The notes under the pieces are model-generated. The model ran no database searches, was not told where the DNA came from, and worked only from the letters and a program-made list of their open reading frames with translations. Source: Giardia intestinalis (Eukaryota). From it: 64,000 nt of DNA. Positions 1 to 64,000 of this stretch are shown one piece after another. The stretch lies in NCBI GenBank assembly GCA_000002435.2, contig CM018790.1. One strand, written 5' to 3'. Every line of letters begins with the position of its first letter. The first letter of the stretch is position 1. Position numbers and translations under genes: made by a program.

Positions 1-2565
1 AACCTCCTTGAGTTGAAGGCTGCAGTGGACACAGAGCTGATAAATATTACTGCAGAAAGGGATTTATTGGTCGCATACACTACTCCATACGTGCTCGTTC
101 AAATATCGTCACGGCTTGAGTTTACAATCGACGTTCTTAACAAGCTGCTAGCTTTACAAGAGAAACGTGAACGTGTTATGGCTCACAGGCGGCGTGACGA
201 GTGCACTGCGGCCATTGAGTTATCAAATATTTATGCAGAGGATCTGGTATCATTTTCTTTATTGATTAAGATTCCTCTTGACGAACTACATAGACATGTA
301 CCTCCGCTAGATCAAATGTCACACAATCAGATCCAGAGTAGCTACTTTGCAGAGCTAATCGGGGCTTCAGACAAAGGTATCGATGTGCTAATTAATATCC
401 TCTCTCGGGGGATCGCCTTCATAGAAGTATCTTCTGTGACATCTACCTTTCATAGTTACATCATGACAAAGCTCCAGAATTCGTCTTCATTTGAAGATAT
501 CCTCTGGGTATATACCTTTGTGCATCGAGCTGTGCACGAGAAAGCTCTTGAAGTTATCCGTGTTTCCTTTTTTACTGCTGGTAGCAAAGTATTTGAAGAA
601 GTATCCAAGGCAATGGTCAGAGTTAGAGATAAGCAGACTTATGCCACTCTTAGTTGTGCAGACATTTTCAAAGAGCACATAAACAATGCGATTCTTCTTT
701 TTCTGATCCAGCACTATACTAACTTTCTTTTGACACATTGTTTCTCCCTCTCTGAAGATGAAGTAGGTGCCTCTACAACAAGACTATCAATGGCCATCAG
801 TACCTGCATTGATAATCTGACTCTTAGTGCATATATGAAGATGCGCAGCCTTTTTCTGGCTGATCTCTTCGTCAATGCATTTGACACTTATTACGAGCTT
901 CTCGAGAGTATGGAGATGCCATGGATTGTACTGTCCACTTTGAGAGGTAATGGCTTTGATAGCACTAACATCCTTTTGGAGCTATCTCAACAGAGTGGCG
1001 GCCCCAATGATATTAGGACACTTGTTGTGCCTATTCTCCTCAAGCATATCAAGAATGACAGTTGCTACGACCAAAAGGTGCTTGCGTTTCGTTCTATCTT
1101 TGACCCACAGTGGCACTCCTCCTTTCACAAACGAGGGGAGTACTATATTCATAGATCTAGCGCGACCAGGTCTCTGGTGGATTGCGTAGTTGTACTTGAG
1201 TGTGCAGTAGATATTCTTACACATGATAAACTGCAGAAGGCAGCCATGCTTGTAGATGCAGTTCAACAGCTTGCATTTCGAATTCTTCTCTTCCATATCT
1301 TCAGAGAGTCTAAGATTCCTTACACAGCAATGCAATGCAGTATCAGGACAAAGTTTCAAACCTATGCCACCAGCATCCACCAGCGCTTGACAGATAGCCT
1401 CTTTGTTGACAGTTCTCGGCTAGGGCCTGGCTCAGAGCACATATTGTTAGGCTTGCTACGTGAATACTCATTAACAATCTCTAACATTTTCCAGCACTCC
1501 AAGAAGTATACATTATTGACAGATGCAACGGGCATAACGCTTCGAGAAAGCTTGGCAGAAACAGTTGAGGAGCTAAACGCGTACTATCTTCTTCAGAATA
1601 TAATTCATAGTATATCCGAAAAATTATATCTTGAGACCCAAATGCCTGCAGCTTATGACCGTGACAAGCAACAGCATTCTGAGGACCCCAAGGACTTGTC
1701 TGCTACAGAGGAATTACCACCACCCCAGCCAGTGGAAGATGGGCAGATTGCTTGTGATGAGAGTGATATATTTGCATCAGAGTCATGTAACCCCTCTATG
1801 CTTACATCAACAAGCCAGCCGCTCGCTGACTCCGCCATGTTATCCATAAGGTCTTTGCAATCTGTTTATGCTGCTATTGAGTCGGTGATACAGAGTATTA
1901 TAGCAAGCGAATTGAATAGAAACTTCAATCTTGTTGAGATAATGTACACAACTATTAAGAATGCAGCTGGGGAATATCGAAAAGAGGCAAAGGTAGACCG
2001 AGCAAGTAAAACAGTATATTCCAGCAAGCTTATTTCAACTCTGAAAAATAATTTCTATAACTTACGATTTGGCGTTTTAGCAACCCAAAGCAGCATCAGT
2101 GTCTCTAGTACTGATTCTGTTCTCAGCATAGTTACTCCTCCAACTGGCTCTGTGGGGCGCCCAACTTGTTCCCTTTTTAACTATCAGTTTTATAATGCGT
2201 TTGTAATACATGCATGTCAATGCTTCATAGCATCTGCTAGCAGCATTCCAGTGTACACTGCATACGGCAGAACGTGTCTAATGTATGACTATTGCAGCCT
2301 TCACAGCTTCCTTAACAGCGTCCTTCCAGATTTTTGCTTACAGAGAGTTGAGATACAGCAACACTTTGAACTCGTGCGCTCTTACATAGATCTCTATTTT
2401 GGAAGTACGGATGACATACGCGTCGCTATCTCCACTAATAAGTTTGGAGTTGGTCCATTGTTAGCACTGATCAGAACGGGGCTGGCTTGTCGCCTGACTT
2501 CGGCACAGATCGACTCTCTAGTTCTTGAGCTACCTAGCTCATTGCAAGAAAGACAATCTACTTAA
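1..2565 (+). CDS. Hypothetical protein, probably 5'-partial (reading frame open to window start; first in-window start is TTG at 13). Predicted helical, no recognisable catalytic motifs.
   Basis: Uninterrupted 850-codon ORF 13..2565 with upstream codons 1-12 also open; sits in the denser, moderately AT-rich coding context typical of the rest of the window. Confidence 0.5.
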   Translation, partial: NLLELKAAVDTELINITAERDLLVAYTTPYVLVQISSRLEFTIDVLNKLLALQEKRERVMAHRRRDECTAAIELSNIYAEDLVSFSLLIKIPLDELHRHVPPLDQMSHNQIQSSYFAELIGASDKGIDVLINILSRGIAFIEVSSVTSTFHSYIMTKLQNSSSFEDILWVYTFVHRAVHEKALEVIRVSFFTAGSKVFEEVSKAMVRVRDKQTYATLSCADIFKEHINNAILLFLIQHYTNFLLTHCFSLSEDEVGASTTRLSMAISTCIDNLTLSAYMKMRSLFLADLFVNAFDTYYELLESMEMPWIVLSTLRGNGFDSTNILLELSQQSGGPNDIRTLVVPILLKHIKNDSCYDQKVLAFRSIFDPQWHSSFHKRGEYYIHRSSATRSLVDCVVVLECAVDILTHDKLQKAAMLVDAVQQLAFRILLFHIFRESKIPYTAMQCSIRTKFQTYATSIHQRLTDSLFVDSSRLGPGSEHILLGLLREYSLTISNIFQHSKKYTLLTDATGITLRESLAETVEELNAYYLLQNIIHSISEKLYLETQMPAAYDRDKQQHSEDPKDLSATEELPPPQPVEDGQIACDESDIFASESCNPSMLTSTSQPLADSAMLSIRSLQSVYAAIESVIQSIIASELNRNFNLVEIMYTTIKNAAGEYRKEAKVDRASKTVYSSKLISTLKNNFYNLRFGVLATQSSISVSSTDSVLSIVTPPTGSVGRPTCSLFNYQFYNAFVIHACQCFIASASSIPVYTAYGRTCLMYDYCSLHSFLNSVLPDFCLQRVEIQQHFELVRSYIDLYFGSTDDIRVAISTNKFGVGPLLALIRTGLACRLTSAQIDSLVLELPSSLQERQST

Positions 2566-4102
2566 TTGCCTTTCAAACTTTTAAACTACGTATATCCTAT
2601 ACGTATTTTTCAGATAGCATGACTGATAAGGCTTCTCTTTGTCCCATCTGAGATCGGAGAACCCGACCGTACCACACTTCGCGAAGATGTGTTTGTCTCA
2701 AACAGCATCAGGGTCACATATTCACCAGAAGAGGACGGGGGTTTGCCTGATGAAGAAGGCGACGTGTCCTCTGAGGCTCGATACAGACCCCGCTTGCTAG
2801 CTGCTACTGTGACAGGCCTATGTGTGCTTGCTGCCGCATTTCTTGGGGGAGCATTCAAGGAGTAGAGAAACCCATATCTTATACTGAGAAAGGCCGAAGA
2901 GAGGGTCTCAGATACAGGTGAAAGGATCCTTCCTTCAAAGATACTTTAGTAACACTGGTGTAGACAGAAGCCAAGAAGGCTGAATCTAATTTGGATAGTT
3001 ATGTCATTGTAACACCACCCAATAGCTTGCTGAGAATTAGGACTTTGCCAGTGGGGTGTGTGGTTGTGCTTGAAGTTGAGCCACACGGAGTTGATGGTTA
3101 GACTACAAAGTAGTCGAGTTGAAGCTGTTACAACTCCAGCGTATGGGAAGAATGCAAGTGGGCGAGTTGATCACTCGTTAGCTGTTCTATCCTTGGCCAA
3201 ACCACTTGGCCGTTCGCGTTCATCCTGTATATAAGATAGTGAATGCGCATGTAACCCTCAAGAAATGCTTTATGGGAGAAGCAGTGTAAGCGTATCGAGG
3301 AACAGAAGCACGGAGACTTCTCTTAGCTACATCAAGCAAATGCTAAAGAGGGCTGCTAGTCGGAGAGTGCTTTTGGATCTGCAGTAGGATGGCGAGCAGG
3401 CATCTCTCTTGTGGAGCCGTGTGATGCCCGTTATTTGGCATGCAAAGAAGATACCATCAGGCTTAGCCAGAAACAGCCGAACAGCCTTTCATATGGTCTA
3501 CCGGAGTCATTCAATACACAAAGACGAGGCACTGTCTCATTACCACAGCGGTCTTGACAAACCCAGGCGTGCAAATGCCAACAATGCAAGCGGGACAAGT
3601 ACCATATCGATAGAGACTTGGATCTCAAAAGCAAACAGAGAGCACCGACCGCTACAGCGTGTGCTTATGCTGTCATGTATCTAACACCAGCAAGTATAAT
3701 TAGTAACAGGTCACTTGTAGGGAGTCATTGACTGCAGTGTAGCAGTGAGCAAAAGATCTAGCGTCCATTATTTGTGATTCTTAAATGCGCGAACGTTGTT
3801 CACAGTTAATAGACTACTCCGAAGGTGCCAGGCACCGAAGAATGTACGGCTAGACGTGGCGGCCACAAATCATGTACAGAAACATCAAACTAAAAAGTAG
3901 GCGGTTACGGGCGACTTTCATGGATGCATTCAAGGAATGACTGAGGCATTGTTAGGCCTGCATAATGTATCTATCGCAGGAGAGATACAGGAGCTGATAG
4001 ACACGTAGCTTACTACAATAAGTCGACAAGCAAAGCGTGGTTCAGGAGGATGCGAACCACTGTTGCATATATTAGGTTGTTGGGTTATGCCCATAAGCAT
4101 CC

Positions 4103-7100
4103 TGTGGACCGAGGCCTGCGCTCCTACACTACAGTGCAGCGGGCGGACGAGGCAGAGCCTGAATGGTATCGGAATTCCGGGGCAAGGGCTGAGCCGCGAC
4201 TGAGAGAGCAGCCTGCAGAGGGTGGAGCATAGCTCTCTGCTAACTCGAGGCGGCACAACCTGGCAATAGGACGGCTAATCCAGCCGTATTGACGTCTGAT
4301 AGACGCACCGAATACGCACTTCATGACCTCCGAATATCGTATGATGTGTGCTGGACAAGGGCCTCCCGGTGCACTTCGAGGACAGGACTGTTTAGCTAAA
4401 GCTAGAAGAGCGGTTGAGTCGTTCCCATCGGCGGCGGATGCTGCCCTGTGGACGCATATTTAAGGCTGCATCCCTTCGACTGAGCAGACAGCCGCTGGGT
4501 TACGTGCGAGCGGCCCAGGGTCTCGCCTGCCGCCTGTCCGGGCCAGTCAGCAGCTAGACTCGACATGCAGATGGAAGCCATGATAACGGACGCCGTCACG
4601 GAGGTCCGCCGTTTACTACTAGAACGGACGTGTCCGTGGCGGCCACCGTCTCCTAGAACAGCGCCCCCCCGCACAGGGCCGGCTATGTCGCGCCAGCTTG
4701 CTCGATAAGGGGCATGGGGGTCCCTTACGACGCCCTTCGGCATCTGCCGTGTCATAGGTACCCATGGCCACGAGCAGCTCAAGGGACGCAGCTATGTGGG
4801 CAGGGTAGCGTATTCATGGAGGGGCAGCTGCTTCACCTGTGCATGGCGGCGCCGGCCAGCACGTCTAGCTGCCCCACTGGCGACCACTCCTTCCCTGTGC
4901 TTGCCACAATGGGAGAGCACGTGCGCCCGTAGACCGGCAGATGCCGTGCTGGTCCTCTCGAGCAGTAGGCGCATCCTTGCGTGACATTCAGCGTGGACCA
5001 GATACCATGACCTGGGCCATCGCTACTGGCAAAGCAAGTGCTGATTGCAGCAGGGACGCCCGCCGCCCTCCAAGATAGACCAGCAACTTGCGTGTGAGGC
5101 TAGCGATGGGGCCTGCGCACCAGCTGCTATGAGCCCAGCCTTCCGGGCATCTAGATCACAGCACACTCGTCAAAGATGCACACTCATTTGCATACTCGCT
5201 GCTAGCGTTGGACAACTGCGAGGTGTCTGTCTCCGGCCGCGCTTGCCTTAGTGCTGGTCCCTGGTGATACGCCTCAGCCGAGGAGGCTATCCGTACGCGG
5301 CAGTTCCCGGAGAGAAGGCAGGGGTGACCGGCGGGCCAGGGAGATAGGACTAGCACTAGCGAGTCCAGCCATCGGCCCGGGTTGCACAAAGGACGCCTGT
5401 AGTGCCTCCCCGGCTTCTGAGCATGGAAGGGCTGTGGGGTCTGCAGATGAGACGGACGCTGTCTTTTGATTTTATGTGTTTGTAGCAGCATAGTATTTAT
5501 CGGGGTCTGCTCTGTCTGAAACCGAGAACATTCGCTTTCTTTCCTTATACAGGCTGGGATCGATTGTAGAGGTGTGCTGTGCAAACCGGTGGCAGTCAGC
5601 GTATCTACTATCCAAACGGATACTGCCTGCGTCCTCTTGTGGCAGACCACCACCAGGGCTCCAATCTGCACATCTGTTCTGGCATCTGTCGGCCAATCAT
5701 CACCTCCTGTCGAAGGATTGCTATACGTCACATATCTTGAGTCGTTCATCGACCAGGTGGTGCCATAAGCTCTTGTCTCCTACTTGTCCACCCGATGCTT
5801 ACTCTGAGCGCCGTCAATTCACTCACGTCTGCACTACTCATCTGGGTGCCCCCTACTCTTCAAGAGCACATGCCCGCAACCGATGCTCCGTATTACGAGA
5901 GGAGCCAGCCGGGCCACTGCGCTGTGCATAGCTCTCATGGGCGTATTGTTATGCGCGCCCAGCCTTTCCACCTGTAAGCTGTCACGCGGTCACATGTGCG
6001 CCAGCGCCGCCGAGCTTTCGTGGTCTCGAGGGGCCCCTGATGCATGGAGCGCTTGCGCAAAGTCCTTCCACCACTGACCCAAGCCGACCCCTCGCAAGAT
6101 CCTCAGCGGAGTTGCATCCGAGATGTGTGCTTGCATTGCTGTCCAGGTGCATGTGCCGGCCCTGGTGCTTCTCACAAGCTTGCGAGCATCAATCTGGCCT
6201 CTACCGAACCGTATCAGAAATCAACGTCAAGACGTGATCCCCTCAGTCAGGCTCTGCAGGCTCCCAGAGCTACGCACCAAAGGGCCGTTCTTCTTTGGTT
6301 GTGCAGTGTGGGGAGATCCATCGAGCTACCACACCCTTTCTGTGTGGCGTGGTTTACGACGGGGGACGGGATCCCTGTGCTCATTGTCTATCTGCCCAGG
6401 GCCAGCCACAGCCCGGGTTGACAATGACAAGCGAACATCGCCCGGCTCCTTGTCAGCAGGTGGGAACTTCCGCCACCCCAGTACCCACAGCAACGGGTGC
6501 CGATCACTGGCAGAAGGACAAGACACCCAGGCTCCCGTTCCTTCCACTGATGGTAGCCCACTATGAAGAGCCCTTTGCCGCCTGCACCAACAACCTCAGG
6601 CACTGTGGGTCCAAGTACTTCCATAGTGGACAGCGGTAGCACTATGATGATCTGGGGTGACAGGAGTCCTAGTTCACTGGCTCAGGAGACAGCACGCTTT
6701 GGGTAGTGCTTCCATCTTGTCCAGATCTGGGAGGGCTGGCTGCCTTCTGAGCCCACCTGGCACCTTGTCAGGTGATGGAGTGTCTTAAAGTATTCATTAC
6801 AAAAGATCAGAAATAGCGCCATGCATTCCCAATAGATCAGAGCGTCTCACGAGCTACTCTATGCTGATTCACACCTTTCATGGACCCTAGCGACCACTGT
6901 AACCTTCTTTCGGGATCTCGCAAGGGACTGTCCTTGAGTGCGATTCCCCCACGACAGCCGGAAGTCGCAGACATAATCCAAAGGGATGAGAGTACTACAG
7001 AGGCTGAGAGGAGAGTGCCGATGCACAGGGGTCCGCAGAGACCCGACTCGTACAGGGAAGGCGTGGATGCTGGCTCTCCAGGGATGTAGAGACACCAGGA

Positions 7101-8170
7101 AAGGAGCCGGCAGTGGGGCTTAGGCGCAGCAAAGGCACCCGATTCGTTCTCTGATTGGCCGCGAGGCAGCAGGCACATGGGGCGGCATCACCGCTTGTTT
7201 TTGGATTTTCTGTTTCCCTGCGCGTTGTGCAGGGGTCCGTAGTGGTTTGAGTATCACAGGCTACACATAGTAGATGCGTTTACTACCTAAGTCATATCTA
7301 AATCTATGCCTTTCCGCGGCAGAGGAACCACCAGCAGAGGAAGCCGACGAGGCCCCCGACGATGATGACAGCGGCCACGGCGATGCCTGCAATGGCGCCG
7401 GTAGAAAGGCCACTCTTGTTCGTGCTTCCGCCGGCACTGTCACCGTTCATGAGGTAGCAGAGGACGGAGCCTTGATTATTAGATGGAGGAGCGCAGCTCA
7501 TGCAGCCAGTAACTCCCTTGACACTTCCACTGTTGCTGTCACACGAAGTGCATGGTCCAGCTGCTGATCCGACCATATAGTACCCAGCTGCGCATGACGT
7601 ACACTTATCAGAGCTATCTGCAGTCGAGCATGTCTTGCAGGTCGAATGACACGAGGGGCATGCTCCATTATTGGGCTGAAGACCATTGGCACATGTTTCG
7701 CACTCACCCTTGCTATCAGCTAATGTGCATATCTGTTTGCCTGGCTGCTTGGTAGTTTCATAGCAGCCGCCTTCCTTGAGGAAGTAGTTAGCGGCGCATT
7801 TGGTACATGCTCCATTATTCATTTCAGTACAGAAAGCTACTCGTGCGTTACTTGTTGTACAGACCCCGTTCAGAGGAGCCTGATTATCCACTGAGCACTG
7901 GGAGCAGTAGTCTGTCCCGCCGATCCTTGCCCCACAGACCTTACATCCGTTCTTGTCCGCCGTACACGCATCCCCGCAGGTGCCCCCTTGCATAGGATCA
8001 CTACTTTTGTATATTAATGCCTTGCCAGCAGGACAAGCACTACACTGATTGTTGGCTGGCCCAACGCACTCAGCGCACTCAGGGCTGCATGCCTTACACT
8101 TCCTGTCAGTATCTCCATAGTATCCGCTGATGGCCGTGCAGTCGGATACGCACTGATTTGTTGGAGTGAG
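4103..8170. repeat. Left arm of a ~4,068-bp near-perfect inverted repeat. Contains the last ~880 bp of VSP coding sequence on the minus strand, its AGTAAAC poly(A) signal and ~3.2 kb of GC-rich ORF-poor sequence.
   Basis: Every ORF in 3930-8188 has an identical mirror ORF in 11626-15711 on the opposite strand with coordinates summing to 19814 (e.g. 4402..4782(-) <-> 15032..15412(+); 7304..8188(-) <-> end of 9211..12510(+)). Outer boundary checked by reverse-complement comparison at 4103/15711, inner boundary at 8170/11644. Confidence 0.92.
7278..7284 (-). terminator. Giardia-type polyadenylation signal AGTAAAC (AGTPuAAPy) downstream of the left VSP C-terminal segment (mirror of 12530-12536).
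   Basis: Reverse complement of gtttact at 7278-7284. Lies 20 nt past the stop of the 7304..8188 ORF. Confidence 0.5.
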
Positions 8171-8892
8171 GTAGTTCCACCATTGCACTCAGTATAGGCT
8201 TCGTTCTCTTTGCCTTCGTTATTGCACGTCTTACAGCCCGGTGTTATGCAGTTGCTAGTCGATTGGCATTCAGTTGAATCAGCGCTAGGCTGGAAGCCTT
8301 CACTGTATGTGCAAGCACCACCCTGATTGGACGAGTTGGCAGGGCAACTAGCAACGCACGACTTTTTGTTGAGGCCAAAGATGGTCTTATCAGAATCGGG
8401 GCACTCTTTGCATACTGCTCCGTCGCCGTTCTTTTCACAAGTCTTACAATCTTTTGCCCCGCCCGATGTGCAGGTAGTGCAGGTTTTCGCTGCTTCATCT
8501 ATGTAGTGTGTTGCTGGGCAATCGCCCTGATTAACGCACGTGCCTGTCTCACTGCCATCCTCCTTCTTCAGGTAGAGCGTGGCTCCAGTACACGAGGTGC
8601 ACTGCGTCTCTGTATTCTCGCATGTCTTACAGCTGGAAGCACATTTGCTGCATTTCTTTCCATTACGTGAGTCCACAAAATACCCATTATTGTAATCGGC
8701 CTCCTCGACACACGACGTTACGCCGTCGACTGTCTTGACAATCTTGCCGCCTCCACATGCATTGCACATCGCTGCCTTAGTGTTACTAGGATTAGCTGGC
8801 GTATTTGCTATCTGAATGAGTATTGTGTCGTGGTTTCCCGCAGCGGAGAAACCGCCACAGAAGAAGCCGGTGGGATCACCGGTGATAAACAT
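7304..8892 (-). pseudogene. Variant-specific surface protein (VSP) pseudogene or chimera. The N-terminal Cys-rich segment (8014..8892) is joined out of frame (-1 nt) to the duplicated VSP C-terminal region (7304..8188). No signal peptide after its first ATG.
   Basis: Two overlapping minus-strand ORFs in different frames. The upstream one is CXXC-rich (CKTC, CTSC, CKEC...). The downstream one is identical to the C-terminus of the intact VSP, including the TM segment and CRGKA tail. Comparison with the right copy shows a 1-nt length difference at the junction (left aatggtggaactacc vs right aatgataaaagttatc), which is exactly the repeat boundary. In-frame upstream sequence hits TGA with no hydrophobic leader. 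Confidence 0.6.
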
Positions 8893-9210
8893 AGCAAAGG
8901 TAAGGTTGTACGAGGGTCAGTCCTCTGAATACATTTGTGCAGAGAACCACCGAGGGAATCAGAACAGATACAAGTGGGCTAGAGGCTTTGTTATTGAAAC
9001 AGGAACCTGCTACGTCAACGATGAAAGCCCGTTCTTGGCTTCAGAGGCAGAGTCATGACAGTAGCTAGCCACTGAATGATGACGCATCCATTAGAGCTTA
9101 TTGTTCTCAACGTCTGGATCTACAATCAGATTAGTGGCAGTCCATAGTTTTACTATTGCAATTCTTCGAAGAGCAGACGCGAGTCGATAACCGAGTGTAG
9201 GTTTCGGCTA

Positions 9211-12200
9211 ATGTTGCTAGGGCTTCTCCTATTTTGTGCAGTAGCACGGGCAAACTGCAAGGCCGGGAACACGCCCTCACAAGACGGGACGACGTGCGAG
9301 CCGAATGCAAACGGATGTGCCAAAGCCTTGACCGACGCCGGCTGTGCGACCTGCACCCCGGCGGGTGACGACCAGACGTGCCTCACCTGCAACCCCGGTT
9401 CAAACAAGGTCAGGCCGGACAGGAAGGGCTGCATCGCTTCGTGTCCCGCCAACTCGAACGAGGCAGGAGGAATCTGCACGTGCACGGCCGGGAACACGCC
9501 CTCACAAGACGGGACGACGTGCGAGCCGAATGCAAACGGATGTGCCAAAGCCTTGACCGACGCCGGCTGTGCGACCTGCACCCCGGCGGGTGACGACCAG
9601 ACGTGCCTCACCTGCAACCCCGGTTCAAACAAGGTCAGGCCGGACAGGAAGGGCTGCATCGCTTCGTGTCCCGCCAACTCGAACGAGGCAGGAGGAATCT
9701 GCACGTGCACGGCCGGGAACACGCCCTCACAAGACGGGACGACGTGCGAGCCGAATGCAAACGGATGTGCCAAAGCCTTGACCGACGCCGGCTGTGCGAC
9801 CTGCACCCCGGCGGGTGACGACCAGACGTGCCTCACCTGCAACCCCGGTTCAAACAAGGTCAGGCCGGACAGGAAGGGCTGCATCGCTTCGTGTCCCGCC
9901 AACTCGAACGAGGCAGGAGGAATCTGCACGTGCACGGCCGGGAACACGCCCTCACAAGACGGGACGACGTGCGAGCCGAATGCAAACGGATGTGCCAAAG
10001 CCTTGACCGACGCCGGCTGTGCGACCTGCACCCCGGCGGGTGACGACCAGACGTGCCTCACCTGCAACCCCGGTTCAAACAAGGTCAGGCCGGACAGGAA
10101 GGGCTGCATCGCTTCGTGTCCCGCCAACTCGAACGAGGCAGGAGGAATCTGCACGTGCACGGCCGGGAACACGCCCTCACAAGACGGGACGACGTGCGAG
10201 CCGAATGCAAACGGATGTGCCAAAGCCTTGACCGACGCCGGCTGTGCGACCTGCACCCCGGCGGGTGACGACCAGACGTGCCTCACCTGCAACCCCGGTT
10301 CAAACAAGGTCAGGCCGGACAGGAAGGGCTGCATCGCTTCGTGTCCCGCCAACTCGAACGAGGCAGGAGGAATCTGCACGTGCACGGCCGGGAACACGCC
10401 CTCACAAGACGGGACGACGTGCGAGCCGAATGCAAACGGATGTGCCAAAGCCTTGACCGACGCCGGCTGTGCGACCTGCACCCCGGCGGGTGACGACCAG
10501 ACGTGCCTCACCTGCAACCCCGGTTCAAACAAGGTCAGGCCGGACAGGAAGGGCTGCATCGCTTCGTGTCCCGCCAACTCGAACGAGGCAGGAGGAATCT
10601 GCACGTGCACGGCCGGGAACACGCCCTCACAAGACGGGACGACGTGCGAGCCGAATGCAAACGGATGTGCCAAAGCCTTGACCGACGCCGGCTGTGCGAC
10701 CTGCACCCCGGCGGGTGACGACCAGACGTGCCTCACCTGCAACCCCGGTTCAAACAAGGTCAGGCCGGACAGGAAGGGCTGCATCGCTTCGTGTCCCGCC
10801 AACTCGAACGAGGCAGGAGGAATCTGCACGTGCACGGCCGGGAACACGCCCTCACAAGACGGGACGACGTGCGAGCCGAATGCAAACGGATGTGCCAAAG
10901 CCTTGACCGACGCCGGCTGTGCGACCTGCACCCCGGCGGGTGACGACCAGACGTGCCTCACCTGCAACCCCGGTTCAAACAAGGTCAGGCCGGACAGGAA
11001 GGGCTGCATCGCTTCGTGTCCCGCCAACTCGAACGAGGCAGGAGGAATCTGCACGTGCACGGCCGGGAACACGCCCTCACAAGACGGGACGACGTGCGAG
11101 CCGAATGCAAACGGATGTGCCAAAGCCTTGACCGACGCCGGCTGTGCGACCTGCACCCCGGCGGGTGACGACCAGACGTGCCTCACCTGCAACCCCGGTT
11201 CAAACAAGGTCAGGCCGGACAGGAAGGGCTGCATCGCTTCGTGTCCCGCCAACTCGAACGAGGCAGGAGGAATCTGCACGTGCACGGCCGGGAACACGCC
11301 CTCACAAGACGGGACGACGTGCGAGCCGAATGCAAACGGATGTGCCAAAGCCTTGACCGACGCCGGCTGTGCGACCTGCACCCCGGCGGGTGACGACCAG
11401 ACGTGCCTCACCTGCAACCCCGGTTCAAACAAGGTCAGGCCGGACAGGAAGGGCTGCATCGCTTCGTGTCCCGCCAACTCGAACGAGGCAGGAGGAATCT
11501 GCACGTGCACGGCCGGGAACACGCCCTCACAAGACGGGACGACGTGCGTATCAGAGACGGCCTGCAATACTCCCAACTGCAAGGCATGTGATAACCCGAA
11601 GACTGACAGAGAGGTCTGTACTGAATGTAATGATAAAAGTTATCTCACTCCAACAAATCAGTGCGTATCCGACTGCACGGCCATCAGCGGATACTATGGA
11701 GATACTGACAGGAAGTGTAAGGCATGCAGCCCTGAGTGCGCTGAGTGCGTTGGGCCAGCCAACAATCAGTGTAGTGCTTGTCCTGCTGGCAAGGCATTAA
11801 TATACAAAAGTAGTGATCCTATGCAAGGGGGCACCTGCGGGGATGCGTGTACGGCGGACAAGAACGGATGTAAGGTCTGTGGGGCAAGGATCGGCGGGAC
11901 AGACTACTGCTCCCAGTGCTCAGTGGATAATCAGGCTCCTCTGAACGGGGTCTGTACAACAAGTAACGCACGAGTAGCTTTCTGTACTGAAATGAATAAT
12001 GGAGCATGTACCAAATGCGCCGCTAACTACTTCCTCAAGGAAGGCGGCTGCTATGAAACTACCAAGCAGCCAGGCAAACAGATATGCACATTAGCTGATA
12101 GCAAGGGTGAGTGCGAAACATGTGCCAATGGTCTTCAGCCCAATAATGGAGCATGCCCCTCGTGTCATTCGACCTGCAAGACATGCTCGACTGCAGATAG

Positions 12201-12510
12201 CTCTGATAAGTGTACGTCATGCGCAGCTGGGTACTATATGGTCGGATCAGCAGCTGGACCATGCACTTCGTGTGACAGCAACAGTGGAAGTGTCAAGGGA
12301 GTTGCTGGCTGCATGAGCTGCGCTCCTCCATCTAATAATCAAGGCTCCGTCCTCTGCTACCTCATGAACGGTGACAGTGCCGGCGGAAGCACGAACAAGA
12401 GTGGCCTTTCTACCGGCGCCATTGCAGGCATCGCCGTGGCCGCTGTCATCATCGTCGGGGGCCTCGTCGGCTTCCTCTGCTGGTGGTTCCTCTGCCGCGG
12501 AAAGGCATAG
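9211..12510 (+). CDS. vsp: Variant-specific surface protein (VSP), intact, 1099 aa. Has signal peptide MLLGLLLFCAVARA, ~10 identical 75-aa Cys-rich tandem repeats, conserved C-terminal Cys-rich region, a TM segment (GAIAGIAVAAVIIVGGLVGFLCWWFL) and the CRGKA cytoplasmic tail.
   Basis: ATG at 9211; many CXXC motifs; GGCY-like motif; C-terminal ...CWWFLCRGKA* is the invariant Giardia VSP tail; AGTAAAC poly(A) signal 20 nt after the TAG stop. Confidence 0.92.
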   Translation: MLLGLLLFCAVARANCKAGNTPSQDGTTCEPNANGCAKALTDAGCATCTPAGDDQTCLTCNPGSNKVRPDRKGCIASCPANSNEAGGICTCTAGNTPSQDGTTCEPNANGCAKALTDAGCATCTPAGDDQTCLTCNPGSNKVRPDRKGCIASCPANSNEAGGICTCTAGNTPSQDGTTCEPNANGCAKALTDAGCATCTPAGDDQTCLTCNPGSNKVRPDRKGCIASCPANSNEAGGICTCTAGNTPSQDGTTCEPNANGCAKALTDAGCATCTPAGDDQTCLTCNPGSNKVRPDRKGCIASCPANSNEAGGICTCTAGNTPSQDGTTCEPNANGCAKALTDAGCATCTPAGDDQTCLTCNPGSNKVRPDRKGCIASCPANSNEAGGICTCTAGNTPSQDGTTCEPNANGCAKALTDAGCATCTPAGDDQTCLTCNPGSNKVRPDRKGCIASCPANSNEAGGICTCTAGNTPSQDGTTCEPNANGCAKALTDAGCATCTPAGDDQTCLTCNPGSNKVRPDRKGCIASCPANSNEAGGICTCTAGNTPSQDGTTCEPNANGCAKALTDAGCATCTPAGDDQTCLTCNPGSNKVRPDRKGCIASCPANSNEAGGICTCTAGNTPSQDGTTCEPNANGCAKALTDAGCATCTPAGDDQTCLTCNPGSNKVRPDRKGCIASCPANSNEAGGICTCTAGNTPSQDGTTCEPNANGCAKALTDAGCATCTPAGDDQTCLTCNPGSNKVRPDRKGCIASCPANSNEAGGICTCTAGNTPSQDGTTCVSETACNTPNCKACDNPKTDREVCTECNDKSYLTPTNQCVSDCTAISGYYGDTDRKCKACSPECAECVGPANNQCSACPAGKALIYKSSDPMQGGTCGDACTADKNGCKVCGARIGGTDYCSQCSVDNQAPLNGVCTTSNARVAFCTEMNNGACTKCAANYFLKEGGCYETTKQPGKQICTLADSKGECETCANGLQPNNGACPSCHSTCKTCSTADSSDKCTSCAAGYYMVGSAAGPCTSCDSNSGSVKGVAGCMSCAPPSNNQGSVLCYLMNGDSAGGSTNKSGLSTGAIAGIAVAAVIIVGGLVGFLCWWFLCRGKA
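9262..11547 (+). repeat. In-frame tandem array of ~10.2 identical 225-bp units inside the VSP gene. Each unit encodes 75 aa (...AGNTPSQDGTTCEPNANGCAKALTDAGCATCTPAGDDQTCLTCNPGSNKVRPDRKGCIASCPANSNEAGGICTCT).
   Basis: Identical shadow ORFs recur every 225 nt (9344, 9569, 9794 ... 11369) on the plus strand, and the minus-strand ORF 9153..11582 shows a matching 75-aa periodicity. No unit-to-unit differences visible in the translations. Confidence 0.93.
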
Positions 12511-15500
12511 ATTTAGATATGACTTAGGTAGTAAACGCATCTACTATGTGTAGCCTGTGATACTCAAACCACTACGGACCCCTGCACAACGCGCAGGGAA
12601 ACAGAAAATCCAAAAACAAGCGGTGATGCCGCCCCATGTGCCTGCTGCCTCGCGGCCAATCAGAGAACGAATCGGGTGCCTTTGCTGCGCCTAAGCCCCA
12701 CTGCCGGCTCCTTTCCTGGTGTCTCTACATCCCTGGAGAGCCAGCATCCACGCCTTCCCTGTACGAGTCGGGTCTCTGCGGACCCCTGTGCATCGGCACT
12801 CTCCTCTCAGCCTCTGTAGTACTCTCATCCCTTTGGATTATGTCTGCGACTTCCGGCTGTCGTGGGGGAATCGCACTCAAGGACAGTCCCTTGCGAGATC
12901 CCGAAAGAAGGTTACAGTGGTCGCTAGGGTCCATGAAAGGTGTGAATCAGCATAGAGTAGCTCGTGAGACGCTCTGATCTATTGGGAATGCATGGCGCTA
13001 TTTCTGATCTTTTGTAATGAATACTTTAAGACACTCCATCACCTGACAAGGTGCCAGGTGGGCTCAGAAGGCAGCCAGCCCTCCCAGATCTGGACAAGAT
13101 GGAAGCACTACCCAAAGCGTGCTGTCTCCTGAGCCAGTGAACTAGGACTCCTGTCACCCCAGATCATCATAGTGCTACCGCTGTCCACTATGGAAGTACT
13201 TGGACCCACAGTGCCTGAGGTTGTTGGTGCAGGCGGCAAAGGGCTCTTCATAGTGGGCTACCATCAGTGGAAGGAACGGGAGCCTGGGTGTCTTGTCCTT
13301 CTGCCAGTGATCGGCACCCGTTGCTGTGGGTACTGGGGTGGCGGAAGTTCCCACCTGCTGACAAGGAGCCGGGCGATGTTCGCTTGTCATTGTCAACCCG
13401 GGCTGTGGCTGGCCCTGGGCAGATAGACAATGAGCACAGGGATCCCGTCCCCCGTCGTAAACCACGCCACACAGAAAGGGTGTGGTAGCTCGATGGATCT
13501 CCCCACACTGCACAACCAAAGAAGAACGGCCCTTTGGTGCGTAGCTCTGGGAGCCTGCAGAGCCTGACTGAGGGGATCACGTCTTGACGTTGATTTCTGA
13601 TACGGTTCGGTAGAGGCCAGATTGATGCTCGCAAGCTTGTGAGAAGCACCAGGGCCGGCACATGCACCTGGACAGCAATGCAAGCACACATCTCGGATGC
13701 AACTCCGCTGAGGATCTTGCGAGGGGTCGGCTTGGGTCAGTGGTGGAAGGACTTTGCGCAAGCGCTCCATGCATCAGGGGCCCCTCGAGACCACGAAAGC
13801 TCGGCGGCGCTGGCGCACATGTGACCGCGTGACAGCTTACAGGTGGAAAGGCTGGGCGCGCATAACAATACGCCCATGAGAGCTATGCACAGCGCAGTGG
13901 CCCGGCTGGCTCCTCTCGTAATACGGAGCATCGGTTGCGGGCATGTGCTCTTGAAGAGTAGGGGGCACCCAGATGAGTAGTGCAGACGTGAGTGAATTGA
14001 CGGCGCTCAGAGTAAGCATCGGGTGGACAAGTAGGAGACAAGAGCTTATGGCACCACCTGGTCGATGAACGACTCAAGATATGTGACGTATAGCAATCCT
14101 TCGACAGGAGGTGATGATTGGCCGACAGATGCCAGAACAGATGTGCAGATTGGAGCCCTGGTGGTGGTCTGCCACAAGAGGACGCAGGCAGTATCCGTTT
14201 GGATAGTAGATACGCTGACTGCCACCGGTTTGCACAGCACACCTCTACAATCGATCCCAGCCTGTATAAGGAAAGAAAGCGAATGTTCTCGGTTTCAGAC
14301 AGAGCAGACCCCGATAAATACTATGCTGCTACAAACACATAAAATCAAAAGACAGCGTCCGTCTCATCTGCAGACCCCACAGCCCTTCCATGCTCAGAAG
14401 CCGGGGAGGCACTACAGGCGTCCTTTGTGCAACCCGGGCCGATGGCTGGACTCGCTAGTGCTAGTCCTATCTCCCTGGCCCGCCGGTCACCCCTGCCTTC
14501 TCTCCGGGAACTGCCGCGTACGGATAGCCTCCTCGGCTGAGGCGTATCACCAGGGACCAGCACTAAGGCAAGCGCGGCCGGAGACAGACACCTCGCAGTT
14601 GTCCAACGCTAGCAGCGAGTATGCAAATGAGTGTGCATCTTTGACGAGTGTGCTGTGATCTAGATGCCCGGAAGGCTGGGCTCATAGCAGCTGGTGCGCA
14701 GGCCCCATCGCTAGCCTCACACGCAAGTTGCTGGTCTATCTTGGAGGGCGGCGGGCGTCCCTGCTGCAATCAGCACTTGCTTTGCCAGTAGCGATGGCCC
14801 AGGTCATGGTATCTGGTCCACGCTGAATGTCACGCAAGGATGCGCCTACTGCTCGAGAGGACCAGCACGGCATCTGCCGGTCTACGGGCGCACGTGCTCT
14901 CCCATTGTGGCAAGCACAGGGAAGGAGTGGTCGCCAGTGGGGCAGCTAGACGTGCTGGCCGGCGCCGCCATGCACAGGTGAAGCAGCTGCCCCTCCATGA
15001 ATACGCTACCCTGCCCACATAGCTGCGTCCCTTGAGCTGCTCGTGGCCATGGGTACCTATGACACGGCAGATGCCGAAGGGCGTCGTAAGGGACCCCCAT
15101 GCCCCTTATCGAGCAAGCTGGCGCGACATAGCCGGCCCTGTGCGGGGGGGCGCTGTTCTAGGAGACGGTGGCCGCCACGGACACGTCCGTTCTAGTAGTA
15201 AACGGCGGACCTCCGTGACGGCGTCCGTTATCATGGCTTCCATCTGCATGTCGAGTCTAGCTGCTGACTGGCCCGGACAGGCGGCAGGCGAGACCCTGGG
15301 CCGCTCGCACGTAACCCAGCGGCTGTCTGCTCAGTCGAAGGGATGCAGCCTTAAATATGCGTCCACAGGGCAGCATCCGCCGCCGATGGGAACGACTCAA
15401 CCGCTCTTCTAGCTTTAGCTAAACAGTCCTGTCCTCGAAGTGCACCGGGAGGCCCTTGTCCAGCACACATCATACGATATTCGGAGGTCATGAAGTGCGT

Positions 15501-15711
15501 ATTCGGTGCGTCTATCAGACGTCAATACGGCTGGATTAGCCGTCCTATTGCCAGGTTGTGCCGCCTCGAGTTAGCAGAGAGCTATGCTCCACCCTCTGCA
15601 GGCTGCTCTCTCAGTCGCGGCTCAGCCCTTGCCCCGGAATTCCGATACCATTCAGGCTCTGCCTCGTCCGCCCGCTGCACTGTAGTGTAGGAGCGCAGGC
15701 CTCGGTCCACA
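11644..15711. repeat. Right arm of the ~4,068-bp inverted repeat (mirror of 4103-8170).
   Basis: Same as left arm. One confirmed difference: right 12304 g vs the complement of left 7510 t, giving VSP residue A vs T (GVAGCM vs GVTGCM). Confidence 0.92.
12530..12536 (+). terminator. Polyadenylation signal AGTAAAC (AGTPuAAPy consensus) for the VSP gene.
   Basis: agtaaac located 20 nt downstream of the TAG at 12508-12510. Confidence 0.55.
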
Positions 15712-15909
15712 CTTCAGTGTTACCCATTCCCATAGTGCAATCCGTCACATTAGAAGATCAAGGATGTTTTAGCTTAGTCTTTGCAACCATCTATGAAGAG
15801 TGCTTCGCAAAGGAAAGAACATGGCAAAACTTTATTGGGACTTTGTCCAGCACTCTTCTAAGCCTAGAATCCGCATTGCCAACGACTAGGGAAGTATCGA
15901 ATGTTCTAG

Positions 15910-16862
15910 GAAACCGCTTGGAAGCACAGCCCACGATATGTTGCCCTGCAAGAGCCTTTCCCTTTAACTCGGCGCATTCAGCCATGCACTCCCACCTCTA
16001 TAGAATTCCGAGACGTCTGCTTTTCCTACAAGACGGGCTGCGATATTCTACATGGCTTGACCCTGTTTGTTCATCCCGGTCAGAAGGTTGCTATCGTGGG
16101 AGGTCGGGGATTGGCAAGTCCACGATCATCAACCTCTTGACGCGGCTATACACCACACCCCAGCATCAGGACACTTCGTCGCCCGGAATCTATCTCAATG
16201 GCAGGGCTATAGGGTCCATCCCACGCGAGGAGCTACGGAGGCTTATAACAGTCGTCCCGCAGGATAACATACTCATCAGGGGCTCTGCCACGGACAACAT
16301 CGCCTATGGACAGCCTCGCAAGCTCCCGGGCTCCCACGCAGAAGAGGAGCAGAGGCGCTACATCCGAGAAGTCATTCGGCTATGCTACGAGGCTTCCCGT
16401 GTTGTTGCGGCTGAAGAGCTCCTGGGAGACGCACCATACAGTGGAACCCTGCAGGGCCTTTCTGGGGGACAACGCCAACGGGTAGGAATTGCCAGAGCTG
16501 TCGCACGTGGAGGCAGCGTTCTTGTGCTCGACGAGGCGACGTCGGCACTCGACGAAGAGACAGAGAAGCGGGTCCTCCAACAGCTATTCCGCTCACTGGA
16601 CCCCAACCAGAGCGTCGTCATTATCAGTCACAGACTCTCCACTCTCCGGTATGTCGACCTGATTTATGTCCTAGATAATCCAGATGGCAGTGGAGCGCGC
16701 GTGGTAGAGTCAGGCTCGTACGACTGGTTCGTTGCCGAAAGCCAATATCTGAAGGATGCAGGCCAGGATATCTCTGACCTTGTGAGTAACTGTGGCTGTA
16801 GCAGCGCAGGTGTTACCCCAGGCTTCTCCCATGCAACTCTTGATGCAAAGGGGGATCCGTAG
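15910..16862 (+). pseudogene. ABC-transporter C-terminal nucleotide-binding-domain remnant (ABCB/MDR-like NBD). No start codon or transmembrane domain, and a 1-nt deletion (G-run ~16098-16104) splits the Walker A motif between two frames.
   Basis: Frame +1 (15910-16110): ...SIEFRDVCFSYKTGCDILHGLTLFVHPGQKVAIVGG. After the shift, frame 0 continues: SGIGKSTIINLL...IAYGQP...LSGGQRQRVGIARAV (ABC signature)...VLVLDEATSALD (Walker B)...ISHRLSTL (H-loop). The long 15558..16862 ORF only seems to start inside the inverted repeat because the repeat's GC-rich DNA reads open in that frame. Confidence 0.7.
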
Positions 16863-16903
16863 AAGCAAAGCACGCCTGGTGGCGAAGACGAGTAAAAATA
16901 AAA

Positions 16904-17500
16904 ATGCCAGCAAATGAACACTGCGCAGATCTGATTTCTCGCCTGTTATATTTGCGCTCCCTACAAGCCCTGTACATAAACAGACGCGTCGAAAAAACGG
17001 TCTACATGAAACAGATAAATGACCTTTTTGGTATTCCAGGATCCCAAGAGGGGCCCATTCAAATCCTACTCAAAAGCCTAAAAATTGGAACACTTAGTGA
17101 ACTTCGCAGGTTGCTGAAGAACTACGAGATAGATTGCACTGAAATATCGTCTATTGAATACATTCTGCTTGAGCGCAAAGTCGTCAGTGGGGAGTATTGC
17201 CAGAAGGTAGATAAAAATACCAGGGAGCTGCTCGAATGCTTGTATGAAACAATAAACCTCCTAACGCCCAATTCGCCCCTAAGTTATGATCAACTTCTAA
17301 CGTATGGCAATAATCTGGTGTCCAAAGCAAAAAAACTCACAGATGGCGTCAACTCAACGTGGCCAGTACTCAAGGAACTCGAAGGCTTAGTAGAACAGAT
17401 AGAGCATGAAGCTAATTTGAAAACAAACATCTGTCCAGCAGATTTAAAAAGTGCATTTGCAGAACGTTTAAAAAGCATATATGATAAAATATTCTGCTGA
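16904..17500 (+). CDS. Hypothetical protein (198 aa). Stops at a TGA that is in frame with, and 3 nt before, the next ORF.
   Basis: ATG at 16904; no recognisable motifs. Confidence 0.4.
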   Translation: MPANEHCADLISRLLYLRSLQALYINRRVEKTVYMKQINDLFGIPGSQEGPIQILLKSLKIGTLSELRRLLKNYEIDCTEISSIEYILLERKVVSGEYCQKVDKNTRELLECLYETINLLTPNSPLSYDQLLTYGNNLVSKAKKLTDGVNSTWPVLKELEGLVEQIEHEANLKTNICPADLKSAFAERLKSIYDKIFC

Positions 17501-17503
17501 CAA

Positions 17504-18274
17504 ATGATAAAGCTTAGACTAGAGGACAGTAAATCGCACATTCTGAAGGCAGGAGATGGCGAGTTAGTGGACGCTTTGGACCATACAGGGGAACAATCTG
17601 CAAGGGTGATGAGGGCATCACCTTTTGCGGTTCCATACCCTACCAAAGCAGACGCGTCTGTCTATAAGTATCTCTGCTACCTGGAGTTTCTTCTGAAGCT
17701 CCAGAGGAGGTGCCATGGCTCTCAAGAGGTGGAAACCGAAATTCATGCCGTGTTGAGCACAAAGGGCCCGATCGTTAGAGGATGTTCTCTGCTGCACATC
17801 AGGACGATGGATAGTCTAGTTCGTCGCCTCAAATCGTTCTTTATAGACTTTCAGAACTGCTACGATGCAATTACATTGGTTGGCAAAGAGCTATTTGTGG
17901 GAGACAACATTGTCTGTCCACAGGTAGATAGAGATGAACTTCTATCAAGCTTTTATGTGCTTATTGGGCTTCTCAACGAAAGATCTTCACCGGCTTATCT
18001 CGAGGAAGTCTATTACTCCATCTGGGGGCTTGTTCGACAGATAGATGGTACTCAAGCAATTCAAGATGCCTTCTTCACAGAACGGAATGCACTCGTTGGC
18101 ATCTTGCAGGAGCTTTATGGTTATGTAAAGCAAAAAGAGAAGGAAACTGCGATAGACTTACCTTCGCAGATTGGAAAGCCTACCCAGCGTCTACTTGATA
18201 TTGCTCTCCGTAAGCGTTTACTCGAGCAGCTTGTTCCCCTCTACAAAGCGATGCATGCTCAAGTCAACGTCTGA
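17504..18274 (+). CDS. Hypothetical protein (256 aa), same frame as 16904..17500.
   Basis: ATG at 17504 immediately after TGA-CAA; no recognisable motifs. Confidence 0.4.
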   Translation: MIKLRLEDSKSHILKAGDGELVDALDHTGEQSARVMRASPFAVPYPTKADASVYKYLCYLEFLLKLQRRCHGSQEVETEIHAVLSTKGPIVRGCSLLHIRTMDSLVRRLKSFFIDFQNCYDAITLVGKELFVGDNIVCPQVDRDELLSSFYVLIGLLNERSSPAYLEEVYYSIWGLVRQIDGTQAIQDAFFTERNALVGILQELYGYVKQKEKETAIDLPSQIGKPTQRLLDIALRKRLLEQLVPLYKAMHAQVNV

Positions 18275-18348
18275 CCTGCCATACTAGCGAATGGGCCCGC
18301 CGAACTTGAAAAAGGACAATCAAGCAACATGAAAATTCCAAAAAAGAG

Positions 18349-20202
18349 ATGGCGTCTGATGTGGTTATCCAGGAAAACTATGAGATTCTAGACGTAATAG
18401 GCCAGGGAGGCTTTGGCAAAGTATACAAAGTTAGGTATATTCCCACGGAGGCGTTGTACGCCTACAAGCTGATAAGCTATGCCAATGAGACCAGTGAGGT
18501 CCAGGGTCTTATAGAGTCGGAAATCAAGCTTACAAGGCACCTTTCTCATCCTAATATCATCAAGTTCCACCATGTTTACCACTCTGAAGAGCGTAAAGAA
18601 TACCATATTATTATGGATCTTTGCGAAGGCGGGGACCTTCGCCAGTTCATTGACAAGCGGCAGAGGATGCAGACTTCCCTAGAGGAGGAGCTTATATGGC
18701 TGTATATGGGACAGATCCTGCTGGCTCTAGCTTACTTACACTGCCCATTCAAGAGCGGAATCCAGCAGCACGGGCGCATAATTCACCGGGACATCAAGCC
18801 TGCTAATATTTTCATTAAAGGAAGCAATACACTAATAGTTGGAGACCTGGGGATTTGTAAGGACATTGGTCGCCACTCCTCTACTGACGCAAAGATTGGT
18901 ACTCCCGCTTACATGGCCCCCGAAGTCCTCATGAACGTTAAGCAGGGCTATAACGAGAAATCGGATATCTGGTCTCTGGGCCTGATTGTGTACGAGTTGT
19001 GCACTTTTGAAAGATTAGTAAGCGGTGCGACGGTAGCTGATGCAATCGAGTCCATAGAGTACATAAACTTCCCTATCATCGTTGAGGGCTATAGTCTGGA
19101 GCTCGTGGAAGTGATTAATGGAATGATCGATCCAAATATTATGACTAGATTTTCAGCTCATGACTTGCTAGCTCATCCGCGGTTGTGTCCGTACATCAAG
19201 CGGCTCTTAGGACCTAGCGTCACTATCGCTACCTTTACTTATGGAGGAGATCCGTTGCTTGACAAGCATAGCTATAGTTACGGCCTCCAAACTGAAGATC
19301 ACCGGGTCAATGCCACGACACCTTGCTCTGCTAAGAATGATCCTAGCTATAGCACGTCACTAGCAAACATTGCTCTTATGGCCCCAGGTAGCATTGCAGC
19401 AAAGATCTTCAATCATACTCCTCTTATGATTGCTGCCGAAGCAGGAGACCTCTGCGGTGTAGAGGCACACAAGGCGGTGTACTCAAGGAATACAAATACA
19501 CGTGGGTATACTGCGCTGATGCTGGCTGTGGAACAAGGACATATGAAATGCGTCAAATCTCTTTTGGGCGTTGAGGCAGGCCACCAGGCAAACGATGGAA
19601 CAACTGCATTAATCATTGCGCTGACTCGAGGATATACCGACATCGCTAAGCTTCTTTTCCCCCTGGAAGCAGCCATAAAAGCCTACGATGGACGCACGCC
19701 TTTGATGATAGCTGTGGAAAGGCATCACTCGGTACTGATTAAGCCCCTCGCAAAATACTCTGCCGGTGAACAACTTGCTGACGGAACGACGGCTCTCATG
19801 ATCGCAGTCCAACTATTGGATGCCGTGTCCGTAAAGGCGCTTGCCAAGGCAGAATCCGGCATAGCTACTGACAAGGGCAAAACGGCCTTAATGTTAGCTT
19901 CTGAGCAAGGAAGCCTTGCACTGTGCAAGCTTCTAGCTAAAAACGAAGCCGGGCTACAGATGCATGATGGAACAACTGCACTAATGATTGCTCTCGAGCG
20001 GGGGTATGAAGAAGTAGTTGCCCTATTATACAGACGTGAGAAGGACATCTGCAAGGACGATGGCACGACGCCCCATCAACTGGCTGCAAAGACAAATAGA
20101 CAGGACATAATGCAGATATTTACCTCTAAAAAGGACAATACTTTAATAATATCTAAAAGGGTGAAGGAGAGTGTGACGGAACTTAAAGAGCACAGATCTT
20201 AG
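18349..20202 (+). CDS. NEK-family Ser/Thr protein kinase with C-terminal Giardia-type ankyrin repeats; predicted catalytically active.
   Basis: G-loop GQGGFGKV, catalytic Lys (YAYKLI), HRDIKPAN catalytic loop, DLG, GTPAYMAPE activation segment. C-terminal ankyrin units (GYTALMLAVEQGHMKCVKSLL, DGTTALIIALTRGYTDIAKLL ...). Confidence 0.85.
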   Translation: MASDVVIQENYEILDVIGQGGFGKVYKVRYIPTEALYAYKLISYANETSEVQGLIESEIKLTRHLSHPNIIKFHHVYHSEERKEYHIIMDLCEGGDLRQFIDKRQRMQTSLEEELIWLYMGQILLALAYLHCPFKSGIQQHGRIIHRDIKPANIFIKGSNTLIVGDLGICKDIGRHSSTDAKIGTPAYMAPEVLMNVKQGYNEKSDIWSLGLIVYELCTFERLVSGATVADAIESIEYINFPIIVEGYSLELVEVINGMIDPNIMTRFSAHDLLAHPRLCPYIKRLLGPSVTIATFTYGGDPLLDKHSYSYGLQTEDHRVNATTPCSAKNDPSYSTSLANIALMAPGSIAAKIFNHTPLMIAAEAGDLCGVEAHKAVYSRNTNTRGYTALMLAVEQGHMKCVKSLLGVEAGHQANDGTTALIIALTRGYTDIAKLLFPLEAAIKAYDGRTPLMIAVERHHSVLIKPLAKYSAGEQLADGTTALMIAVQLLDAVSVKALAKAESGIATDKGKTALMLASEQGSLALCKLLAKNEAGLQMHDGTTALMIALERGYEEVVALLYRREKDICKDDGTTPHQLAAKTNRQDIMQIFTSKKDNTLIISKRVKESVTELKEHRS

Positions 20203-22826
20203 TAGACAGAATAGGTTGGCTCACCGTGGCTATCGTCGATACTGCCCTCACTGGATGTGTCTATACAGCATTCAAGCATCATGATGATTATGCCTTTGTT
20301 GGTTTGCGAACGGGCCAATGAGCATGTGGTGTTTTCCCACGCTCTGTCCTCGGGTATAGGCTCATATTGCAGAAGAATCTGGACACCCTCAACAAACCCG
20401 TGCTGCACTGCATGCATAAGAGCGGTTTTTCCACTGGTAGACTTTGCACCATGCTCCTTCGGAGCCAGGATAGCTGCACATTCCGCTCTGAGGCCGAAGA
20501 TAGCAGTCATTAAGGAGGTGTAAGAGAACCCGATCAATTCCTTTTCATATGGAACCAAGTTTTTTACCAGTTGCTCCCATCCCAAGTAGGCGCTGATCAT
20601 CATTACGGTAGATTTTCCGATTACGTAGTGGCCCATTCGGAGTAGAGAGTCTATATATCTGACTGAGTATTCTCCGTCTTGTGAAGCGTGCTTTATGACA
20701 TCGACGGAGTTTGGATTTCCTTGTTCTGCCAGCCTGAAGAGAAGGGTCTGTCCGTCTGGCTGGATAGCTAGCAAAGCGTCTGCAGAGACACCATCTGGTG
20801 CGTGTCCTAGCAAGGCATTAACGTACTCCCTTGTATAACCTTTATTTAAGAGAGAGTATCCCTGTAATTGGGCAAGTAAGCGGATGAACAGAGATCTTGC
20901 GGTCGATAGAACGTACTGGTCATACCTGTTATTTCCGCTTAGAAGCAGCTCTAGCTCCGTGGGCTTACTGTCCTTCTTTGTGGACTTACAACTCTGCTTT
21001 CCTTCTTTTGTTTGCTTGCCCTGTGGTCTCTTCATGTCTTTTACAAGTAAAAAGATCTTTGTGACCATCGGATCCTCGAAAGGCTCTGGATCATTCTCGT
21101 TCTGGTAGTGACACCAGAAGTCGCGCCTGTCCACAAACTCGGATATGAGATTGCTCAGAGATTCCGTTACCTTAAGACCTTCGCTATCTTTCAGTAACTT
21201 GTCAAAGAGACTCTGAAGTTCTGGGGTTAAAGGCTCCATGCACTCTACCGGGTCACTAAGCAAGGCATCAGTCCATGTGCCGGCAGATGTAACAGTGCTA
21301 GCCACGGTGGCAGTAGTACCGATTGCAGACTCGTGTGCGTTTATGCTTACACCTGCTGGAGCAAAGCCTTTACACCGTCGATCTAGTTGCTGCGGGAGAA
21401 TCTTTATTTGTGCCAGTTCCTCCCGAATACATTCCTGCACTTGCTGTTTAAAGTCTTGGCAAGCTGCTGTCAATGTACTGAGCTCAGATGTGATGTTGAC
21501 ATTCTGTGCTAATAGTTGGGTCAAGTGCTTGATCACGGGACCATTAGCTTCGTCCCCGCTTTTTTCCTTCTGTGTGTTTGTGATAGCTACTTGAATAGCC
21601 ACTGTTTTGACGGAGGATGCCTTTCTAGGGGTCTGTGTGGCATCCACAGAAATGCTAGTCATGACACGGCTTTCAGTGTTCTTCTTTTCTTTCAGCAGCC
21701 TTGCGTTGGTCCTTTCAAGTTCTACAATCTTCTCTTCAAGCTTTTTAATATGATAATCATCTTCTTCTTTCTCTGCCGCATGAGCTTTGATGATATCGTC
21801 TAATTCTGCCACCTTCTGCTCAAGCTTAGTCTCGAGCTCAGCATGCTGCTCCTGGAGTTGGGTGCTAATCTTCTTCAGATCGGGCTCGTCAACCAGGCTC
21901 GTTTCTACTGATTTAGATGGCGGCAGCAAGTTAAGCGATTCCATATACCCACGCACTGTAGGCAACATAAGAAGATCCTCGATACACCATCTCTGCTCGG
22001 GATTGACAACCAAGAGCATGGAAAGGCAGAGCTGAACATTTCTGTCGAGGTTTGGTATGGGCTTAACAATGACACTTTCCTTAGTTGTGGAATCGTGGTG
22101 AAACCTTGGGTACTCTAATTTAACCAAGTACCACATAATTGCTCCGACAGACCAGCAATCCAGCGCCCTGAGATGTATTTTTTCTTCTAAGTTGTCTGGT
22201 GCCAGGAATGACAGATATTCCTCGTGTGCTGCTGCGTCTGCTAACCCCTTGCTTGTTTCAATGCAATTAAACAGATTCAAAATTAATAGCTTAACTTCCA
22301 GATTGCTGTTAATAAATATAACGCTTGGAGTGACAGCAATATGAGCCACCCGTTCTTCTTCTGTCATACCTTCAAATAACTTTAGCACATGTAGGAACAA
22401 GTCAGGGGTAACATTCGTGTAGTCTTTGTCCAGGCCGACTGTATTCCGCCTTCCTTCTATGGTAGAAAACAAGATAAGTATATAAATTAGCTGAACTGTG
22501 ATCTTCCAGAATTCATCTACGTCAAGTTCCCGGTTCTGGCTCTTCAACTCGTTGATAAAGTGTGACAGAGGCACGCCGTGCTTTTCCATTACGATGTATC
22601 CATCGTCGCCGTCAAATACCAATGGATAAAACTGGATGAACCTATTCTTTGGTAGAGCGCAAAGCGCAGCAAGAGACCTATCATAAGCCTTTGGAAAAGG
22701 TGGAATGAAGTCCGACCTTTTAAACCGATAGACGCACAACCCCTTATCACGTGCATGCTCGTAGAGGTCAAAGCCCATGCTTCGATAGAGGAACCTACTT
22801 GAACAGACTTGAGCGGAGTGCTCCAT
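20199..22826 (-). CDS. NEK-like pseudokinase, then a coiled-coil, then C-terminal ankyrin repeats (875 aa).
   Basis: Kinase-like N-terminus with subdomain IX remnant DCWSVGAIMWYLV but no Gly-loop and no HRD. Long heptad-like Glu/Lys-rich stretch (LQEQHAELETKLEQKVAELDD...). Ankyrin units near the C-terminus (GKTALMHAVQHGFVEGVQILL). Confidence 0.75.
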   Translation of the reverse strand: MEHSAQVCSSRFLYRSMGFDLYEHARDKGLCVYRFKRSDFIPPFPKAYDRSLAALCALPKNRFIQFYPLVFDGDDGYIVMEKHGVPLSHFINELKSQNRELDVDEFWKITVQLIYILILFSTIEGRRNTVGLDKDYTNVTPDLFLHVLKLFEGMTEEERVAHIAVTPSVIFINSNLEVKLLILNLFNCIETSKGLADAAAHEEYLSFLAPDNLEEKIHLRALDCWSVGAIMWYLVKLEYPRFHHDSTTKESVIVKPIPNLDRNVQLCLSMLLVVNPEQRWCIEDLLMLPTVRGYMESLNLLPPSKSVETSLVDEPDLKKISTQLQEQHAELETKLEQKVAELDDIIKAHAAEKEEDDYHIKKLEEKIVELERTNARLLKEKKNTESRVMTSISVDATQTPRKASSVKTVAIQVAITNTQKEKSGDEANGPVIKHLTQLLAQNVNITSELSTLTAACQDFKQQVQECIREELAQIKILPQQLDRRCKGFAPAGVSINAHESAIGTTATVASTVTSAGTWTDALLSDPVECMEPLTPELQSLFDKLLKDSEGLKVTESLSNLISEFVDRRDFWCHYQNENDPEPFEDPMVTKIFLLVKDMKRPQGKQTKEGKQSCKSTKKDSKPTELELLLSGNNRYDQYVLSTARSLFIRLLAQLQGYSLLNKGYTREYVNALLGHAPDGVSADALLAIQPDGQTLLFRLAEQGNPNSVDVIKHASQDGEYSVRYIDSLLRMGHYVIGKSTVMMISAYLGWEQLVKNLVPYEKELIGFSYTSLMTAIFGLRAECAAILAPKEHGAKSTSGKTALMHAVQHGFVEGVQILLQYEPIPEDRAWENTTCSLARSQTNKGIIIMMLECCIDTSSEGSIDDSHGEPTYSVY

Positions 22827-22950
22827 CTATGCGAAGTACAAGAATTTATTTGGAGATAAAGATAATAAGAAAACAAGACGGTAGAACACTAGAATATCTG
22901 AATAAGAATCTAGTCCTAACTCTAATGCAGAACAAAGGACAAAGATGCTG

Positions 22951-25734
22951 TCACGTGAGTATGAAAAGCACTCCGTCCTCCAGCAGAGCCGTTTGATCTT
23001 CTACTAACCTAGCTATAGCCATATCTATTTGACTGTCTGTAAGTTCCTGAACATTTGTAGAGCGGCACCGAGCCTTCAGCCACGGAATAAAGTCGCTGAG
23101 CTGCACAGCTGTGAGTCCAGTTTCCTCTGTGTACGTTGATATGGCCCTCACCACTGTTAAGTAGACGCCAGAGTCAACGGAATTATCTCCAGAAACGTCT
23201 CGTGAGCCACCAGCGGGGTCAGGATCTTGCACAATCGATGAGACACCTCCAATAAGGTGAGTTTCATCGCCAGCTATGTCGGTGTTAGATACTGTCCCGC
23301 GTACAGAGTCTTCCTTCTCACCATAAATGCAGACAACCAATAATATGTACGCCTCAATGACATCCTCTGGCTCAACCTCCCTGGGAGGAAAGCTGAGCTT
23401 CGTTAATGCCGTAGCCAGCCTAATCAAAGACTCGAGGATGCGGGCTGTAACAGGGATGTTCGGAGGATGGCGACGCGCGTTGACTGCACGCTGCCGCAAG
23501 TCTGTATAACACTTCGACACCTGTCGTACGGCCCTTTCTGACATGTAGGGGCCTGAGCGGTTCAAGGAGCGTGCGTACTTAATTATGTCTCGCAGAAATC
23601 CGTGAGAAAGAAGTGCTCGTGCTCTATTGACTGTGTACACGTCAGAATTCCAAGTCCTTTCCAATTTCTCTGTGTATATTTGATGAATTTCATCGTTAGC
23701 ACCCTGAAAATACAGCGGACTCATGAGGTCGAATGACAAGGGCATTGATGAGCCAGCAGCAGTTCCAGAATTTCCTTGCGTTGTAGCAGATCTTTGGTTT
23801 GTGTTTTTGAGGAATTCTATGAGCTCCTTGCCGTCAAATGTTAGCTCCTGGTCTTTGTACATATCATAATATCCACCCCTGCCCGGTGTGTCACCGACAG
23901 ATGATTCTTCATCATGTGCCAACTTATTTCTTATGTAGTTATCCACACAGTTATCCCCTGGAATGACATGTGTACCCTGCTTCGTGAGCTCTGCAAGGCT
24001 CTCCTCTATTCCCTGTTCTAAGGTCTTCCTTTGTTCCTGAGCAGCCTTTAAAGCGTCCAGACCCATGCTAGTCATGTGGTTTAGAAGAACATGGGAGGCT
24101 ATCTTAGCATCCATTGTATGGTCGTCCCGTACAAGGAAAACAAGATCGTATCTGCTCAACAAGGAATCTGGAAGCGCTATGTTTTCAGCAAAGGAGCGCT
24201 TTGGATCGAAGAAGCCGTAAACGGGATTGGCTGCTGCAAGTACGCTACACCGCGCATTCAGGGTACAGTGGAGGCCCGCCTTGCTGATCGAGATACTCTG
24301 CTGCTCTAAGGCCTCGTGAAGGAGAGCACGGTCATCAGCATCTACCTTATCAAATTCATCTATTAGCAGAACACCCTTATCTGCAAGAACGGCAGCGCCA
24401 GGATCCAGACGCCGCTCCCCTGTTGTCCCATCGATAACTACCGCCGCGGTTAAGCCAACTCCAGAGGATCCGCGACCTGTCGTCTGCACAGACACCGGCA
24501 TCAATTGCTTGACAACCCGCAGCATCTGGGACTTTGCGCTGCCCGGGTCTCCTATCAGGAGGATGTTAATGTCTCCGCGTATTCTACTGGAAGACGAGAA
24601 TTCGCGGGGGACCCCCTGAAGCAGTTGAAGGACTATTCCACGCTTTACAATCCAATGCCCATATATGGCTGGTGCAAACGATGCTGTTAGCACATCAAGT
24701 GCATAGCCAGAGAGGGAGACCAGCTGGGTGTTGTTCCTATGCCGCATCCAACGGGATATGTCTGTGCACCTCTTCAAGAAACGAATCACGTGTTCCTCTG
24801 CGGTCGATATGTGTCGGATCGGCGTGCGCTCCAACACATTAATGGACAGTGCAAGTAGAAAGTTTCCTATGGAGGATGACTTAGTGTTTGATGTCTCGCC
24901 AGCTCTATGGTGAACGCTGGGGTTGAATATCCCTAGTATTTCTACGAGATCACCGGATTTGCACTTGTCAATCAGATGATTGCGAAGAATGACTGGTATG
25001 GAGCGAGGCAAGCGACCAGAAGGAACATACTCCGGGTGGTCCTGGACTAGTATCTTCTGTACGCTATCAAACAGAGAGAGGCCATACTCTCGCACAGTGG
25101 CCTGTGCAGTTGACGTTCTATGCAGTCTGCTATCAGATGGAGAAGAACCGGGTGCACCAAGAGTTAGAAATGGTGCGGTTTCAGGACTGGGTTCCCCAGT
25201 GGCTGGTCCGACTTCTCCCTCGGTAAAGAGCATGGAGTGCTGCCGTAGAATGAAGCCCCGCATCGATTCAGGTGCAACGGTGGTATATGGGTCTTCATAC
25301 ATAGTTTCCAGAAAAGTCCCGGTACTAGGCTGGAACTCAATGAGTCTGGATATGGAGGGCCTGGGCGCCGTCAATTTAGTCACAATCCCCGTAATCTTGA
25401 AGAGCTGCTTCAGGCATGCAGAATTGAGATTACGAGGTAGGGTTGTATGGTCAGCAGTGACATCGCCCGTAAGAAGGACGCTGAGACGCTGAGCATGGCC
25501 ACCTGTGTAATGATTACTGTTAATATGCTCCTCGATGGCTGGGATGTATAAGTATGGCGCCTGAATGATCTCTACAAAGAGGGCGGGGCTCATCTCGCGA
25601 ATTTTCGTCATGTCCAGCTCGACTGTTGATGATGGAACAGGCCCAGAACGCGTGGCCAAAAATTGACGAGAAATATAGGAGAACTCATTCTCAAAGCGAC
25701 TGATTTCCTCCAGAGCTGCAGCATACGGTTGCAT
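22951..25734 (-). CDS. MCM-family replicative helicase subunit (possibly MCM3-like) with a long C-terminal extension (927 aa).
   Basis: MCM box: Walker A GDINILLIGDPGSAKSQML, Walker B LIDEFDKV, arginine finger SRYDLVF, sensor region AANPVYG. Walker A resembles MCM3 (GDINILLIGDPSVAKSQLL). Confidence 0.85.
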   Translation of the reverse strand: MQPYAAALEEISRFENEFSYISRQFLATRSGPVPSSTVELDMTKIREMSPALFVEIIQAPYLYIPAIEEHINSNHYTGGHAQRLSVLLTGDVTADHTTLPRNLNSACLKQLFKITGIVTKLTAPRPSISRLIEFQPSTGTFLETMYEDPYTTVAPESMRGFILRQHSMLFTEGEVGPATGEPSPETAPFLTLGAPGSSPSDSRLHRTSTAQATVREYGLSLFDSVQKILVQDHPEYVPSGRLPRSIPVILRNHLIDKCKSGDLVEILGIFNPSVHHRAGETSNTKSSSIGNFLLALSINVLERTPIRHISTAEEHVIRFLKRCTDISRWMRHRNNTQLVSLSGYALDVLTASFAPAIYGHWIVKRGIVLQLLQGVPREFSSSSRIRGDINILLIGDPGSAKSQMLRVVKQLMPVSVQTTGRGSSGVGLTAAVVIDGTTGERRLDPGAAVLADKGVLLIDEFDKVDADDRALLHEALEQQSISISKAGLHCTLNARCSVLAAANPVYGFFDPKRSFAENIALPDSLLSRYDLVFLVRDDHTMDAKIASHVLLNHMTSMGLDALKAAQEQRKTLEQGIEESLAELTKQGTHVIPGDNCVDNYIRNKLAHDEESSVGDTPGRGGYYDMYKDQELTFDGKELIEFLKNTNQRSATTQGNSGTAAGSSMPLSFDLMSPLYFQGANDEIHQIYTEKLERTWNSDVYTVNRARALLSHGFLRDIIKYARSLNRSGPYMSERAVRQVSKCYTDLRQRAVNARRHPPNIPVTARILESLIRLATALTKLSFPPREVEPEDVIEAYILLVVCIYGEKEDSVRGTVSNTDIAGDETHLIGGVSSIVQDPDPAGGSRDVSGDNSVDSGVYLTVVRAISTYTEETGLTAVQLSDFIPWLKARCRSTNVQELTDSQIDMAIARLVEDQTALLEDGVLFILT

Positions 25735-25792
25735 ACCAGCTCAATATCGGGCAAAAAAGCAGAGGCCTTGTTTTTTCAAAAGACTCTTTAAA

Positions 25793-26575
25793 ATGCTTTG
25801 TGGGACCCTGTGCCTGGCTCTGTGCCTGATCAGTGTCAGCTCTGTATTTGGGTCGAAGACAGAGGATGCTGTGAAGATGGATACCATACTAACAGAGGGT
25901 GTGCACCTCTTCATGACCCAGCTTCTTCAGAGCGTGGCAGATGACTGCAAAACGTGCGTTACTGAGTACACGGCACCAGCAATAGATCTTTTTAAGGATG
26001 TCTGTGCAATATGCATCACTGAATACCGAGAGCACGGACTTAACCTATACACGAAAGGCTGTCAAGATTGCATTGAGATATACCAATCTTATCTGATGGT
26101 TCCCTATGCCGGGACGTATTCTATTTGCAGAAAGTACTATGCCAGCTACGACCTAGAGTTATTTGGCACCGGCTGCACCAAGTACATAACTGCATATCTT
26201 GACGGGGGGCTCGTCTTACCCGGAGAAGCATGCGCTCACTGCCTGAAACTTTTCATCGCGCACTCCCTTACCGTATACAATGGTAGCTGCTATGCGTACA
26301 TCGCACAAAGTACATCAAAGCAACTGGCGCAGGCGAACATTCCTCCAACACACAACTTCAAACTCGGAGAGATAATGTACGACGGTATCTTGCCTGTACG
26401 GATCTACAAGGGATGTCTACGAAGCGTCCAGAACTACTATGCGCCCCTCTTGCTAAACTTTTATAAGGATAACAGGTATGCAATATGCTTGGGAGCTATG
26501 TACTTTATGTCACTGATGATTGGCCTCGGCTGTCTACACTGTGGTGTGTATCGCTCGAAGAGTAGCGACTTATAA
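25793..26575 (+). CDS. Small secreted or membrane Cys-rich protein (260 aa) with signal peptide, several CXXC motifs and a C-terminal hydrophobic segment; hypothetical.
   Basis: MLCGTLCLALCLISVSSVFG leader; CKTC, CAIC, CQDC, CAHC motifs; C-terminal YFMSLMIGLGCLHCGVY. Its ATG is 58 bp from the divergent MCM start. Confidence 0.5.
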   Translation: MLCGTLCLALCLISVSSVFGSKTEDAVKMDTILTEGVHLFMTQLLQSVADDCKTCVTEYTAPAIDLFKDVCAICITEYREHGLNLYTKGCQDCIEIYQSYLMVPYAGTYSICRKYYASYDLELFGTGCTKYITAYLDGGLVLPGEACAHCLKLFIAHSLTVYNGSCYAYIAQSTSKQLAQANIPPTHNFKLGEIMYDGILPVRIYKGCLRSVQNYYAPLLLNFYKDNRYAICLGAMYFMSLMIGLGCLHCGVYRSKSSDL

Positions 26576-29500
26576 GCAAGTCAAACTTGTCTCTTTTCTT
26601 AGTGCCGTATTGTATCCTCCACTACTTCTCTGGATTTCGCTAGGTCGCATGCTTGATATACTAAATGGTCCTACCCTCTTTATACTGACTCCTATTATAT
26701 CAGTGGTGTTTTTATTGAGTACAGCATCCAGCGGTACTGTCCTCCGCTTGGCTCTTGCCATCTTGGGGACACTCTGGGTCTTGTGTTCCAGGTAAACAGA
26801 AGTTGGCATTATGTCAGGGTGGTGCGCCATGTTGTGCGTTGTAGTAGTAAACGTCTTTGACACAGGTATGGAAGAGGTAATCTCATTAGTGCCTCTATCG
26901 GATTGGCCAAGGGTATCAGATATGTCTGAAAAGATGTTCGTCCGTAGACTACTTAATGGAACGCTAAACCTTTTTGTGGTTGAGCTAAGAGTGTCATATT
27001 CTGTGTTATATTCCATGTTATCTATGTTCCCTTTAGAGCAGGTAACAGTTACACCAGTCGAATTGGAAGGTAATGTTAAACCTTTAGCTGTTGCGTTATT
27101 AGCAGAAGAACTATGTGCAGATAATGGTGAGTTTGTGACATCAGAGGACTCGCCATCTAATGTCCTGGTCGTGCCCAAGTGATCTGGAGACTGGTGTTTC
27201 TCCTCTATAGTCAAACATTCATCGTCTACTAAAGCCAGATTGTAGCTGGTGGCATTCTTAGAAGTCGCCAGGATCGCTTTAGAGAGATGGCCACTCGAAG
27301 CCTTTGAGGCAGTGCCAAGACGAACTGACACATGCATTATTCCCTTGTATGTTGGAAGAGAAGCGTCATCAGAATCCTTTACAGTAGCTAGATTGAACTC
27401 TCTGGTGGATTGATCCAACTCTACCTTTAACAAAAGATTGTCAGAATATGGCAAACGAGTTGTGCTGATGAGTGTTGAAGCTCCGGTGCTTGTAGCCATG
27501 CATGGGTCTGGAACAGTAGGTTCTGAAATATCTCGAATGTGAAGCGTGTCTATAAGATAGCCGAAGCTTTCCGGCGGCTGCGGCACCGCTACTGACATAG
27601 CAGGGCGACCGACTCCAGCTCTGTGACCGCAAACATTATTGTTAGCACACCGTAAGGGTAGCTGTGTATCGATGGGAGGATGAGTCTGCTGTGGCAAGGG
27701 CAGAAGAAAATCATCTTCTGAACTAGAATAGCTCACCGGACGAAGTAAGGTGGTAATATTTCCATCGGTGCCAATAGCATCTTCGCCGCGTGGAGCCATG
27801 AGAACTTCTGGTGCGTTATCGAGTAGGTTGTTGGGTTGGAGAGACTCTATGAGCATTGCCTTCTTAGATAATATGCTTTCAGCAAGAGCTGCCGTTTCGC
27901 TGTGAACAATGGGAGTGGTTACAATTTGGAGGCAATCTCTATTACTAAGTTCATTTGCCGCTAGGATCAGTTCAGGACTGGGGCTGGTGCTGCTGCTATT
28001 GGTAAGCATATATAATTTGGATCTTTTCTTGATTAACTCTTCTGCATCGAGATCGTCCGAGCTCCTATTTTCTATATCATCTGCTACTATCCCAAGACGA
28101 TTTTCCTCCTTCAGTTGCTGATATGCCGCATTACGAGAGATACTGGCCTTCTTACTGCTCTTGGCTACAAGCTTCTTGATATGGTTCTTTGAAATGGATC
28201 GAAAAGGAACTTGTTTCCTGTCTAGAACAGATACCTGTGCCTGGGTGGCTTCTGGTGCTGTTACATAATTGGACTCGGTGACTGAACAGTTAGTTATAGA
28301 TGGGCACTGAGTAAATAGTTCTGCTGATGACGGCTCGTCAGTGTAGCTACCCGCACTCGCAAGCTCATTGTTCTGAAGAGTGGACTCGGTGACTGCCTTA
28401 GTATGCAGTCGTTCTCTCTGTGAATGAGTGGATACAGTTGAGAGGGTGGTACGATTGTGAGAGGCTTGATAGGTGTCTTTTTCCGACTGAGGCGGAGGTT
28501 CATGTGAGGAGTGAAGTAATGAAGAAGTCAGAGAGTCTTTAACGGTCGAGGCGTCCATCCTCCTTTTGGATGTTACTGGGTTGCTTGCGGCTATGCTACC
28601 GTCAAAAAGTATGGTTCTATTGATTAAGTGAAGATTCTCTGTCTTCAAGAAGGAAAAGTCTTCAAGTCCATCCTTCTCTAGCTTCTCTAGAGTCAATTCA
28701 ATAAACATGCGTTCCCTCAACGTTCCAGTCATGCTCTTCTCAAGCTGGCTCTTGTACATTCCCCCCAGGCTAATGTCTCGGAAGGCATTTGTGGCCCTAA
28801 CTTGGTTGTGCAAGTTTATGACACCCTCTCTATCCTCCTCATCTCGGAGCCTCCGAGTTGCAAAGGTTGGCGTGCTGTATGAACACTCATGGCAGGTAGA
28901 TATATTATTTGTATAAAGATTGTATACTTTTGGTGAAATCTGCATAGCTCCATCCATTGTGCTGATCTTCTCTAGTGTAACCTGTGTGGCATTGTCAATC
29001 TCCTTAATGTTGCTGGCAATCTTGGCATCAGAGTGGGGAAGGAACGATAACTCCTCTCTGTGCTCTTTGGTGCTCCTAGTAACTATGGGCAACACGGCGT
29101 GTGAGTCTAGGTCAGCGAGTCCGCCTTCAAATCTATCCATAACCTGCCTTATGCTTGTGCCTTTCCGTCCAATGGTCTGCTTGTTATGTTTAGAGCTATA
29201 GGTTGTTGATTTAGTAGATTGTAGAGGCTTGCTGCCTATGTGGTTTTCAGAGGAGATTCCCCGGTGCTTAGTGGTTGTCTTTAATGGATCTCTTGTCACT
29301 GGAACGTGTATAACTCTGCGGTACTTAGTATTTGCGGCTACTTTTGCGACTATCTTGGGAGCTGGAGCCATGGTTGGACATCGCTCAACCCCAGTGCTTA
29401 CTATTCTTCTAGAAGAAATGCTATGAGTGCTGTTCTGGATGCCCCTACTGGAAGCATGTTCTTGGCCATTAGTCACTGGTGTTACGGAAGAATGCACTAG

Positions 29501-30640
29501 TCCATAGGTCTTCTCAACATATTTTGACAGCGCTGCAGGCTGTATAATCAAGTAGCGTCTATCTAGCAATGCAACACCGTGATCAATGATCGCCTTCCTG
29601 TAAGCTTCCGAGTATGAGGCTAGCTCTGTCTGTATGGTGTCAGTGAATACATTCAAGGATAGAAACGGTGTTATCTTGAGTGGAATGGCGAGTACATCGC
29701 TTGTGCACTTAAAGCTCATTGAAAATATGGTCACCAACATTTCAGGAAGAGTGACACCGCGGCCTGGAAGCGTGGGGTCTCCATCGTTATCTAAAAGCGT
29801 CATAAAGGCAAGGTTCGACAGTAAACTAAAATCTAGTATTCTATTCCCCTCCACAACGCCATTTGGAAGGGTTGGGAAAAGGGACTCGAGGACCAGCTCT
29901 AAAGACCCACTGACTAGGTATGGAACGCCAAGACCCATTTCAGCTGCCATCCTCATCGTCTCACAGAGAGACAAGCAATGCATGCACAAACGCTTCTGGA
30001 AGGCCGTTTGCTGTGGAGAGTCGTTATTCTTTATGGTGTGTGCTCTAGGGTTTTCTGCACTGAGATTGCTGAGGGAATGATGCGCGGCACCCAAGGAGGA
30101 AGTTCTAACCTCTTCTGCCAAGATGCTCATGCCTGTCAAACAGGAGGAGATGGCTCGATCAATATCACGGAGATGCATATACAGTAGTGCTTCCAGAGAG
30201 TAGATTTCAGAAGATGGCACATGAATTTCATAGCTGAGTGAAAAGATAAGATTGTCATTGGTTATTGGTGGATGGTGCAGCATACGCAGGTACCTGTGTG
30301 CTTCAGAAATAAAGCCGAGCTGCAGATTAGCCAAAACAGCCCGCTGAAGCAGGGAATCGTGCGGACAAAGAGCTACACCCTTAGTAAACTGTTCAATTGC
30401 CTCCTGAAACGCGCCTTCTCGCAGCTTAACCAACCCCATTGCCCCATAAAGGTACGCTTTGAAGACCCGATAGCAAACGGCTGTGCCTATCTTCCTATAT
30501 AAGGGAGCCTCTCTATAGTGAGCATCTGCAAGCGTAAAGGCTTCAACAAACGCACTATAGGCGTTGCTCCACCTATCACGAAGAAGCATAGTCTGGGCCT
30601 GCGCCAGCAGATTGTTACACTGCTGCTCTAAATTGCTCAT
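26570..30640 (-). CDS. Large hypothetical protein (1356 aa): helical N-terminal ~350 aa followed by a long Ser/Thr-rich low-complexity region.
   Basis: Single long ORF with ATG at 30640. Its 3' end overlaps the convergent 25793..26575 gene by 6 bp. Confidence 0.5.
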   Translation of the reverse strand: MSNLEQQCNNLLAQAQTMLLRDRWSNAYSAFVEAFTLADAHYREAPLYRKIGTAVCYRVFKAYLYGAMGLVKLREGAFQEAIEQFTKGVALCPHDSLLQRAVLANLQLGFISEAHRYLRMLHHPPITNDNLIFSLSYEIHVPSSEIYSLEALLYMHLRDIDRAISSCLTGMSILAEEVRTSSLGAAHHSLSNLSAENPRAHTIKNNDSPQQTAFQKRLCMHCLSLCETMRMAAEMGLGVPYLVSGSLELVLESLFPTLPNGVVEGNRILDFSLLSNLAFMTLLDNDGDPTLPGRGVTLPEMLVTIFSMSFKCTSDVLAIPLKITPFLSLNVFTDTIQTELASYSEAYRKAIIDHGVALLDRRYLIIQPAALSKYVEKTYGLVHSSVTPVTNGQEHASSRGIQNSTHSISSRRIVSTGVERCPTMAPAPKIVAKVAANTKYRRVIHVPVTRDPLKTTTKHRGISSENHIGSKPLQSTKSTTYSSKHNKQTIGRKGTSIRQVMDRFEGGLADLDSHAVLPIVTRSTKEHREELSFLPHSDAKIASNIKEIDNATQVTLEKISTMDGAMQISPKVYNLYTNNISTCHECSYSTPTFATRRLRDEEDREGVINLHNQVRATNAFRDISLGGMYKSQLEKSMTGTLRERMFIELTLEKLEKDGLEDFSFLKTENLHLINRTILFDGSIAASNPVTSKRRMDASTVKDSLTSSLLHSSHEPPPQSEKDTYQASHNRTTLSTVSTHSQRERLHTKAVTESTLQNNELASAGSYTDEPSSAELFTQCPSITNCSVTESNYVTAPEATQAQVSVLDRKQVPFRSISKNHIKKLVAKSSKKASISRNAAYQQLKEENRLGIVADDIENRSSDDLDAEELIKKRSKLYMLTNSSSTSPSPELILAANELSNRDCLQIVTTPIVHSETAALAESILSKKAMLIESLQPNNLLDNAPEVLMAPRGEDAIGTDGNITTLLRPVSYSSSEDDFLLPLPQQTHPPIDTQLPLRCANNNVCGHRAGVGRPAMSVAVPQPPESFGYLIDTLHIRDISEPTVPDPCMATSTGASTLISTTRLPYSDNLLLKVELDQSTREFNLATVKDSDDASLPTYKGIMHVSVRLGTASKASSGHLSKAILATSKNATSYNLALVDDECLTIEEKHQSPDHLGTTRTLDGESSDVTNSPLSAHSSSANNATAKGLTLPSNSTGVTVTCSKGNIDNMEYNTEYDTLSSTTKRFSVPLSSLRTNIFSDISDTLGQSDRGTNEITSSIPVSKTFTTTTHNMAHHPDIMPTSVYLEHKTQSVPKMARAKRRTVPLDAVLNKNTTDIIGVSIKRVGPFSISSMRPSEIQRSSGGYNTALRKETSLTCL

Positions 30641-30721
30641 CGCAATTAAGGAGATTTCTTTGCTTACAAGAAGATATGTTCACAATGGGAAACTTTAAAT
30701 TTGAAGGCCCCTGTGTGGTGC

Positions 30722-32731
30722 ATGTCTTACTCAGAGACCCTACAGCTTTGCCAGAAAGCAAACCTCACCATCGATGAACTAACAGAACTAAAGAGCATCT
30801 TGCAACGCGACATGGAAGATCCCCCGCATGCAAGAATTACTGGTGAAAAGGTGCACCAATTAATAAATGCAACAATATCTTCGCGGAACTTACCGGCTCT
30901 TCAGTTAGTCCATGAGTTTACACGAGGTAAGTATTCTCCTACAACCGCTGGCAAAACGTCTCTTTCTTTTGCTATTCAAGAACGATGGCTAGACGCCGTA
31001 CTTGTGCTGCTGGATGACGAGAAGGATGTTATTGGGGCAAACACTCTGCATCTGGATGCGCTTGCGCATGATCCCGGACGCCATGTGATACTGGATGACC
31101 TTCTGCTCAAAGACAAGGCAGGTCATGGGGTACTGGAGTATGCTGCTTGTGCTAGGAACCTTGTGCTCATCAAGTCGATCGTTTCACTTGTTCTTGCTGC
31201 AAAGACTGTGCCAGAAGGCGTCAGAGATGCATTTATTTCTGCCTTTCCGTATCTGGCAGAAGACTCCACATATCCATGCACAGATGCCGCAATGTGTTTG
31301 ATCCTTTCTCCCCTTAGACCGAAGCTCTCCTTTCAAGTTTGTGAGAAGCATGCAGCACTAGACTCACCAGCGCCATATCAACACTCAACATGCGGCTCTA
31401 AGTTCTTCGCTGCAGGTAGCAGATCAGCGATGCAAGACAACTCCAAGCATAAGAAACCCCACATTCCTGTGGCGTCCGATAAGACCGCTTCATCTTCAAA
31501 CGGTGTGGCTCGGAGGCAACAGACTTCGACAGCCGATATCGTTGACCACTTGCTAAAGTCAAGTTGCTATGCTGATCATGTAAGTGACCTGCTCTCCGTG
31601 TTCCATCAACAGGAGCATAGTACAAGTATACAAGGAACATGCTTTTCTGGTAAAATGCTTTATAATTACTTGAAAGAGCTTCCCAGGCATCCCCCGCTTT
31701 TGAGATACTATACATCTTTGCTACGCTGCATCTATCCTAACGTTTGCCTACACTACATTGATTTTGAGCTGTATGTGTCCACAAATAAGTGTAAAATACC
31801 ATCCGAGATTGGTCTCGTAAAAACATACAAGGGGAAACCGATCTATGCCTTGCAGGGTTTGTTCTCAGCAGATGTTTCGTTTGCTTCCAGAGGGATGTTG
31901 AACGTCATTGCAGCGATAACGGGAATAGAGTACGACATCAACACAAAAAAGCGCCCATGGCTTTCTACCTTAAGCTATACTGAGTGGACCAATAACAATG
32001 TCAAGAAATGCATCAACTGGTTTCTAGGCAGCTCCCCGCAAGCTCTAGATGACGCGTGTAGCACTCAATCCCTTCTTACCCTTGTTACAGATGAGTATGT
32101 CCTTTCAAAGTTGCCCTCTCTTACTGACTCATTTAAAGACAACCAAGTGAAGTTGCAATCTCATCAAAAAGGTTTAGAAAATCAGATAGGGTGCACGTTA
32201 TATAGACACAGATCTGGATTGTATCTTTATCGGTTCCACGTTGACGTTGATTCGCCACTGCCTTGCTTCCCGCACATCCAATACGCAACTGATGCCCAGC
32301 CGAAGCCACTCGTTGACTCATCCGGGAAACTTGTTGTCTTTGGTAAGGGAATCGACACAGAGGTAAAAACCCTCAAAGCGCTTAACATTACTCACGTAGT
32401 AGTGCACGAAGTCCAGCAGTTCTTTTCTCCATTTATTCCGGTACAAAGGCTAATTACTATATCCAAAACTGCACCCTTGTCCACCGAGCCGTATTGTATT
32501 GATCATGAAATTATCAAGGATCACACAGCTCTGCATCCACGGAAAGATGGACACTTTCATTGTGCATTATATGATGCTCTGCAACTTTCGTTCTGCACTT
32601 ACAGGTGGCTACATCAAATTGTCACCCCAGACTTGATCGAACCCAAAAATATGCTTAGGTGCAAAGGTACCGATAAGGTTACGGTGCTCAGGATGCCCAG
32701 GAAGGACCCTGATGAGAACGTTGAGGACTAA
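30722..32731 (+). CDS. Hypothetical protein (~670 aa). The first ATG in frame is 30722; the track's 30701 start is TTG.
   Basis: Long ORF; C-terminal region has a weak DEDDh-exonuclease-like pattern (GIDTEV ... HCALYDALQL), not conclusive. Confidence 0.45.
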   Translation: MSYSETLQLCQKANLTIDELTELKSILQRDMEDPPHARITGEKVHQLINATISSRNLPALQLVHEFTRGKYSPTTAGKTSLSFAIQERWLDAVLVLLDDEKDVIGANTLHLDALAHDPGRHVILDDLLLKDKAGHGVLEYAACARNLVLIKSIVSLVLAAKTVPEGVRDAFISAFPYLAEDSTYPCTDAAMCLILSPLRPKLSFQVCEKHAALDSPAPYQHSTCGSKFFAAGSRSAMQDNSKHKKPHIPVASDKTASSSNGVARRQQTSTADIVDHLLKSSCYADHVSDLLSVFHQQEHSTSIQGTCFSGKMLYNYLKELPRHPPLLRYYTSLLRCIYPNVCLHYIDFELYVSTNKCKIPSEIGLVKTYKGKPIYALQGLFSADVSFASRGMLNVIAAITGIEYDINTKKRPWLSTLSYTEWTNNNVKKCINWFLGSSPQALDDACSTQSLLTLVTDEYVLSKLPSLTDSFKDNQVKLQSHQKGLENQIGCTLYRHRSGLYLYRFHVDVDSPLPCFPHIQYATDAQPKPLVDSSGKLVVFGKGIDTEVKTLKALNITHVVVHEVQQFFSPFIPVQRLITISKTAPLSTEPYCIDHEIIKDHTALHPRKDGHFHCALYDALQLSFCTYRWLHQIVTPDLIEPKNMLRCKGTDKVTVLRMPRKDPDENVED

Positions 32732-32804
32732 ACAGAAGCTAGTATTTTGTAAATTTTCAAAAAACGCTAGATTATCATTGGCTCAATAATCGCAGAATTG
32801 AACG

Positions 32805-35800
32805 ATGGCAGAGCTAGGCAGGGACTATCAGCTTGTCGAGGACTGCGGCTCCTTCTCGCGACACATAAAGGTCCAAACAGGAGAGCCTGTCATTGCAATT
32901 CACTATCTTCTACCAGATGGATCCACACAGCCCGGTGACCGGAAGGCTATGCAGGATTTTATACACTTGATTAAGGCCGTGAGCTATCTGGCGATACCTG
33001 CTCCTATTGGTACCGTTGAGACAGATGACTATTGCTATCTCATCTACATCGACCACGGATACAAAAATCTGATGGACGTTGTCTCTTCAGCTGCGAAGCA
33101 GCATACCGTCAGCGAGGATGCCTTTTGGGAGATCTGTGGAGAGCTAGTGTCAACTTTACTTCATCTGCGGACGTGCCTGGCACACTACGGCCTATCTCTT
33201 TACCTTGAAAGTCTTGCTTCGACAAATATTGTACTAGATGAAGACTACAAGCCCAGAATTCTCAGTCTTACTTGTCTCAAATGCATTTCAGACAAACCTG
33301 AGCATCTCTTCCCGCATTATAGAGAAGCATACGGTGTGCCATCTATTGACCTCCCTCACTCTGTTTTAGAATATTGTGAACATGTGTCTATCAAGGAATC
33401 AGATACCTTTCTGCGTGGTTCCGAGCTTAATGACTATATTGCGCGATCCCTTGGGTCTCTTCTATACTATTTGACAACAGGGATGGAGCTTAAGCTCCCT
33501 CTATCAAATACAGATCAACTACAGTCCGTAATTATGAATGCCAGCGGCGTATCCTCGGAAAGGAAGGCACTCTTACTGGGGTTGTTGAGCAGCAACTCTA
33601 TTGAGCAGGATCATCCGTTGGACTTATATGAGGTATATTGCATATGTTGCCAGCAGATAGATAAGCAATCAGTGAAGCAAATGGACTCGAGACCAGGGCA
33701 TGATTCTGCATCGGAACCCATATCGAAGATGCCAACGGGTACGATGGACACCGTAGAATCCTTGCAAATAAAGAACGCTCAGCTTGAAGGATATACCTCT
33801 CAGATAATGAACGAGCTAAAAAGCAAAATGCAAGAGGTGTCCGACTTACGCGCGCAACTTACAGAGGCTCTCAAGCAGGGGGAAGTGTTCGCCAAGCAGT
33901 TGCCCCTGTTTCAAAAAGAGATATCCGTGCTCAGGAAGAAACTTACAGAAAAGTCTGCTGGGCCACCATCTCCGCGAAGAGACAGCTTGGAGGAAGAAAA
34001 CGCTGCTCTAAGAGAAGAGCTCAGTAAAGCGTATACAGATCTGCAGATGGAGGTCGCGGTAAGAGAGGATCTTGAGCGGAAGCTTAAGGATGTAGCACCA
34101 TTAGCTACACATGCCGAACATAAGGACGTCGAGCTTGAGGTTCTTCGAGAAAAAATTGTTCTTCTTCAGAAGAAGATTCAAGAAAGAGACGATCTCATTA
34201 CCAGCCTCTATACAAGCTTGCACTCCCTAGAGTCTATTAAGCTACCTGTCAAAGCTCCAGATCTCGTCCGGCCAAGTGTTCGCCCGGCTCTGGTTGTCGA
34301 CACGCCTGGACCTTCGGCAACGGTTAACTCTGTAGACCATAATACGGTAGCGCAGCAAGGAGAGTCACCACATGCACGCAGCGACGGGGAAGCTAGCAGT
34401 ATCATCGGTAGTACTAGTATCAGTGATAGCCATGGAACACGCAGACAACTCACAGAGATTTCGGCAATGATGGCCACCAACCACTCACCGACGCCAGATA
34501 TGGTGTCCCCATCTATAGATGCACAGCTTTCAAGACTGATAACTAATTCCGTACAGCGCATGCCTATTTCAACCAAGAAAGAAGAGCGAGGAGATGAGCT
34601 AAATATAAAGGATCTTGAGCTGAACAAACCAGCAAGAGGGATTGTAAGTGTACCCAACAGATCCAAAAGTACAAGGAATGTTCTAGACGAGCCAGGTCAG
34701 AAGGGAGACCTCAAAAATCCCAAGCCGAGTGCCCCTGACCGAATCTACTCTAAGAGTGCGAAGCGCCCTCGTGTCAAGACACCATCGCCGAAGGTCGATA
34801 ATCATCATTTTCTGAAGGCACGATCTCCCACACGAGAGCAAGAGGTGACGGAGAAGCTTATTGAGTGCAAACTTCCCAACCAGATTATCAGGCTGAAGTC
34901 CGAGCTCACCCCTGCCGATCGCCTGATGCAGAAGTTTGACTACAATTCAGAGTACACTATTAAGAGCGGTGAGAAGAACTATACCCCACTTATGGAGATA
35001 ATATGCAACACTAGGCAGCCGCGGGCAGCAGGGAGCAAATCTGTCATCAACTTCAAGAGCTATGCTGGATATATTGGCCAACAGAATGACCAGGGCCTAA
35101 CCGCCCTTATGATAGCCAGCATGAAGAACAATGAACATGCAGTCAGGTTCCTGGTTAAGCATGAGGCGAATCTATTAACTGTGGAAGGATACAGTGCTCT
35201 CTACCTGGCCCTACTTTCCAATCACGTCGGAATTGCACGACTGCTACTGCCATATGAAGGGTTTGCATATGAGGAAGATCAGCAAGAACTCGCAAAAGAT
35301 GGCATGACACACCTCATGGCGGCTGCTTCATCGAATGATATTATAAAGACATTCATCTATCTAGATTCACAGAGAGGAAGACAAAATGCTTCTGGATACA
35401 CAGCGCTGATGCTGGCGGCAGAACGAGGAAATGCAGAGATATGTCAGCTGCTGGTGTCAGAAGAGAAGTGTCTCAAGAATAACGAAATGGAGACTGCTCT
35501 CATGCTTGCTTCCAGAAACGGACATAAGAATTGTGTGCGTATCTTGGCCACATCCGAGAAGGGTCTTCAAAATAAAAAGGGCCAAACTGCTCTGATGTTA
35601 GCAAGCATTGCTGGGTACCACGAGCTGGTCAACATCCTCATCAATTCAGAAGCAGGGAAAAATGCGTATGTCTTTGATAAGGAGACAGGATATACTGCTT
35701 TAATTTATGCGATAAAGCATAAGCACAAGGAGTGTATTGAGAAACTGGCTCAGAGAGAGGGCCGCAAGCCAGACATGCGCGGAAACCTACCTCGTATGTT

Positions 35801-35852
35801 CGCTTCCACCAATGATATTTTGAAACTCTGCCAGCTGCTTGGGATACAGTAG
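32805..35852 (+). CDS. NEK-like pseudokinase, then coiled-coil, then C-terminal ankyrin repeats (1015 aa).
   Basis: Kinase-like N-terminal fold without Gly-loop or HRD. Coiled-coil segment (NAQLEGYTSQIMNELKSKMQEVSDLRAQLTEALKQ...). At least 6 ankyrin units (GLTALMIASMKNNEHAVRFLV, GYTALMLAAERGNAEICQLLV, ETALMLASRNGHKNCVRILA, GQTALMLASIAGYHELVNILI ...). Confidence 0.75.
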   Translation: MAELGRDYQLVEDCGSFSRHIKVQTGEPVIAIHYLLPDGSTQPGDRKAMQDFIHLIKAVSYLAIPAPIGTVETDDYCYLIYIDHGYKNLMDVVSSAAKQHTVSEDAFWEICGELVSTLLHLRTCLAHYGLSLYLESLASTNIVLDEDYKPRILSLTCLKCISDKPEHLFPHYREAYGVPSIDLPHSVLEYCEHVSIKESDTFLRGSELNDYIARSLGSLLYYLTTGMELKLPLSNTDQLQSVIMNASGVSSERKALLLGLLSSNSIEQDHPLDLYEVYCICCQQIDKQSVKQMDSRPGHDSASEPISKMPTGTMDTVESLQIKNAQLEGYTSQIMNELKSKMQEVSDLRAQLTEALKQGEVFAKQLPLFQKEISVLRKKLTEKSAGPPSPRRDSLEEENAALREELSKAYTDLQMEVAVREDLERKLKDVAPLATHAEHKDVELEVLREKIVLLQKKIQERDDLITSLYTSLHSLESIKLPVKAPDLVRPSVRPALVVDTPGPSATVNSVDHNTVAQQGESPHARSDGEASSIIGSTSISDSHGTRRQLTEISAMMATNHSPTPDMVSPSIDAQLSRLITNSVQRMPISTKKEERGDELNIKDLELNKPARGIVSVPNRSKSTRNVLDEPGQKGDLKNPKPSAPDRIYSKSAKRPRVKTPSPKVDNHHFLKARSPTREQEVTEKLIECKLPNQIIRLKSELTPADRLMQKFDYNSEYTIKSGEKNYTPLMEIICNTRQPRAAGSKSVINFKSYAGYIGQQNDQGLTALMIASMKNNEHAVRFLVKHEANLLTVEGYSALYLALLSNHVGIARLLLPYEGFAYEEDQQELAKDGMTHLMAAASSNDIIKTFIYLDSQRGRQNASGYTALMLAAERGNAEICQLLVSEEKCLKNNEMETALMLASRNGHKNCVRILATSEKGLQNKKGQTALMLASIAGYHELVNILINSEAGKNAYVFDKETGYTALIYAIKHKHKECIEKLAQREGRKPDMRGNLPRMFASTNDILKLCQLLGIQ

Positions 35853-36287
35853 GTCAGGCTTAATTGAATTAAGATTGCGATCAGTGAATCTACAGTATGG
35901 ATTTGTTATGTTATGCTTACATTCCCACTTGGGAGACACCTCGTTACCAAATGTGGAGGGTTATGCCCGACTCCATCCTGGGGATTCGCGGTCGTGACGC
36001 CTGGTTGTCTGGAGCCGATGCCCCAATGATGCTCTGACTGGAAGTATGGACAGATATAGGTTGTTTTCTCTGTGTCAGCTTATCACATCAGATACGTTAC
36101 TCGGAGTAACTTATAGACTCTAGAGTCCATCTTCTTTGTATCGTCTTTACAACTCCAGTAATCTTCTGTTGCGGATATGTTGGCCTTTGATAGGTGGTTT
36201 CCATACCCTCAATTTACAATTCCGAACCCATAAATTTATACGCCACTGCATCACCAAAACCAATGCTCCGCACAGACAATAACGGTA

Positions 36288-39200
36288 TCAAAGTTGGATG
36301 CTGGAGTTGGCACCAGACAGCTGACTCAGCAGGGGCACGTCAGCGTGGAGTGATGCGTTAGAAGTTGCTTGCCGCTTGAGCTTGGACCTGGAAGACTTGG
36401 AGCCTTTCTGCGGGGCGCGCTCCCTTAGTGGGCCGCCTCTCCTGGGCCGTATCACGAACCACCAGATGAGGAAGCCGGCCACTGCAACGAGGACGAGGAG
36501 AACGACGACCACGATCGCAGCCGTCGTGCTGGCAGACGATTTGTTAGATGGAACAGGGACTCCGCAGACGAAGTCGCTTGTGAGAGAGAAGCCTTCATCG
36601 CATATGCAAGTGGGCTTTATGCCATTCTCAGACACGCACCTGCCGTTGCCCCCGCAGATCGTCACGGTGCCGTCGGTGCCGCGCTGGACGCACTGGCTGC
36701 TGATGCAGAGCTGGTCAAGAACACTTTCATACCCATACTTGCACTCGCATGTACTATCTGTGGAAAGTGGACAGTCGCCGTTCCCCCCGCAGAGTGTCCC
36801 ACCGGAAATGCAGGCCGATGGGTAGCAGAGAGTCCCGTGGAGGGTCCAGCCCTGGTTGCAGCTACAGATCGCAGAGGACCCTTCACCTGTACACTGTCCA
36901 CCGCCGTTGCAGATTTTCCCGTCCTTGAGACATCTTGTGGGGATGCAGTCTTTGTTGACTAAAGTGTAGAAATCCAGGCATACACAGCGATAGGTATCCC
37001 CCGCCTTCTCGCAGGCCCCGAAGCCACTGCAAAGCTTGTTGTCCGACGAGACACAGTTTTTGTGCACACAACTAGTTTGACCTTCGAGACTCTGAAAGCC
37101 ATCCACAGTGCAGTCACATCGCTTGTTGTCTTCATTGCACGTTCCACCACCATCGCAGACCTCGGCCAGGATGCTCTCGTGCGCCCCGAAGCACTCCTTG
37201 ACGAAGCACTGGCCGGTCTTCTTGTCTGTGCGGTATCTGCTGCTGTCGCACCTGCACAGTCCCGTGCCGGCGACAGGGCCCTCTACGCATGTTCCTCGCT
37301 TGTTGCATATCATCGCAGGGTCAGTCTTGTGATTCTCTGGCATGCATTCCGCATACACACAGACACCCGTCCCAACAAGGGTCGTGCCGGAGTAGCAGCT
37401 GCATGTCTCAGTGTCTCCGGTCTCGTCACAGTAGCCCATATTGTAGCACTTCTTCTCTATGTTTTCATACGGATCTGTGTAGTAACACTTAGATTTTCTG
37501 CACTTTTTGCTTGTCTTATCAACGATGAAGCTAGAACTAACGCATACACAAGTAAAGCGGCTGTTGACTAGCTGACAGCTTCCCGCAACAGGGCTCGACT
37601 CCTCGCTGCAGCTGTCGCCCTCTGGACAGTCTGTCGGATAGCACCTGTTGTCTGTGTATTCCTTGTAGCCGGTCGCGCAGTCCTGACATTTGTCCCCAGA
37701 GTACTCAGAACGACAGCTGCATCCCTCTGAATCCTTGGTGAGCAAGCAGCTACCTCTTCCGCTGCATATTCTCTCTAGGCCCGTTTTAGAGGTGAGGCAC
37801 TTAGATGGTATGCACAGATATCTGTAGCCACTAGCAGACAGTGTCTCATAATTGGCGTCACATGTGCATGAATATCCCGTATTCTTACTTCCCTTGCATT
37901 TTCCGTGGCCAGAGCACTCCAACTTCTGGACGGGGTTTCCGGGTAGAGTATCGCTAAGGCAGTTGCTGTTCATGCACATCCCCGTATTTATCTGGACAAT
38001 GTTATACCAGTTATCGCACTTGCAGTAAGATTTCACCTGCTCAGTGAGGTTGAGAACACACGATCCCAGGTGCGAGCCACCACACATCGTCTTCTGCTTA
38101 GTATCGTCAGATGCTGTAACTTCAAATATGCAAGCTGCTGGAAGACAGAATCCATCCACGACTTCATAGCCAGTGAGCCCTGTTTTGCAATTACAAGTAT
38201 AATCCTCGAAGGTTCCGGCTGTGCCTGTTTTTACACACTCTCCAATGGTATCTCCTCCGCATATTGATTTAGCAACCACATTGTTGGTAGTTACAGTATT
38301 AATCAGACATTTTGGGCTGACGCATGTGTTGCCAAATGGTTCATATCCAGTATCACAGACACACCCATTATACTCGCACCTGCCTAGGCCTCCGCAAATA
38401 ATCGGTGGATCTACACCTTGACCGCTAGAAATGCACTTCTCTAGAACACACGTCTTTCTCAGTTCTCCGCTTACGTCTCTAAGTGTGACTAACTTTGCGT
38501 CGCTGTTGCAGTTGCATTGCTTATCCTTCAGGAGAGGCCCACCGTTGCATGATCCTAGCCTGTTACAGGCAATAGCAGGATCGTCCAGAGATTTTCTATA
38601 GACGCACTTGCTGGGTATACATTCGTCGTAGAGCCGACCCTTCTCATATCCCTCAGAGCAGAAACAGGTATAATAATTGTCAGTCCCATGCGTGCATACA
38701 GCCAAGGCATCGCCTCCACAGTAGACGTCATTTGGCATGCAACGTAGGTGAACACAGAGACCATTTGCAGATTTGTACGGATACCTGCAGCTGCACGATG
38801 GTGTTCCAGTGGAGGGTTTTGAACACCGCATAGTAGACCCGTCGTAGACCTTGCACTCGACGTACTTGACCTCCCCATTATGAAGCACTTTGCCAGCACA
38901 CGTAGGATAGGTGCAGTAGCCCCCGAAGGCCTCCAGATCACCTTCGCACTCGCAGCCGTACCGACCAGTCAGCTGGTTGTATACGCAGACTCCCTTTCCG
39001 GAGCAGACAAGCACGTTGATATCTGGATTCCTTATGCTATCTGGTATGCCAACTGGCAGGCAGTCATAGCTGTAGCACATGTCACCGATCTTGAAGAAGC
39101 CATTGCTGCAGACGCAGGTTCCAGTACTGTCTATATATCCCGCACCAGGACCACCGCAGAGTCCCCTTGCTCGGTGGGTTGTAGAATTAGCATTCTTGCT

Positions 39201-41333
39201 CTTTGGAATGCACGTCTTGTTGTATGTAACATAGTCCCCAATGCAATTACACTGCCACGTTGCGTCCCGTCCGACAGTGCATTCGAGTGTAAAGGTAGAC
39301 GGCCCAGCGCAATACTCGGGCGCCCATGGACCAGCAAGACTCTTGTCAAGCTTGCATGCATCAGTGACACACGCCTTCAAATTTGGATCCCATTTGGCAG
39401 CAGTCCCACAATCACACTCGTATCCGCTTTTATCCTTTTTCTGAATGCAGTCTCCAACACCGCCGCAGTAATTGTACCACATATGACCGAATTGGCCATC
39501 GTGACAGTCACTATGTATGCAGGTTTTATTGTGTTTTTCAAAGTGTACAAGGTGGAACTTCTCTGGACATACAGTACACGTTTCAGGTAGATCGGGTTCG
39601 TCGGAAAGCTTAGCGCACGTAGGCAAGTTATCAACTGGCAGGTTTTCTGTTACATTCTCAAGGAACCCACAAAAGAACCTTCTTGTCTTGTCTATTTTGC
39701 TAACATGCACACACCCAGGTTTAGCGGAGAAGGTGCCGTTGTAGGCCGAAACGTTCCCATCACTGGAGTCTTTAGGAACGCATGTGATGAACGGATTGCT
39801 AGGATCGCCGAAGGTAGTGTACTGACCATCTGGTCCGCAGACGCGTGAGTCAGCAGCACGTGCGGTGGGCGGTTGCGGCGTCGATATGATGCATTTTTTG
39901 GCGGTGCATACGCCATCTATCTCCTCTGCAGTGGCTGTATCACAAGTTTCGCACTTATCGCCCGTGTAGATTGATGAGCAGTTGCACTTCATTGTAGAAG
40001 AATCTGCAGGGTCAAGTACAATATGCCCGTGGCCACTGCAAACCGTGGCAGGGCTATCCACCAGACTGCTCAAGATGCAGCGTCCTGAAGCAATGTAGGT
40101 ATAGTCCTGATCACAAGTGCATTGTATATTTTGTAGATTGTCGGTTTTGCACGTGCCGTGTCCCGAGCAGACCTTCCCCAGCTCCTCGTCCATGCACGCG
40201 GGGGACGTGCACTCTCCGCTGACGGCAATGAGCATGTCCGGACAGCGGCAGTGGTACTCGCCGTCGGACTTGACACATGTTCCTCCGTTCTTGCATGATT
40301 CCTGGTTGTTTGAGGTGAGGCATCCCAGCGGAACGCACTTGTCGCCTACCTGAGCGGATTTCCCAGAAGTGCAAGTATCGCAGAGGTCGCCCGTGGCAAG
40401 CCCTCGGCAATCGCAACTATAACCAGCCCCGTTGCGCACACACGCGCCCACTCCGCCACAGATCTTCGAGCGGGACTCGTCTGTGCACACGGAGTATGTA
40501 CAAAACTGACCGACCTGGACTGCATCCGAATCGCAAACGCACTTGAAGGTACCGGTATTGCCCTCATCTGTGCAGTTCCCGAAACCCCCGCAGACGACCG
40601 GGGACCCGTCGATCGTGACTACGCACTCTGTCCTGACACATTTGTGTCCAACGCGTGTGTAGCCATCATTGCACTTGCAGCGATAGTGATATGATTCGCG
40701 ATCGAGGCCCACGTCAAGGATGCACGTTCCCTGGCCTGAGCACACGACGCCATCCGAGTCCTGGCAGGCCCGCGCATTGCACGTAGGGAGGGAATCAGAC
40801 GAAGAGCTTTCTGTAGCGATCGCGTTGGCGTCGTCGCACGACTGGCAGAGGCCCCCGCGGTAGATCGGGTAGCAGTCGCACGCGTAGTCGTCAGCACTCA
40901 GCCCGGCCAGCCCGGGGTCCTTCAGGAGGCAGCGGCCGCGGCCGTTGCAGGGGGCCTTCGTTGCCTCCTGTCCTGAGAGGTCACCGGTGTTGAAGCAGTC
41001 CTTCGACAGGCACTCGCCCTCGTAGGACACGAAGCCATCGGGGCAGGGGTCGCACGAGTACGCCCCTGCGTAGTAGTTGCACTTGCTCGACCCTGTGCAC
41101 TCCGTCCCGTTCACGAGGCAGGCGTAGTTGACGGCCCTGTCTGCGGGTGTCTGCCCACTGGTAGTTACCTTGCGGAACCCTGCACGGGGGGCGTCGCACG
41201 CAGCTCCCGCCCAGCCCCGCCTGCACTGGCAGAAGTGTGCTCCGTCCCCGTAGGCGCAGTCTCCGTTAACACATGCAGGTCCTGTCCCGCATGGGGTCAC
41301 AGAGTACACTGTGATGAACAGAAGGCCTAACAT
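36288..41333 (-). CDS. High-cysteine membrane protein (HCMP; VSP-like/EGF-like Cys-rich ectodomain, ~1680 aa) with signal peptide, single C-terminal TM segment and a ~60-aa basic cytoplasmic tail (not CRGKA).
   Basis: ATG at 41333 gives MLGLLFITVYSV leader (the track's 41360 start is GTG). Hundreds of Cys in CXXC/CXC spacing. C-terminal TM segment AAIVVVVLLVLVAVAGFLIWWFVI followed by RPRRGGPLRERAPQKGSKSSRSKLKR... Confidence 0.85.
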   Translation of the reverse strand: MLGLLFITVYSVTPCGTGPACVNGDCAYGDGAHFCQCRRGWAGAACDAPRAGFRKVTTSGQTPADRAVNYACLVNGTECTGSSKCNYYAGAYSCDPCPDGFVSYEGECLSKDCFNTGDLSGQEATKAPCNGRGRCLLKDPGLAGLSADDYACDCYPIYRGGLCQSCDDANAIATESSSSDSLPTCNARACQDSDGVVCSGQGTCILDVGLDRESYHYRCKCNDGYTRVGHKCVRTECVVTIDGSPVVCGGFGNCTDEGNTGTFKCVCDSDAVQVGQFCTYSVCTDESRSKICGGVGACVRNGAGYSCDCRGLATGDLCDTCTSGKSAQVGDKCVPLGCLTSNNQESCKNGGTCVKSDGEYHCRCPDMLIAVSGECTSPACMDEELGKVCSGHGTCKTDNLQNIQCTCDQDYTYIASGRCILSSLVDSPATVCSGHGHIVLDPADSSTMKCNCSSIYTGDKCETCDTATAEEIDGVCTAKKCIISTPQPPTARAADSRVCGPDGQYTTFGDPSNPFITCVPKDSSDGNVSAYNGTFSAKPGCVHVSKIDKTRRFFCGFLENVTENLPVDNLPTCAKLSDEPDLPETCTVCPEKFHLVHFEKHNKTCIHSDCHDGQFGHMWYNYCGGVGDCIQKKDKSGYECDCGTAAKWDPNLKACVTDACKLDKSLAGPWAPEYCAGPSTFTLECTVGRDATWQCNCIGDYVTYNKTCIPKSKNANSTTHRARGLCGGPGAGYIDSTGTCVCSNGFFKIGDMCYSYDCLPVGIPDSIRNPDINVLVCSGKGVCVYNQLTGRYGCECEGDLEAFGGYCTYPTCAGKVLHNGEVKYVECKVYDGSTMRCSKPSTGTPSCSCRYPYKSANGLCVHLRCMPNDVYCGGDALAVCTHGTDNYYTCFCSEGYEKGRLYDECIPSKCVYRKSLDDPAIACNRLGSCNGGPLLKDKQCNCNSDAKLVTLRDVSGELRKTCVLEKCISSGQGVDPPIICGGLGRCEYNGCVCDTGYEPFGNTCVSPKCLINTVTTNNVVAKSICGGDTIGECVKTGTAGTFEDYTCNCKTGLTGYEVVDGFCLPAACIFEVTASDDTKQKTMCGGSHLGSCVLNLTEQVKSYCKCDNWYNIVQINTGMCMNSNCLSDTLPGNPVQKLECSGHGKCKGSKNTGYSCTCDANYETLSASGYRYLCIPSKCLTSKTGLERICSGRGSCLLTKDSEGCSCRSEYSGDKCQDCATGYKEYTDNRCYPTDCPEGDSCSEESSPVAGSCQLVNSRFTCVCVSSSFIVDKTSKKCRKSKCYYTDPYENIEKKCYNMGYCDETGDTETCSCYSGTTLVGTGVCVYAECMPENHKTDPAMICNKRGTCVEGPVAGTGLCRCDSSRYRTDKKTGQCFVKECFGAHESILAEVCDGGGTCNEDNKRCDCTVDGFQSLEGQTSCVHKNCVSSDNKLCSGFGACEKAGDTYRCVCLDFYTLVNKDCIPTRCLKDGKICNGGGQCTGEGSSAICSCNQGWTLHGTLCYPSACISGGTLCGGNGDCPLSTDSTCECKYGYESVLDQLCISSQCVQRGTDGTVTICGGNGRCVSENGIKPTCICDEGFSLTSDFVCGVPVPSNKSSASTTAAIVVVVLLVLVAVAGFLIWWFVIRPRRGGPLRERAPQKGSKSSRSKLKRQATSNASLHADVPLLSQLSGANSSIQL

Positions 41334-42088
41334 AAGGTCTTTTAAGAAAACCGTGCACACATTAGTGTATTACTTTTACACACGTTTCTATCGATATACT
41401 ATTTAGTTCCTTGGTCAGTTGGTTGGCTTCTTTAGTCTACGGCGCACTTTTCCTCGGATTTAAGCTACAGTATTTTCGCAGTATACTGACATAGACTGAA
41501 AAATTGATTACTTTGTTTGCTCAAGATTATTGTAATCTATCAGTAATGGGGAGGCATTGGCCTTGAACCTGAAGAGTTATTCTGTTTCTGTGATCCTGAC
41601 CTCACATATAGTAACCTAGGATTATTAACGGATTATTAACAAGACTGTATGCTTAGATTATGAATAGGGAGGATGGTTCTAATCTAACCTGTTAGAAGAA
41701 GATATTTATGTGCCAGTGGAGTTAGTGTCCATTGTGAAGTCTTGGTAAATTAGCGTTTAGTGTGTTGCGAAAAATTCAAAGTATGGATCTATTGTAGCTC
41801 CGATGCTATGCAGGGGATATGTTCGTCATCCACCCTCACAACAAGTGGACCGCAGTCGACCAGGTATCAGTGTTGTAGACCCCTGGGGTGGAGCCGGACA
41901 TATCATAGACAGCCTGGTAGTGACACGGGGAAAACCATTCAGCACAGAAGCCCACGGCCCAGATGTTCGGTATGCCGAGGAGAGCATCTCTATGGAGATT
42001 TACAAAAAAGACATTTCATTTTACCCCCAGCAACTTAAGGAGCAACTTATAGAAGACATCCTACGGTAGTTCTAGATACAGTAACGTA

Positions 42089-43708
42089 ATGACTGCTGAA
42101 CTGTTGCAGCTCAAAAACCAATTCTACGATCTTGCCAAGGAACTCCTCGGTCAACTCGATCCTTCAGAAGCTCAAGAAAAGACATCAGCGGCAAACACCT
42201 ACCATGTGGAAGGCACGTTCGCGGGGTTCTTAAGCAAAAATATCCTGGAGCAATGCGAGCGCCGCCTGCCTCACGCATCTAGACCCGTCTGTTTGGATTC
42301 TTCACAGAGTCAACGGGATCATACATTAGCAATGGCCGCACTGTTAATTCCTATCTATAATTTAATAGCTAAGTATCACTTAACGCAGGTAATGAGTTGT
42401 GCAAGCAGGCGTCTTGTCACAACCATTGACGACACAGCGTTTCCTGTAAGGACTCTCAGTGGCGCCTCTTTATCTATAGAAGACATCCTAACCGTGAAGA
42501 CCCCTAACGCGTGGCTAAATGACGAAGTAATCAATGCACAGGTGTCACTTATAAATGCTCGTTGCAAGGGGCTTTCAATTGCAAACACACACCTTTATAG
42601 CAAGGCTTTGTCCTCAGGACCATACGGGCTAGAGGCCTGGCTCCGTCCTCTTCTATCCCAGCCAATAGAAACCTTTGTTATACCAATGAATCTAAACAAC
42701 ACACACTGGACAGCATGCTCTATACATCTTCAAGGGCATTTTGTTTTCTGCTTTGATTCTATGCGTGCCATTAACACACGCACAATCAAACCAGTTCTCC
42801 TGCTTCTGTTAACTTACGCAGATATGTTTGGATTGACCAGGGATGTCATACATAGGAGCTTAGTAGTTTTGTTCCCGGGGTTCGCACGCACATTCATAGA
42901 GATAGATGAGGAGGAGCATATACTTGAAGAGCTAGCTAGTATTGAGAAACAACGTGCCAATATTGCATTACTTTCACAGAGCGTCGGAGAAAACATAGAT
43001 ACAATATCAATTTCGTCCACAGGATCAGATGCAGAGCTTAGTTCGGTGCAGGCTGTACTCACTTCATCTGCCAACACAGATACCAGGCCCAAACGAATCT
43101 TCGAGAAGCTTGCACTTCAGCGTCCACGATCGTCGTACTACTTGTTGCACAGGATGAGGCTTAGTATGTGTGGTATATCCAATTCCACGGACAGTACCGG
43201 GCTCCTCTCCAGACCAACGATTGACACTAAAGAGCAGGATGATCTAATAGCTACCAGGGGAGCCCCTACATCTCCCGCAGCTGCAAACATAGTTCTGGAG
43301 ATCTTATCTACCCTTACTGCATGCACAGCAGACATTGAAGTCGCAGGGCAAAGGCTTCACGATGAGGGGCTTGACACTCTTTTGGATTCCCCTTCAAGTG
43401 ATCTCCTGTTTGTAGATGTGAAGACAGCAGAGATAGCTTTGCACAAGCTGCGTAGAGAATACAACATTGGGAGCCTGCTTACTTCTGCTGCAGAAGCAGT
43501 AATGCTTTCACTGAATATGCCTCAGCAAGAAAATGGGTATGATTGCGGAGTCTATATGCTGTTATTTATGAAGATGATTGCACGTCAGTTTGGACCTGGC
43601 TATCCACTTGTGGCCCAGGACACCAAGAGAGTAAGGTCCCTTATAACTATGGAGGTGTGTAAGCAAAAGCTACTGATCACCCCGCAAGATCTGGACGAGC
43701 TCTGCTAG
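42089..43708 (+). CDS. Ulp1/SENP-family SUMO-specific cysteine protease (peptidase C48) with an unusually long insertion between the catalytic His and Cys.
   Basis: NAWLNDEVIN (Ulp1 N-terminal signature), catalytic His-Trp in NNTHWTACSIHL, FDSM, and catalytic Gln/Cys in QQENGYDCGVYML. About 290 aa separate His and Cys, versus ~80 typically. Confidence 0.75.
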   Translation: MTAELLQLKNQFYDLAKELLGQLDPSEAQEKTSAANTYHVEGTFAGFLSKNILEQCERRLPHASRPVCLDSSQSQRDHTLAMAALLIPIYNLIAKYHLTQVMSCASRRLVTTIDDTAFPVRTLSGASLSIEDILTVKTPNAWLNDEVINAQVSLINARCKGLSIANTHLYSKALSSGPYGLEAWLRPLLSQPIETFVIPMNLNNTHWTACSIHLQGHFVFCFDSMRAINTRTIKPVLLLLLTYADMFGLTRDVIHRSLVVLFPGFARTFIEIDEEEHILEELASIEKQRANIALLSQSVGENIDTISISSTGSDAELSSVQAVLTSSANTDTRPKRIFEKLALQRPRSSYYLLHRMRLSMCGISNSTDSTGLLSRPTIDTKEQDDLIATRGAPTSPAAANIVLEILSTLTACTADIEVAGQRLHDEGLDTLLDSPSSDLLFVDVKTAEIALHKLRREYNIGSLLTSAAEAVMLSLNMPQQENGYDCGVYMLLFMKMIARQFGPGYPLVAQDTKRVRSLITMEVCKQKLLITPQDLDELC

Positions 43709-43790
43709 GCCTATGGGTCTGGTGTCTAAGTTGTGTTTGAAAACCCTACTCTGCCCGTGTTAGGGAAAGTTTCAAATTCTAAAAAATAGT

Positions 43791-46046
43791 ATGTTTTCTA
43801 CCGCCTCCATTGCCTCAGAAAGCGACTGGTTTGAGGCCGTGAAGCAGTCCCGTCTCGGAGATATCAAAAACGCTGCTCACTCCTATGCTGGAGCCGTGGA
43901 CAACGCTGGGGAGACGGGTCTGATGCTGGCCGCGCGTCTGGGGTACGAGTCGCTGGTTAACTTTTTGCTCCCCTATGAGTCAGGACAATTTAATCTGCGT
44001 GGAGAAACGGCGCTAATTATTGCCATGCAGGCCCACAAGCTCAAGATAGTTCAGCTTTTGGCACCCCGCGAGGCTTCTGTCAAGCTAGAAAAAGGAGGGT
44101 CCGCACTCCACTATGCCGTGATTTACGAGTACCTGGACTCCATCCCTATCCTGGCTAAGTATCTCAAGGATGTCCCCGATCCAGAGGGCCTGCTCCCCTT
44201 GGAACTTGCCGTCCGGACAGAAAACTTTGAGGCCACCGTGGATCTTCTGTACTACGGTCAGCCTCACAGCCTCGCGAGTCTTACACGTGCACGGTCTCTC
44301 CTTTCAGACAAGCTTGGAGCCAATTGGACACGTGAATTTGATAAGTACATGTCTGCTGCTGAGGATCATTATTTGAACGATTCAGATAGCTGCGGTAAGG
44401 TGCCAGAGGGTGGTACATCAACTTATACCGGAACTTCACGTAACAGTTATCCACCCTTTTTTCTTGAGCGCACGGAAGAGGATGCCTTAGTAGAACAGCC
44501 ACAGCCACCCTACAGTCCAACTTCTGAGGACTACGGAGCATTGGGGGCTGCAGCTGCCGCTGCATCGCGAAACAAAAATAAGTTTGGCAATCTGAATTTA
44601 CATGGTACCAATCCAATCATACCAGAAGAGGACGATATTCCCAAGATAGAAGACGTTGTAGAGCCTGATCTAGATTTTCCTGTGCGATGTGAATACGATC
44701 CACAAGGTTATAGTCCAATCCAAGAGACTGTCAACCACACGGTTACATCCCCGTCCATCTTGACAGGGGAGCTGATGAACTATGAGAATGCGCTTTTACA
44801 GCAACCATCGTCAAGTATAGGCAGGGAGCTAGAACTGGCAATCTCTGATGCTCGTTATGAAGGGCAGCATGACTCACAAGACGCTGCTCCTCAGGCACTC
44901 ATTTATGACCCTGTGCAGCCCAAGAATATCGATGCAAAGTCACGGCAAGAAGAACTTGCACGCAAAGCGGAGATGGAAGACACCAGATACAAATATTTCG
45001 AAAAAGACATCGCCAAACTAACGGCATCTGTTTCAAGGACAAGGACAGCCAATGATGTATTGCAGCTCCTGGGAAGCTCAACAACCATAGAAGAGGATGC
45101 ACTACCAAGAAACAAGTTCGTCCCTGATATTACTGCTTCTCAGCGTGTGGTTTCACCTCGTGGAAGTATGCGGGCTAGCTCAGGGCCACGGTCCCCGAAT
45201 CGAAGAGCGATCAATTCTCAAGGATTGGACGCGTCATTCTCCAGTCGATACTCCAATGTGGAGAAGGCAGGCAGCAGGTTATCTGGGAGCCGCACCACAG
45301 AGAACCTCCTCAAAGATCTGGTGACAAGTAGGTATTTGAATGGCGATACTGAGCTCATTTATTCGGTAAAGCACAAGAATCTCCCCATGGTCGATCAGCT
45401 GGCCCCTTCGCAGCACGGTGAGCGAGACGCCGACGGGAAAACAGCCCTTCATCTAGCAGCAGAACGCAACAACAAGCCAATGATAGATATCCTAGCGCAG
45501 TACGAGGCAAGTATGTTTGATAACGACGGCTGGACCGCTCTCATGCGCCTTGCTGCACAGAATGCAGTAGACTCTGTCTGGCCTCTTCTTGACAAGGAGG
45601 CGCGACTGCAGCGAGCAGCAGATGGATGGACGGCGCTGATGATCGCTGTAATGCACGCCGACCTGGAGATGGTTAAGATATTGGAGCCGTACGAGGTGGG
45701 AATGCAGGCCCACGACGGGTCCACCGCGTTAATACTAGCGATAAAGGCTGATAGACCCAGCGTGGCGACGTTCTTGTTTCAGAAGGAGCGGCATATATGC
45801 GACAAAGACGGTATATCTGGCGAGCAGTGGGGAATCAACCTCAATCGGCCATATATCAAAGCGATACTTGTTGAGGAAGCGCGAAAACGAGAAGAGCAAA
45901 TGAGCAAGAAGCGCCAAAGTGTGGTTTTGCCTAAGTACGTCCCACGATCACGTATAACAAAGATAGAGGCCAGAAGCCCAAGACGTAGTGACGCCATGAG
46001 TGACGGTTACCGGCTTCCCTCCATATGGCTCAACGAAGTTGATTAG
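43791..46046 (+). CDS. Ankyrin-repeat protein of the Giardia 'protein 21.1' type (751 aa) with N- and C-terminal ankyrin blocks and a low-complexity middle.
   Basis: Repeated G-TALM/LH-A---G pattern at both ends (GETGLMLAARLGYESLVNFLL, GETALIIAMQAHKLKIVQLLA ... DGKTALHLAAERNNKPMIDILA, DGWTALMIAVMHADLEMVKILE, DGSTALILAIKADRPSVATFLF). Confidence 0.8.
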   Translation: MFSTASIASESDWFEAVKQSRLGDIKNAAHSYAGAVDNAGETGLMLAARLGYESLVNFLLPYESGQFNLRGETALIIAMQAHKLKIVQLLAPREASVKLEKGGSALHYAVIYEYLDSIPILAKYLKDVPDPEGLLPLELAVRTENFEATVDLLYYGQPHSLASLTRARSLLSDKLGANWTREFDKYMSAAEDHYLNDSDSCGKVPEGGTSTYTGTSRNSYPPFFLERTEEDALVEQPQPPYSPTSEDYGALGAAAAAASRNKNKFGNLNLHGTNPIIPEEDDIPKIEDVVEPDLDFPVRCEYDPQGYSPIQETVNHTVTSPSILTGELMNYENALLQQPSSSIGRELELAISDARYEGQHDSQDAAPQALIYDPVQPKNIDAKSRQEELARKAEMEDTRYKYFEKDIAKLTASVSRTRTANDVLQLLGSSTTIEEDALPRNKFVPDITASQRVVSPRGSMRASSGPRSPNRRAINSQGLDASFSSRYSNVEKAGSRLSGSRTTENLLKDLVTSRYLNGDTELIYSVKHKNLPMVDQLAPSQHGERDADGKTALHLAAERNNKPMIDILAQYEASMFDNDGWTALMRLAAQNAVDSVWPLLDKEARLQRAADGWTALMIAVMHADLEMVKILEPYEVGMQAHDGSTALILAIKADRPSVATFLFQKERHICDKDGISGEQWGINLNRPYIKAILVEEARKREEQMSKKRQSVVLPKYVPRSRITKIEARSPRRSDAMSDGYRLPSIWLNEVD

Positions 46047-46059
46047 TATGCGGGAAATG

Positions 46060-48195
46060 TCACTGAAGCAGTGATTCCAGTGCATCTGTCCATGCTAGAG
46101 TTCCCCTTTCTAAAGTAAATAGCGAGGAAAGAACCGCAGGAGCTGCTGCTCGATAGAGCTGGTCGTTTCTGTCTCTGAGGAATCGCATATAGGAGAGTGT
46201 AAAGCGAATGTTCCTATACATTATGACATCGCGCTCAGACCCCGTTTGGATTGCCTTGAGGCGCTGGGAAAGATGAGATAAAATAGAGGACTGGAGGGAG
46301 GCGGGATCTGCGTCCGGATCCTTGGAGGCCAGAAGATTGACAACTCCGTCTTTGCAATCTAATGCAAAGATACCATAGCTCAAGAAGTCCACCAACAACC
46401 TAAGATCGTTGATATCCGGATTCGTGCGACATAGCTTCACAAGAAGGGGCAAAACAGACGGGTCCTTATTTTCGACAGACTCTATGCTACTGTCTGCCAT
46501 GGTGGTGGCAGCAGAAGAAGACTCGCCCACAATCTCCAGAGTAGATGCATTGATCGACGAGAGAGAAAGATTCATGAGGCCCATGAGATCATCTCGGTAC
46601 AACCCAACGTGGTCAGCGATCTTGACAAAGAACGGGATGGTCGTGTCTTTGTAGAGACAAATGGCGTCGCTATTGGGTGTAACGGTGACCAACAATGGGA
46701 TGGACAGCTGTTTGTCGAGAAGGTCTCTGAGTCGTGGAGATGAGTATACCCGCTGTGCGTAAGGGAGGAGCGCGGGGATGTCCAGGTCTATATCGAGGGT
46801 AAGAGCGTAAGTGCTGAGAATAATTCCTGTGGGAGACCGCTTTATATCGGGCATCTGGTGGTCTGCATCCAAATAGGAGACGATCTCCGTCACAGAGGCA
46901 TGCGTCTTGGACACCACCTTATTTGTGAACAAGAAGTCATCGAGTCCGCTCACCTCAAACACAAGATGCTTAATTAAGGACTTGGAACACACCAGTTCAA
47001 AGTTCAAAGTGATGCGATTCAGCTTCGACTTGGACGGAAGAACACGGTGTACGGTCTGGGGCTGGTCCAGGTACCTCAACTGCGGGTTCATCTCGCGCGT
47101 CCTCTGGTCCCATGTGCCACAATACTGCTTTAGACAGTCTCCGATACGTTCATCGACAACGGCTCTATAGCATAGCTCGGCAACCTGGTATACAGCTTTG
47201 TGGTCAGAAAGCATCAGGTCCTGAAGAGATGAGTATTTAATATAATTGAGCTTCAGATTATCGCCTTGATTGTATTTTCTGGAGATGAGGATGCGATCTG
47301 TCCAGGAGGGCTCTCTGTCTAAAACTAGCGAGCCTCCCTTTCCATACTTGTAGGATGGCGGGAAGACAATCTTTTCTTCTTCAAACGAGTTACTGTTGAG
47401 AATGAATGCATCCGAATCCATCCTAATCTTGAGTTGGTCTTCTTTCGTAGCCTTATCTATGCGATAGTTGAGGTCACCAAGCAGAATTATATAATCGTAG
47501 CACTCGAAGATCGGTAAGTTCTCTTGGTTTCTGCGGTGAAGAGCACTCCTATCCATGGGGAGGAAGCTTGCAAAGCGGAGGTCACGTGCCTCATTGAACT
47601 GGTCTGCAGCCATGAAGTTCTGCTCATCTGTCGACCCATCCTGCTTCTTCACAGTACACAGGGTCACAGAGGAGTGGTGGAAGAGACTAATCAGCTGCTT
47701 GTCCCGCTTTTCAAGGTCCTCCTCTGTTTCACCGTGCAGAAGATGACAATTTAAGATCAAATAGGATGTGCTGTTGATGCAGAAAGAGACCGCAACACCA
47801 CCCTTGTTACCGAAGATTTTTCCCACCCCCATCGAGACCGTCGTCGCCTCGATGTCGTGCATCTGGGGCAATAACTGCACATCTATGTACATGAGTATCA
47901 CAATACCCATCATGAAGTGAGAGGCAAGCTTCATATACTTGAGAGAGTTGGAGGACTTGGTGCCTCCGCGGACAAACTCAGCGTCTAGAAGATCCTCCCA
48001 CTTCGTGATGCGCTTCGACTTCTTAATATTCGCGGAGATTGACATGTCGATCTCCTGGAAGCCCAGCACCACCACGCGGCTTCCGACCATGACCTTAGCG
48101 ATCTCCTTGGCTGCCAGCTGGTTCGGATCCTTCTCTTTAACGTTGAAGGTCATGAACGCCATCTGCACTGGATGGTACTCAAAGACCTGTTCCAT
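46060..48195 (-). CDS. Inositol polyphosphate 5-phosphatase (endonuclease/exonuclease/phosphatase fold) with a long C-terminal extension.
   Basis: 5-phosphatase motifs GNKGGVAVSF, LLGDLNYRID, FPPSYKY, PSWTDRILIS. First ATG in frame at 48195 (MEQVFEYH...); track start 48258 is TTG. Confidence 0.85.
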   Translation of the reverse strand: MEQVFEYHPVQMAFMTFNVKEKDPNQLAAKEIAKVMVGSRVVVLGFQEIDMSISANIKKSKRITKWEDLLDAEFVRGGTKSSNSLKYMKLASHFMMGIVILMYIDVQLLPQMHDIEATTVSMGVGKIFGNKGGVAVSFCINSTSYLILNCHLLHGETEEDLEKRDKQLISLFHHSSVTLCTVKKQDGSTDEQNFMAADQFNEARDLRFASFLPMDRSALHRRNQENLPIFECYDYIILLGDLNYRIDKATKEDQLKIRMDSDAFILNSNSFEEEKIVFPPSYKYGKGGSLVLDREPSWTDRILISRKYNQGDNLKLNYIKYSSLQDLMLSDHKAVYQVAELCYRAVVDERIGDCLKQYCGTWDQRTREMNPQLRYLDQPQTVHRVLPSKSKLNRITLNFELVCSKSLIKHLVFEVSGLDDFLFTNKVVSKTHASVTEIVSYLDADHQMPDIKRSPTGIILSTYALTLDIDLDIPALLPYAQRVYSSPRLRDLLDKQLSIPLLVTVTPNSDAICLYKDTTIPFFVKIADHVGLYRDDLMGLMNLSLSSINASTLEIVGESSSAATTMADSSIESVENKDPSVLPLLVKLCRTNPDINDLRLLVDFLSYGIFALDCKDGVVNLLASKDPDADPASLQSSILSHLSQRLKAIQTGSERDVIMYRNIRFTLSYMRFLRDRNDQLYRAAAPAVLSSLFTLERGTLAWTDALESLLQ

Positions 48196-48318
48196 GACCC
48201 TTTTTGTTTTTAGATCTATGTTGAGGCCTGCACTGTGCGTAAGCTCAGCTAGACTCAATCATATTGTCGCGGCACCAGACATCACAGAAGAGCATTTACA
48301 AAAGCCCATAAAGCCGAG

Positions 48319-49002
48319 CTACGGCCCTTGCATATAAAGGTGAGACGGAGGTGAACAAGAGTATCTTCGACCCAGAAAGGCAAGAAGGAGAAGCTCAGCA
48401 TGGCCAGCGCCCTCGGTAGACTGGGCACCAAACGAACAGGGCTTGCTAGAGGCAGGAGTGGATGCAGATGGGAGGCGCTTGGGAGCTGGCTCTGGCGTGC
48501 AGTGGTGACCAACAGGTGTGTCCGCAGAAATCGCTCCTGAAAGAAGCTTGTGTTGCTTGTTGCTTATAAACACCGAGAGCTTGTGCCCAGCGAAGAACGT
48601 GCAATTAAGCTTGGCCACGCACTCTTCAGCTGCAGATTGGCTAGCGAACTTAATGAAACCTTTGCCCGTAAAGGCGTTCTTGTCGTCTATGTAATACTTT
48701 ACAGAAGAAACATGACACGCATTCGCCTTCACATGCGCACGGAAATCATCTATGGAAACAGAGTACCCAATTCCATTGACAAAGAGGACTGTTTCGATTG
48801 CAGGAATGAGCGCTGCCCCAATCCTACAGTTGAAGGCTACATTGAAGCCCTCCGCGGCAAGCCGGAGGTACTCTTGTGCAGCGTCGCCTGGAGTACTGAA
48901 CGACACGTAGACGGCACTGTATATCTTATCTCCAATACGCTCTCCTGTCTTCCGCTGGCTCTTTGCTCCAGAAATCTTCAAGAGCCGCAAGAGTTCATCC
49001 AT
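48319..49002 (-). CDS. RRM (RNA-recognition motif) containing protein; exact 3' end uncertain.
   Basis: RNP2-like LFVNGI and RNP1-like KGFIKFAS separated by ~35 aa; ATG at 49002. Confidence 0.5.
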   Translation of the reverse strand: MDELLRLLKISGAKSQRKTGERIGDKIYSAVYVSFSTPGDAAQEYLRLAAEGFNVAFNCRIGAALIPAIETVLFVNGIGYSVSIDDFRAHVKANACHVSSVKYYIDDKNAFTGKGFIKFASQSAAEECVAKLNCTFFAGHKLSVFISNKQHKLLSGAISADTPVGHHCTPEPAPKRLPSASTPASSKPCSFGAQSTEGAGHAELLLLAFLGRRYSCSPPSHLYMQGP

Positions 49003-49182
49003 TTCGGCAGGATATGGGAGGAGGTCTATCTTGAGGTCACTGGATACGGTGAGTGTGGAGCCAGGCTGGTGAGTCGTTGCTGATCTATACTCGTACCCTC
49101 TTTCGTTTTAATTCTTTGCTTTTTTGCTTTTTCCGAGTACCTGGCTTCTATTAGCATTTGGCTTCAAAGCTAGGCCGTTACC

Positions 49183-50664
49183 ATGCATAATTCACATTCT
49201 ATTTCCTCAAGGGATCTAGCTAGCCTAGAATATCCGCTGGTTTGTCGAGATGAGGAGAGTCTTGAACTGAGCGAGCTATATGATACGGAGCCGTGTGTGG
49301 ACCCCTCAAACAGTTCAGACATCCTGATAGCTGGCAGGAAGCCCGATACCTCGGCTGGACTCGGTGCCACTACTCGACAATCTGCCCGCATAATCGATAT
49401 ATCTAAGCCTCGTATTGTTTCCCCCATAGCACCCAGATCTATATCAACTATAGAGGACCATGTACATTTATATCAATCTAACCTACAGAAGATCATTAGT
49501 GATCTAAAAGCCTATGTAAGCATAACAAACCATCCTAACCTCAGCGCTCAAGACATTCCTAAGATATGCGTTGAAAAGCTAGATACGGAAGAGTATCGTC
49601 GCAAGTTCACGGCCAGAACGAAGCTCTCCACAGCACTTCTTCAACAAGCTATGAACCTGCGCAAAAGAATCGAGGAAATACAGGGTCTTCTGGACAACTC
49701 GTGCACCCAGCCTCTGTCAGAAAAGCTACCCGGTAAAGAGCGGGCTCTGGAGTCCAGTGTTGAGAGTGGGCGGCCGCTCCCTATCTATGATCGTCTATTA
49801 CCCGCTACACGCTCTCCTGTATATGAGCAAAACTGCCGCGTCATTTGGGCCTCTAGTGAGTCGTTTGTTCTTCTTGCACACATAAGGCACTCCTCAGATA
49901 TGGGTACAGACCTTTTTGTCGCTCACGTTGACACTGAGTTGTCACGTTTTCAACAAGACAGTAACGCAGATCCATCCACTGACAAAGGATCCGTCATATG
50001 CACCCTTACCTTTTGGCTCAAGAAGAAAGGCAACCAGCTACTACTTCAGTTTCTTTGCAACGAGTTTCTAGAGGCCTATCGGCCAACGCTTCAGGGCAGT
50101 GATCAAGATATATCTGTGGAACCAAAACACATCAGAGAGAAGTGTTCACTGGACATGCTTGGGACTGCTCTCGGGCTTGGCATTAGACAGTCGCTCTCTT
50201 GCAATATGTTACAATTAACCTTCAGAGACATCTCTTCCCACGCTGCAAAGCACATCATTACAGTGATGTCAGATGTGTTTCAGCGCTTCTATGCACAGCT
50301 GCAGATCTGGGGAGCACTGCGGACGCCGCAGATTGTATTCTTAACATATTATCGGGCATGCCCGCACCTTTTCGCAAGCAAAAGTGATAAATTGATGAGC
50401 TTCCTGGGCTCTCAGATTGTTGGGGGTCACATGGAGCCAGAGCTCAAAATCTTATCTGCAAAGAGCACTACCCTACAAACATTCTCTGGCAATTGCCTGT
50501 ATTGCAAGCTTTACGTAGCGCAGTCCTTAGAATCGGTCATAGTACGGCTTACGTTCCAACAGAATGTAGAGAACCACATTGCGCTTACCTTCACTGCCTT
50601 TAGATTTTCGTCTGGAGAGGCTATCTCTGACGATGACGTCCGGACTATTCTTGCTGGTGGCTGA
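49183..50664 (+). CDS. Hypothetical protein (493 aa).
   Basis: Long ORF with ATG at 49183; no recognisable motifs. Confidence 0.45.
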   Translation: MHNSHSISSRDLASLEYPLVCRDEESLELSELYDTEPCVDPSNSSDILIAGRKPDTSAGLGATTRQSARIIDISKPRIVSPIAPRSISTIEDHVHLYQSNLQKIISDLKAYVSITNHPNLSAQDIPKICVEKLDTEEYRRKFTARTKLSTALLQQAMNLRKRIEEIQGLLDNSCTQPLSEKLPGKERALESSVESGRPLPIYDRLLPATRSPVYEQNCRVIWASSESFVLLAHIRHSSDMGTDLFVAHVDTELSRFQQDSNADPSTDKGSVICTLTFWLKKKGNQLLLQFLCNEFLEAYRPTLQGSDQDISVEPKHIREKCSLDMLGTALGLGIRQSLSCNMLQLTFRDISSHAAKHIITVMSDVFQRFYAQLQIWGALRTPQIVFLTYYRACPHLFASKSDKLMSFLGSQIVGGHMEPELKILSAKSTTLQTFSGNCLYCKLYVAQSLESVIVRLTFQQNVENHIALTFTAFRFSSGEAISDDDVRTILAGG

Positions 50665-50795
50665 TTGATAACTGCCACGTCGTGCCCATACGTCTGCACT
50701 GATTAGTCTTTCTGAAGCGATTTCATCTGAGGTCCTGATAAATCATCTGATAAATCACGTGTTAAGTCAAAATCTCACGATAGGACCTTACAAAA

Positions 50796-51434
50796 ATGTT
50801 CCGCCCACACGCCGCCCCCCGAGGAAGTTCCGTGAGTGCAGCGCTAGTAGAGCATGGACGGACTAGTATCACTACCTTTCATCCTTCGACCCCGGAGACA
50901 TATGTCCCTTCAGAGTGCACTCGCACCATGAAGCCGCGCACCTCACGGATTACAATGAGCACCGTCGGGGCGTCCCGCGTATCACCAAGTGTTCAACCAG
51001 GTTATGCACAACCCGAATTTAACAGCAAACTCGCTGGAGCCATACGCCACGAGCACCAGAAGAGTCTGCGGGAGCACACTTCCGCCTTTCAAGAGGTCGC
51101 CTACAGGCACGCAGATCGCCCTGCAGAGAAGCTGGTTTACGGGGACCACCATGATTTCTTCTATCCTGCACAAGAGTGTGGCTTAACGGGCCCCCTGGGG
51201 TCACGTTTTTGCCGCAATCCCGAGAACATCGGTCAAGAGGACAAGGATCGACGGGTGCAAGTGACTAACGCTAGGCAAGGCACCAGGCATGCAAATGAAG
51301 AGCGCATCCGTGCAACTTATGCAAAGGAGGAGCAGGACGCCCAACAACGCGAGGCAAAGAAAATTGCAGGGAAGCGCCGCCAACGTGAGATATACATGAC
51401 AATGCTCCAAGAAAGTCTTGAAACACAGATGTAA
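50796..51434 (+). CDS. Hypothetical protein (212 aa), basic with a charged C-terminus.
   Basis: ORF with ATG at 50796; no motifs recognised. Confidence 0.4.
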   Translation: MFRPHAAPRGSSVSAALVEHGRTSITTFHPSTPETYVPSECTRTMKPRTSRITMSTVGASRVSPSVQPGYAQPEFNSKLAGAIRHEHQKSLREHTSAFQEVAYRHADRPAEKLVYGDHHDFFYPAQECGLTGPLGSRFCRNPENIGQEDKDRRVQVTNARQGTRHANEERIRATYAKEEQDAQQREAKKIAGKRRQREIYMTMLQESLETQM

Positions 51435-51730
51435 AGGTGGTCGTCTCCAGAGTTTTTCCAGAAGTGACGTCCTCATATGATGGCATTGAGATTTAACAGT
51501 CAAGCAATCTTGCCGAGCAATCTTGTCTAGGTAACAATGAGAGAGCGGGAGACTGTCTCAAGTGCGCCCACTTTTCAAGACCATTTACAGCACTTGTGAT
51601 AATTACAGCTAAAATGGGCTGAAGCAGCGCTGTCTAATTACAGAATAAACGTCTCCGTCTTTTAATCTTGAGGTACCAGCTCGCAATTAATTTCGCAAAT
51701 CACGCGGGAATCTGTGTCAAGCCAGGATCT

Positions 51731-54700
51731 ATGGCACTGGCGCGCTTTCCACAGCACTATAGATTTATTGGACTTGCCAACATTGGCGGAGATGAGCTTA
51801 TCTATAAATTGCTTGACGAGACTACCGAGCAAGAGGTCTTCTGCACAATCTTCACTTTCGATCAGCTGCGCAAGAGGGCTTATACAGAGCTTCTTTCCTT
51901 TATACAAATATACACCGCACTGGATCACAGAGGCTTGATGCGCTATCGGGCCATTGAAACAGAGCCGGCAGATTTGAGGCTTTTCTTCATGACAAGTACA
52001 TACAATGTGAATCTTGCCAAGCTAAACTTACTAATGCGTCAGGAAGGAAAATCCTATTGCGAACTGGCACTCTGGCAAGTAGCTGCCCAATTGATTGACA
52101 CCATGACCTATTGCAATCTTCCGCGAACCCGTCAGTTTGGCCACAAAAGCACCCGCCTTGCAGCAAATTCCTTTCCTCATTGTGTCCTACGGCCATTTAT
52201 CATTGTAATAACAAATTCATTCACCCAAGAGTCAGACCTATTAAAGCTATCTACCAATTCAAAGCAGGCCGCCTTGTTTCCTCTCTCGATCAAGGTCATG
52301 CCTGGTGTCCTCACTGTGGGCCAACTGCGTCAGTTTCAAACAACTGCTGCTAGATCGCACCTTTCGCACATGGCCCCCGAGCTTCTCCTTGACTCCGAGG
52401 AGGTGAGTCCCTCTGGAGCAGTCGACATCTGGTCTGTAGGATCAGTTTTGTATGAAATGGCCACAGGGAAAACTTACGACTCTGCTATTGACCCAACGAC
52501 CAATCTTAGGACATACTCCTTTGAATTTCAAAGTATGCTCCGATCAATGCTATCCATAAAGCAATCTGACAGACCAACTTTTGAGGACCTGCTGAAAGCT
52601 GAGAGAATACGCTGCGTACTATCCGACATACAAACAGGTTCCCAGGGTCCTGCATCGAGCCAACCGGACAAACTGATTCTCCAGTCAGTTGAGCTGCAGG
52701 CACGTGAGCTTCTCGCAAAGCTTCCATATTCTACCGCTGAGCAGGCACAAATGGTAGCAAGTTGGCAACAAGAACTTCCTCATGAGCCAAATTACCTACT
52801 AGGAGTAATGAATATGATCGATGATGGGTCCTATCGCTGTCACACTCCCACTGGGAACAGGTTTGTGCACACTAGTTCCAGCGCTTCCCAGTCTCTCCGA
52901 TCAAGAGTAGCCCAGACTCCTGCATCAATTCATACGGGAAAGAATACCCGTTATGGAAGAAAGATGGCAAAAAGCCCGGCCGGGGTGCAGGACTCCTACA
53001 CGCAGCTTATGCAGCACGCTCTGAAAGATAATCTACTGAAGGCTAAAAAGGCTATGGACCAGGTGTGTATAGTTTTCACAGACGGGACGTCTGCCCTAAT
53101 GCTTGCAGCTGAAAATAATTCTCTTGAAGTTGCAAAGCTCTTGGTATCATATGAGTGCTGCCTACAGTCCAAAACCGGGCTCACTGCTCTAATGTATGCA
53201 GCAAGAAGAGGCCATGCAGATCTGGTGTCTCTCCTTCTCAACCACGAAAGCATGATGGTGGACTCTCGTGGCTACACGGCACTTATGCACGCTATAGACC
53301 AGGGTCACCTAGAGTGCATCCGAATCCTTGTAAAAGCAGAAACAAATTATAGTGCTCCGAATGGCATTACGGCGGGACTGCTTGCTACGAAGGACATAAA
53401 TGACGTCATGAAGCAGTTTAGGTGCCACTCGGCGTCCCAAATGACGTCTGCTAGCACCTATGGGACTCCTGACGGTAGGCAAACACCCAGCACAAGAAGA
53501 TCTGTGACACCCAGCAACAACTCCAGCCTTAGTATAAGCACTAGACATCAAACTGTCGCTGAGAAGCTTGCGATTGCTCAGATTGTCACTGCTCATGAGG
53601 ACACCCGTGACCCCGTAACACACGTGACATGCCTTATGCTAGCAGCCCAGCATCACTCTGTAGAATTGGTGCAAATGTTCATACACCAGGCTGGTTGCCA
53701 AACACCCAAAGGGCTTACGGCCCTCCATATTGCTGTTCAGGAACTGTTTGTTGACGGTGTTACGCTTCTAGCCCCTTGCGAGATGCGTTATACCACACAG
53801 TATGCTACCAACGGGTTTGGTTTCCATAGAGCGACGGCTCTTTGTCTCGCTGCTCTTGTAGGCGGATGCTCAGATAACAAAAATACGTCTCAGGGTCATC
53901 TCGTAAGTAGTCAGGGAGATCGGGGACCCTCTTCGTACAACTACTTTCGAAGCGTCAGCCAATACAGCTTCAATCACGCCTTGTCTGCAAGAAGCACTAC
54001 TAAGAGCAACCGAGATAACGAGCGGGCCATCCTCTCTATTCTAAATCTCCTAGTCCCACTCGAGGCCACCTATGCGGAGCCTGGCACAGGGAAAACTGCC
54101 CTTATTGCAGCAGCGACTGTCGGTAACGCACTCGCTGTCCGAGCACTGGCAAAGCACGAGGGTGGCTGCAAGATGATAAAGGGCTGGACAGCGATGATGT
54201 GTTGTGTCTGCCGGGCAAGCTCCACAACAGCGCAAAACCTGTGCACATACATCGAGTGCATAAACGCTCTAGCCCCATATGAACAAGGTATGACGTCTGA
54301 ATGTGGGTGGACGGCTCTTGTCTATGCCAGTGCCTACCTGAACCTTGCGTGTATAGAGGTGCTGGCGCCCTTAGAAGCAGCGCTGTCAGGAGAGACGGCG
54401 CTGAGCTTTATGGGTGCTCTCGTGGCTGAGGGTGAGATGACCAAAAGCGAGTGGCAGTATTCTATGTCCCAGGCAAGATCCTTGATAGTAGAGTACCTAA
54501 GATCACACTCTCTTACTGGTTTGCCGCCGCAGCAGCAACTATCCATAGGAGAGCTTCCTGACGATCGGGATATGAAGAAATACATTAACAATAAGTCCGG
54601 CCTCTTTGACGACGAGAGCGAAATCTCCATTCTTGAAGGAAAGTATTTCCGCTGGGAGGGGCCACCAGACTCTAGCATTGCCGGAGAGCCCATGCATGGG

Positions 54701-54985
54701 GGTGCACGGGCAAGCTCAGGGCTTCATCCACAGCGCCAGAGCCAGGTGAAGAAGGAGGTCTTGCCGGATGTGTCAGCTGTCGTCGACAAGAGTTTTGCAC
54801 GCGAGCAGAAAAGCTTTCAATGCCAGACCTCTGTTGCTATTCCAGAGCAAGAGAAATCATATAGGTATACATTCAATTCTAAGCCTCTTCCACCTCTTAT
54901 CACTGCCTCCCCATCCGCCGGGGATCATCTTCCAATTCTCCCGCCCCTGAATTCTCATAAAAATTCTCATAAAATCCGCAATTAA
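51731..54985 (+). CDS. NEK-like pseudokinase with ankyrin repeats (ATG at 51731; the track's 51668 start is non-ATG).
   Basis: Kinase subdomains VIII-IX retained (HMAPELLL, DIWSVGSVLYEMATG) but no Gly-loop or HRD. Ankyrin units (GTSALMLAAENNSLEVAKLLV, GLTALMYAARRGHADLVSLLL, GYTALMHAIDQGHLECIRILV, GKTALIAAATVGNALAVRALA). Confidence 0.75.
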   Translation: MALARFPQHYRFIGLANIGGDELIYKLLDETTEQEVFCTIFTFDQLRKRAYTELLSFIQIYTALDHRGLMRYRAIETEPADLRLFFMTSTYNVNLAKLNLLMRQEGKSYCELALWQVAAQLIDTMTYCNLPRTRQFGHKSTRLAANSFPHCVLRPFIIVITNSFTQESDLLKLSTNSKQAALFPLSIKVMPGVLTVGQLRQFQTTAARSHLSHMAPELLLDSEEVSPSGAVDIWSVGSVLYEMATGKTYDSAIDPTTNLRTYSFEFQSMLRSMLSIKQSDRPTFEDLLKAERIRCVLSDIQTGSQGPASSQPDKLILQSVELQARELLAKLPYSTAEQAQMVASWQQELPHEPNYLLGVMNMIDDGSYRCHTPTGNRFVHTSSSASQSLRSRVAQTPASIHTGKNTRYGRKMAKSPAGVQDSYTQLMQHALKDNLLKAKKAMDQVCIVFTDGTSALMLAAENNSLEVAKLLVSYECCLQSKTGLTALMYAARRGHADLVSLLLNHESMMVDSRGYTALMHAIDQGHLECIRILVKAETNYSAPNGITAGLLATKDINDVMKQFRCHSASQMTSASTYGTPDGRQTPSTRRSVTPSNNSSLSISTRHQTVAEKLAIAQIVTAHEDTRDPVTHVTCLMLAAQHHSVELVQMFIHQAGCQTPKGLTALHIAVQELFVDGVTLLAPCEMRYTTQYATNGFGFHRATALCLAALVGGCSDNKNTSQGHLVSSQGDRGPSSYNYFRSVSQYSFNHALSARSTTKSNRDNERAILSILNLLVPLEATYAEPGTGKTALIAAATVGNALAVRALAKHEGGCKMIKGWTAMMCCVCRASSTTAQNLCTYIECINALAPYEQGMTSECGWTALVYASAYLNLACIEVLAPLEAALSGETALSFMGALVAEGEMTKSEWQYSMSQARSLIVEYLRSHSLTGLPPQQQLSIGELPDDRDMKKYINNKSGLFDDESEISILEGKYFRWEGPPDSSIAGEPMHGGARASSGLHPQRQSQVKKEVLPDVSAVVDKSFAREQKSFQCQTSVAIPEQEKSYRYTFNSKPLPPLITASPSAGDHLPILPPLNSHKNSHKIRN

Positions 54986-55010
54986 ACATTGGCAAAGACG
55001 TTGGCCTCCA

Positions 55011-55241
55011 ATGCTCCTTAAAGTTCAGTTGACGACAGGCTACATTCTCACGCTCGATGTAGCACCGACAGAGACGATACTCGACATAAAGAATAAGGTG
55101 TATGACCAGGAGGGAATACATCCTGCCCAGCAGAAAATGTTATACTTGGCCCAGCAGCTACAGAACACTACCACCGTCGAGGAGGCCAACCTCAAGGCAG
55201 GAATCACTATCCAGTTAGTCGTTAACCTGAGGGGAGGCTAG
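55011..55241 (+). CDS. Ubiquitin-like modifier, 76 aa, ending exactly in LRGG-stop (NEDD8/Rub1-like or another ubiquitin-like modifier; too divergent to be ubiquitin itself).
   Basis: Same length as ubiquitin; MLLKV...TGYILTLDVAPTETILDIKNKVYDQEGIHPAQQKMLY...LVVNLRGG* aligns at ~33-35% identity to both ubiquitin and NEDD8; di-Gly terminus with no extension. Confidence 0.75.
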   Translation: MLLKVQLTTGYILTLDVAPTETILDIKNKVYDQEGIHPAQQKMLYLAQQLQNTTTVEEANLKAGITIQLVVNLRGG

Positions 55242-55314
55242 TGGTAGAGACAATGAAGGGGTCGTGAATCTACGTTTACTACTGATCTTGCTCGCCACTT
55301 TGCCCTACACCACT

Positions 55315-56745
55315 TCACTTCTCGAACCTCTCCGTGTCCATTCCTGTTAGCCCATATTCATCATCTTGCTCTGCGGTTCTTTGGTAGTGTTCAACCTTAA
55401 GGGCAGGGTCATCATCAGGCGCGTAGACGTTCTTGATGAAAGAGGCGTCAAGGGGATCGTCTATGATGATAGTGAACCCTCGCTTGCCATCCGCCATTTC
55501 TTGCAGCCCCACAAGCAGCGAGCTCCACCGCTCCCGTTGTTCTGCGGACGAGCTGCCATCACCCAGCCAGAAGACACTATGCCTTTTCAGCTCGTCGTAC
55601 ATTATGCGGAGCAGACCCTCCAACGTCGTATACACGCCGCCTAGCGTTCCTGGCTCCAATCTGAGGCCGAGCTCTGGAATCTCGAGGGAGCAGCTATCTG
55701 ACTTCAGGACGTCTCTACTCAAGTCTCCGCTGTCTCCGTCCTCAATGGCCGTGCATGTAAATGTTGTACGAGCGCCATGTGGCGGGATTGCGCCCGCAGA
55801 CTTCACTTCTATGGATTTGAACCCACAATTGTCGCAGGCGCTGCACATTAAGAGGCACTCCTTGAAATAGGGTATGCTGATGAGGAGCGATTTGTTCAGT
55901 ATCTCCTCGCTACAGGCAGGGCACTTTGTCGGTAACGCCATCACTGGCATGTCCTCCGGAGCTGTGTCCAAAAGTAGCGTAACATCCTCGAGCTTACGCT
56001 CATCAACTCGTGAGACCCCAGAGCCCGCAGCTTGCCGCTGAATCACCTGCTCCTGTTCCGGACTTATTCCCAGTAGCTGTGCCTCTTCCTTGGTGCGCTG
56101 GAAGCGCCGGACGGTTAGGTTTCTGTCCAGATCACCTGTCTGGCGACCAACGAGCGGCTCAATGTAGGAATTACCAGAGGGATCTCGAAGAACCAGAGTG
56201 CATTGAGTCTTCAGCTGAAGCACGTTATTGATCTTCAAGATCACATCGTCTATCTTATCCGCGGCCTCAGGGGCCTTAAGACGACGCTCCGGCTGCAGAG
56301 CAAGCAAGTTTGTCGCTATTTGCTGGAGAGCGCCCTCTACTGTCGTGTAGAGACCCGACATGGGCCGCGGCTCCTGCTCTATCCCCAGCTCCCGAAGGGC
56401 TAGAGATGCCGTGGAAGACTTGATTACTCCTCGGCTAAGATCCTCCTCGGCTTGGATCACTAAGGTAACCTCGACGCCCCTATCTTGGATGTCTGCTGCT
56501 TGTTGGACGTCACGGCCTTTAAAACCGCAGTGCCTACATCTGAAACTCGAGACTATGCATTGCTGAAACTTGGGTATGTCGACAAAGAGAAGCTTGGTCT
56601 TTCCCATCCTATTACAGTGCATGCAAAGACTAGCCGTTACGTGCTGCTCTCCGATGTCCACCTGCACACGGGATCCGAATTCTGTCTCCGCATCGGACGA
56701 GGACGAGGATGAAGCGCTCGAGGATTGAGAGGCCGACCTAGACAT
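55315..56745 (-). CDS. zpr1: ZPR1-type zinc-finger protein (two tandem ZPR1 zinc-finger/A-domain modules).
   Basis: Two copies of the C-x2-C...C-x2-C module each followed by IPYF/IPKF ... G..TTLEG / GLYTTVEG segments (CMHCNRMGKTKLLFVDIPKFQQCIVSSFRCRHCGFK; CPACSEEILNKSLLISIPYFKECLLMCSACDNCGFK). Confidence 0.85.
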   Translation of the reverse strand: MSRSASQSSSASSSSSSDAETEFGSRVQVDIGEQHVTASLCMHCNRMGKTKLLFVDIPKFQQCIVSSFRCRHCGFKGRDVQQAADIQDRGVEVTLVIQAEEDLSRGVIKSSTASLALRELGIEQEPRPMSGLYTTVEGALQQIATNLLALQPERRLKAPEAADKIDDVILKINNVLQLKTQCTLVLRDPSGNSYIEPLVGRQTGDLDRNLTVRRFQRTKEEAQLLGISPEQEQVIQRQAAGSGVSRVDERKLEDVTLLLDTAPEDMPVMALPTKCPACSEEILNKSLLISIPYFKECLLMCSACDNCGFKSIEVKSAGAIPPHGARTTFTCTAIEDGDSGDLSRDVLKSDSCSLEIPELGLRLEPGTLGGVYTTLEGLLRIMYDELKRHSVFWLGDGSSSAEQRERWSSLLVGLQEMADGKRGFTIIIDDPLDASFIKNVYAPDDDPALKVEHYQRTAEQDDEYGLTGMDTERFEK

Positions 56746-56767
56746 TTCAATTATTTTTTAAATCCAC

Positions 56768-58249
56768 CTAGGCACCTATTTTAGCGAAGAGGCGAGCGTT
56801 TGGTGTGCATCCTGCACTCTCGAGTGTAGCAGATACGTCTTGCATAATGTCATCTCCAAAAGGTCTGTGTAAACGAATTCTTCCACAATCGATATTCAAA
56901 GCGTCTCCAATCCGTTCAATCATGGACTCGATTGTGTACGAAAACGGGAGCTTTAGTAGCAGGTGGTGATCATTGAGCGCCGAATCGGGGCTTGACACCC
57001 GTATCCTCAGCGTCGCGACTCTGCCATCATCTGCTGTTTCTGTAACGATTGTGGTCGACGACAGATTGTCCTTGCCGGCTTCCTTCGCCTGCTCAGCGGG
57101 GGTCTTCCCGTGCACAAGAAGCCCCAGTGCCTCCTTCATAGGGACGATTTGGCCGTTGCTTACACAAGTTCCTTTCACTCGCGACAGGAATTGCTGTAGA
57201 GACATCGGCTTCTCCAGATTGGCCCGTTGATCAAGTAATTGGTCGTACGAGTAATTATGCCTGTTGCCGTATTCTGATACCGTCAAGTAGCTACGTTTGA
57301 CGCTCCCGTGCTCTGCCGCCGCCTCAATAGTGCTCTTGGCCGGCTTTGGAGGAGGGGGCGGCTGCGCAGACTCATCAATCATGAGCTTCGCCTGTCCCTC
57401 AAATAATTCCACACCACAGGACTTGAAGGGCTCTGCCTCAAATGAGGCGTCAATTGAAATGCCGTCGGGATGCGAGGCCCGAAACTCGGAGGGGAGAAAC
57501 CCAGCTGCGATATCCTCTACGAACTCCTTCGCAGTCTTGTCGTGCTCATAAGCTCTGAATGGCCCCCTCTTGATGAAGATGCCATTGGGGTAGAAGCGCA
57601 CAGGAATTGAAGGCTTGTCACCATACCGGCCCTGATTGCCTCCGTCTGCCACCAGAACTCGATCCTTCGAAACAAGCTGATTAAGCTTTCTGATGTTGTC
57701 CTCGAGGATGTGTCTTTCCGGGGGCTCCCAGGTCTCTGTAGAATCCCCTATGTGATCGAGCTGTAGCGTATGCTGCACAGCACGGGGTGCAGGCTCTTTT
57801 GATGAGTCAGTATCCTCCACATAAATGAGGCCGTGCGAATCCAGGAACAACTCCATGTCATAAATTTGCTGCCTGAGAACCTCAATGTAATCCTTCAGAG
57901 CCATGATCTCGTCTACGTTGGCCTGCTCCCCCGCTGCCGCAAGTCTGCAAAGGTCTACCTTTTGCCGCAGAGAAGTGTTTTCATCGTTGGCCCGTCTGAG
58001 CATCAACTTCAATTGCTGGTTTTCAGCCTCCACTTTTGTAAGGCGGTTAGCGAGACTAGAAACCAGATCCTGCGCACCATTCTTGGGCATCAAAGGCTTG
58101 GCAGCAGCGCTCTTCACCACCTGTCCAGAAGGCCTATCCCCACGAAGGGCCTGTCGCAGTTGCTTTAGGTCATACTGATCCTGCTTGTCCAGCTGTGCGC
58201 GCACCGGCTTGGGGAGCTCCGTACGATACTTCTGGTGACCCTCCTCCAT
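56768..58249 (-). CDS. SEP-domain / UBX-domain protein (p47/Shp1-like p97 cofactor) with N-terminal coiled-coil. First ATG at 58249; track start 58300 is GTG.
   Basis: SEP-like segment IPVRFYPNGIFIKRGPFRAYEHD; C-terminal UBX-like segment ATLRIRVSSPD...LKLPFSYTIESMIERIGDAL...RLHRPF. Confidence 0.6.
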   Translation of the reverse strand: MEEGHQKYRTELPKPVRAQLDKQDQYDLKQLRQALRGDRPSGQVVKSAAAKPLMPKNGAQDLVSSLANRLTKVEAENQQLKLMLRRANDENTSLRQKVDLCRLAAAGEQANVDEIMALKDYIEVLRQQIYDMELFLDSHGLIYVEDTDSSKEPAPRAVQHTLQLDHIGDSTETWEPPERHILEDNIRKLNQLVSKDRVLVADGGNQGRYGDKPSIPVRFYPNGIFIKRGPFRAYEHDKTAKEFVEDIAAGFLPSEFRASHPDGISIDASFEAEPFKSCGVELFEGQAKLMIDESAQPPPPPKPAKSTIEAAAEHGSVKRSYLTVSEYGNRHNYSYDQLLDQRANLEKPMSLQQFLSRVKGTCVSNGQIVPMKEALGLLVHGKTPAEQAKEAGKDNLSSTTIVTETADDGRVATLRIRVSSPDSALNDHHLLLKLPFSYTIESMIERIGDALNIDCGRIRLHRPFGDDIMQDVSATLESAGCTPNARLFAKIGA

Positions 58250-58809
58250 GAAACCCTTTTTTGAAGCCGCTGGATCAGAGAAGAGATGAACATGTAGCAC
58301 GGTCAGGAATCAGAGCAACGCCTGCAGATGCATAAACTGGACGTCATAGTGTGGGTACCAATAGGTCGCCAAAAGATTCAAAAGGCGCCAGGCGACAGAA
58401 CCTTTGACTTGTTCAAAGGGATCAAGAACTGGCAACGCAGATCTGGCACACATATGTGACGTATAATGGTACATTGTTTGCAAAACAGTTAAAACTTTTT
58501 TCATGGTGATTGGTTCTTTAGCTTGTGGATTAATCAAGGAAAAGCAGAAACACATCAGTCATCAGCCAAGCACCTGAGCAAATTAGATAGATATGCTTCT
58601 AGATCCCAGAGATTATGTGTGCGATAAATCCATCAGCTCGGATCTTCACCGAACAGCGCCCTTTCTCCGTCACGCTAGAGTCTTAACCTAAAACGTGCCA
58701 AAATCGCGTTGGATTTTGAGGACCTGTTTCTTGAAGTCATGTAATTTTTGATGGTTCCGCTTATTTTCTTGGCTGAAGGAAAAACAAAATAAAAGTGTGT
58801 TAAGGCATT

Positions 58810-60273
58810 ATGGACATTAAACAGGATATGAAGGACTCGGCGATCCCGCAGGGAGGCGAGTCCAAGGGGGAACCCAAGACAGAGCCCAAAAAGGGGTGCA
58901 ACTGTACTCTTCTCTACGTGATGTTTCTGATGTTTGGCGTTGGATCGTTGTTGCCATTCAACTGTTACATCACACCTTATGAGTACATGATACGATTCTA
59001 CCCTAAACCCGTTCTCTCGTTCTTCTCTCTGGCCTATAACGTCGGCAATTGGGGCATGATGTTCATCTATCTCAAGATTGGAAAGAAGATACCGGCCCGC
59101 ATGAGCAATATCATAGTGTTCATCATTTGGATAGTCTGCCTTACCGTTGTCCCCTGCCTTGCGTTTCTTGACATAGCCACTATTGCTCGATTCGTTATTG
59201 CTATTATTTTAGTCTTCATCTCAGGTGTTTTGAACGGTATCTGTTTTCCGAAAATCGTCTCTGTCGGTTCACGAATAAGCTTTGATCTAGTCCAGGCCAT
59301 GATGTCTGGGAATGGAGTGGCAGGGATTATTACGGCAGCTCTATATGCTATTACCAAGGGGATTGCTATCGCGAGCAACAATGGTAAGTTTACGGACAAC
59401 CAGCTTAAGTTCGGAACGCTATCGTACTTTATCTTGTCCGATGTGATCCTCCTGATATGCATTTTTTGCTGGATCAAAGTCATGAAGGACTACCCTCACC
59501 TCAACTACGACGAGACCCCTGCAGAGCAGGTGGAGATGGAACCCTCGATCATTAACGGCAGCTCTGCGCAACCCGACAGTGCCCCCAGTAATGCCATGCC
59601 GCAGGGGTCCGCCTCCCTCGGGAACGAGACCATTGATCAGTCTGTCCTGCCAGTAGGCAACTTGCTTAACCCCAAGACGGGGCAGAAGTATACCTTCATG
59701 CAGCTGGTGCGCGTCCTCCTGGTTCCAGGCCTCGGTGTTTTCTTTGTATTCTTCATTACTCTAGCTTTCTTCCCCTCCATCACAGGAAAGATACCATATG
59801 TTACTGGAGTTAATAATAACCTTGACGACAAAGGCTGGTGGTCTGTCGGTATGACGAGTCTCTTCATGATCTTCGACTACGTGGGCCGATCGCTTCCTCA
59901 AATCGAAGTTCTGACACGGATTCGTACGACCCCTCTTCTCATTTTCTCTTTGCTGCGGATCGTCTTTGGAGTTCTTTTTCTTCTAATGGGCATTCCTGTC
60001 CCTACTCTGAGTAACAATAGCATCTCTAGGATCAATGCACCCATTCAAAATGATTACGTCTCAACCATCACTATGATACTCTTTGCTCTCACGAATGGAT
60101 ACGTTAGCACTGTGATCATGATCCGCTATGGCGACCACGTGCCTCACCCGTCCTACATGGCTGCCTCTGGTGACATAATGTCCTTCTGGCTCAACACGGG
60201 TCTTATTGCTGGAGGCTTGGTATCGCTCTTTATTGATCTAGGGATGGATCCCACGGCTTTGAATGTGAGTTAA
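58810..60273 (+). CDS. Equilibrative nucleoside transporter (ENT/SLC29 family), ~11 TM segments.
   Basis: ENT N-terminal signature LMFGVGSLLPFNCYITPYEY (compare LLG.G.LLPWN.FIT), large cytoplasmic loop between TM6 and TM7, hydrophobicity pattern consistent with 11 TM segments. Confidence 0.7.
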   Translation: MDIKQDMKDSAIPQGGESKGEPKTEPKKGCNCTLLYVMFLMFGVGSLLPFNCYITPYEYMIRFYPKPVLSFFSLAYNVGNWGMMFIYLKIGKKIPARMSNIIVFIIWIVCLTVVPCLAFLDIATIARFVIAIILVFISGVLNGICFPKIVSVGSRISFDLVQAMMSGNGVAGIITAALYAITKGIAIASNNGKFTDNQLKFGTLSYFILSDVILLICIFCWIKVMKDYPHLNYDETPAEQVEMEPSIINGSSAQPDSAPSNAMPQGSASLGNETIDQSVLPVGNLLNPKTGQKYTFMQLVRVLLVPGLGVFFVFFITLAFFPSITGKIPYVTGVNNNLDDKGWWSVGMTSLFMIFDYVGRSLPQIEVLTRIRTTPLLIFSLLRIVFGVLFLLMGIPVPTLSNNSISRINAPIQNDYVSTITMILFALTNGYVSTVIMIRYGDHVPHPSYMAASGDIMSFWLNTGLIAGGLVSLFIDLGMDPTALNVS

Positions 60274-60405
60274 TTGAATTGAGTGAACATCTTGTTGTTT
60301 GGTCGAGCCTGCTCGGCTTATATTTTATTATTCTGTGGCATTCCCTGTTAACTTCCCTGCGGATTTCCCTGTTAGTTGGAGATCCAAATTTCAATCTAAA
60401 AATCC

Positions 60406-61056
60406 ATGAGGATCTTGGTTGACATGGATGACACTCTTTGCGACTGGATGGGCGCCTCTACAGCTCGCATAACAGAACTGGGGTATCCCGTTAGTAGGGA
60501 CCCGCATGCATACCCCGTTTCAATAGTCTTGTCGGAGGATTATGGGCTTCGCGCCACAACTCTTTTATACCGCGCAATGCGAGAACCAGGATTCTTCATA
60601 AATCTGCAGCCACATAAAGAGGCTGTGGAAATGGTACGTTGTTTGGATTCGCTTGGCTTTGACGTGTGCATTTGCACGATGCCCCTCCCCTATGACAAGG
60701 AGGACTGGTGCAAGGAGGAAAAGCGGGCATGGGTGGCTAACCACCTGGGCTATAAGTTTGTCGATAAGATGATCTTTTCGTCGCGGAAGTACGAGGTTGC
60801 GGGGCTCTATTTGATTGATGACTCGCCTGTGACAGTGCATTATGCTGAAACGCACAATCCTCAATGGAAGCCTGTCCTTGTCAACCACTTCTATAACAAG
60901 GATCTCTTTTGCGAGCGGCGCGTTTCTCTAGAGACCATGCAGAGGGATGTGCTTGAAATACTGAATAGAGACGGTATTCTGCCGTCAGATTCCGCTACTC
61001 TTACCCCATCAATCAGCGAATTGCAGTTCACTCTTGCGCAAGAGACAATTGCTTAA
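60406..61056 (+). CDS. 5'(3')-deoxyribonucleotidase (HAD-superfamily, NT5C-like).
   Basis: N-terminal HAD motif I ILVDMDDTLCDW (compare VLVDMDGVLADF of NT5C), conserved mid-region LPY..., C-terminal Asp motif YLIDDSP. Confidence 0.7.
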   Translation: MRILVDMDDTLCDWMGASTARITELGYPVSRDPHAYPVSIVLSEDYGLRATTLLYRAMREPGFFINLQPHKEAVEMVRCLDSLGFDVCICTMPLPYDKEDWCKEEKRAWVANHLGYKFVDKMIFSSRKYEVAGLYLIDDSPVTVHYAETHNPQWKPVLVNHFYNKDLFCERRVSLETMQRDVLEILNRDGILPSDSATLTPSISELQFTLAQETIA

Positions 61057-61090
61057 AACTGTCTATTAAAAAGATTGATAATCTAAACTT

Positions 61091-62668
61091 ATGGACATTG
61101 AAGATCAGGTTGCACCTGCGCTTGCACACGCTCAATCCACTTCCCCTCTGCTCACGAATGTGCGGGTTATGATGGTAACCATGGGATGCGGCCACAACGC
61201 TGCTGAAAGTGATATAATTGCAAGTGCTTTGCAGACAGCGGGGGCCGTCATCACCCACAGCAACGGGAAGTACATAACACCAGAGAGCGCCAGAGATGTG
61301 GACGTCCTGTACATCAACTCGTGCACCGTGAAGAATCCGTCCGAGGACAAAGCCTTTGTCCATGTTCAGAAGGGATTGGAGGTTGGTACGGTCGTCGTGC
61401 TTGGCGGCTGTGTTCCCCAGTCTTACGGAACCGTGAATGATGAGCTCCGAAAAGCGTCTGCCGCGAAGCAGCTCATCATTTCAGGGGTGCTTACTCAGCA
61501 ATGGCTAGCAGCGCTTCCAAGGCTTCTTCGCGAGGCCATCGATCTTCATATTCTAAACAATTCTCACTTACTGCAACCTGCTTTACGAATGACGCAGCCA
61601 TCGGACAAGGCAGGAGTTCCTGCTGCTATCTCATACGTCACCAAGGAAGCTACAAAAGACGTCGAAGTAGAGTATCTGAAGTGCACTCCAGTCCACCGTG
61701 CTAATCCTATCATTGACATTATTTCGACTGGCAGTGGATGCATGGGATCTTGCACATACTGCAAAACGTGCCACAGCCGTGGAAGACTGCGCTCAGTACC
61801 TCTAGATACCTTACTGGCGCGTATACGTAGTAGCCTGGCTGACCCTATTATCCGTGAGCTTTGGCTGACGGGAGAGGACACGCTTGCATGGGGCCGTGAA
61901 AGTGACGCAACTTTCGCTGTACTCTTGCAGGAAGTCCAGAAACTTTTCGAAACAGAGAACCCGACACATAAGATGCTGAAGATAGGGATGACAGATCCTG
62001 ACTCTGTTATCAACCAGGAGGACTCTCTGATATCCTTTATGCGCTGTAAGTATGTGTACAAGTTTCTCCACTTACCTGTGCAGTCAGGGTCAGATCGGAT
62101 TCTAACCCTGATGCGACGCCATTACGACATAGAAACCTTCTTGAGGTCTTGCTCTAAGCTGCAGTCTGCCGTTCCAGATCTTTGCCTAGATACAGATATA
62201 ATATGTGGCTTTCCTGGCGAAACCGATGAAGACCATGCACAATCTCTCAACCTTTTCCGTAACCTCAAAGAGGACGCACCACGTTTTCAGGTCGTCAATA
62301 TTACACAGTACTATGCTCGGAAAAACACGCCTGCCGCATCCATGGAGCAGGTTCCTGCCAGTAAAAAGCGGGAGCGTACCAGAGAGATGTCTGAGGTCGT
62401 TAAAAATTCATTTCGGAGGGATCAATATCACGGTCAAGTTCATGATATCATGGTGCTAGAAAGGCTGCAGACGGAGAACCATGGGCGACAATATGGAGGC
62501 AAAACGTATAATAACCTCACAGTGGCCATAGAGGCGGTCGATCAGGAGGTGCCTATTAAGTTGGGCTCGTACGTACGCGTTCGCATAACAGGCTCTACGA
62601 GAGTGGCCCTGATAGGATCGGTAATGACTTACCATAGCTCGCCCGTAATAGTGCGGCGAGTGGAGTGA
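61091..62668 (+). CDS. Radical-SAM methylthiotransferase (MiaB/CDKAL1-like tRNA methylthiotransferase) with N-terminal MTTase domain and C-terminal TRAM-like domain.
   Basis: MTTase N-domain Cys pattern (VMMVTMGCGHNAAESD ... DVLYINSCTV ... VLGGCVPQ), radical-SAM CxxxCxxC (GCMGSCTYC), C-terminal barrel GSYVRVRITGSTRVALIG. Confidence 0.8.
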   Translation: MDIEDQVAPALAHAQSTSPLLTNVRVMMVTMGCGHNAAESDIIASALQTAGAVITHSNGKYITPESARDVDVLYINSCTVKNPSEDKAFVHVQKGLEVGTVVVLGGCVPQSYGTVNDELRKASAAKQLIISGVLTQQWLAALPRLLREAIDLHILNNSHLLQPALRMTQPSDKAGVPAAISYVTKEATKDVEVEYLKCTPVHRANPIIDIISTGSGCMGSCTYCKTCHSRGRLRSVPLDTLLARIRSSLADPIIRELWLTGEDTLAWGRESDATFAVLLQEVQKLFETENPTHKMLKIGMTDPDSVINQEDSLISFMRCKYVYKFLHLPVQSGSDRILTLMRRHYDIETFLRSCSKLQSAVPDLCLDTDIICGFPGETDEDHAQSLNLFRNLKEDAPRFQVVNITQYYARKNTPAASMEQVPASKKRERTREMSEVVKNSFRRDQYHGQVHDIMVLERLQTENHGRQYGGKTYNNLTVAIEAVDQEVPIKLGSYVRVRITGSTRVALIGSVMTYHSSPVIVRRVE

Positions 62669-62718
62669 ATGTATACAAGCGCTGTAGTGCAACCTGTTTT
62701 AAGATTGAAAAAGCCTTT

Positions 62719-64000
62719 ATGCATGACGCCTGGGCCCGCCTCTACAGCGATATACACGAGGTCTCTCAGAAGAGGTGGTGGACCAGCTACTATGCATACC
62801 GAGCAGATTCTACCAGAAAAGTAGTCTTGAAGAGGATCGACCTCTCGAATCTCAAGACCAGAGAGTCAAATACTCTGGTCTGGGCATACTCACAATTGAG
62901 GGATCTCTCTAATATCTATGTAGTCAGATGTTCTGTGGTGCACTATGCGCCAGGGGACAGTCTTCTTCTCGAGTCTCCTTTTGAAGAGGGATGCAATCTC
63001 ATAGATTACGTTAAGCGCAGTTGTGCGTCCTGTGAACCAGTCTCTGAGGAGGCCCTTTGGCCTATACTTTCTCAAATATCCATGGGACTCGCATACTTGC
63101 ATACTCCTGCAGGCAAAGGGGTCATTCTACACCGGAATCTAACGCCGGCGAACGTCCTCGTGGTAGCAAACGGTGCTATAAAGCTTTCGGACATCCGGCT
63201 TGGCCCGCTATTTGACGATGATGAGCCCACGGCATTTCGAGCGCCAGAGCTGCGATCGTCCGGTAGCTTTAGTGCAAAGACCGATATCTACTCTATGGGT
63301 CGTATTATAGCTGAGCTTTGCATAGCGGGTCCCTTATCTGCCGAGACAATAACACGTTCTGCACTGGAATCACACGGCTACACCAGTGTATTTGCAACCT
63401 TACTCCATGCATGCCTAGACCCAGACCCAAGCAAACGGCCTACGGCGTGGGACATAGCGGAGCAAAGCACTCTTATTAGAGAGTTGCGAGCCAGAATGAT
63501 CTACGCTCACATGACAGCCAGTAACTCAGAGGAAAAGCAGATAGCGCCGCCTTCCACCTTTGTTGATAGTAAAACATCACTCATGTTAGCAGCAGAACGC
63601 GGGTCATTGGTTGGCGTACAGACTCTCTTGTATGAAGCTGGAGCGGTTTGGTCAGGTCCTCGAGAACTGCCCGGAACAGAAATAATCACTGCTACAGCGG
63701 CAACTCTAAGCCTCGTAAACGGCCACAAGGAGTGCTTTAAGGTACTGGCCAAGCTAGAGGTTGGCCTTGCTGGTGTCACGCCCCTAATGCTCTATGCAAC
63801 TGGGACAGTTAATTTGCCGTCTGATCCCACCACTTTAGAAACTACCGTCACTGCCCACTGCAGTGCTGCATGCATGGGGATCACTGCTCTGATGGTTGCT
63901 TCCATGTGCAATACTCCTGTCCTGTTTCCGTTGCTCCGTGAGGAGCTTCTGTTACTTGATAGCCACGGGCGATCTGCGTTAGTATACTTGCGTGACGTTG
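62719..64000 (+). CDS. NEK-like pseudokinase with ankyrin repeats, 3'-partial (runs off window end). Absent from the supplied ORF track because it has no in-window stop.
   Basis: ATG at 62719 followed by 427 open codons. HRNLTPANVLV (HRD to HRN), RAPEL, DIYSMGRIIAEL; no Gly-loop. Ankyrin-type units near the end (KTSLMLAAERGSLVGVQTLL, GITALMVASMCNTPVLFPLL). Confidence 0.6.
   Translation, partial: MHDAWARLYSDIHEVSQKRWWTSYYAYRADSTRKVVLKRIDLSNLKTRESNTLVWAYSQLRDLSNIYVVRCSVVHYAPGDSLLLESPFEEGCNLIDYVKRSCASCEPVSEEALWPILSQISMGLAYLHTPAGKGVILHRNLTPANVLVVANGAIKLSDIRLGPLFDDDEPTAFRAPELRSSGSFSAKTDIYSMGRIIAELCIAGPLSAETITRSALESHGYTSVFATLLHACLDPDPSKRPTAWDIAEQSTLIRELRARMIYAHMTASNSEEKQIAPPSTFVDSKTSLMLAAERGSLVGVQTLLYEAGAVWSGPRELPGTEIITATAATLSLVNGHKECFKVLAKLEVGLAGVTPLMLYATGTVNLPSDPTTLETTVTAHCSAACMGITALMVASMCNTPVLFPLLREELLLLDSHGRSALVYLRDV

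Follow-up and report, generated by a model that had tools for sequence, protein, structure and literature searches.

A strongly constrained ubiquitin-like modifier of Giardia intestinalis and its possible descent from NEDD8

Is the 76-residue protein encoded at this locus of Giardia intestinalis a ubiquitin, as databases name it, a highly derived NEDD8/Rub1, or a modifier invented within its own lineage? The original prediction, made from the letters of the DNA, had left the choice between a divergent NEDD8/Rub1 orthologue and a lineage-specific ubiquitin-like modifier. We took up this question in a window of 64,000 nucleotides (the whole stretch of DNA analysed). Our analyses suggested that this either/or was well framed, given that a NEDD8 profile is preferred over a ubiquitin profile and that R72 and the key lysines of ubiquitin are absent.

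The gene, its locus and its conservation

The stand-alone, 231-bp reading frame that had been predicted was found exactly as described (Table 1). It comprises 76 codons, running from MLLKV to NLRGG, and encodes MLLKVQLTTGYILTLDVAPTETILDIKNKVYDQEGIHPAQQKMLYLAQQLQNTTTVEEANLKAGITIQLVVNLRGG, after which TAG follows directly. The predicted absence of a C-terminal extension likewise held, as LRGG stands immediately before the stop codon in every Giardia lineage examined. Exact protein matches in the NCBI and UniProt entries of G. intestinalis WB identified the gene as GL50803_8843 (XP_001705938.1 / A8BNL2), named "Ubiquitin", and an exact-sequence match identified the neighbouring ZPR1 as XP_001705937.1. 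The synteny table published with the G. muris genome places GL50803_8843, again as "Ubiquitin", between GL50803_8842 (ZPR1) and GL50803_14786 (NEK kinase), with NT5C, a SEP-domain protein, a methylthiotransferase and an inositol phosphatase close by; because the gene order in the window is the order of that table, the reading frame is GL50803_8843. The tryptic peptides of its product include VYDQEGIHPAQQK and MLYLAQQLQNTTTVEEANLK.

Table 1. Positions of the features discussed, numbered along the window
Feature	Position	Strand	Remarks
Peptidase_C48 ORF, XP_001705948.1, "Ulp1 protease family protein"	42089-43708	+	539 aa; 11.3 kb upstream of the ubiquitin-like gene
NEK/ankyrin kinase ORF	51668-54985	+	stop 25 nt before the start codon of the ubiquitin-like gene
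AT-rich element, CTCATAAAAT(C/T)CG(C/T)AATTAA	54966-54985	+	kept in assemblages A, B and E
Coding region for the 76-aa modifier of the ubiquitin family	55011-55241	+	ORF listing; ATG at 55011; stop codon included
C-terminal tail codons N72-L73-R74-G75-G76 and TAG	55224-55241	+	from the sequence
Codons L73-R74-G75-G76	55227-55238	+	
Stop codon TAG	55239-55241	+	
SEP-domain protein ("Socius" in the G. muris table)	56768-58300	-	two genes from the ubiquitin-like gene
Nucleoside transporter	58810-60273	+	
NT5C-type 5'-deoxynucleotidase	60406-61056	+	
Radical-SAM methylthiotransferase	61091-62668	+	

The order kinase, ubiquitin-like gene, ZPR1, SEP-domain gene was also found in assemblages B and E and on two more Giardia-like contigs, L001 and L007. 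The former (Logan SRR22936437) comes from a Giardia that falls, in distance, between assemblages A, B and E on the one hand and G. muris on the other, its ZPR1 and its kinase tail being 78.6% and 45.6% identical, respectively, to those of assemblage A. The latter is G. muris-like, with gene lengths that agree with the G. muris table (NT5C 207, SEP protein 470, ubiquitin-like protein 76, kinase 987), and its syntenic 76-aa orthologue reads MLLRIQLSTGYLMTLDVAPSETILDLKNRIYDQEGIFPAQQKVLYMAQQLQNHVTIEEASLKAGVTLQLVVNLRGG followed by a stop codon. This orthologue is 76% identical to that of WB, and all 18 changes are conservative. Across the genus, 55 of the 76 columns do not vary, among them those of Q48 and N72 and of the tail QLVVNLRGG-stop, which is unchanged in five lineages (assemblages A, B and E, L001 and L007). 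Between positions 500 and 800 of L001, gene calling produced a 70-aa protein (P0002) with an internal start; the true reading frame there has 76 codons, starts with MLLKVQLPTG and has an A-rich run just before it.

At the nucleotide level, the coding sequences of assemblages A and B differ by 35 synonymous and 0 non-synonymous changes, those of A and E by 24 synonymous changes and one non-synonymous change (V5I), and those of A and L001 by 39.5 synonymous and 8.5 non-synonymous changes (dN/dS about 0.015). With dN/dS of about 0-0.02 across Giardia, these counts indicate very strong purifying selection on the gene. Lack of expression would have counted against the original prediction; RNA-seq puts GL50803_8843 at an FPKM of 188.5 in trophozoites (PMC7029713). 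GL50803_8843 is a genuine gene of Giardia, far beyond what chance would produce, and is both expressed and strongly conserved.

These data bear on the reading that the protein is a non-conjugated ubiquitin-like adaptor, or the product of a decaying copy in which the LRGG end is a relic. Such a protein would fit with the altered canonical hydrophobic patch and with the supplementary data of a secretome paper and of Nino 2013, in which searches for 8843, XP_001705938 and MLYLAQQ returned no peptide or conjugate of the protein. The lack of any non-synonymous change between assemblages A and B and the level of expression speak against it, as does the tail, which is invariant as far as the G. muris-like orthologue when a relic would not be expected to stay exactly C-terminal. 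We therefore regard an adaptor or relic as highly improbable.

The AT-rich element sits 26-45 nt 5' of the start codon and overlaps the last codons and the stop of the NEK kinase reading frame. L001 and L007 have other AT-rich runs directly before ATG instead. We consider the element a putative promoter or initiator of the ubiquitin-like gene, judging from its position and conservation. On the G. muris-like contig the spacers are very short, with 5 nt between the kinase and the ubiquitin-like gene and 1 nt between the latter and ZPR1, tail to tail.

Outside Giardia, a synteny walk from ZPR1 in Spironucleus salmonicida, Hexamita inflata and contig L008 found no ubiquitin-like gene beside ZPR1, and tblastn within these ZPR1 loci gave no significant match to the protein; an intermediate sequence from another diplomonad did not turn up there. 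L008 (Logan SRR31929897, positions 1-12928) is a diplomonad-like contig with a ZPR1 52% identical to that of Giardia; it keeps the SEP protein, ZPR1, NT5C and an inositol-phosphatase-type gene, and lacks the ubiquitin-like gene and the NEK kinase there. Since part of the neighbourhood is thus kept without the ubiquitin-like gene, the adjacency of this gene to ZPR1 may be specific to Giardia.

Other genes in the window deserve mention. SEP domains are found in p47/Shp1-type p97 cofactors, and the SEP-domain gene is another neighbour related to the ubiquitin system; it lies next to ZPR1 in every Giardia locus, an arrangement partly retained on L008. The nucleoside transporter and the NT5C-type gene could form a nucleoside-salvage pair.

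The original prediction had also pointed to a Ulp1/SENP-type protease gene 11 kb away and hinted at a link with the modifier. The gene is present, and the link was rejected as unsupported: its product matches SUMO proteases, and the two genes are separated by several unrelated ones. The structures matched by the C48 protein were SENP5, Ulp1 and SENP1-3, and SENP8/DEN1 was not among its solved-structure matches at E<=0.01. According to the literature, the single C48 enzyme of Giardia is the SENP5-like deSUMOylase GL50803_16438. The gene in the window thus looks like a SUMO protease that is probably unrelated to the ubiquitin-like gene. Its Pfam match (residues 142-242) covers the first part of the catalytic domain, and a Cys-box-like motif (QQENGYDCGVYML) lies near residue 495; together these suggest an insertion of roughly 250 residues within the catalytic domain.

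Ubiquitin, NEDD8 or neither

Profile searches, which had been proposed as a check on the prediction, placed the protein clearly in the ubiquitin family. The Pfam ubiquitin profile (PF00240) matched residues 4-74 across positions 2-72 of its 72, with E=1e-15 and 57.7 bits where the cut-off is 25.4, far above a weak match to Rad60-SLD (27.5 bits). The single-sequence AlphaFold2 model was unusable (pLDDT 56), and an alignment-based model was used instead, which gave a beta-grasp fold. Structure searches confirmed this fold and returned ubiquitin chains as the closest structures, although ubiquitin and NEDD8 are not separable this way. SUMO was ruled out as an identity, given the low Rad60-SLD score and the 15-16% identity to SUMO structures; the SUMO of Giardia is encoded by a separate gene, GL50803_7760 (PMC7029713).

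Pairwise identities were somewhat higher than the 33-35% first estimated: BLASTP gave 39% identity and 70% positives to human ubiquitin, ungapped over all 76 residues, and 37% identity and 63% positives to human NEDD8. A word-index homologue search with the protein alone returned matches within Giardia and none beyond, evidently because too few exact 5-residue words are common to the protein and any ubiquitin or NEDD8. In a HMMER search of 1.84 billion representatives, the 150 matches listed were all polyubiquitin or multi-UBL proteins (4-18 matched stretches), and no single-domain orthologue was among them.

The name "Ubiquitin" in NCBI and UniProt, the label "Ub" in PMC7029713, the best Pfam family and the closest structures would all suit ubiquitin proper or a functional ubiquitin isoform. 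Nevertheless, this reading has very little probability. Ubiquitin is more than 98% similar among humans, yeast and apicomplexans (Castellanos et al., 2020; PMC7029713), and the protein of GL50803_8843 reaches only the 39% identity given above. It lacks K6, K11, K33, K48, K63, R72, L8 and H68, and the only lysines kept across the genus are K27, K42 and K62. Moreover, a canonical ubiquitin exists. Nino et al. (2013) described GL50803_7110 as the single free ubiquitin gene, and in their supplement it appears under XP_001706718.1 / CAA49657.1, together with the MS peptide LIFSGK(GG)QLEDNR, which reports a K48 linkage. Its FPKM of 26,494 is about 140 times that of GL50803_8843 (PMC7029713). Published qPCR primers for GL50803_7110 encode VEPTDT (forward) and LRGGN (reverse), and the forward primer is absent from the 64-kb window. 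GL50803_8843 is not the true ubiquitin of Giardia; that is GL50803_7110.

The same comparison bears on a published inventory. Table II of Castellanos et al. (2020; PMC7029713) lists 8843 as "Ub", with 39% identity and 70% similarity to human ubiquitin, values that our own BLASTP of the window protein repeated exactly, and lists 7110 as "NEDD8", with 84% identity to Arabidopsis RUB1; its "RUB1" (7110) and "Ub" (8843) entries are given as 41% identical to each other. Among our retrieved matches, plant RUB precursors were ubiquitin-RUB fusions, so that the 84% of 7110 is most simply explained by a match to the ubiquitin half. The labels of 8843 and 7110 were thus most likely swapped. Later reviews inherit the labelling claim of PMC7029713. 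Reviews disagree on the point, one giving Giardia a NEDD8 and another stating that there is no clear NEDD8 orthologue and no COP9 signalosome (CSN). GL50803_8843 has long been annotated, in one published inventory under a seemingly wrong label, and is not treated as a separate modifier in the searchable literature. Its identification would correct the record, as databases call the gene "Ubiquitin" and the only inventory listing 8843 appears to mislabel both genes.

With ubiquitin proper set aside, the question became one of descent from NEDD8 or from a diverged ubiquitin copy. The NEDD8 set was collected with a word-masked query that kept polyubiquitins out (best 120 of 2,701 matches), and canonical ubiquitin units, at least 90% identical to human ubiquitin, were cut from polyubiquitin matches; one HMM of equal information content was built per family. 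All four Giardia orthologues, like bona fide yeast Rub1, scored higher on the NEDD8 profile than on the ubiquitin profile (Table 2), so that the searches did not assign the protein unambiguously to ubiquitin; such an assignment would have counted against the original prediction. On the ubiquitin profile, ubiquitin itself scored 173 bits and the Giardia orthologues 52-60. A profile of the Giardia family compared by hhalign scored 96.2 against NEDD8 and 80.1 against ubiquitin. Among 39 ubiquitin-derived control repeats (less than 55% identical to ubiquitin), the maximum shift towards NEDD8 was +5 bits; their mean difference was -10 to -27 bits across identity bins and -15 bits at a similar ubiquitin-profile score.

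Table 2. Scores (bits) on the two family profiles
Protein	NEDD8 profile	Ubiquitin profile	Difference
WB (assemblage A)	71.1	59.7	+11.4
P15 (assemblage E)	69.7	59.2	+10.5
L001	70.9	52.2	+18.7
G. muris-like (L007)	62.5	55.7	+6.8
Yeast Rub1 (sequence verified)	106	83	+23

Single residues and trees gave a mixed picture. In neighbour joining (500 bootstraps, 76 sites), the protein formed a long branch that grouped with NEDD8 in 31% of replicates, lay basal to both families in 61% and joined ubiquitin alone in 0%; the basal placement could reflect long-branch behaviour, or the protein could be neither NEDD8 nor ubiquitin. The 19 discriminating columns comprised six ubiquitin-type, five NEDD8-type, three only-NEDD8, one only-ubiquitin and four neither. 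Of the NEDD8 signature, K4 (R in the G. muris-like orthologue), D16, I26 and V30 match in WB, and the near-invariant E12, E14, E31, E32, H68 and A72 are missing. Residue 72 is an uncharged Asn, not Arg; it is Ala in NEDD8 and Thr in yeast Rub1, and Asn72 occurred in none of the 22 NEDD8 sequences compared. Together with Q48, A63 and Y11, this Asn is invariant across the Giardia orthologues. The L8/I44/H68 patch of ubiquitin is replaced by T, S or P at position 8, L at position 44 and Q at position 68. Orthology is settled neither by the tree nor by the diagnostic residues.

The main competitor of NEDD8 descent is a lineage-specific ubiquitin paralogue, an invention of the genus Giardia or of diplomonads, with the true NEDD8 disappearing along with the cullins. 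WB (39% against 37%), P15 and the G. muris-like orthologue (39% against 33%), though not L001, share slightly more identity with ubiquitin than with NEDD8, and the six ubiquitin-type against five NEDD8-type residues and the basal position in most bootstraps would agree with such an origin, as would the restriction of word-index homologues to Giardia. Furthermore, Giardia reportedly has neither cullins nor Skp1 nor CSN, and the one review recognises no clear NEDD8 orthologue. Against this, the preference of all four orthologues for the NEDD8 profile (6.8 to 18.7 bits) exceeds anything reached by the ubiquitin-derived controls, and grouping with ubiquitin alone occurred in 0 of 500 bootstraps. 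The readable stretches of Giardia ubiquitin (VEPTDT of the primer and the MS peptide LIFSGKQLEDNR) have only T20 in common with the protein as a derived state, and NEDD8 has T20 too. Finally, the UBA3-like and UBC12-like genes reported in the literature are kept and expressed in Giardia, with no other candidate substrate. We hold a ubiquitin paralogue to be rather unlikely. The sequence evidence favours NEDD8 descent over a diverged ubiquitin copy, short of proof, and GL50803_8843 encodes what we regard, with modest confidence, as a beta-grasp modifier of the ubiquitin/NEDD8 clade that is most likely a highly derived NEDD8/Rub1 descendant.

A candidate conjugation pathway

If GL50803_8843 encodes a NEDD8/Rub1 descendant, a route by which it could be conjugated can be sketched. 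First, as read from the sequence, the protein is translated in its mature form, already ending in LRGG with a Gly-Gly open to adenylation by an E1, so that it needs no processing hydrolase, and its tail carries Asn72 where ubiquitin has Arg72. Recognition by UBA1 depends mainly on Arg72 of ubiquitin, a residue that the UBA3 gate excludes. Asn72 should therefore bar the ubiquitin E1 (UBA1, GL50803_10661) and be tolerated by a UBA3-type E1. Second, the candidate for this E1 is GL50803_4083 (381 aa), named in the literature, which carries E1 motifs and has an FPKM of 39.0 (PMC7029713). Third, the modifier would pass to the UBC12-like E2 GL50803_31576 (FPKM 10.2; PMC7029713) and be ligated through Gly76 to target lysines, perhaps with the help of an RBX-type RING protein, GL50803_8241 or 8432. 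A single paper assigned 4083 and 31576 to these roles, by reciprocal BLAST at 31-33% identity.

The repertoire of the parasite narrows the possible targets. In a published search of the Giardia proteome with Pfam, 7110 and 8843 were the only free ubiquitin-like proteins, alongside UBA3-like, UBC12-like and RBX-like (8241, 8432) genes. A UCHL3-like hydrolase is also reported. Giardia is reported to be without cullin, Skp1, APC2 and CSN, and no ULA1/APPBP1 partner has been reported. With cullins, Skp1 and the COP9 signalosome reported absent, the targets would have to be non-cullin proteins. Because K6, K11, K33, K48 and K63 are absent and the L8/I44/H68 patch is changed, the protein is probably a mono-modifier and not a proteasome-targeting chain. 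Taken together, GL50803_8843 may serve an orphan conjugation pathway, NEDD8-derived or lineage-specific, that works without cullins, CSN or a processing step, in which a short UBA3-type E1, standing alone, would charge an Asn72 tag that would then be joined singly to non-cullin targets. We put this pathway forward tentatively, well aware that it may be wrong.

Such a pathway, if true, would be a natural experiment on NEDD8-type modification without its canonical substrate class. A constrained NEDD8-like tag in an organism without reported cullins, Skp1 and CSN would also give a direct test of the debated non-cullin functions of NEDD8, and its E1 could offer a target for drugs specific to the parasite. 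In addition, trypsin would leave the same Lys-GG remnant on targets of 8843 as on those of ubiquitin, so that some of the "ubiquitination sites" published for Giardia could be those of 8843, which affects how Giardia diGly proteomics is read.

Comparison with known ubiquitin-like systems

The features that stand out in GL50803_8843 are the absence of a propeptide and the strong constraint that maintains it in a lineage that reportedly has no cullins. With human NEDD8 (1NDD), Rub1 of S. cerevisiae and RUB1 of Arabidopsis (1BT0), the protein shares a length of 76 residues, the beta-grasp fold, the LRGG end and a residue other than Arg at position 72; L2, a basic residue 4, D16 and G64 are further residues in common with NEDD8. 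It also resembles NEDD8 in that its gene stands alone in single copy and is moderately expressed, alongside a ubiquitin that is much more abundant. However, the canonical NEDD8s of animals, fungi, plants and amoebae were nearly identical to each other in the retrieved set, whereas the Giardia orthologues are 33-39% identical to human NEDD8 and up to 43% identical to the closest one retrieved (best 120 of 2,701 matches). Unlike NEDD8, the protein is without E12/E14/E31/E32, H68, A72 and K48, and it has no C-terminal propeptide; at least one residue followed LALRGG in 113 of the 114 NEDD8 proteins retrieved.

Compared with ubiquitin, fold, length and LRGG tail are the same, and the differences lie in Asn72, in the absence of K6, K11, K33, K48 and K63, and in the gene being neither a fusion nor a polymer. 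The ubiquitin of Giardia itself differs from 8843 in having an extra C-terminal residue, as its reverse primer encodes LRGGN. The ubiquitin moieties of Giardia UbS27a and UbL40 are also highly divergent ubiquitin folds, according to their description in the literature, and that of S27a is reported to be uncleaved and to stay in the ribosome. By these descriptions the two are set apart from 8843, since UbS27a and UbL40 are N-terminal fusions to ribosomal proteins, whereas GL50803_8843 encodes a free-standing protein that ends in Gly-Gly directly before its stop codon.
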